Below are positions 1 through 15,840 of a stretch of DNA of 15,840 nt, one piece after another (position 1 is the first letter of the stretch; the number at the start of each line of letters is the position of its first letter). The position numbers were made by a program, and so were the translations under genes. Below the pieces are notes generated by a model. The model was not told where the DNA came from. It ran no database searches and saw only the letters and a program-made list of their open reading frames with translations. The DNA lies in the IMG/VR virus record IMGVR_UViG_3300033892_000023, positions 1 through 15,840 of that record, one strand, 5' to 3'.

Positions 1-443
1 ATTGTATTTGATGGCTGAAAAACTGATAAATCGAAATAAGTTTCATCAAAAACTGCAGGCTGATATAAAATTGAGCAAAGATCTACATAATAATCATAAA
101 ATTTTGTAAAGTTATTGATAAATTGAATTCCAGATGTTTGACCATAAATTCCACTTTGACCTAAATTTAAGAAGTTAAATGAATTTGTATTTGGATTAAA
201 TATTGAAATTGCCAAATTGTTTAATGCAGAAAGTAAAGATGAAATAATTGTAGCATATGCAATTCCATAATTTGTATTTATACCTTTAGGAACTGAAATG
301 TTCTCAAGCGGAGTTGGAAGAACTGATTCAACTCCAGCGTTAAACATTTGCGAAAAAGCGGGAAAAGTATTTCTATTCAATACTTTTTGATAAAGATGAT
401 ACTTCATTTGTGCAATTGATCTTTGTCCTACTTTCTTAGCCAT
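1..443 (-). CDS. Rudiviral minor virion protein, SIRV2 ORF488-like (N-terminal 147 codons; continues off the window start)
   Basis: Not in the ORF track. Hand translation from ATG at 443-441 gives MAKKVGQRSIAQMKYHLYQKVLNRNTFPAFSQMFNAGVESVLPTPLENISVPKGINTNYG...YFDLSVFQPSNT with no stop to position 1. Its position divergent from the acetyltransferase matches recalled SIRV synteny. Confidence 0.75.
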   Translation of the reverse strand, partial: MAKKVGQRSIAQMKYHLYQKVLNRNTFPAFSQMFNAGVESVLPTPLENISVPKGINTNYGIAYATIISSLLSALNNLAISIFNPNTNSFNFLNLGQSGIYGQTSGIQFINNFTKFYDYYVDLCSILYQPAVFDETYFDLSVFQPSNT

Positions 444-461
444 AATTATTATATTTACAAA

Positions 462-508
462 AGTCAAAATAAAAACTTAATTCTAATATACAATATAATG
501 TATATTAG
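462..508 (-). promoter_or_regulatory. Promoter of the ORF488-like gene: perfect inverted repeat CTAATATACA-N6-TGTATATTAG (483-508) followed by a TTTATTTT TATA-like box
   Basis: 10 bp arms at 483-492 and 499-508 are read directly. Related elements precede ORF566 and ORF269. Confidence 0.6.
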
Positions 509-577
509 TTTTACTCTTTGATCTCATCATATTCAATTCGTAAAGTATATATTTGTCATAATTTGAGTTACAAATAT

Positions 578-1036
578 ATGCAATTACAATTTAGAATAGA
601 AGAAGCGAAAAGTAAAGAATTAATAAAATTTGTAAGAATGTTGATAGATTTCTATCACTCTCAAGGAATGCCTTTGGGTGGCGGAGCTGGAAAAAATAGC
701 AGATATTTTATGTATATTGCTAACGACAGTGAGCAAGATTTTATTGTAGCAGTAGCATGGCTCCATGACAATACGCCATTCCGTTACATAGCTCAAGAAT
801 ACAAAATTCCAGATAATAAAAGTTATTTTATTAGAAGAGTTACAAAAACTGTACCGGGAGATTATGACGTTAATTTTCTAGTTGACTTATCTAAAAAACT
901 AAAAAGTGATGGATTTGAAGTACTTTGGACACTTGGATTTCCAGAACATTCTAACGCTTTATATAAGAAGACAGGCTTTGTTGAAGTTGGAAAAACAAAT
1001 AGAACTGGACATCCAATTTTTGTAAAAAAATTATAA
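578..1036 (+). CDS. GNAT/GCN5-family acetyltransferase (SIRV ORF154-like), 152 aa
   Basis: C-terminal GNAT motif B-like HSNALYKKTGFVEVG. The ATG at 578 lies 23 nt after the G of a GTCATAA promoter motif, so it is preferred over TTG 518. Size and synteny fit ORF154. Confidence 0.75.
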   Translation: MQLQFRIEEAKSKELIKFVRMLIDFYHSQGMPLGGGAGKNSRYFMYIANDSEQDFIVAVAWLHDNTPFRYIAQEYKIPDNKSYFIRRVTKTVPGDYDVNFLVDLSKKLKSDGFEVLWTLGFPEHSNALYKKTGFVEVGKTNRTGHPIFVKKL

Positions 1037-1312
1037 CTTATGTTTTTTAATTTTATTTGCCACATAGACAGATTCAATTACTGCAAGAAGTGTTTCAAGT
1101 TGACTATCATCTTCTATAAGCATTCCAAAAAAATAACCAAAGAAAATAATTAAAGAATCCATACTTATTTTTTCATCTTTGTAGCTTTCTAGTATATCGT
1201 AAAAAGCATATTCTAAATAACTTACTTGTTTTTCTATAATTTTAAGTGAGTTTTCATCTGGATGAAAAGTTTCTTTGAAAACTTCTATTATTTTTTCTAA
1301 GCCTTTGTCCAT
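1031..1312 (-). CDS. Hypothetical protein, 93 aa, helical with one hydrophobic stretch (LIIFFGYFFGMLI)
   Basis: ATG start and its own TTAAATTTGTCATAAT promoter motif on the minus strand (1350-1335). It fills the gap between the GNAT gene and hjc, with a 6 nt convergent overlap. Confidence 0.7.
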   Translation of the reverse strand: MDKGLEKIIEVFKETFHPDENSLKIIEKQVSYLEYAFYDILESYKDEKISMDSLIIFFGYFFGMLIEDDSQLETLLAVIESVYVANKIKKHKL

Positions 1313-1334
1313 ACTTATCTATATAAAAATTTTC

Positions 1335-1368
1335 ATTATGACAAATTTAAACATATATATGTCATAAT
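1335..1368. promoter_or_regulatory. Back-to-back GTCATAAT promoters for ORF93 (minus) and hjc (plus)
   Basis: ATTATGACA (1335-1343) and TGTCATAAT (1360-1368) form an inverted repeat around a 16 bp AT-rich core. Confidence 0.65.
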
Positions 1369-1384
1369 TTTTAAGTTTAATTTG

Positions 1385-1750
1385 ATGAATTTTAGACAAT
1401 CTGGAAAATATTATGAGTATAAAACTTTAGAATTTTTAGAAAAAAATGGCTATAAAGCTATAAGAATTCCAGTTTCTGGAATTGGAAAACAACCGCTTCC
1501 AGATATTATCGCAACTAAGGATAATACAATTTTTCCAATTGAAGTTAAATCAACTTCACAAAATTATGTTGTAGTTGATAATTTTCAAATTGATAAATTG
1601 TTTAAGTTCTGTGAGATATTCAATTTTTGTAATTGTAAACCGTTAATACTAGTTCATTATAAAAAATATAAAAATGTCATAATATATAATTTGAGTCAAG
1701 ATGTCAGAGAAAAAATTAAAATCAAATTTACCTTCAGAGCTAACAGCTAA
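1385..1750 (+). CDS. hjc: Archaeal-type Holliday junction resolvase (SIRV ORF121-like), 121 aa
   Basis: Hjc motifs SGKYYE, RIPVSG, PLPDIIA and IEVKS (PD-(D/E)xK). The ATG at 1385 gives 121 aa. Confidence 0.93.
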   Translation: MNFRQSGKYYEYKTLEFLEKNGYKAIRIPVSGIGKQPLPDIIATKDNTIFPIEVKSTSQNYVVVDNFQIDKLFKFCEIFNFCNCKPLILVHYKKYKNVIIYNLSQDVREKIKIKFTFRANS

Positions 1751-1910
1751 ATTGTATTTAGCGTTAGACGATTTAACTATGGCATTAGCTACTTGTGATG
1801 ATGAAAATATTAGGAAGAGTGAAGTTTTTCAAAAAGCTCTAGAAGTTGTAAAAATTGTCAAAGAAATGAGAAATGCTAAAATAAAAACTGATGAAGAAGA
1901 AAAATCCTAA
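1701..1910 (+). CDS. Small rudiviral protein (SIRV2 ORF69-like), possibly ribbon-helix-helix-like
   Basis: 69 aa, overlapping the hjc 3' end by 50 nt. It has its own GTCATAA motif at 1676, 25 nt before the ATG, and a T-run follows the stop. Confidence 0.75.
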   Translation: MSEKKLKSNLPSELTAKLYLALDDLTMALATCDDENIRKSEVFQKALEVVKIVKEMRNAKIKTDEEEKS

Positions 1911-2290
1911 ATTCCAATTTTTTTCAAGTTAAAGAGATATCAAGTTTGGGATAACTCTTTTCATCTAAAATTTTTTTCTTTATAAATCTCTTTACGCTCT
2001 TTCTTTGCGTAAAATTACGTTAAGAAAAATAAAAATATCGAGAGATAAGAGTTTAAAAAGATTTCTTGTAAACTAACGCGTTTGGTTTATATACTTATCA
2101 TTACAATTTGTTACGCAGTAAGCAAAATAAAAGATCATTAGATGAATTGAAAGAAAGAGATTATAAAAAATAGTGACAAAAAATGTAAATAAAAAAATCG
2201 AAAAACAAAAAAGTTTTTACTTCTTCAGTTGAAAACTTCAAAAAAAGAAAAAAGATTTTTACATAAAATAATTTTTACTTTTACAACAAC
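1911..2290. ncRNA. Candidate structured non-coding RNA or cis-element in the long central intergenic region
   Basis: The longest ORF-free gap in the window. It has a hairpin TTTACGC/GCGTAAA (1991-2013) and several long-range complementarities. I recall a conserved ~260-310 nt RNA being proposed in rudivirus genomes, but cannot confirm it maps here. Confidence 0.4.
1917..1925 (+). terminator. Oligo-T archaeal terminator after hjc/ORF69
   Basis: T7 run at 1918-1924, just after the stop at 1910. A second T-rich tract lies at 1971-1981. Confidence 0.45.
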
Positions 2291-2324
2291 ATTTATAATT
2301 TTATAATATACACATGATAATAAT

Positions 2325-5300
2325 ATGAGTTTCTTATTAAATCTTGGAGATTTAGGTACATTTTTTTCAGATGAGCTAACAGCATTAGAAAATTTTGCAA
2401 ATTTCTTAAGCTCTGATTTTATAAACTTTTTTAGTGCAGTAGTTAATGATATTGAAAATGTTGTAAGTTTCTTAGGTCAAGCAATTGGTGATATTCCAAC
2501 TTTTATGCAAAAAATTGCTAATAATTTCTTGCAAATTCTACAAAATTTTGCACAAACTGCAATTCCAGTAGTTTCAGGATTTTTAACATTTCTTGAACAA
2601 CAAATTATAAATGTATTTCAAGATTTGTCTTCTTTAGCTTCTACATTTATTAATGATGCATATTCATTTTTACAAGGTGTTGTAAATGCATTTGCAAATT
2701 TAATAAGTACAATAGTTCAAGATTTTCTAAATAATTTTGGTCAAAATATGAAACATATTAGTTCTGCAATTTCTCAAGTTACTCAATTTTTAACTCCATT
2801 TATCGCTCCAGTCACTTTAGGAAAATTTTTGCCAGCAATAATAGATAAATTAGCTGAAATTTTGCCAGAAGTTGAAATAGATTTAGCGCCAGTTGGCTTA
2901 GGCGGAAAAATTCCAATTAACTTTGGAGAAATTGTAAAAGCTTTCGCAGAAACTTCAGTTGATTTTTTAAATGAAGTAAGAGTAGAAATACAAACTACGC
3001 TTAAGGAGTTTATAAAAGAGCCATTTATTTCAGATTTTAAAATTACTGCGAGAGAAATATTTAATGAAATTGGACTTGGAGATTTACCCTTTGCTGATCC
3101 ACCATTTAGATTAATTGCAAATTGGGTCGGTTCAAGATCATTTTCTGAAATTAAAGATCATCTCAGAGAAACAATACTATTGACCGGATTTCCGGCATGG
3201 TTTACTGATGCTTATCTAGAATCTCCAGTTAATGACTTTATACCTAGAAATCCACTTTTTAGACCAGTAAATATAAGAGATGTAATTTTAGCCTCACAAT
3301 ATGGAATTTTAGATATTAGTTCAGTTTCTCAATATGCCGAAAATAATTTGATAACTCCAAAAACTGCTAAATTAATGTATAATAATCAAACTGCAAGACT
3401 TTTGCAAAGAGCAGTTGAGGAAGGTATAAGACAATTTGTTATTTCTCCAGAAAAAGCTTATCAAGAAATTATAAATAATATAAATTTAGCTGGAAAAGAC
3501 TTATATCTAAAAGTTTTCTCATTAGAGTATAATTATGCAGTTCAAAGAATTGTAAGACAATTTTTAAGATCACTTTTATCAAGAGCATTAACTAATTTTG
3601 GAAGACCATACATAGATTTAAAGTATTTAGAATCTACAGTTCAAAAACTATTTAAAGAACTAAATTATCCTGAAGAAGTCCAAAGCGTTTTTAACGTGAT
3701 GATTGAACAATCTCAAATAGTTTACACTAATCAATTACTTTTAACACAATTAGAACAAATTACTAAGTTAGGAATATTTGACGAAAAGAAGATAAAAGCA
3801 GAATTAAAAGCTAATAATTTCAATGAACAAATAGCACTTACAATTTTAAATTATGAACTCCAATATGTACAATTACAATATATTCTAAAAGAATTTCAAT
3901 TTAAACTTCAAAATTACATTATTAGTTCAAAAGATGCAGAAAAAGAGTTAAAGAAATTGGGCTTTGATTCTTCTATAATCTCTGAGATAATTTTTGAATA
4001 TCAAACTGCACCGTTAACAAAATATCAAATATCTCAAATTGAGAGTTTAGCAAAGAAAGGATATTTATCAGTTGATGAAATTAAAAAACAATTACATTCG
4101 TTAGGCATAATAAGGGAATTTGAAGACATATTTATCAATTACACAAATCAAGAAATTCAAATATCATCAACTTTAAGTATTGCAAAAGAACAATTAAGAA
4201 ACTTCTTAATAGATTCGAAAACTGTAGAAAATGAATTAAAAGCATTAAAAATTAACGAATATCTGATAAACGAGATAATTCAAGAAGAATATAACATAAA
4301 TATTGCTAAATTACAATTATCATATATAGAAACTTTAGCTAAGAATTTATATTATGATCAAACCCAACTATCTGGAGAATTAGCAAAACTTTTGAAAGAT
4401 AAAACTGCAATAGATCTTTATGTTCAAAGATTTTATTATGAATATGTATTTCCAAAAATTGTTAATTATTACGTTAGTTTAGCAAGACATGGTATAATTA
4501 CAGATGTTTCAAAATTGTCTAAAGAAATTGTACAATATGAAATTCAGCCCGCAATACAAGTTTTCCAACTAACGACAGAACTAGAATATATAAAATCATT
4601 ATTGAAAGATTTACAAATTAAACCAACTGATGCTATAAACGAATTGGAAAAATTAGGAATGCAAAAAGATTTAGCTAATTTATTTGTACAAACTTATGTA
4701 CCAACATTTTTCAGTTTACATACTATAATTGGAAATATTATAGAAGGTCAACTTTACAAAGTCGGAAAAATTCCCGTGAATTTAGGAATTGCAGAACAAC
4801 AATTAAGACAACTAGGAATTCCAGATAATCAAATAAAAATAATTATTGAACAATATGCTTCTTCATTTGGCTTAGAAATTTGGAGAAAATTCTTACCTTC
4901 ATTAAGTACAATTGAAACCGCAATAAAGTATAATTATCCAGATAAACAATTAATTGATTACTCATTTATACCTTCTGAATTTCTAAATCTTTATAGTAAT
5001 TTATATCAACATGAACTAGTTGGTCAATATGTTCAATCGTTACGAACTGAATATATTCAACTTCTTACTTATGGAGTTCAAAATATCCAACTTGAAAGTT
5101 TGTTAAAGCAATATGGAATAAATGAAACATTATTAGGAGTTTTCAAATTATCCGCACAAATTAGAAAAATATTAACGACTTACCAAGAACTTTATATTAC
5201 GCCATCTAAAGCACTTTCTATTGCTGAATATATATCAAATCCGACGCAATTATTACAAAAAGTATTTAGCGAATTTCAAGTTCCTTCAGATCTGCAAAAT

Positions 5301-5501
5301 ACTTATCTTGAGTATGCAAGAAATAGGAGACTTAGGACGTACGTAAACGACATAATTTCAACAATTAATTTACTATTTGAAAGACATAAAATAGATTTAA
5401 ATACTGCACAATCATATTTACAACAATTGAAAAAATATGGACTGACAGATGAAGAAATACAATTAATATTGTTAAATTGGCAATTACGTGCAAACTATTA
5501 A
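2325..5501 (+). CDS. Large virion structural protein, terminal tail fibre (SIRV ORF1070-like), 1058 aa
   Basis: Size, synteny, an amphipathic N-terminal helical region and ~48 aa helical repeats (e.g. ELKKLGFD, QLHSLGII, ELEKLGMQ). Confidence 0.85.
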   Translation: MSFLLNLGDLGTFFSDELTALENFANFLSSDFINFFSAVVNDIENVVSFLGQAIGDIPTFMQKIANNFLQILQNFAQTAIPVVSGFLTFLEQQIINVFQDLSSLASTFINDAYSFLQGVVNAFANLISTIVQDFLNNFGQNMKHISSAISQVTQFLTPFIAPVTLGKFLPAIIDKLAEILPEVEIDLAPVGLGGKIPINFGEIVKAFAETSVDFLNEVRVEIQTTLKEFIKEPFISDFKITAREIFNEIGLGDLPFADPPFRLIANWVGSRSFSEIKDHLRETILLTGFPAWFTDAYLESPVNDFIPRNPLFRPVNIRDVILASQYGILDISSVSQYAENNLITPKTAKLMYNNQTARLLQRAVEEGIRQFVISPEKAYQEIINNINLAGKDLYLKVFSLEYNYAVQRIVRQFLRSLLSRALTNFGRPYIDLKYLESTVQKLFKELNYPEEVQSVFNVMIEQSQIVYTNQLLLTQLEQITKLGIFDEKKIKAELKANNFNEQIALTILNYELQYVQLQYILKEFQFKLQNYIISSKDAEKELKKLGFDSSIISEIIFEYQTAPLTKYQISQIESLAKKGYLSVDEIKKQLHSLGIIREFEDIFINYTNQEIQISSTLSIAKEQLRNFLIDSKTVENELKALKINEYLINEIIQEEYNINIAKLQLSYIETLAKNLYYDQTQLSGELAKLLKDKTAIDLYVQRFYYEYVFPKIVNYYVSLARHGIITDVSKLSKEIVQYEIQPAIQVFQLTTELEYIKSLLKDLQIKPTDAINELEKLGMQKDLANLFVQTYVPTFFSLHTIIGNIIEGQLYKVGKIPVNLGIAEQQLRQLGIPDNQIKIIIEQYASSFGLEIWRKFLPSLSTIETAIKYNYPDKQLIDYSFIPSEFLNLYSNLYQHELVGQYVQSLRTEYIQLLTYGVQNIQLESLLKQYGINETLLGVFKLSAQIRKILTTYQELYITPSKALSIAEYISNPTQLLQKVFSEFQVPSDLQNTYLEYARNRRLRTYVNDIISTINLLFERHKIDLNTAQSYLQQLKKYGLTDEEIQLILLNWQLRANY

Positions 5502-5518
5502 ATAAATTTGTCATAATT
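5502..5518 (+). promoter_or_regulatory. GTCATAA-type promoter of the ligase gene
   Basis: ATAAATTTGTCATAATT, with the G at 5510, 23 nt before ATG 5533. The spacing matches the other copies. Confidence 0.65.
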
Positions 5519-5532
5519 TTTAGTTTTTACAT

Positions 5533-6348
5533 ATGAGCGTAAACTTATGTCATTATGAAGCGGAAAATATAAGTTATAAAGACTTACAAAATTTACAAGG
5601 AATGATATATTATGAAATTAAGTATGATGGAACTCATGTATGTCTGAAATATGAAAATGAATTAAAGATTAATACTAGAAAAGATATACCGCATGATAAA
5701 GGATTTCAAGAACTTTTTTTAAAAGTTCCAAATATTGAGGAAGTTATAAATTATATAAAGAAAAATAATCAATATATTATTCATGGAGAACTTGTACATA
5801 AAAAGACATCAGCATTACAAATCCATACAAATGAAATTCCGGAATTTATCATATATGATGTCTTTGACAAAGAGAACAATAGATATTTAAGTCCGCTTGA
5901 AGTTGATAGCGAAATTTATTATTGGTATCCTGAAATTTGTTTAGATTTAGATGACATAGTTCACGATATAACTAAAGAAAGACTTGAAGGATTAGTAGCT
6001 AAAATTTATAATCCAAAATTTACAAATTGTAAAGAAGGACAAAATTTCAATTTATGTCTTTACAAATACAAACCTTACTTTTCTGTACTTGGAGTAATAT
6101 TTAAACCAATTAGAAGAGAAATTGATGTTAGACAATTATCATTTTTATTAGGAGAAATAGATAATGATTTAAAGAATAATAAAGATGAATGGTATAGAAA
6201 TCATCAAGATCTTTACAAGTTCTTACTTTCAAATAAAGATAAAATAATACAGATACTACAAAACGAAAACTTCATATTACAAATTGAGAAAGAAACACAT
6301 TTAAACATTAAGAAAATTAAAGAATACATTATGAACTTCAAAAGATGA
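5533..6348 (+). CDS. ATP-dependent ligase-family nucleotidyltransferase, probable RNA ligase, 271 aa
   Basis: Ligase NTase motifs in order: I YEIKYDGTH (K30), Ia NTRK, III IHGELV, IIIa FIIYDVF, IV LEGLVAK, V LYKYKP. A ~90 aa helical-looking C-terminus follows rather than an obvious OB fold. Confidence 0.8.
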   Translation: MSVNLCHYEAENISYKDLQNLQGMIYYEIKYDGTHVCLKYENELKINTRKDIPHDKGFQELFLKVPNIEEVINYIKKNNQYIIHGELVHKKTSALQIHTNEIPEFIIYDVFDKENNRYLSPLEVDSEIYYWYPEICLDLDDIVHDITKERLEGLVAKIYNPKFTNCKEGQNFNLCLYKYKPYFSVLGVIFKPIRREIDVRQLSFLLGEIDNDLKNNKDEWYRNHQDLYKFLLSNKDKIIQILQNENFILQIEKETHLNIKKIKEYIMNFKR

Positions 6349-6364
6349 CAACAATTACAACTTA

Positions 6365-6412
6365 CTATATACATTATATTATGTATAAGTTATGTGTGTT
6401 TATTTTTGTCAA
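6365..6412 (+). promoter_or_regulatory. ORF566 promoter: palindrome TATACAT-N6-ATGTATA (6368-6387), then TTTATTTTT and GTC
   Basis: Read directly. It is nearly identical to the element upstream of ORF269 on the minus strand. Confidence 0.65.
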
Positions 6413-6429
6413 TCCATTAATTTTTTCAT

Positions 6430-8130
6430 ATGAGTTTGCCATATAAAGTACGTTTTAAATTGCCACTTGAGTTTCTGACACTGCAAGACTGGAATAACTT
6501 TGTGCAAAATTTATTATTTATTAATCAATATGGTCCTGCTAAACTTCTCCAGTATTATCAAAATGGCAATTTTCAGAATCTGGATGAAGTTATTGCAAAA
6601 TATTTATATGTTTCAGCGTTAAAAGCTAAAGGTTATAATGTTCTTCATAATTTATCACAACCTCAAGCTTATACATTTGGTGAAGGAAATCAACAGCCAT
6701 TTAAAAGCATGGCAAATAAGCCAATAATTCAACTGAAGTCTGTAATATTTCCAATTCTAAATTTTCAGATACAATTATCTAAAGTTAGTAAACAATTACA
6801 ATTATTAATTCCTAAAGTAATTTCTAAAATTGTAACTCCAAATCAAATTGCTGGAACACAATTTACATTTTCAGGAACTTCAAATGTACAAACATTAATA
6901 GAAGATTATTTAGATCCATCATATTTACAAACTTGGAGAGAAATAATAATACAAAATCTAGGCAGTTCTGTAGTTCAAATTAATAATTCTATCTATCTAA
7001 TGCCTAAAAATTGTTTAAAGATAACTGTAAGTTCACCAAGTGAAATTCAATTAACCGCACAAACTCCAACTTTGCTAAGTGAAGAAATTGAATTTGTTGG
7101 AATTCCTATAACATTTTATACAATTACAATAACAAATTCACAGAGTGATCCAACTCCTTCACCATTTCAACAATTGTTAAATTTGAATTTATCATCTATA
7201 TTATCTAGCTCGTCTCAACTTTTAAATTTACAATTTTGCTTAGATGTTAATTGCAATACTCCATTATATGCATGGATTGAAAGTTTCAATTCTAATTTAT
7301 CAAGTGTTTATATTTGGATTAATTTGCCAACTTCAATTCCGGCTAATTCATCAATTACAATTTATATGTTTGTTAGAAATTCAATTCAGTATCCTTATAC
7401 TGGAATGAGACCAGATTTATCCGCGAGTTATGCACAATATGATAATGGAAAAAATATATTTTTAATTTATTTTAATGGTAATGAACCATTATCTAATTTT
7501 AATAATCAAGGAAATTCATTAACTCAAATATCTACAACTGGGCCGTTAGGAAATACAATAAATGCAATTTATATAAGTGGTTATAATTCACATTTTGGAT
7601 TTGTATATACTGCAAAATCTATACCAAATCAAGCAGTAATTGCAGAATCATCAGTGATAGATCTAGGAAATCAAACAGGCGGATTAAATGCAGATAATGG
7701 ATTTTCTTCTATAGTTGATAGTACTTCAATTGGTAATTTAAACGCAATAAGTGTGGATATGGGGTATTCTGGTTCTTATTTTTCTAATGATTACTTTATA
7801 AGTGGAACTCAAACTTCTGATTTAAACCCAGCAGGAACTGCAGTATCACAGTGGCTTTATGCATGGGTCGTATATTCTGGAACATCAAGTACTTCATGGT
7901 ATGGATGTATAGCACCACAACTTTATAGTTCTTCAGGCGGTTATTGTGGTACAGTTGGCAATAATCCATTTTCTAGTTCTTCTCAACTATATTTAGGTAT
8001 AATTGGTAGTGTAAATTCTAGTTATCAGTGGCAAACTGCATGGAATTTTATGAGATTAAGAGCTTATCCTCCAAACGGTACAATGCCTTCAAATTCTCAA
8101 CCGCAAAAAACAATAATTCTAGTAAGTTGA
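6430..8130 (+). CDS. Virion structural protein (SIRV ORF564-like) with a C-terminal DUF2341/lectin-like beta domain, 566 aa
   Basis: Synteny and size. The DUF2341-like segment reads ITITNSQ..PTPSPFQQLL...LYAWIE...IWINLP.SIPANSSITIY...YDNGKNIF, and the C-terminus is S/T/N/G-rich. Confidence 0.8.
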   Translation: MSLPYKVRFKLPLEFLTLQDWNNFVQNLLFINQYGPAKLLQYYQNGNFQNLDEVIAKYLYVSALKAKGYNVLHNLSQPQAYTFGEGNQQPFKSMANKPIIQLKSVIFPILNFQIQLSKVSKQLQLLIPKVISKIVTPNQIAGTQFTFSGTSNVQTLIEDYLDPSYLQTWREIIIQNLGSSVVQINNSIYLMPKNCLKITVSSPSEIQLTAQTPTLLSEEIEFVGIPITFYTITITNSQSDPTPSPFQQLLNLNLSSILSSSSQLLNLQFCLDVNCNTPLYAWIESFNSNLSSVYIWINLPTSIPANSSITIYMFVRNSIQYPYTGMRPDLSASYAQYDNGKNIFLIYFNGNEPLSNFNNQGNSLTQISTTGPLGNTINAIYISGYNSHFGFVYTAKSIPNQAVIAESSVIDLGNQTGGLNADNGFSSIVDSTSIGNLNAISVDMGYSGSYFSNDYFISGTQTSDLNPAGTAVSQWLYAWVVYSGTSSTSWYGCIAPQLYSSSGGYCGTVGNNPFSSSSQLYLGIIGSVNSSYQWQTAWNFMRLRAYPPNGTMPSNSQPQKTIILVS

Positions 8131-8137
8131 TGTAAAA

Positions 8138-9673
8138 ATGTCTTCAACTTACTGCGTTCAATTACCAGAAAATCTTTTATTATTGTCTATGACTACTGTA
8201 AATCCTGTAAATTTTACATCTTTACAATTTTCATTATCTGTAAATTCATTAGTTATTTTTCTATTTTCAAAATATCCATTTAATTCTGGTTATTACAATA
8301 ATTTTTGTATAAATCAAGATGAATTTGGATTTGCACAAGTTGGACAAACTTTCAATATAGATCTATCAAATTATCAAGGATATTATATGCTAATGTTAAT
8401 TTATCCACAAGGAATTAATTTAAAGAGTTCTAAAAGTTGTGTCTCGATTCAAGGTTTAACTATGACTTTTCAGAATACAACAATTTCACCAATTACAAGT
8501 GAAACTGTAATTAACAATTTTGATGGTCAAGAAGAAACCGGATTTTGTACATGTTATGATGGTCAAAGTCATGTAATAGAAATTCTATGTAATAATTCAA
8601 ATTATGTTTCTGCTATTTTATTAAATAATTTAAATAATCAATTACTAATAATGACTTGTCAAGGATTTGTATATGAAAATAATACAACTGTAGGATTTAT
8701 AACGCCAAGTACATGTGGTACTTTTGGTTCATATTTAACAGCAGAAATAACATTTATTGCAAATCAATCAGTTATAGATTTTCTAAATAATAATAATATC
8801 TCTTATAATATTTTATCATCTACTGAATGTCAACCAACTTATAAATTATTACCATGTACTTTACCATGTAAATCGTTTTACCAAATTACAAAATTATTAT
8901 CTCCACCAACTAAATATTCTATAATATCTTCAAAATTATGGAATGAAATTGTACAAGACCTATATCTAACTTATAGTGTATTTAAATATATTAATTATTT
9001 AACACAATATGCATATTTAGACTATATATATCCTACAATTTTAGACTTTTATAATTTCTATGAGAACTTTCAACCATATCCATTTACTCAATTATTGTAT
9101 GCACAAAAAGGAATTCCATTAACTGTAAACGATTTTAACAAATTAATAGATGCAATTGTAAAATTAGCAAATGAAAATGATATAAAATTGAAAAAAGGAC
9201 TTTCTTATGTTCAGCGTGATCAAGTCGTAAGAGCTTCACAATTTGCAAATATAGTTTATAATGTTAATCAATTTCTAACTTTTAATTATAATCAATATTT
9301 TCTATTAGATTGTAATGGATCAATTTTCTCGAATTTATTGAATAAACAAAATACATTTTTAAATGTCATAATTAATAATTTAGTAGCTTCACTTAATATT
9401 CCTTCAAACGTTTATATTAAAAACTTATTAATATATACTTCAAATCAAACTATTTATAATTATGGTGTAATAAATAAATTAATAATTAATATTAATAACG
9501 GCGAAATTTATCTTAATGGAAATTCATTTATAAATTTTCTACTTATAACTGACAATAATAACAATATTTATGTAAATGATAATTCAGTAATAAACAATTT
9601 AATTTGTATTAGCAATACTGGAACTATAAATATCTCACCAAATGCAATAATTAAAAATAATCAATGTGCTTAA
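8138..9673 (+). CDS. Conserved rudiviral protein (SIRV1 ORF510-like), probable virion or adhesion protein with an Asn-rich C-terminal beta-solenoid, 511 aa
   Basis: Starts 7 nt after the ORF566 stop (operon). Cys-containing N-terminal domain and C-terminal repeats such as INKLIININNGEIYLNGNSF / INFLLITDNNNNIYVNDNSV / INNLICISNTGTINISPNAI. Confidence 0.7.
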   Translation: MSSTYCVQLPENLLLLSMTTVNPVNFTSLQFSLSVNSLVIFLFSKYPFNSGYYNNFCINQDEFGFAQVGQTFNIDLSNYQGYYMLMLIYPQGINLKSSKSCVSIQGLTMTFQNTTISPITSETVINNFDGQEETGFCTCYDGQSHVIEILCNNSNYVSAILLNNLNNQLLIMTCQGFVYENNTTVGFITPSTCGTFGSYLTAEITFIANQSVIDFLNNNNISYNILSSTECQPTYKLLPCTLPCKSFYQITKLLSPPTKYSIISSKLWNEIVQDLYLTYSVFKYINYLTQYAYLDYIYPTILDFYNFYENFQPYPFTQLLYAQKGIPLTVNDFNKLIDAIVKLANENDIKLKKGLSYVQRDQVVRASQFANIVYNVNQFLTFNYNQYFLLDCNGSIFSNLLNKQNTFLNVIINNLVASLNIPSNVYIKNLLIYTSNQTIYNYGVINKLIININNGEIYLNGNSFINFLLITDNNNNIYVNDNSVINNLICISNTGTINISPNAIIKNNQCA

Positions 9674-9675
9674 TA

Positions 9676-9721
9676 TAGAACTTTTACATATTCGGTTTTA
9701 ATTTTAAATTAAAAAGTTCTA
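9676..9721. terminator. Inverted repeats in the convergent intergenic gap, a possible bidirectional terminator
   Basis: TAGAACTTTT (9676-9685) pairs with AAAAGTTCTA (9712-9721). TTTTAATTT-T-AAATTAAAA (9696-9714) is a second palindrome. Confidence 0.4.
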
Positions 9722-9742
9722 AATTTGACCTCATAATGTAGT

Positions 9743-10285
9743 TCATAACTTGCAAAATACAAATTCTTTATTATCATCAGTTATAAAAGTTAGAACTGTT
9801 CCGTATAATTTTCTCATTAATTCAAAACGATTTTCTGTCCAATCATGAATAGCTATACAATATTGTTTGTATTTTTGTAATTGAGAAAAATCAAGTTTAC
9901 TTTCACTTCGTTCACCGCTTTGCGGTTCACTTCGTTCAGCCTTAACTTCAAGTAACTTGGCTTCACATCCCTCACAATCCATAACTAAAATATCAGCATT
10001 TGGATATTCTTTTCCAGTCCATTCGCCGTAAACTTCAACTTTATCACAAATATTGAATTCTTTACAAACCTTTTCTTTAAATCGTTTATTCAGCTCATCA
10101 CTTTTTTCATAACCAATTATTTTCTTTGCACCTTTAAGTAAAAAATATAAAGCTGAACTACCGCAATCATTTCCAATTATTATAATTGTCTTATCTTTAA
10201 CATCTAATTTTCCATATGCTAAATCAAATTCGTGCCAATAACAACATTCTAATTTACAAAAATAATCTTTATAATTTATACTCAT
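9743..10285 (-). CDS. SAM-dependent methyltransferase, FkbM-like (SIRV ORF158b-like), 180 aa including an apparent 20 aa insert
   Basis: Motif I-like IIIIGNDCGSSALYF, GAKKIIGYE and VMDCEGCE (FkbM K-D-EG-E-like). An SD-like GAGGCG lies upstream. Confidence 0.82.
   Translation of the reverse strand: MSINYKDYFCKLECCYWHEFDLAYGKLDVKDKTIIIIGNDCGSSALYFLLKGAKKIIGYEKSDELNKRFKEKVCKEFNICDKVEVYGEWTGKEYPNADILVMDCEGCEAKLLEVKAERSEPQSGERSESKLDFSQLQKYKQYCIAIHDWTENRFELMRKLYGTVLTFITDDNKEFVFCKL
9902..9961. repeat. 60 bp GC-rich in-frame insert of nested direct repeats and palindromes
   Basis: TTCACTTCGTTCA occurs at 9902-9914 and 9926-9938. Palindromes are ACCGC-TTT-GCGGT (9914-9926) and CAAGT-A-ACTTG (9949-9959). 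28 of 60 bases are G+C. Confidence 0.7.
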
Positions 10286-10294
10286 AATATCGCC

Positions 10295-10477
10295 TCAATC
10301 GAATAATCTAGCATTTTTTTCATAAAGACTATTACATGTTGAATAACAATCATTAACGTCATCTGGAAATTCTTTTTTCTCGCATTCCTCATAACATTCA
10401 TGAACAATCTTATTTAAACATATAAAATCTGCACATTCTCTAAATTTTTCTATAAAATAACTCCACATTTTTATCAC
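10295..10477 (-). CDS. Small Cys-rich hypothetical protein (60 aa; Cx4C, Cx3C, Cx3C)
   Basis: The GTG start overlaps the ORF269 TGA stop (GTGA coupling; alternative ATG at codon 4). The stop sits next to the SD of the methyltransferase. Confidence 0.65.
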   Translation of the reverse strand: MIKMWSYFIEKFRECADFICLNKIVHECYEECEKKEFPDDVNDCYSTCNSLYEKNARLFD

Positions 10478-11283
10478 GAACTTATAACTTCAAATAATGC
10501 ATAAACTTTTGCTTTTCCAGTAGCCCATACGTAAACATTTGCGGGATTATTTACATGTATTTCCAAACTATCATTTTGTAGAATTGGAAAATTATTATAT
10601 AATTGATTTCCAATATAAACTATATAATTACTAAGATTTTGTAAAATTATTCTTACAGTTTCTATAGATGGACCGGAATAAAGTGGACTTGGAGTTGTAG
10701 AAACATCAAGTTGAAGACCTTCAATAGTCGGCGGTGATAAATACAAACTTAATTTATTTATTGTATTAGCTAAACCAACTGTAGCTAAATATACATAGTC
10801 AAGTACATATTCTATAGAATTCGCAATAACATAAATTGCATTTTGTAATGAAATTCCTAATTTTTTAGAAATTGAATTTATCAAAATATAAAATGACTCA
10901 TAAAAGTTATCAAAATTTTGTGTAAGTGTATTACTAATTTGATTAGGTAATTTGATAATTGAGTAATATAATTGTTCATTTGAATATAAAATTAAATTTA
11001 TTTGTTGTTGAGCAGTTGAAATAAATCCAGCGATATAAATTGGATCTAGTTCTGTTAAAACTGGCTGACCAGCTATATAAATTTCATCATAGAAAAATCC
11101 AGAACTAGCATTTATAGAGCCTGGAATTGTTAGATTTCCATTTTTTAAAATTGAAGTTAATGCATTACCTCCAGTTTCATAAAGCTGAATTAAAAGAAGA
11201 TTTGCGGTATTCCACATTGAAGAAGTTAAACGCTGAAATGGTGAAGCTAATAAACTTGAAATTGAAGCATACGTTATACTCAT
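10474..11283 (-). CDS. Conserved rudiviral protein (SIRV ORF269-like), paralogous to the N-terminal part of ORF566, probable virion component
   Basis: 269 aa, synteny, sequence blocks shared with ORF566 and a shared promoter element. Confidence 0.78.
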   Translation of the reverse strand: MSITYASISSLLASPFQRLTSSMWNTANLLLIQLYETGGNALTSILKNGNLTIPGSINASSGFFYDEIYIAGQPVLTELDPIYIAGFISTAQQQINLILYSNEQLYYSIIKLPNQISNTLTQNFDNFYESFYILINSISKKLGISLQNAIYVIANSIEYVLDYVYLATVGLANTINKLSLYLSPPTIEGLQLDVSTTPSPLYSGPSIETVRIILQNLSNYIVYIGNQLYNNFPILQNDSLEIHVNNPANVYVWATGKAKVYALFEVISS

Positions 11284-11306
11284 ATGTTTATATACTTAAA
11301 TTGTAG

Positions 11307-11349
11307 TAAAAATAAACTCATAACTTATATATCATATTATGTATATAGC
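11307..11349 (-). promoter_or_regulatory. ORF269 promoter, near copy of the ORF566 upstream element
   Basis: The minus strand reads CTATATACATAATATGATATATAAGTTATGAGTTTATTTTT, against CTATATACATTATATTATGTATAAGTTATGTGTGTTTATTTTT at 6365-6407. Confidence 0.65.
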
Positions 11350-11414
11350 TTGATCTAATTGATCTTATACCGAATTAGCAATATTTTAATTTGTCATGAA
11401 CTTGAGAAATAATT

Positions 11415-12020
11415 ATGAAAATCTTTACTTTTGTTGGATTTACAAAGCATTTAGAAGAATTGGATTTTGATTATGTTGTAGTAGATAAAACTTTTAATGA
11501 TTTAACTCCCCAGTTAAACGCAAAATTTACAGATAAGATAATCTGGAATGAAACAAATAGTGACATAAGATGGGTCAGAATTGCAAAACAACTATTAAAA
11601 ATTCTAGAAATAGCAAAAAAAGAAGATGACGACATATTCGCTATAGTAGATAGTGATCTAATTGTTCCAAATTTGAGAAATATTGATCCTAACGATAAAA
11701 TATTGACTTTGTGCTATTGGCTTTATTATTCGTGGGCTAATGAGATTAGGCCATTTTGTTCAGGAACAAACTACATTTTCAACTTTGAACAAATTCCATA
11801 TTTAGAATATGCAATAAACGAATATATAAAATTGGAATATTATAAAGAAATACCAGTTGATATATTTCTACATGATCATATCTTGCATATAAATGTACTG
11901 AAATTAAGAACTATACATTATGTAAAAACTCCAGAAGGCGAGAAAAAAATGGAATTTAAACTAGAAGATATTCCCCAAATTGTAAAGCATATTCCAGAAT
12001 TTGTTTTAATATCTTGGTAA
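11415..12020 (+). CDS. Glycosyltransferase, GT-A-like (SIRV ORF176/209-like), 201 aa
   Basis: VVVDKT first-strand motif, FAIVDSDLIV DxD motif, CSGTNYIF and PVDIFL. A GTC promoter motif at 11393 lies 22 nt before the ATG. Confidence 0.72.
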   Translation: MKIFTFVGFTKHLEELDFDYVVVDKTFNDLTPQLNAKFTDKIIWNETNSDIRWVRIAKQLLKILEIAKKEDDDIFAIVDSDLIVPNLRNIDPNDKILTLCYWLYYSWANEIRPFCSGTNYIFNFEQIPYLEYAINEYIKLEYYKEIPVDIFLHDHILHINVLKLRTIHYVKTPEGEKKMEFKLEDIPQIVKHIPEFVLISW

Positions 12021-12021
12021 A

Positions 12022-13104
12022 ATGAGTGGTGAGACTAAATTGTCAAATATAATTTATTACGTTTATCCACAACATCATGACGTTAGTTTCAAATTTGTAG
12101 CTAAAGAACATATAAAAATGTTAAAAGAAAAATATACAGTTTATGAAATTCCAACTTTATCATTCTATCAATTTACCCCATTCAGAAATCCAATTTCTAT
12201 AATCCATCCATTTTTTTACAGTATGTGGCATTGGGGAAAAGTAGAATTTTCATTCTTTGAACAATATAGATCTAAAGTTAGTGCAATTGTTGGAGTTGAA
12301 GTAGCTGACAGTGATAGAATTTCAGAAAAATTCATAGATTATGCTAATAATTACGCTGATAGACTAATTGGAAATTCTGAATGGACATTAAACGCTTTTA
12401 AAAATTCTGGACTAAAAATTCCAATTTATAAAGTTGTACATAATTTTAATGAGAGATTATTGGCAAAAGATAATGAGTTAAAAATTGATGAACAAGTTAA
12501 ATATATTGAAAAAGTTAAAAATGAGAAGAAAATAAAACTAATCTTCATTTCCCTTTGGCATTCTGATTTTAGGAAAGGGGCCGATTTATTTCATGTTATA
12601 GCAAAGGAATTACAAAAAGAAAGAGATGATATCTATTTCCTAGTAAAATCAGGCGGGCCTAGAACAGATTTTCAAGATTTGAAAATGTTTAATCTCACGG
12701 GAAATACAGACTTTGATAATATAGTTAAAATGTATAGAATATCAGATTTGTATTTATTAACTAGTAGAGGCGGTAGTTTTGAATTAAATGGACTAGAGGC
12801 ATTTATATCTAAAATTCCAACAATTGCCACAAAAGGCGGGGCATGGGAAGAATATTTTCCTAACACTTTGAAAGATTTACTAGTAGATTCTTGTAGATTT
12901 CCAGACGTTTTATGGAATAATCCAATTCATATTGGTCAAGGAGTAGAAATGTGCATGGATAAAGCAGTAGAAAAAATATTAGAAGTTTTAGATAAATTAG
13001 ATGAATATAAGGCAAAAATTGAAGAAAACTATAACTTTTGGTTAGAAAACTTTAGTTATGAAACTGTAAAAAAACAATTATTTAACGCTTTGACTTTTAC
13101 TTAA
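12022..13104 (+). CDS. Glycosyltransferase, GT-B fold (GT4-like; SIRV ORF356-like), 360 aa
   Basis: NSEWT, RKGADL, DLYLLTSRGGSFELNGLEAF and PTIATKGG motifs. 1 nt gap after the upstream GT. A TTG at 12040 behind an SD-like GGTGA is an alternative start. Confidence 0.88.
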   Translation: MSGETKLSNIIYYVYPQHHDVSFKFVAKEHIKMLKEKYTVYEIPTLSFYQFTPFRNPISIIHPFFYSMWHWGKVEFSFFEQYRSKVSAIVGVEVADSDRISEKFIDYANNYADRLIGNSEWTLNAFKNSGLKIPIYKVVHNFNERLLAKDNELKIDEQVKYIEKVKNEKKIKLIFISLWHSDFRKGADLFHVIAKELQKERDDIYFLVKSGGPRTDFQDLKMFNLTGNTDFDNIVKMYRISDLYLLTSRGGSFELNGLEAFISKIPTIATKGGAWEEYFPNTLKDLLVDSCRFPDVLWNNPIHIGQGVEMCMDKAVEKILEVLDKLDEYKAKIEENYNFWLENFSYETVKKQLFNALTFT

Positions 13105-13455
13105 AAAATCATAAATTTTTAGTAATGCTTCAATATTTTCTTCTCTCTTTAACTTTTTTATCTCTCTTATTATTTCATCATAAATATTATTAATTTTAAT
13201 CAATTCCAAAACTTCTTTAATTAGCAGAATTGAAAACCTATGAGATTGTTGAACTATAACATAAATTTTTCTTGCTAATTTTTCAGCATCAAATTTGTCA
13301 TATTCAATTGAAAGTTCAACATCTGAATATTTTGCGGTAACATTATTTTCATAAAGAGTCAAAAAAAGTTTATATTTGTCTTCTACAATTACTTCAGCTT
13401 GATTATCATTTATCTTAACTATCACGTTTTCTCTTAACTTAAACTCCTTAGTCAT
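13078..13455 (-). CDS. Hypothetical protein, ~125 aa (MTKEFKLRENV...), beta-rich N-terminus and helical C-terminus
   Basis: The ATG at 13455 lies 23 nt after the G of a minus-strand ATAAATGTCATAAAA motif (G at 13478). It overlaps the GT stop convergently. Confidence 0.7.
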   Translation of the reverse strand: MTKEFKLRENVIVKINDNQAEVIVEDKYKLFLTLYENNVTAKYSDVELSIEYDKFDAEKLARKIYVIVQQSHRFSILLIKEVLELIKINNIYDEIIREIKKLKREENIEALLKIYDFLSKSQSVK

Positions 13456-13469
13456 CAATATAATATATA

Positions 13470-13525
13470 TTTTATGACATTTATATTTCTTTAAATTTCG
13501 AGTAAATCTTAAATTGGTCATAAAA
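13470..13525. promoter_or_regulatory. Divergent GTCATAAAA promoters for ORF125 (minus) and the transporter-TGT operon (plus)
   Basis: TTTTATGAC (13470-13478) and GTCATAAAA (13517-13525), each preceded by a TATA-like T/ATAAAT on its own strand. Confidence 0.62.
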
Positions 13526-13538
13526 TCGGTTCAATAAT

Positions 13539-14729
13539 ATGGAATTTAAAAGAGAAAGTTCCGGAATAATTAAAAGCTTTAATGTCCTAGATATTTTTTC
13601 CATAAATCTTTTGTATATGGGAATCTTAAGTGGAATAAGTTATCCACTTTTTGTCTCTGAAATGATGAAAAATGTAAACTTATTATTTGCTATTTTAATA
13701 GCATCAGTCTTTGGAATTCCACTTTTAGTAATGTATTATTTACTGACTAAGAAAATTCCGCTTAATGGAGGAGATTATGCTTATATTCGCTCAACATTTT
13801 CTCCAAAGTTTTACACAATTTTCGGAATTTCATTATGGTTAATTTACGTATTTTCAGCTCCAGTATTATCTGACTTAGTACTTCTAAATTTCAATATTCC
13901 GATATTCGAGAAATTCTTAATTTCAGAATTATTATTTGCTATTGCTTTACTTAGCATAGTTAAAAAGTCAATTTATGCATATATTGTAGACGGAATTGCA
14001 ATTTTACAAATAATTGTTTCTTTAATTCTGCCAATTTCAAGTTTCCATTTTCAAGCCCCAAATTTCATATTATCAAACACTTTACTTTCAGCTTTACTAT
14101 TTGATTTAGCCATGTTTTTGTTTCTAAATGCAATTAGCTACATAGCTGGAGAGACAAAAAATGTAAATAAAAGCATGAAAATTGGTTATTTTGGAAGTTA
14201 TTTAGTTGTTACTGTATTAGCAATATTAGACAGTTATTCAAATTTAAATATATTATTTCTGTTAATGCCGATATGGTTTATGAGTTATATTTTTGTAACC
14301 TCATTAATTCAAAGTAGATTAGTTCAAAATTTAGCATTTGATAAAATCTTACCTGAAAAATTTGCAAAAATAACGCCTAACGTTTTGTTATTAATCTTTA
14401 TTGCTGATACAATTGCAAATATCTTAGAAAATCTACTAAACTTTTCAATTTCATTTGGATTTGACGGTCTATTATTCATCTTCTGGAACTTTATAATTGT
14501 TAGTTTTGCATTTCTAAAATTAACAAACAAAAAACTATTATTTTCAATAGTAATGATTAGCTTAATTTTACAGATCTTCTTATTCTTTTATTTAGGATTA
14601 CAAAATTCAGTATTCTATAACTTTGTAATTGAAGGAAATCTCCTATACGCAATATTGAGAATTGCAATAATGCCAATTGTAGGAGGAATTATTTACTTGT
14701 TAAGGAGAAAAATTATAAACGCTGAATAA
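13539..14729 (+). CDS. APC-superfamily (amino-acid permease-like) transporter, multi-pass membrane protein, 396 aa
   Basis: N-terminal FKRESSGIIK typical of Sulfolobales permeases, APC motifs IPLNGGDYAYI and YIAGETKN, and about 11 hydrophobic segments. Confidence 0.85.
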   Translation: MEFKRESSGIIKSFNVLDIFSINLLYMGILSGISYPLFVSEMMKNVNLLFAILIASVFGIPLLVMYYLLTKKIPLNGGDYAYIRSTFSPKFYTIFGISLWLIYVFSAPVLSDLVLLNFNIPIFEKFLISELLFAIALLSIVKKSIYAYIVDGIAILQIIVSLILPISSFHFQAPNFILSNTLLSALLFDLAMFLFLNAISYIAGETKNVNKSMKIGYFGSYLVVTVLAILDSYSNLNILFLLMPIWFMSYIFVTSLIQSRLVQNLAFDKILPEKFAKITPNVLLLIFIADTIANILENLLNFSISFGFDGLLFIFWNFIIVSFAFLKLTNKKLLFSIVMISLILQIFLFFYLGLQNSVFYNFVIEGNLLYAILRIAIMPIVGGIIYLLRRKIINAE

Positions 14730-14731
14730 AG

Positions 14732-15667
14732 ATGAAATTGATATTTGGCATTTCTAGTTCAAGAAGTTATTTTTTTAAAACTAATTTTCCAGTCTTAATT
14801 AATCAGTTGAGATTTAGAAAAAAAACATGGAAAAATGAAACATGGATTGATAGTGGCGGATTTCAAATTATAATGCATAACTTAAAAATTTCTGTAAATG
14901 ATGTCTTGCAAAAGTATAAAAGTGTTAATGCTTACGCATTTTTTTCTCTCGATATTCCTAGCGTTTTTGCACCTCTTGACAAACGGAATTTTGAATATTT
15001 TGAGTATCTCTACACAAAAATTGAATGGATAGAAAAAATTATACCAGTTTTACATATTTATCCACTTCAAGATTTGGATAAAGCTATTGATTTTTACAAA
15101 CAATACAGTTATTATTTTGCAATTGGTGGAATAATGACTTCTAGCAAATTAAGAGTTTTACAATATACATTTCCGTGGATTTATTATATAAAAAGAAAAG
15201 TATCTTATCTTCACGTTCTCGGTATATCATCTCCATATTTTTTACAAATTTTTGATAATATGCAAAGCATGGATACCGCATTTTGTTCAATAATTTCAGC
15301 ATTTAAAGAAATAATTTGGTTTAATGGATCTAGGAGATATGTTGGAAATATGAAAACAAAAAGGGAAAGATATAAAATTACAAAAGAAGAAAAAGAACAA
15401 TTGTTTGAATTTTTAGATAAACATAACTTTCCATTTGAATATGATTTAAACAACAGAAAAATTTTAGAAATGATAAATGTATACATGTTACTGTATAATA
15501 ATTGGAGAATTAAGAATAAGTATACAGAATATGCTGATAAATTAAGAAAAATGGGACTAGATAGTTTGACAAGTGAGTTAATTAGAAATTATAAAATTGC
15601 TAGTGAAATATTGAAAGAGAAAAAGAATAAAAAGAAAAAAGAAGATGAATTAGAAACAGAGATATAA
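14732..15667 (+). CDS. TGT-fold guanine transglycosylase (tRNA-guanine transglycosylase or DpdA-like), 311 aa
   Basis: Motifs IDSGGFQ (D40), SLDIP (D74), IPVLH, AIGG, LHVLG and SMDT (D181). There is no CxCxxC Zn site and no PUA domain. It starts 2 nt after the transporter stop. Confidence 0.85.
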   Translation: MKLIFGISSSRSYFFKTNFPVLINQLRFRKKTWKNETWIDSGGFQIIMHNLKISVNDVLQKYKSVNAYAFFSLDIPSVFAPLDKRNFEYFEYLYTKIEWIEKIIPVLHIYPLQDLDKAIDFYKQYSYYFAIGGIMTSSKLRVLQYTFPWIYYIKRKVSYLHVLGISSPYFLQIFDNMQSMDTAFCSIISAFKEIIWFNGSRRYVGNMKTKRERYKITKEEKEQLFEFLDKHNFPFEYDLNNRKILEMINVYMLLYNNWRIKNKYTEYADKLRKMGLDSLTSELIRNYKIASEILKEKKNKKKKEDELETEI

Positions 15668-15684
15668 AAATTCACATTTTCATA

Positions 15685-15840
15685 TCATTCTTCTTCTTCA
15701 TCAACATCATCATCATCAACATCATCATAACCAAAAACAATATTGATAGCTTCCTCTATTTTATCTTTAAATTTTGTTTTTATTTCGTCTGGACTTAATA
15801 ATTGGTGAACTTCATTACTTAAAATCTTTGAAACTGTATC
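15685..15840 (-). CDS. C-terminal 51 aa of a hypothetical protein with an acidic tail (partial, enters from the window end)
   Basis: Hand translation gives DTVSKILSNEVHQLLSPDEIKTKFKDKIEEAINIVFGYDDVDDDDVDEEEE*, with the stop at 15687-15685. Confidence 0.65.
   Translation of the reverse strand, partial: DTVSKILSNEVHQLLSPDEIKTKFKDKIEEAINIVFGYDDVDDDDVDEEEE
15698..15727. repeat. Tandem 15 bp duplication TCATCAACATCATCA x2 in the acidic tail
   Basis: Exact copies at 15698-15712 and 15713-15727. Confidence 0.7.

What the first reader, a model, noticed from the sequence alone, without database searches (positions are those of the whole stretch)
5502..6348. Stand-alone ligase-type nucleotidyltransferase (likely RNA ligase) inserted between two core virion genes
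Seen: ORF271 carries ligase motifs I, Ia, III, IIIa, IV and V (EIKYDGTH, NTRK, HGEL, FIIYDV, EGLVAK, KYKP) and has its own GTCATAA promoter. Established: ATP-dependent DNA ligases and capping enzymes have an OB fold after motif V, and DNA ligases usually read KxDGxR, whereas Rnl2/Rnl3-type RNA ligases have other C-terminal domains and GxN-like motif I ends. Here motif I ends DGTH and the tail looks helical. As I recall, the ORF1070 and ORF564 genes are adjacent in SIRV1/2, so this looks like an accessory insertion. Inference: a viral RNA-repair enzyme countering host ribonuclease defences (VapC/HEPN toxins, anticodon nucleases, type III CRISPR Csx1), analogous to T4 Rnl versus PrrC. Alternatively, it seals the nicks left when Hjc resolves concatemers into hairpin-ended genomes. 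No end-healing kinase/phosphatase is visible in this window.
Basis: partly seen in the sequence, partly recalled or inferred. Interest (0 to 1): 0.8.

Follow-up and report, generated by a model that had tools for sequence, protein, structure and literature searches.

The report
Accessory RNA-ligase-like gene in rudivirus
A Yellowstone Sulfolobus rod-shaped virus carries an optional 271-residue gene, placed between its tail-fibre gene and the next virion gene, that has every catalytic motif of an ATP-dependent RNA ligase plus a helical tail unlike any solved structure. It most likely re-joins broken RNA during infection, but no activity has been measured.

Summary
Window 5533-6348 (+) encodes a 271-aa protein with ligase motifs I, Ia, III, IIIa, IV and V at the stated residues, and these are conserved in all orthologues found. 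It passes Pfam's RNA_ligase (PF09414) threshold. Its AlphaFold model matches solved ATP-dependent RNA ligases (Rnl3, Rnl1, Rnl2, Rnl5) ahead of DNA ligases. There is no OB fold: residues 182-271 form a confident helical bundle with no PDB match.

The gene with its own promoter is a discrete cassette of about 840 bp. It is present in 17 of 25 informative rudivirus loci. It is absent from SIRV1/2/3, from five US-type contigs and from isolates V3 and V65. It is under purifying selection (dN/dS about 0.18).

New here is a distant sister family (23-27% identity, same motifs, same C-domain residues) in cellular Sulfolobales genomes, annotated only as hypothetical.

No end-healing enzyme was found in the window or in SIRV9. 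If the protein repairs RNA, it needs 3'-OH/5'-phosphate ends or host healing enzymes.

An RNA ligase is well supported. The counter-defence role is plausible but untested. The hairpin-sealing alternative is unlikely. UniProt already labels an orthologue "RNA ligase domain-containing protein", and I found no paper discussing the gene. I rate it a new variant of a known kind.

The parts
5498..5532 (+). Promoter-like region of ORF271: an A/T-rich TATA-like box (TAAATAAATTT) overlapping the stop codon of the upstream gene, then TGTCATAA at 5509-5516, 17 nt before the ATG. This spacing fits a leaderless or near-leaderless mRNA.
   Evidence: Sequence read. The same box recurs upstream of other ORFs. 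TGTCATAA occurs 7 times against 1.33 expected. The promoter function itself is inferred.
5533..6348 (+). ORF271, an RNA-ligase-like covalent nucleotidyltransferase (271 aa plus stop).
   Evidence: dN/dS is about 0.18 and 12 of 12 orthologues are intact.
5533..6075 (+). Nucleotidyltransferase (adenylyltransferase) domain, aa 1-181, with motifs I (K30), Ia (T48 R49), III (E86), IIIa (Y108 D109), IV (E152 G153 K157) and V (K178 K180). It includes an invariant but low-confidence loop at 90-100 (KKTSALQIHTN).
   Evidence: Pfam PF09414 over aa 27-162. Conservation. Fold matches to RNA ligases. Register against T4 Rnl2.
6076..6345 (+). C-terminal all-helical domain, aa 182-271, with the invariant FLLGEIDNDL (204-213), W220, N223 and H224. 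It has no structural or sequence match outside this family and its cellular sister family.
   Evidence: AlphaFold pLDDT 92.5 for the domain alone. Best Foldseek PDB hit has E=4.3. hhalign against the phage-type and T4 Rnl2 C-domains is not significant. D198, E208, H224, L227 and F230 are shared with the cellular family.
5502..6339 (.). Extent of the presence/absence cassette (838 bp). Removing it reproduces the junction seen in isolate V3, which lacks the gene.
   Evidence: Junction scan. Alignment A2. Empty sites.
2325..5501 (+). Upstream neighbour (context only): the 1058-aa homologue of SIRV2 ORF1070, the tail-fibre protein.
   Evidence: ORF1070 is described as the tail-fibre protein in PMC7911016.
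6430..8130 (+). Downstream neighbour (context only): the 566-aa homologue of SIRV ORF564, with a DUF2341 domain.

Best explanation
ORF271 is a functional ATP-dependent polynucleotide ligase, most likely an RNA ligase. It combines a compact adenylyltransferase domain of the PF09414 (Rnl2/Rnl3/Rnl5-type) kind with a family-specific 90-residue helical C-terminal domain.

Inferred mechanism, following all classic ligases: K30 attacks ATP to give a lysyl-AMP enzyme. AMP passes to a 5'-phosphate end. A 3'-OH end then attacks to close the break. By analogy with other RNA ligases, the C-domain would select the substrate.

The gene is an optional cassette with its own promoter in Yellowstone-type rudiviruses (Usarudivirus). 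It has distant relatives in cellular Sulfolobales. Its most likely job is to re-join host or viral RNA, such as tRNA, that is cut during infection. No kinase or phosphatase partner was found, so it would act directly on 3'-OH/5'-phosphate breaks or rely on host end-healing.

Shown: motifs, fold class, domain layout, selection, distribution. Inferred: ATP use, RNA substrate, repair role.
For: Enzyme class:
- Pfam RNA_ligase is above its curated cut-off.
- All six motifs are conserved (K180 in all but one) in 17 orthologues. The catalytic K, E, D, EG..K and KxK residues are also invariant in the 23-27%-identical cellular sister family.
- The residues line up with T4 Rnl2 as K30/K35, R49/R55, E86/E99, D109/D120, E152/E204 and K178,K180/K225,K227 in the profile alignment. 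That these T4 Rnl2 residues are essential is from memory.
- The Foldseek PDB top 23 hits are all RNA ligases or RNA-ligase-like proteins (one, Aquifex 3qwu, is deposited as a putative DNA ligase): Pab1020 at 1.7e-7, then MthRnl, T4 Rnl1, Trl1, T4 Rnl2 and NgrRnl. The first DNA ligases with a DNA-bound structure appear from 3e-5.
- BFVD hits are phage and giant-virus RNA ligases.
- A broader profile hits Rnl3 at 5e-12, Rnl5 at 4e-9 and Rnl2 at 8e-8, against DNA ligase 1 at 1e-4 over the motif I region only.
- There is no OB fold.

Functional gene: dN/dS is about 0.18 in both domains, and all 12 orthologues checked are intact.

Accessory cassette. Own promoter box.

No end-healing partner.

Literature: RNA-ligase families are defined by the domains added to a shared NTase core, and those domains set the substrate (PMC6379707; PMC4408790).
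Against: - No biochemical data exist for any member of the family.
- The full-length model is only moderately confident: best pLDDT 80, the other four models 62-70, from a shallow 17-sequence alignment.
- The narrow family profile does not reach any solved ligase by sequence alone. The profile that adds the cellular family aligns to T4 Rnl2 only at E=0.087.
- Motif I ends in His, where RNA ligases usually have Asn and DNA ligases Arg.
- Nothing in the gene's neighbourhood is RNA-related. It sits among virion genes.
- The repair role rests on analogy with T4.
Confidence: 0.6

Rival explanations
1. It is an RNA ligase whose job is not repair of defence damage. Instead it processes RNA: for example circularising or joining single-stranded viral or host small RNAs, as archaeal Rnl3 enzymes do in vitro, or sealing RNA-primed ends in RNA:DNA hybrids.
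For: The best structural and profile matches are to Rnl3 enzymes. MthRnl circularises single-stranded RNA (abstract of PMC4797309). Nick-sealing RNA ligases accept DNA on the 5'-phosphate side (PMC4408790). No end-healing partner was found.
Against: ORF271 lacks the N-terminal and dimerisation domains that define Rnl3: K30 is only 30 residues from the start and the protein is 271 aa. An accessory, patchily distributed gene fits a conflict role better than a core processing role.
Confidence: 0.15
2. It is a DNA-end or DNA-nick sealing enzyme. It would close nicks left by Hjc resolution of replicative concatemers, or seal nicks in capsid-bound A-form viral DNA.
For: PF01068 scores above its cut-off over motifs I-III. 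JGI labels one orthologue 'ATP dependent DNA ligase domain'. Hjc is encoded at 1382-1750. Rudiviral DNA is A-form in the virion (PMC6105669). Rnl5's RNA requirement may reflect a need for A-form geometry on the 3'-OH side (PMC4408790).
Against: There is no OB fold or motif VI. DNA ligases rank below RNA ligases in every comparison. SIRV1/2/3, V3, V65 and five other contigs lack the gene. I take these viruses to replicate the same way, from background knowledge.
Confidence: 0.08
3. It is mainly an assembly or accessory virion factor, with ligase activity secondary or lost. The comparison is with T4 Rnl1 (gp63), which also promotes tail-fibre attachment.
For: The gene lies directly after the tail-fibre protein gene and before another virion gene. 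BFVD lists phage proteins named 'RnlA RNA ligase and tail fiber attachment catalyst' among the structural hits.
Against: Every catalytic residue is conserved under purifying selection. The cellular sister family has no virion context. The gene has its own promoter and lacks the 27-nt element found upstream of its downstream neighbour. Viruses without the gene still exist as isolates.
Confidence: 0.05
4. It is a decaying or chance ORF with no function.
For: GenBank records annotate it only as 'hypothetical protein'. It is missing from some genomes.
Against: 37 full-length homologues of about 271 aa were found. dN/dS is about 0.18 and 12 of 12 orthologues are intact. The Pfam score is above threshold.
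Confidence: 0.02

Closest known systems
T4 RNA ligase 2 / Rnl2 family (Pfam PF09414)
   Same: The layout is the same: an N-terminal adenylyltransferase domain followed by an all-helical C-terminal domain of about 90 residues. PF09414 scores above its cut-off. The catalytic residues are in register. Both are stand-alone viral genes.
   Different: The NTase domain is much shorter (181 aa against about 243). Motif I ends in His, not Asn. The C-domain shows no detectable similarity to the Rnl2 C-domain. The direct profile comparison is not significant.
Archaeal Rnl3 ligases (Pyrococcus abyssi Pab1020, MthRnl, Palaeococcus pacificus ligase)
   Same: These are the best structural matches (2vug at 1.7e-7) and the best profile matches. 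They also come from thermophilic archaea.
   Different: Rnl3 proteins are about 380 aa, with an N-terminal domain before the NTase and dimerisation and C-terminal domains after it. ORF271 has none of these.
Rnl5 (Naegleria NgrRnl, Deinococcus DraRnl)
   Same: The NTase core is of the PF09414 type.
   Different: Rnl5 is defined by an N-terminal domain and the absence of a C-terminal appendage (PMC4408790). ORF271 has the opposite arrangement.
T4 Rnl1 with Pnkp against the PrrC anticodon nuclease (viral RNA-repair counter-defence)
   Same: It is a virus-encoded ATP-dependent RNA ligase that could undo host RNA cutting. This is the functional model for the proposed role.
   Different: No Pnkp-like partner was found. 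There is no PF09511 hit. The C-domain is different. The targets are unknown.
Small (270-320 aa) PF09414 proteins of uncultured tailed phages (P0042-P0053)
   Same: They are the nearest non-rudiviral, non-Sulfolobales relatives, at E 1e-5 to 1e-3 among 1.84 billion proteins. They have a similar size and a similar NTase-plus-helical-tail layout.
   Different: Their motif I reads KRDGSN. Their C-domain carries a different motif (SEIxGAIDK...MPxIAK...KH). It is not significantly related to the ORF271 C-domain.
Hypothetical proteins of Stygiolobus caldivivus, Sulfurisphaera ohwakuensis and Metallosphaera javensis (P0058, P0060, L055)
   Same: They share true homology over both domains, with catalytic and C-domain residues in common.
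   Different: Identity is only 23-27%. They have an extra N-terminal helical extension of about 55 residues. They read KHDGTQ and have Lys in place of R49. They lack the four Cys residues specific to the rudiviral proteins. They are cellular, stand-alone genes with no Pfam hit above cut-off.

Membership tests
Covalent nucleotidyltransferase superfamily (ATP-dependent ligases and capping enzymes) | Motif I lysine (KxDG), plus motifs Ia, III, IIIa, IV and V in the canonical order | tested here: met
   The sequence was read directly. The motifs are conserved in the orthologues and in the cellular sister family.
Covalent nucleotidyltransferase superfamily (ATP-dependent ligases and capping enzymes) | Adenylyltransferase fold | tested here: met
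   61 Foldseek PDB matches at E<=0.001; the 50 shown are all ligases. The model has pLDDT 80.
Covalent nucleotidyltransferase superfamily (ATP-dependent ligases and capping enzymes) | Formation of a covalent lysyl-AMP intermediate | not testable with these tools
   This needs an adenylylation assay with labelled ATP and a K30A control.
Pfam RNA_ligase PF09414 (Rnl2/Rnl3/Rnl5-type NTase) | Score at or above the curated gathering cut-off | tested here: met
   38.5 bits against 27, covering profile positions 5-161 of 171. The same domain is precomputed for most homologues.
Rnl2 family (T4 Rnl2, kinetoplastid RELs) | The signature helical C-terminal domain, homologous to T4 Rnl2 residues ~244-329 | tested here: not met
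   The C-domain model alone has no PDB hit (best E=4.3). hhalign against the T4 Rnl2 C-domain is not significant. Caveat: small helical domains are hard to match.
Rnl2 family (T4 Rnl2, kinetoplastid RELs) | Motif I of the form KxxGxN | tested here: not met
   The motif is KYDGTH, with His invariant in all orthologues.
Rnl3 family (Pab1020, MthRnl) | An N-terminal domain before the NTase, and dimerisation and C-terminal domains after it (about 380 aa) | tested here: not met
   K30 lies 30 residues from the start and the protein is 271 aa. The matches cover the NTase core only, with TM about 0.43-0.48.
Rnl5 family (NgrRnl, DraRnl) | A defining N-terminal domain and no C-terminal appendage (PMC4408790) | tested here: not met
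   There is no N-terminal domain, and there is a 90-aa C-terminal domain.
Rnl1/Rnl4/Rnl6 group (T4 Rnl1, CthPnkp, Trl1) | An Rnl1-like N sub-module and the PF09511-type NTase | tested here: not met
   There is no PF09511 hit at E<=1. The structural hits to 2c5u and Trl1 have RMSD above 10 A.
ATP-dependent DNA ligase | An OB-fold domain with motif VI after motif V | tested here: not met
   There are only helices after residue 181. PF01068 covers aa 16-90 only. NCBIfam DNA-ligase models score 16-20 bits against cut-offs above 217.
Viral RNA-repair system of the T4 type (ligase plus end-healing enzyme) | A co-encoded polynucleotide kinase/phosphatase or cyclic phosphodiesterase | tested here: not met
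   No such Pfam domain was found in the window ORFs or in 20 ORFs of at least 112 aa in SIRV9. Smaller or highly divergent proteins are not excluded.

The most novel reading that the evidence does not exclude
[quoted passage not shown] The rudivirus would use it as a single-enzyme counter-defence, needing no end-healing partner. It would directly re-join 3'-OH/5'-phosphate breaks, such as those made by metal-dependent PIN/VapC-type toxins. That PIN nucleases leave such ends, and that these toxins are abundant in Sulfolobales, is from memory. This would be the first RNA-repair counter-defence known in an archaeal virus.

A still more unusual variant, also not excluded, is that the enzyme seals nicks in capsid-bound A-form viral DNA.
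Probability: 0.2. Interest if true: 0.8.

Novelty: new variant of a known kind. Interest (0 to 1): 0.55.

Why it matters
- RNA-ligase families are told apart by the domain bolted onto a shared catalytic core, and that domain decides which RNA is repaired. A compact thermophilic ligase with an unmatched C-domain, shared by Sulfolobales cells and their viruses, would add a family and probably a new substrate preference.
- In these searches I found no paper describing a virus of Sulfolobales that repairs RNA to escape host defence. A natural presence/absence polymorphism among cultured isolates (V60 and SIRV4-11 carry the gene; V3 and V65 lack it) makes the question directly testable.
- A small ligase from a virus of a thermoacidophilic host (acidic hot springs) could also be a useful reagent.
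- The domain itself was already flagged automatically by UniProt, so the basic identification is not new.

Tried and rejected
- Sequence searches of the PDB found no ligase, whether with the single protein, the narrow family profile or the profile that adds the cellular family. Only the profile diluted with phage relatives reached solved ligases.
- Direct profile comparisons to T4 Rnl2 were not significant.
- I looked for a fold or sequence relative of the C-terminal domain and found none. The MAFFT pairing of GEIDNDL with the phage SEIxGAIDK motif is therefore not treated as homology.
- The PADLOC defence models gave no hit for ORF271 or its relatives.
- Rfam and tRNA scans of the window were empty.
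- The first genome-contig scan, with rudivirus-specific peptide patterns, found nothing. The second scan, with the cellular family, found two more genomes.
- The gene neighbourhoods of the cellular homologues show no conserved operon. A HEPN-MNT pair lies 1.2 kb away in Stygiolobus. Sugar-nucleotide genes lie near the gene in three of the four cellular loci. I treat both as unproven coincidence or synteny.
- I considered a link to the absence of the AcrIII-1 (DUF1874) gene in US-type viruses. I did not adopt it, because Csx1-type cuts are not ligatable by this class of enzyme without end healing.
- No tree against reference ligases was built, because the reference sequences other than T4's were not available as references.
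I therefore could not examine where the C-domain motif or the four Cys residues sit relative to the active site.
Full report
**What the window is.** The 15,840-bp window is an IMG/VR contig, UViG_3300033892_000023. It comes from a Yellowstone-type Sulfolobus islandicus rod-shaped virus of the genus Usarudivirus. It is 91% identical at the nucleotide level to SIRV9 over 97% of its length. Gene order matches SIRV9:
- Holliday-junction resolvase (1382-1750; Pfam Hjc).
- The 1058-aa homologue of SIRV2 ORF1070 (2325-5501). ORF1070 is described as the tail-fibre protein (PMC7911016).
- ORF271 (5533-6348).
- The 566-aa DUF2341 protein (6430-8130).
- A 511-aa ORF, a methyltransferase, a glycosyltransferase, a permease and a tRNA-ribosyltransferase-like gene.

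**Checking the observation.**
- Motifs I (EIKYDGTH, K30), Ia (NTRK), III (HGEL), IIIa (FIIYDV), IV (EGLVAK) and V (KYKP) are in the canonical order.
- Thirty-seven homologues, nearly all of 270-272 aa and 67-86% identical, were found among 5.8 billion proteins.
- In an alignment of 17 of them, the catalytic positions are invariant or nearly so.
- A database gene call starts at M24. The first 23 residues are conserved, so the 271-aa reading is correct.
- Pairwise dN/dS has a median of 0.18, with similar values for the two domains. All 12 orthologues examined are intact.
- The match is not chance. Pfam RNA_ligase (PF09414) scores 38.5 bits against a cut-off of 27 and covers almost the whole profile. 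PF01068 is hit only over motifs I-III.
- The promoter claim also holds up as far as sequence can show. An A/T-rich box followed by TGTCATAA sits 17 nt before the ATG.
- The same box precedes several other ORFs in the window. The octamer occurs 7 times against 1.33 expected.

**Structure.** The AlphaFold2 model has a best pLDDT of 80 and pTM of 0.66. The alignment behind it is shallow, and the other four models are weaker.
- The model shows a beta-rich domain over residues 1-181, followed only by helices.
- Against the PDB, the first 23 Foldseek hits are all RNA ligases or RNA-ligase-like proteins (one, Aquifex 3qwu, is deposited as a putative DNA ligase). These include Pab1020 (2vug, 1.7e-7), MthRnl, T4 Rnl1, the Palaeococcus ligase, fungal Trl1, T4 Rnl2 and Naegleria Rnl5. 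The DNA ligases of ASFV and T4 follow from 3e-5.
- Against predicted viral structures, the hits after the SIRV11 orthologue are phage and giant-virus RNA ligases.
- TM-scores are modest (0.43-0.48), because only the catalytic core superposes.
- Modelled alone, the C-terminal 90 residues give pLDDT 92.5 and no PDB match (best E=4.3).
- There is no OB fold, which argues against a DNA ligase or a capping enzyme.

**Which RNA-ligase family.** The literature defines Rnl1 to Rnl6 by the domain appended to the common core (PMC6379707; PMC4408790).
- ORF271 has the PF09414-type core of Rnl2/3/5.
- It lacks the N-terminal domains of Rnl3 and Rnl5.
- Its C-domain is not detectably related to that of T4 Rnl2.
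- Motif I ends in an invariant His rather than the usual Asn.
- By the criterion used to name Rnl6 (a C-domain without structural relatives), ORF271 would be a separate clade. This rests on predicted structure only.

**Relatives.** A profile of the family was scored against 1.84 billion representative proteins.
- It found only its own cluster at strong E-values.
- Next came one 321-aa protein (P0039, 1e-7), aligned over both domains.
- After that came a set of 270-320-aa PF09414 proteins at 1e-5 to 1e-3. The two whose contigs I examined lie in phage-like contigs, one carrying tail and capsid genes.
- Searching with P0039 revealed a small family of 314-324-aa 'hypothetical proteins'. They are encoded in the chromosomes of Stygiolobus caldivivus and Sulfurisphaera ohwakuensis.
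- Further members are in Metallosphaera javensis and a Thermoprotei MAG.
- Aligned with ORF271, this cellular family keeps K30, D32, G33, T34, E86, F105, D109, E152, G153, K157, K178, Y179, K180 and P181.
- It also keeps D198, E208, H224, L227 and F230 in the C-domain. The whole two-domain protein is therefore shared.
- The cellular proteins have an extra N-terminal extension of about 55 residues and no Pfam hit above cut-off.
- Their genes stand alone, without a conserved operon.
- A profile that includes the phage group reaches solved structures by sequence. It hits Rnl3 at 5e-12, Rnl5 at 4e-9 and T4 Rnl2 at 8e-8. It hits DNA ligase 1 only at 1e-4, over the motif I region.
- In the alignment to T4 Rnl2, ORF271 residues pair as K30/K35, R49/R55, E86/E99, D109/D120, E152/E204 and K178,K180/K225,K227.

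**Distribution.**
- tblastn against 50,697 phage and archaeal-virus records finds the gene only in 17 Usarudivirus records: SIRV4-11 and isolate V60.
- In isolates V3 and V65, the 1058-aa and 566-aa genes are separated by 88 bp (V3) or by a comparably short gap (V65).
- The same two genes abut directly in SIRV3.
- Among 26 IMG/VR loci that hold the 566-aa gene, 17 have ORF271, always in the same position.
- Eight of the 26 lack it. These are the three Icelandic genomes and five US-type contigs. One locus is uninformative.
- Removing window 5502-6339 (838 bp) best reproduces the V3 junction. The variable unit is therefore exactly promoter plus ORF, as the finding's coordinates imply.
- The gene is accessory, not core. 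The paper describing SIRV4-11 does not mention a ligase (PMC5454432), and I found no paper that discusses this gene.
- It is not unannotated everywhere. UniProt names the SIRV5 and SIRV11 orthologues 'RNA ligase domain-containing protein', and JGI labels one 'ATP dependent DNA ligase domain'.

**How it most likely works.**
- Shown: a conserved, selected, two-domain protein with an intact ligase active-site signature and an RNA-ligase-type fold.
- Inferred from the family: K30 is adenylylated by ATP, AMP is passed to a 5'-phosphate, and a 3'-OH closes the break. The C-domain would provide substrate recognition, as in Rnl1 and Rnl2.
- Role: an optional, separately promoted gene in a virus points to a conflict function. 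The best-known precedent is T4 RNA repair.
- The important constraint is that no polynucleotide kinase, phosphatase or cyclic phosphodiesterase domain was found in the window or in 20 larger ORFs of SIRV9.
- Metal-independent RNases leave ends that ATP-dependent ligases cannot use without such enzymes (PMC7824862).
- Metal-dependent PIN/VapC-type cuts leave 3'-OH and 5'-phosphate ends (from memory). These would be directly ligatable.
- Toxin-antitoxin systems are already known to be targeted by Usarudivirus anti-defence genes (PMC11065993).

**Rivals.**
- A processing role, such as RNA circularisation in the manner of Rnl3, is possible.
- DNA nick or hairpin sealing is unlikely. There is no OB fold, DNA ligases rank lower in every comparison, and viruses that lack the gene exist as isolates.
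- One speculative variant is that the enzyme seals nicks in capsid-bound A-form DNA (PMC6105669; PMC4408790). It cannot be excluded.
- A moonlighting assembly role like that of T4 gp63 is suggested only by the gene's position next to the tail-fibre gene.
- A non-functional ORF is excluded by the selection and conservation data.

**Verdict.** The enzyme-class interpretation is well supported. The accessory status is confirmed. The biological role remains an inference. I classify it as a new variant of a known kind: an ATP-dependent RNA-ligase-like enzyme with a novel C-terminal domain, shared between rudiviruses and a few cellular Sulfolobales.

Noticed in passing
window 6368-6394 (+) and 11319-11345 (-): A 27-nt element (TATACATWATATKATRTATAAGTTATG, containing a 10+10 palindrome) occurs twice against 0 expected. 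It lies upstream of the 566-aa gene and of the 269-aa minus-strand gene. This looks like a shared operator. It marks the 3' edge of the ORF271 cassette, and ORF271's own promoter lacks it.
   Followed up: partly
window 1335-1368: A near-palindrome carries two divergent TGTCATAA boxes, between the 93-aa minus-strand ORF (1031-1312) and the Hjc gene (1382-1750). This is a likely bidirectional promoter.
   Followed up: partly
window 1701-1910; L002 4511-4855: SIRV3 has a DUF1874 (AcrIII-1 family) gene between Hjc and ORF1070. The window has an unrelated 69-aa ORF at that position. tblastn finds no DUF1874 homologue in the window or in the whole SIRV9 record.
   Followed up: partly
window 5548-5550, 5641-5643, 6028-6030, 6055-6057 (C6, C37, C166, C175 of ORF271): Four cysteines are invariant in all rudiviral orthologues but absent from the cellular sister family. 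They may form two disulfides or a metal site that stabilises the compact viral enzyme.
   Followed up: no
window 5800-5832 (ORF271 residues 90-100): The loop KKTSALQIHTN after motif III is almost invariant in sequence, yet it is the only segment of 3 or more residues with pLDDT below 50 in the model. It may be a substrate-binding loop that orders on binding.
   Followed up: no
L051 8012-8756 and 10001-10963 (Stygiolobus caldivivus AP024597): The cellular homologue lies 1.2 kb from a HEPN / nucleotidyltransferase (MNT-type) toxin-antitoxin pair, in a region with PaREP1 genes and a transposase. Sugar-nucleotide (rhamnose-type) genes lie near the homologue in three of the four cellular loci.
   Followed up: partly
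L056 7989-8949: In the Thermoprotei MAG, the homologue appears split into two ORFs (101 and 173 aa). This may be a frameshift or a pseudogene.
   Followed up: no
L022 6843-7166: One divergent rudivirus contig carries an extra 107-aa ORF between ORF271 and the 566-aa gene homologue. This intergenic site seems to accept cassettes repeatedly.
   Followed up: no
window 14732-15667: RefSeq annotates the SIRV9 counterpart of this ORF as queuine tRNA-ribosyltransferase. It gives no Pfam hit at E<=0.01. It is a divergent, core, tRNA-related gene in the same genome.
   Followed up: no
window 5533-5601: The database gene call for ORF271 (P0001, 248 aa) starts at the internal M24 and omits 23 conserved N-terminal residues.
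   Followed up: yes

Follow-up and report, generated by a model that had tools for sequence, protein, structure and literature searches.

Sixty additional base pairs in the methyltransferase gene of an archaeal rudivirus are a genuine in-frame insertion. They consist of a 36-bp block plus a nested, hairpin-forming, 24-nt module. The module is one member of a dispersed family, of the form RAA + GTG...C-NNN-G...CAC, that we found at nine non-homologous rudivirus loci. At eight of these, homologous sites in relatives are "empty" and differ by exactly 24 bp. This gives the unexplained 12-bp indels of these viruses a defined sequence to study.

Results

A 60-bp in-frame insertion in a rudivirus methyltransferase gene

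The DNA analysed, hereafter the window, is a 15,840-nucleotide fragment of a rudivirus (positions 1 to 15,840 of IMG/VR record IMGVR_UViG_3300033892_000023). Its closest relatives are the Yellowstone isolates SIRV8, SIRV9 and SIRV10, with about 93% nucleotide identity in the gene concerned. Features are listed in Table 1. The encoded protein matches phrog_5108 ("SAM-dependent methyltransferase", E 1e-81) in two stretches, split by the insert. An AlphaFold model (pLDDT 86), compared using Foldseek, matches class I SAM methyltransferases, such as METTL5 and PH1948, at E 4e-8 to 1e-7. The expected features of this class, a Rossmann-like fold with a glycine-rich SAM motif and an acidic motif after beta-4, are present in the prediction. 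Pfam gave no hit.

Table 1. Positions of features in the window (labels beginning with L denote contigs and homologues recovered in our searches)
Position	Strand	Feature	Sequence or remark
9743..10285	-	SAM-dependent methyltransferase gene (180 aa)	Orthologue of SIRV2 ORF158a and SIRV1 ORF158b
9902..9961	-	60-bp in-frame insert	AKLLEVKAERSEPQSGERSE; boundary can slide by 5 nt because GTGAA stands at both junctions
9926..9961	-	36-bp block, first insertion step	EAKLLEVKAERS
9908..9931	-	24-nt palindromic module, second, nested insertion step	AGTGAACCGCAAAGCGGTGAACGA in the register of covariance model R1
9914..9926	-	Hairpin, core of the module	ACCGC-AAA-GCGGT
9902..9913	-	Downstream copy of the direct repeat	GAACGAAGTGAA; upstream copy at 9926-9937
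9949..9959		Palindrome	CAAGT-T-ACTTG
10001..10015	-	Empty site 2 of the methyltransferase gene	GGAAAAG^AATATCCA; homologues L049, L050 and L051 carry a 24-nt module here
10289..10483		Window-only segment (192 bp)	Holds a 60-aa Cys-rich ORF
722..742	+	Empty site in ORF 518..1036	Contig L077 carries a module here
1701..1723	+	Empty site at the start of ORF 1701..1910	Isolate V60 (OM401713) carries a module here

A preliminary description, made from the sequence alone, had reported a G+C-rich, 60-bp insert of stacked mini-palindromes after the DCEGCE motif. We first sought to determine whether this was correct. The observation is confirmed. The coding strand reads exactly as described and TGAA recurs at spacings of 15, 12, 9, 15 and 9. 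The 12-mer GAACGAAGTGAA occurs twice, at an offset of 24, where shuffled sequences give an expectation of 0.06 occurrences. Similarly, CCGCAAAGCGGT occurs once, against 0.00 expected. Both palindromes described are present. The G+C content of the 60 bp is 46.7%, compared to 26.0% for the rest of the window and 25.9% for the rest of the gene. Only two G+C-rich hairpins, with a 5-bp stem and 3-nt loop, exist in the whole window, where shuffles expect 0.54.

Alignment with SIRV9, SIRV11, V60, SIRV2 and SIRV1 showed one clean 60-column gap, right after DCEGC. All 40 phage records listed lack the insert, as do SIRV1-11 and most metagenomic homologues. An anchor-based comparison also gave a length change of -60 in SIRV8, SIRV9 and SIRV10. 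Two conditions that would have undermined the observation, named in advance, were that all orthologues contain the extra residues or that the insert is an assembly artefact. The former is excluded by the alignments. To examine the latter, we turned to independent Logan assemblies. A 339-nt contig of sequencing run X1, at depth 22, spans positions 9839-10177 with no differences. Contigs of more divergent, insert-less relatives occur in the same run and in three other hot-spring runs, with joints that skip exactly 60. Hence, the insert is not an artefact.

The insertion comprises 36 bp plus 24 bp

The preliminary description interpreted the insert as serial insertion of tiny elements, in five steps of 12 bp, with duplication of GAA at the junctions. 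To examine this, we used a word-based protein search that returned 116 homologues. Their lengths fall into four classes: 158/160 aa with no insert, 170/172 aa with 12 additional residues at this position (site 1), 178/180 aa with 20 additional residues at site 1, and 166/168 aa with eight additional residues at a second site. The protein alignment, and the underlying DNA, show that the +12 forms carry only EAKLLE[VI]KAERS, that is, the first 36 bp. The +20 forms carry the same 36 bp and a further 24 bp, nested near the 3' end. The +8 forms carry 24 bp at site 2, located 15 codons upstream between GEWxGK and (E/Q)YPNTD. Among 116 protein clusters and 35 gene sequences, only 0, +36 and +60 bp were seen at site 1; no +12, +24 or +48 bp state was found. 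We conclude that the steps are 36 and 24, rather than five of 12. Note that, in the register of the preliminary description, the second step equals 12 new nucleotides (9914-9925) plus a 12-nt duplicate.

A metagenome-wide scan, with a 29-nt degenerate pattern, found the 36-bp block seven times and always at this site of this gene. No other copy was present in viral contigs or in the genomes analysed. The palindrome CAAGT-T-ACTTG is broken, without compensation, in L057 and L062, where AAG is changed to AAA. Furthermore, the block does not fold better than shuffles (z -0.8 to -1.0). Hence, the mini-palindromes of the first 36 bp are not conserved. Even so, between carriers, the block is more conserved (91%) than the flanking 60 nt (81%) or the backbone (84%). 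The copy in the window is identical, at 36 of 36 positions, to those of L043, L045, L058 and L060, whose backbones are only 85-86% identical to the window. This argues that the block spread recently across lineages.

The 24-nt module is a dispersed hairpin element

When codon-aligned, the 24-nt units from site 1 (window, L043, L044, L056 and L008) and site 2 (L049, L050 and L051) share the form AGT Gnn nnn Cnn AGY nnn nnA CRA. All carry a hairpin at the same positions. At site 1, this is ACCGC-AAA-GCGGT in the window, ACCGC-GTA-GCGGT in L043, ATCGC-GTA-GCGAT in L044, GGCAC-GAA-GTGCC in L056, and GTGATGAAC-AAA-GTTCATCAC in L008. At site 2, it is CGAGC-AAA-GCTCG in L049, CAAGC-AAA-GCTTG in L050, and CGAAC-AAA-GTTCG in L051. 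The DNA fold of the window hairpin has an energy of -4.8 kcal/mol (z -2.7).

We next searched for further copies, using a regular expression, two scans of viral contigs, and covariance model R1, built from an alignment of the window module with nine other copies. The unit was found in SIRV10 ORF29; just after the start codon region of the V60 homologue of window ORF 1701..1910; directly after the ATG of the SIRV10 homologue of SIRV9 ORF26, and also in L074, L078 and L080; in an intergenic region of L064; in an intergenic region of SIRV4, SIRV5 and SIRV11, where the outer pair has changed from G-C to A-T; two codons into a small ORF in L075 and L079; and in a 171-aa ORF in L077. Together with methyltransferase sites 1 and 2, this makes nine loci. 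Copies at different loci are 23/24 or 19/24 identical. Examples of the former are L008 site 1 against SIRV10 ORF29, and L049 site 2 against V60. At eight of the nine loci, homologous sequences of related viruses align with an exact 24-column gap. Two of these empty sites, at 722-742 and 1701-1723, are in the window.

Over ten copies, the inner five stem pairs are Watson-Crick in 50 of 50 cells. Twenty cells have changes on both sides and none has a change on one side, such as G-T. No shuffle, out of 500, reaches this score and sliding the partner destroys it. Positions G2, T3, C10, A13, G14, A21 and C22 are invariant.

In the window, the covariance model had one match, the module in the insert (35.1 bits, E 1.6e-6). 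No copy was found in SIRV9, SIRV8 (partial record), SIRV1, SIRV2, SIRV3 or seven lipothrixvirus-like records; about 45 rudiviral records and contigs were scanned with the model. A 20-mer of the module hit one unrelated phage contig (L007), with YqaJ/RecT-type genes, which we treat as chance for a 20-mer in that collection. A degenerate module pattern, covering only subfamilies A and B with an AAA loop, was scanned over representative genomes of 185,579 prokaryote species. This gave one hit, in a Thermoleophilaceae MAG, where about four are expected by chance. There was no copy in the Sulfolobales representatives, so we see no host reservoir. Rfam gave no match to the insert.

Insertion sites

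Six loci, with a close empty homologue, can be written as ...G^[RAA GTG...CAC]^AA... These are methyltransferase site 2, SIRV10 ORF29, V60, the SIRV10 homologue of SIRV9 ORF26, L075/L079 and L077. Junction ambiguity at these loci is 2-3 nt and no consistent target duplication is seen. The L064 locus fits less clearly, since its empty site reads ...TAA^ATC, and the SIRV4/5/11 copy has no empty homologue. Site 1 is the exception, with 8-13 nt of ambiguity. Here, the target (GAACGA^AGTGA) resembles the 5' end of the module, and this produces the 12-13-nt direct repeat noted in the preliminary description. Hence, duplication of GAA at junctions is not supported as a general rule. All seven coding copies are in the sense orientation, although the reverse orientation is open in most frames. 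Five are in the frame AGT-GNN (S-x-E-Q-S-S-x-Q and variants) and two in the frame GAA-GTG, so the reading frame is not uniform. Three loci lie within the first six codons of a gene and two are intergenic.

The insert is scattered over the gene tree

To compare the insert with the history of the gene, we built a maximum-likelihood tree of 35 distinct gene sequences, with the insert columns removed. The window groups with the insert-less SIRV8/9/10 (support 100/99) and L008 groups with the insert-less L028 (97/92). One tight clade holds all three states: L019 (0), L060 (+36) and L043 (+60). The site 1 state needs at least nine changes. AU tests reject a single clade for any site 1 insert (p 1e-4), for the 60-bp forms (4e-4), and for the site 2 forms (0.017). 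The window and SIRV9 are identical for 106 nt upstream and 71 nt downstream of the insert, except for one adjacent synonymous site (TGT/TGC) where the window matches the carriers. Either the ready-made 60-bp allele was transferred into a SIRV9-like backbone, on a tract of roughly 64-90 nt, or SIRV8/9/10 lost it precisely between the GTGAA repeats. The excess conservation of the block favours transfer.

In the predicted structure, the insert begins as one helical turn (residues 107-111). It continues as a disordered stretch (residues 114-130, pLDDT below 50) between strand 99-102, with the DCEGCE motif, and helix 133-138. Site 2 lies in the loop before that strand. Both are places where extra hydrophilic residues should be tolerated.

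Length differences are multiples of 12 bp

Gapped alignment, and an alignment-free anchor method, agree that every net length difference between the window and SIRV8, SIRV9 and SIRV10 is a multiple of 12. The values are 12 (three places), 24, 60 (two places), 120, 168, 192 and 324 bp. The 324 bp are the SIRV10 ORF29 segment and the 192 bp are a segment found only in the window. Several of these differences are intergenic or gene-sized, so reading-frame conservation alone does not explain the pattern. For ten in-frame indels all to be multiples of 12 by chance has a probability of about 1e-6. A simple rule, that total genome length is a multiple of 12, is not supported by published lengths. SIRV1 (32308), SIRV2 (35450) and SIRV3 (32995) leave residues of 4, 2 and 7, although record ends may be incomplete.

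Discussion

The interpretation given in the preliminary description is partly supported. The 60 bp are a true insertion relative to orthologues, fit the rudiviral rule of 12-bp multiples, and arose by serial insertion, since natural intermediates carrying only the first 36 bp exist. The second part is, as suggested, a tiny palindromic element that recurs elsewhere. Conversely, five 12-bp steps and a general GAA junction duplication are not supported.

We are reasonably confident that the 60 bp are a nested, two-step insertion, at the DNA level, into a surface loop of the methyltransferase. Our data show the entry of a 36-bp block right after the DCEGC(E) motif, the entry of a 24-nt hairpin module inside that block, a dispersed family of 24-bp insertions at unrelated places in North American rudivirus genomes (in genes and between genes, mostly between a G and AA), strictly Watson-Crick covariation, and a distribution that disagrees with the gene tree. 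That only multiples of 12 bp are seen in these genomes is likewise shown, but as a pattern alone. The remainder is inferred. In this view, the module spreads by a DNA-level copy-and-paste process that needs its hairpin. A nicking-joining enzyme might recognise the hairpin, extruded on the single-stranded replication intermediates of these viruses, or the hairpin may guide template switching. This would explain why the stem is always perfectly Watson-Crick although its sequence differs between copies. Note that mobility is inferred only from distribution: no enzyme, donor-target intermediate or new insertion event was observed. The assembled 60-bp allele would then have moved between co-circulating viruses by very short-patch recombination, short-patch recombination being known for Sulfolobus, and so reached a SIRV9-like backbone. 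From the structural model, we infer that the insert is translated as a disordered loop and is probably tolerated rather than needed.

Some observations temper this view. The 36-bp block has no second copy elsewhere in our searches, no covariation and no significant fold, and its origin is unexplained. In the window, the module is flanked by a 12-13-nt direct repeat and this copy alone could also be read as duplication plus replacement. Scatter on the tree can also result from repeated precise deletion between the flanking repeats (the 5-nt GTGAA and the 13-nt TGAACGAAGTGAA), combined with recombination. Finally, a perfectly Watson-Crick stem could reflect selection on a functional DNA or RNA hairpin, rather than a requirement for mobility.

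We considered alternative explanations and regard each as unlikely. Growth of the 60 bp in place, by slippage and divergence of short units, is consistent with the exact direct repeat, the periodic TGAA and GTGAA at both junctions. However, the module occurs at eight other loci that lack such flanking repeats, the central 12 nt and the 36-bp block have no local template, G+C content is nearly double that of the surrounding gene, and the block is younger than the backbone. We consider this reading already disfavoured. Somewhat less improbable, though still doubtful, is that the hairpin is a selected signal, such as a binding site for a dimeric DNA-binding protein or an mRNA stem-loop that modulates expression, with insertion into genes a by-product. 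The covariation, the invariant positions, the uniform sense orientation at coding loci, and the positions near gene starts or between genes would fit. Conversely, presence and absence vary among near-identical viruses, SIRV9, SIRV1, SIRV2 and SIRV3 have no copy, the loci have nothing in common, and there is no Rfam family.

Escape from CRISPR, reportedly proposed for rudiviruses by Vestergaard et al. (2008), would fix indels that break protospacers. The Garrett 2015 review (PMC4390879), which cites that paper for the 12-bp indels, states that point mutations rarely defeat Sulfolobus type I-A interference and that multiple 12-bp indels arose when SIRV1 was passaged through hosts carrying matching spacers. 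In run X1, a contig joins a Sulfolobales-type CRISPR repeat end (...GGAATTGAAAG) to window sequence from 9975 onward. This protospacer would reach the site 2 insertion point, at 10008/10009, if at least 34 nt long. Even so, it does not overlap the 60-bp insert, which ends 13 nt before it, and no spacer spanning the empty site 1 was seen. Moreover, this idea concerns fixation rather than origin, and explains neither the palindrome nor the 12-bp quantum; we think it improbable. Least likely is a mini-intron, removed by the archaeal splicing endonuclease and a ligase, as the preliminary description speculated. The insert is in frame and hairpin-forming, and Peng et al. (2004) reportedly made a proposal of this kind for the 12-bp elements. 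However, predicted RNA and DNA folds (MFE and centroid folds for the window, L008 and L045) are plain stem-loops, without the two 3-nt bulges, 4 bp apart, of a bulge-helix-bulge motif. There is no Rfam match, carriers and non-carriers differ in their DNA, and the reading frame is kept through every variant. No RNA run was found to hold the sequence, so the intron idea is unsupported rather than excluded on present evidence, which rests on prediction for the folds.

The insertion resembles several known systems. Like the 12-bp indels of rudiviruses and lipothrixviruses (Peng et al. 2004 Mol Microbiol 54:366; Vestergaard et al. 2008 J Bacteriol 190:6837; summarised in PMC4390879), it is an in-frame indel of a multiple of 12 bp that varies between close relatives; the known indels lie mostly inside ORFs. 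Here, part of the indel is a sequence-defined, hairpin-forming unit recurring at nine loci, and the 60 bp can be split with natural intermediates. The review does not mention palindromic units and a paper on the Yellowstone SIRVs does not discuss indels. The resolution into 36 plus 24, and recognition of the 24-nt family, appear to be new as far as we could check, short of the two founding papers. REP/BIME elements mobilised by RAYT transposases, and IS200/IS605 single-strand transposition, involve short dispersed palindromes with a conserved 5' GTG-type head, a DNA hairpin, and insertion next to a short preferred sequence without target duplication. The module likewise has a GTG head and a hairpin and is dispersed at non-homologous loci. 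Its junctions fit the last feature at six loci, but less clearly at L064 and site 1. However, it is only 24 nt and sits in a virus, often inside coding sequence. No RAYT or TnpA gene is known in these viruses, and the rudiviral Rep is the only HUH-type enzyme known to us there. This is a resemblance in how the module may work, not membership. Rickettsia palindromic elements are also inserted in frame into coding genes and tolerated as extra surface peptide, but are bacterial and about 100-150 bp, whereas the module is 24 bp and encodes eight residues. Archaeal bulge-helix-bulge introns are likewise small, structured and within genes, but no such motif is predicted here and the polymorphism is in DNA. 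Quasipalindrome template-switch mutation (the Ripley model) would produce the concerted changes observed on both arms, without mismatched intermediates. It explains how a palindrome is kept perfect but not its appearance at new loci. The module is not a MITE, which has terminal inverted repeats, a target-site duplication and a length of about 50-500 bp, because it is 24 nt, the whole unit is one hairpin, and there is no consistent duplication.

A bolder possibility, which we hold only tentatively, is that the module is an actively mobile mini-element, among the smallest known. It would be copied into new G^AA sites, on single-stranded replication intermediates, by a hairpin-recognising nicking-joining enzyme. 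A role for the viral HUH Rep is conjecture. The module would then be one concrete source of the 12-bp-multiple indels. Cryo-EM papers report 12 bp of A-form DNA per capsid-protein dimer in SIRV2 and AFV1 (PMC5517147). That the 12-bp quantum, which would set the module's length, may be linked to this is also our conjecture.

Rudiviruses and lipothrixviruses have been known, for about twenty years, to vary by indels of 12 bp and multiples and, as far as the literature we surveyed shows, no mechanism has been established. Our results make that question directly testable. One such indel can be resolved into its steps and the intermediates still exist in nature. Part of it belongs to a hairpin family inserted at many unrelated sites. 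This provides a concrete substrate for biochemical tests, using oligonucleotides carrying GAAGTGATGAACAAAGTTCATCAC with Rep, resolvase or host nucleases, and for passage of isolates that carry the module (SIRV10 and V60). Our findings also indicate, with tolerance inferred from the structural model, that viral proteins at 80 degrees C tolerate hydrophilic loop insertions of 8-20 residues next to an active-site motif. In this window, the 12-bp quantum holds for every indel from 12 to 324 bp, including intergenic and gene-sized ones, and that points to a constraint beyond reading-frame conservation.

Length differences in multiples of 12 bp

Every net length difference between the window and SIRV8, SIRV9 and SIRV10 is a multiple of 12 bp (12, 12, 12, 24, 60, 60, 120, 168, 192, and 324). 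Note that this includes intergenic and gene-sized differences. One is a window-specific segment (net +192 bp against SIRV8/9/10), between the methyltransferase gene and the ORF269 homologue, that encodes a 60-aa Cys-rich protein with no PHROG match. Conversely, a whole small gene, SIRV10 ORF29 (net 324 bp, or 27 x 12), is present in SIRV10 and absent from the window. This gene carries a module of its own, encoding SDEQSSSQ. A 12-bp insertion, GAGTGGTGAGAC, stands right after the start codon of ORF 12022..13104 and is absent from SIRV8/9/10. While G+C-rich (58%), it is not palindromic.

The second G+C-rich hairpin of the window, TCCAG-AAA-CTGGA, also has an AAA loop. However, the covariance model does not score it as a module and it does not coincide with an indel. 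An exact 20-nt match of the window's module was found in L007, an unrelated phage contig carrying YqaJ/RecT-type genes. We judge this to be chance.

Coordinates of the features described
Feature	Sequence	Position	Strand
Anchors of net length differences	window	about 1020, 5365-5545, 6691-6793, 7448-8062, 8102-8128, 9902-9961, 10285-10544, 10848-10964, 11932-12107	
Window-specific segment	window	10289-10483	
ORF for Cys-rich protein	window	10295..10477	minus
12-bp insertion	window	12021-12035	
Second G+C-rich hairpin	window	1468-1480	minus
First stretch joined to CRISPR repeat ends	window	9975 to about 10012	+
Second stretch joined to CRISPR repeat ends	window	about 10500-10539	
SIRV10 ORF29	L055	3172-3496	
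Module near gene start	L075 (scanned sequence)	4033-4056	
Module near gene start	L072 (SIRV10)	9479-9502	
Module near gene start	L065 (V60)	15566-15589	
20-nt module match	L007	204-223	

CRISPR spacers and modules near gene starts

In sequencing run X1, contigs join Sulfolobales-type CRISPR repeat ends (...GGAATTGAAAG, and CTTTCAATTCC...GGATTATC) to window sequence. Hence, hosts in the same community carry spacers against this virus. The first protospacer has TCA just 5' of it and would reach the empty site-2 insertion point of the methyltransferase gene (10008/10009) if it is at least 34 nt long. Finally, three of the nine module loci lie within the first six codons of a gene. In these positions, a hairpin could affect translation of leaderless mRNAs.

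What the first reader, a model, noticed from the sequence alone, without database searches (positions are those of the whole stretch)
13539..15667. APC transporter and DpdA-like transglycosylase form a two-gene operon: possible 7-deazaguanine uptake and genome-modification system
Seen: one promoter (13510-13525) and a 2 nt gap between the transporter and TGT genes. The TGT keeps the catalytic and substrate Asp motifs (DSGGFQ, LDIP, SMDT) but lacks the CxCxxC Zn site and the PUA/tRNA-binding domains, and has PVLH/AIGG/HVLG motifs plus a basic C-terminus. Established: viral DpdA paralogues of TGT exchange G in DNA for preQ0-type bases to resist restriction, archaea make preQ0 for archaeosine, and salvage transporters (YhhQ, ECF) cluster with tgt genes in bacteria. 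Inference: the enzyme acts on viral DNA rather than tRNA, and the shortened permease supplies a deazaguanine precursor or an amine/amino-acid co-substrate. That would give a function to two rudiviral genes usually annotated separately.
Basis: partly seen in the sequence, partly recalled or inferred. Interest (0 to 1): 0.72.

Follow-up and report, generated by a model that had tools for sequence, protein, structure and literature searches.

The report
Rudivirus permease plus DpdA-like gene pair
This is the known, dispensable two-gene cassette of Sulfolobus rod-shaped viruses: a very diverged amino-acid-type membrane permease followed by a stripped-down guanine-exchange enzyme already listed in the literature as a likely DNA-modifying DpdA. 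Nothing beyond their adjacency ties the permease to that chemistry.

Summary
The sequence observation holds. Two plus-strand ORFs (13539-14729, 396 aa; 14732-15667, 311 aa) lie 2 nt apart, between a divergent and a convergent gene, behind a conserved TATA-like block.

The window is a metagenomic SIRV-type usarudivirus (92% to SIRV9/10). The pair corresponds to SIRV2 gp14-gp13.

Gene 2 is a catalytic-domain-only, zinc-less TGT-fold protein. It keeps the three catalytic Asp, and a His where bacterial DpdA has His181. It sits in a monophyletic rudiviral clade, sister to the STSV2 homologue, whose virus carries dCDG in its DNA. Hutinet et al. 2019 already list the SIRV and SRV proteins as DpdA. 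No rudiviral DNA has been analysed.

Gene 1 is a 12-segment, highly diverged APC-superfamily permease (hhalign 98%). It lacks the TM1 G-[ST]-G motif.

The deazaguanine-uptake idea rests on adjacency in SIRVs only:
- The genes are convergent in SRV and 4.7 kb apart in SBRV1.
- The permease is alone in ARV2/SSRV1, and the TGT-like gene is alone in STSV and in archaeal MAGs, often beside an ArcS-core gene.
- S. islandicus makes preQ0 itself.
- One analogy favours the idea: phage phiLM21 pairs DpdA with a YhhQ transporter.

SIRV2 lost gp10-gp14 in culture without a fitness cost.

Verdict: ordinary, a new member of a known kind, with a cheap decisive test available.

The parts
13505..13525 (+). Conserved upstream block with a TATA-like TTAAAT about 30 nt before the permease ATG. 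It is the candidate archaeal promoter of a leaderless or short-leader bicistronic mRNA.
   Evidence: the block is invariant in nine US SIRV-type sequences although the upstream flanks fall into three unalignable groups. SIRV1-3 have TTTATTTATGTC at the same distance. No transcription start data; function is inferred.
13539..14729 (+). Gene 1: a 396-aa, 12-segment, highly diverged APC-superfamily permease (orthologue of SIRV2 gp14/ORF399). Substrate unknown.
   Evidence: PHROG 8289, E 6e-200. Pfam AA_permease_2 scores only 21 bits against a cutoff of 27. The family profile matches GkApcT 6f34 at E 9e-9 and also CAT4, AdiC, xCT and LAT2. hhalign against cellular APC permeases gives 98.1%, E 8e-14, across TM2-TM8. 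There are 12 hydropathy peaks and dN/dS is 0.10-0.17. The TM1 G-[ST]-G motif is replaced by S-Y-P with invariant Y35.
14732..15667 (+). Gene 2: a 311-aa, zinc-less, catalytic-domain-only TGT-fold guanine-exchange enzyme (orthologue of SIRV2 gp13/ORF310). It is DpdA-like and DNA is the probable target.
   Evidence: PHROG 887, E 6e-68. AF2 model pLDDT 80. Foldseek top hits are all TGTs, probability 1.0, TM about 0.5. The deep profile matches arcTGT 1iq8 at 8e-40, DpdA 7ui4 at 6e-18 and bacterial TGT at 1e-17. D40, D74 and D181 are invariant in 62 relatives and H108 is kept in 61 of 62. It falls in the monophyletic rudiviral clade.
15668..15684 (.). A 17-nt spacer between the TGT-like stop and the stop of a convergent minus-strand ORF. 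It contains a T4 run at 15677-15680 and marks the end of the unit.
   Evidence: the minus-strand frame is open from 15840 down to a TGA at 15685-15687. Termination at the T run is inferred.
13078..13521 (-). Divergent upstream ORF (PHROG 21700, function unknown) that bounds the unit on the left. Its real start is probably internal.
   Evidence: The PHROG profile aligns only from residue 15, there is an internal Met at residue 23, and the first 'ATG' lies inside the conserved promoter block, which persists in SIRV4/5/11 where this upstream sequence is replaced.

Best explanation
The locus is the SIRV gp14-gp13 accessory cassette. The two genes are most likely co-transcribed from a TATA-like promoter about 30 nt upstream of the permease ATG. 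Translation of the second gene is probably coupled to the first, or started from a weak Shine-Dalgarno-like GCTGA.

Gene 2 is a stand-alone TGT-fold transglycosylase. It would use D181 as nucleophile, D40 as general acid/base, and D74 plus H108 to read the base. It most likely exchanges a fraction of the guanines in viral DNA for a 7-deazaguanine base (preQ0-type) taken from the host's own archaeosine pathway. The likely role is protection from host nucleases.

Gene 1 is a very diverged 12-TM APC-superfamily permease. It most likely moves an amino acid, amine or other organic cation during infection. On present evidence it is a neighbour of the DpdA-like gene, not a demonstrated partner.

Shown here or in the cited papers: gene structure, conservation, fold, active-site residues, phylogeny, distribution, and dispensability in culture.

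Inferred: co-transcription, DNA as the substrate, which base is inserted, and the permease substrate.
For: Structure of the unit.

Both genes functional: dN/dS about 0.1-0.27.

TGT fold and active site. The residue roles follow Gedara et al. 2023 (PMC10164549).

DNA rather than tRNA:
- There are no tRNA-binding domains, and the host has its own arcTGT.
- The sister protein is STSV2 gp15 (tree 100/99), and STSV2 DNA contains dCDG (PMC10516641).
- The next relatives sit beside ArcS-core genes in HerA/NurA or DNA-methylase, mobile-element contexts.
- The proteins are listed as DpdA by Hutinet 2019.

Accessory role: SIRV2 lost gp10-gp14 spontaneously in CRISPR-null hosts, and the mutants propagate like wild type (PMC6315595).

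Permease is APC.

Permease independent of the TGT-like gene: it is alone in ARV2/SSRV1, and the TGT-like gene is alone in STSV and MAGs.
Against: - No rudiviral DNA has been analysed for modified bases, so DNA modification remains an inference.
- The protein hits no curated TGT, DpdA or DUF6610 model directly, even at E<=10.
- It lacks the Zn site that arcTGT, bacterial TGT and bacterial DpdA all keep, so activity itself is unproven.
- Bacterial DpdA needs the DpdB ATPase, and no such partner is known here.
- The tight SIRV linkage, the joint loss in SIRV2, and the DpdA+YhhQ precedent leave room for a real functional link to the permease.
- The loss of the TM1 G-[ST]-G motif argues that the substrate may not be an ordinary alpha-amino acid.
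Confidence: 0.5

Rival explanations
1. The permease imports a 7-deazaguanine base (preQ0, CDG or a related salvage product) or another co-substrate for the DpdA-like enzyme. The two genes then form a self-contained uptake-and-insertion module, a non-orthologous counterpart of phage DpdA+YhhQ pairs.
For: - The two genes are tightly linked and co-directional in every SIRV-type genome and contig, with a 2-nt gap or an ATGA overlap.
- They are still adjacent in SRV.
- They were lost together in SIRV2 lab stocks.
- All four rudiviral genera with the TGT-like gene also have the permease.
- Phage phiLM21 has DpdA (PF23859) overlapping a Vut_1/YhhQ gene by 1 nt. Two other DpdA-only phages list YhhQ under the next accession number.
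- The canonical amino-acid carboxylate-binding G-[ST]-G of TM1 is replaced by S-Y-P with an invariant Tyr, so the substrate may be unusual.
Against: - No known 7-deazaguanine transporter is an APC protein. The permease shows only APC similarity.
- In SRV the genes are convergent, and in SBRV1 they are 4.7 kb apart on opposite strands.
- ARV2/SSRV1 keep the permease with no TGT-like ORF at HMM E<=10.
- STSV1/2 and all six archaeal relatives examined have the TGT-like gene without a permease, and three of those six have an ArcS-core gene nearby.
- The host makes preQ0 itself. STSV2, whose host reportedly lacks the pathway, is the virus that has no permease.
- The SIRV and Icelandic arrangements are syntenic, so they count as one evolutionary event.
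Confidence: 0.15
2. The TGT-like enzyme acts on RNA (host or viral tRNA, or another RNA) rather than DNA. It would retune translation during infection, as the database name 'queuine tRNA-ribosyltransferase' implies.
For: - The wider family scores best against the archaeal tRNA enzyme model: TIGR00432 matches 53 of 62 members (best 2e-40), and arcTGT 1iq8 scores 8e-40 against 6e-18 for DpdA.
- Bacterial TGT works on tRNA with a catalytic domain alone.
- No DNA modification has been shown for any rudivirus.
Against: - The host already has arcTGT.
- The protein lacks the C-terminal domains arcTGT uses to hold tRNA, and the Zn subdomain of bacterial TGT.
- It has His at the position where all solved tRNA TGTs have Gln and bacterial DpdA has His181.
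- The exhaustive profile search reached only 311 clusters, and 61 of the 62 sampled carry this His. True tRNA TGTs were therefore not reached.
- The sister protein belongs to a virus with dCDG in its DNA.
- Neighbourhoods of relatives are DNA-modification or defence-like.
Confidence: 0.17
3. The permease-like protein no longer transports anything. It would serve as a membrane factor, for example in superinfection exclusion or in remodelling the membrane before pyramid-mediated egress. It is simply co-expressed with an unrelated enzyme.
For: - It is extremely diverged from cellular APC proteins, at about 25% identity and E about 1e-7.
- The TM1 substrate motif is lost.
- It falls below the Pfam gathering score.
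- It is dispensable in culture.
Against: - It is under strong purifying selection, with dN/dS about 0.1.
- All 12 hydrophobic segments are kept, as is the APC hallmark GE-x-KN-x-x-K after TM6 and other conserved polar or charged residues (E205, K211, R260, D268, E297, N298).
- These features are what a working carrier would keep.
Confidence: 0.1

Closest known systems
DpdA, the DNA-guanine transglycosylases (bacterial Dpd system, e.g. S. Montevideo DpdA, PDB 7ui4; phage DpdA1 of 9g, CAjan and phiLM21)
   Same: Both have a TGT-type TIM-barrel catalytic domain without tRNA-binding domains. The three catalytic or base-binding Asp are kept, along with the Phe four residues after the first Asp. H108 aligns with bacterial DpdA His181. 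Both are carried by a virus as the only deazaguanine gene, like the large 'DpdA-only' phage group. The rudiviral proteins are already tabulated as DpdA by Hutinet et al. 2019.
   Different: The window protein does not hit NCBIfam DpdA, PADLOC DpdA or Pfam PF23859, and none of the 62 relatives hits PF23859. hhalign against phiLM21 DpdA gives only 5% probability. The CxCxxC...H zinc site present in 7ui4 is absent. There is no DpdB-type ATPase partner. No modified base has been shown in rudiviral DNA.
arcTGT (TgtA, archaeosine tRNA-guanine transglycosylase, PDB 1iq8/1j2b), catalytic domain
   Same: It is the best structural and profile match. D40, D74 and D181 align with D95, D130 and D249. Both come from the archaeal lineage and both would use a preQ0-type substrate.
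   Different: The window protein is 311 aa against about 580 aa. It lacks the C1, C2 and PUA domains and the Zn site. It has His instead of Gln169 at the base-recognition position. The host keeps its own arcTGT.
STSV1/STSV2 gp15-type 'DpdA' with an adjacent ArcS-core (DUF5591) gene, and the same pair in Conexivisphaera and Desulfurococcales MAGs
   Same: These are the closest relatives by tree (100/99) and share the zinc-less architecture. STSV2 DNA carries dCDG at 0.04% of G.
   Different: Rudiviruses have no ArcS-core gene next to the enzyme, and SIRVs have a permease upstream instead. Identity is only about 37% to STSV and about 30% to the MAG proteins.
APC superfamily amino acid/polyamine/organocation transporters (GkApcT and SLC7 CATs, AdiC, LAT)
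   Same: There are profile and profile-profile matches across TM2-TM8. The protein has 12 hydrophobic segments and keeps the GE-x-KN-x-x-K motif after TM6.
   Different: Identity to any cellular member is about 25%. The Pfam score is below the gathering cutoff. The protein is about 60-70 residues shorter, with short loops. The TM1 G-[ST]-G motif is replaced by S-Y-P. No subfamily can be assigned: the weak best NCBIfam hits are ethanolamine permease, FrlA and a generic amino acid transporter.
Phage DpdA + YhhQ (Vut_1, preQ0 transporter) two-gene modules, e.g. Sinorhizobium phage phiLM21 gp25-gp26
   Same: Both are a transglycosylase and a membrane transporter packed tightly in a virus that has no deazaguanine synthesis genes.
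   Different: The transporter family is unrelated (YhhQ/COG1738 against APC), and so is the DpdA subfamily. The gene order is reversed. YhhQ has a demonstrated preQ0 role, and the rudiviral permease has none.

Membership tests
TGT superfamily (tRNA/DNA-guanine transglycosylase fold) | TIM-barrel catalytic fold like solved TGTs | tested here: met
   AF2 model pLDDT 80, pTM 0.79. The Foldseek PDB top 50 are all arcTGT, bacterial TGT or QTRT1, with E 8e-6 to 2e-4, probability 1.0 and TM about 0.5.
TGT superfamily (tRNA/DNA-guanine transglycosylase fold) | Three active-site aspartates (general acid/base, base recognition, nucleophile) | tested here: met
   D40, D74 and D181 are invariant in 62 relatives. 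They align with arcTGT D95, D130 and D249 and with the DpdA aspartates (roles).
TGT superfamily (tRNA/DNA-guanine transglycosylase fold) | Direct match to a curated family model (Pfam PF01702, TIGR00432/00449/00430) | tested here: not met
   The window protein has no hit at E<=0.01, or even at E<=10. The link is transitive only: 44 of 62 relatives hit PF01702 and 53 of 62 hit TIGR00432.
TGT superfamily (tRNA/DNA-guanine transglycosylase fold) | Structural zinc site CxCxxC...H | tested here: not met
   The protein has one Cys. The motif region reads FLDKHNFPFE, and the His ligand position is I248. The site is absent from 37 of 62 relatives, including the whole 30-member clade.
arcTGT (TgtA) | C-terminal C1/C2/PUA tRNA-binding domains | tested here: not met
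   The protein is 311 aa and aligns only to residues 55-349 of the 582-aa 1iq8 chain.
arcTGT (TgtA) | Gln at the base-recognition position (Gln169) | tested here: not met
   H108 occupies this column. It is His in 61 of 62 relatives.
DpdA (DNA-guanine transglycosylase) | Active-site set Asp95/Phe99/Asp130/His181/Asp256 of S. Montevideo DpdA | tested here: met
   D40, F44, D74, H108 and D181 align with these residues in the HMM alignment to 7ui4, whose chain numbering is offset by +20. Caveat: phage phiLM21 DpdA appears to have Gln at the His position in a low-confidence alignment, so the His is suggestive, not diagnostic.
DpdA (DNA-guanine transglycosylase) | Match to curated DpdA models (Pfam PF23859, NCBIfam NF041059, PADLOC DpdA) | tested here: not met
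   The window protein has no hit. Of the 62 relatives, 0 hit PF23859, 23 hit NF041059 and 26 hit PADLOC DpdA. phiLM21 DpdA hits PF23859 at 2e-43.
DpdA (DNA-guanine transglycosylase) | Inserts a 7-deazaguanine into DNA; modified nucleoside present in the genome | not testable with these tools
   This needs LC-MS/MS of virion DNA or an enzyme assay. The only indirect support is dCDG in STSV2 DNA, whose DpdA is the sister clade.
DpdA (DNA-guanine transglycosylase) | Genomic association with deazaguanine synthesis or tailoring genes (Que genes, ArcS, DpdB/C) | tested here: not met
   None is present in the window or listed for any SIRV or SRV. The association is met in relatives: an ArcS-core gene lies next to the STSV2, Conexivisphaera and Desulfurococcales homologues.
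APC superfamily permease | Profile-level homology to APC transporters over the core helices | tested here: met
   The profile matches GkApcT at E 9e-9 plus CAT4, AdiC, xCT and LAT2. hhalign gives 98.1%, E 8e-14, over 236 columns.
APC superfamily permease | Pfam AA_permease_2 at gathering threshold | tested here: not met
   The score is 21.2 bits against a cutoff of 27. A few close relatives carry a precomputed PF13520 hit.
APC superfamily permease | 12 transmembrane helices in the 5+5 inverted-repeat (LeuT) fold | tested here: inconclusive
   There are 12 hydropathy peaks. The AF2 model failed (pLDDT 39), so the fold itself was not verified.
APC superfamily permease | TM1 G-[ST]-G substrate-carboxylate motif | tested here: not met
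   S34-Y35-P36 aligns with GkApcT G-T-G. Y35 is invariant across rudiviral permeases. TM1 falls outside the hhalign match.
Known 7-deazaguanine/queuine transporters (YhhQ/Vut_1, ECF QueT/QrtT) | Sequence membership in one of these families | tested here: not met
   Pfam, NCBIfam and PHROG scans give only APC-type hits. As a positive control, phiLM21 gp26 hits Vut_1 at 5e-14.
Known 7-deazaguanine/queuine transporters (YhhQ/Vut_1, ECF QueT/QrtT) | Transport of preQ0, preQ1 or queuine | not testable with these tools
   This needs an uptake or complementation assay.

The most novel reading that the evidence does not exclude
The rudiviral permease founds a new, APC-derived family of 7-deazapurine base importers (preQ0, CDG or G+ base). 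It would have replaced YhhQ in a viral 'transporter + DpdA' module. SIRVs would then scavenge deazaguanines from the hot-spring environment or from lysed neighbours to modify their DNA independently of the host pathway. The enzyme would be a zinc-less archaeal DpdA lineage distinct from DpdA1-4.
Probability: 0.13. Interest if true: 0.7.

Novelty: new member of a known kind. Interest (0 to 1): 0.35.

Why it matters
If the DpdA-like enzyme really modifies rudiviral DNA, 7-deazaguanine DNA modification would extend to the best-studied crenarchaeal model viruses (SIRV2). It would also help explain how these viruses cope with Sulfolobus restriction and possibly CRISPR systems.

The materials for a clean test already exist: wild-type SIRV2 and a spontaneous gp10-gp14 deletion mutant.

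The zinc-less clade is not captured by any curated model, so current pipelines either miss it or call it a tRNA enzyme. In cellular genomes it is paired with ArcS-core genes inside HerA/NurA-type islands.

The permease idea would matter only if an uptake assay were positive. As it stands it is a guilt-by-association guess, with about as much evidence against it as for it.

Tried and rejected
- Single-sequence and shallow-profile searches of PDB with the TGT-like protein found nothing. Only the 62-sequence profile reached TGT and DpdA structures.
- The single-sequence PDB search with the permease gave only a chance hit.
- The AF2 model of the permease from eight sequences failed (pLDDT 39). It was not used for fold search.
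- The genome-contig scan for cellular permease relatives returned only SIRV-like contigs inside two actinomycete assemblies. The word-index searches found no close cellular homologue of either protein.
- I tested whether the 207-aa ORF that follows the permease in ARV2/SSRV1 is a hidden TGT. It is not (hhalign 1.3%, no relevant Pfam hit).
- I tested whether ARV2 gp18 or ARV1 ORF318 are hidden TGT-like genes. No HMM hit appeared at E<=10.
- From memory I expected a TGT gene in ARV1 and a preQ0 operon in SRV. Neither is there.
- Literature searches linking rudiviruses with transglycosylase, deazaguanine or amino acid transporter returned nothing in the held library. The guessed PMC id for the SIRV1/2 transcript-map paper (Kessler 2004) returned nothing, so no published transcript data for gp13-gp14 were seen.
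- The pair does not show the strong early anti-defence promoter consensus (TTTAWATA plus BRE) described for SIRV2 terminal genes, and that paper does not mention these genes.
- The sigma-70 promoter/terminator scanner was not used because the host is an archaeon.
Full report
**What the window is**

The window is the 15,840-nt metagenomic contig IMGVR_UViG_3300033892_000023. It is a *Sulfolobus islandicus* rod-shaped virus of the North American type. The region 13000-15840 is 92% identical to SIRV10 and SIRV9 and 82-89% identical to other usarudiviruses. RefSeq already annotates the two genes in those genomes as 'aminoacid permease' and 'queuine tRNA-ribosyltransferase'. In SIRV2 they are gp14 (ORF399) and gp13 (ORF310).

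**The observation**

- The ORFs are at exactly the stated coordinates, 13539-14729 and 14732-15667, both on the plus strand, 2 nt apart.
The 311-aa protein has one cysteine and no room for extra domains.
- Against eight relatives, dN/dS is 0.10-0.17 for the permease and 0.09-0.27 for the second gene. Both are therefore maintained by selection.
- The unit is bounded on the left by a divergent ORF. On the right it is bounded by a convergent ORF whose stop lies 17 nt after the TGT-like stop.
- Upstream, a 19-20-nt block (TCTTAAATTGGTCATAAAA) is invariant in nine US SIRV-type sequences, although the flanks beyond it fall into three unalignable groups.
- That block puts a TATA-like TTAAAT about 30 nt before the ATG. 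This is the spacing expected for a leaderless Sulfolobus mRNA (established knowledge; no transcription start data were available).
- At the junction, relatives have either the same 2-nt gap or an ATGA stop/start overlap. SIRV1-3 have an 8-nt spacer by the SIRV2 annotation, about 10 nt in the junction alignment.
- In all SIRV-type loci fetched the two genes are adjacent and co-directional.
- Co-transcription is thus well supported by structure, but it has not been demonstrated.

**The second gene**

- It matches no curated TGT, DpdA or DUF6610 model, even at E<=10.
- It matches no solved structure by sequence, either alone or as a 10-sequence profile.
- An AlphaFold model (pLDDT 80) finds only TGT-family structures (arcTGT, Z. 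mobilis TGT, human QTRT1) at probability 1.0 and TM about 0.5.
- An exhaustive HMMER search of 1.84 billion representatives found just 311 related clusters.
- Among 62 sampled relatives, 44 match Pfam TGT, 53 match the arcTGT model, 23-26 match DpdA models, and none matches Pfam PF23859, the phage-type DpdA.
- The 62-sequence profile hits arcTGT 1iq8 at 8e-40, S. Montevideo DpdA 7ui4 at 6e-18 and bacterial TGT at about 1e-17.
- In those alignments D40, D74 and D181 fall on arcTGT D95, D130 and D249 and on the DpdA catalytic aspartates. All three are invariant in the 62 sequences.
- H108 falls on DpdA His181, which Gedara et al. assign to base recognition. arcTGT, T. maritima TGT and QTRT1 have Gln at that position. 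61 of 62 relatives have His.
- This His is suggestive rather than diagnostic. Phage phiLM21 DpdA seems to have Gln there in a low-confidence alignment.
- The CxCxxC...H zinc site is missing in the window protein and in 37 of 62 relatives.

**Phylogeny and neighbours of the second gene**

- In a maximum-likelihood tree the rudiviral proteins (window, SIRV2, SBRV1, SRV) form one clade (100/97).
- That clade is sister to the STSV protein (100/99), then to a Conexivisphaera MAG protein, then to other thermophile MAG proteins.
- All of these lie inside a 30-member zinc-less clade (99/97).
- STSV2 has an ArcS-core (DUF5591) gene right after its homologue, beside thymidylate synthase and a DNA methyltransferase. 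Its DNA contains dCDG at 0.04% of G (PMC10516641).
- In the Conexivisphaera and Desulfurococcales MAGs a DUF5591 gene sits 2-15 nt upstream of the TGT-like gene. Next to them are a HerA-like ATPase, a protein of about 1,450 aa and, in one case, NurA.
- A Pyrobaculum relative lies with a C5 DNA methylase and PaRep2 genes.
- None of the six neighbourhoods examined has a permease.
- These contexts, the missing tRNA-binding parts and the host's own arcTGT make DNA the more likely substrate.

**What was already known**

- Hutinet et al. 2019 list SIRV1, 2, 4, 5, 7-11, SIRV3 and SRV under DpdA, with no other pathway gene and no YhhQ.
- They note that for such DpdA-only viruses the modification status is hard to predict, and that the base could come from the host or from uptake.
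- Their Supplementary Table 2 lists FolE, QueD, QueE, Gat-QueC and arcTGT in S. islandicus.
- Mayo-Muñoz et al. 2018 found that SIRV2 had spontaneously lost gp10-gp14 during passage in CRISPR-null hosts. All the derived deletion mutants except the last (gp37) deletion propagate like wild type.
- The pair is therefore accessory, as an anti-defence or environmental-fitness function would be.

**The permease**

- The single sequence falls below the Pfam AA_permease_2 cutoff (21 against 27 bits).
- A six-sequence rudiviral profile hits GkApcT (9e-9), CAT4, AdiC, xCT and LAT2.
- A profile-profile comparison with its nearest cellular relatives gives 98.1% probability, E 8e-14, over TM2-TM8.
- Those nearest relatives are bacterial CAT-type APC permeases at about 25% identity.
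- Twelve hydrophobic segments remain, so 'shortened' means trimmed loops.
- The APC hallmark GE-x-KN-x-x-K after TM6 is kept.
- The TM1 G-[ST]-G motif that holds the substrate carboxylate is replaced by S-Y-P with an invariant Tyr.
- No subfamily can be assigned, and the structure prediction failed.
- The protein shows no similarity to YhhQ or ECF-type queuosine-precursor transporters.

**Is the permease tied to the enzyme?**

For:
- The genes are tightly linked in all SIRVs, adjacent in SRV, and were lost together in SIRV2.
- All four rudiviral genera with the enzyme also have the permease.
- There is a genuine precedent. Sinorhizobium phage phiLM21 has DpdA (PF23859, 2e-43) overlapping a Vut_1/YhhQ gene (5e-14) by 1 nt. 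Two other DpdA-only phages list YhhQ under consecutive accession numbers.

Against:
- The SIRV1-3 and US SIRV arrangements are the same syntenic block, so they count as one event.
- In SRV the genes are convergent with overlapping 3' ends, so they cannot share a transcript.
- In SBRV1 they are 4.7 kb apart on opposite strands.
- ARV2 and SSRV1 have the permease but no TGT-like ORF, even at HMM E<=10 for ARV2. ARV1 has neither gene.
- STSV1/2 and all the cellular relatives examined have the enzyme without the permease.
- The host makes preQ0 itself. STSV2, whose host reportedly lacks the pathway, is the virus without a permease.
- Both genes give roughly congruent relationships within Rudiviridae, so shared ancestry alone can explain their co-occurrence.

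**Conclusion**

The operon and the 'DpdA-like, probably DNA' reading are the best-supported view, but the DpdA listing is already in the literature. The window is one more member of a known gene pair.

The proposed role of the permease is an untested association. I put it at about 0.13-0.15.

What is mildly new here:
- The rudiviral enzyme belongs to a zinc-less archaeal clade that no curated model captures.
- Its cellular relatives sit with ArcS-core genes in defence-island-like clusters.
- A decisive experiment needs only existing SIRV2 stocks.

Noticed in passing
L054:7379-8987, L060:6447-7882 (with flanks to 16 kb): In Desulfurococcales and Conexivisphaera MAGs, an ArcS-core (DUF5591) gene and a zinc-less TGT-like gene form a tight pair. 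Beside them are a HerA/DUF87 ATPase, a protein of about 1,430-1,460 aa with no Pfam hit, NurA, and DUF1156/DUF499 methylase-type genes. This looks like an archaeal analogue of the bacterial Dpd deazaguanine restriction-modification island.
   Followed up: partly
L005 (Streptomyces gamaensis NZ_JBHSPB010000050.1), L006 (Planomonospora alba NZ_BAAAUT010000071.1, 31.9-kb contig): SIRV1-3-like contigs carrying both genes (70% and 66% identity to the window proteins) sit inside two actinomycete genome assemblies. One cluster is even named 'MULTISPECIES ... [Bacteria]'. This is almost certainly contamination of the assemblies with rudiviral DNA.
   Followed up: no
L004:11621-12430 (SBRV1 ORF23-270): SBRV1 carries a PAPS-reductase/PP-loop ATPase gene (PF01507, 3e-15) about 2 kb from its TGT-like gene. 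A MAG relative (L061) has a PP-loop ATPase (PF01171) directly upstream of its TGT-like gene. QueC-type chemistry is PP-loop based, so these could be tailoring enzymes.
   Followed up: no
window 13539-15667 against L016, L021 and others: The two genes diverge unevenly between contigs. For example, the permease is 87% identical and the TGT-like gene 75% in L016, and 82% and 67% in L021, while both are about 93% in SIRV10. This suggests recombination breakpoints near the gene junction or faster evolution of the enzyme.
   Followed up: no
window 13078-13521 (-): The mechanical start of the divergent 147-aa ORF lies inside the conserved promoter block of the permease gene. The PHROG profile aligns only from residue 15, and there is an internal Met at residue 23, so the real gene is probably shorter and the intergenic region about 80 nt.
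   Followed up: partly
L002/L028 (SRV 7486-9607): Mayo-Muñoz et al. 2018 state that gp13-gp14 are absent from ARV and SRV. SRV in fact has both (ORF419 permease and ORF294 TGT-like), arranged convergently with overlapping 3' ends.
   Followed up: yes
window 5533-6348 (+): A 271-aa ORF matches the Pfam RNA_ligase (2e-9) and ATP-dependent DNA ligase adenylation (1.5e-6) domains. Its PHROG family is labelled 'unknown function'. It may be a rudiviral nucleic-acid ligase that is under-annotated.
   Followed up: no
L027:7262-7885 and L003:6001-6624 (ARV2 gp33 / SSRV1 ORF28-207): In hoswirudiviruses the permease is flanked by a viral TFB-like gene upstream and a conserved 207-aa ORF of unknown function 10 nt downstream. 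That ORF takes the position the TGT-like gene has in SIRVs, but it is not TGT-like.
   Followed up: partly
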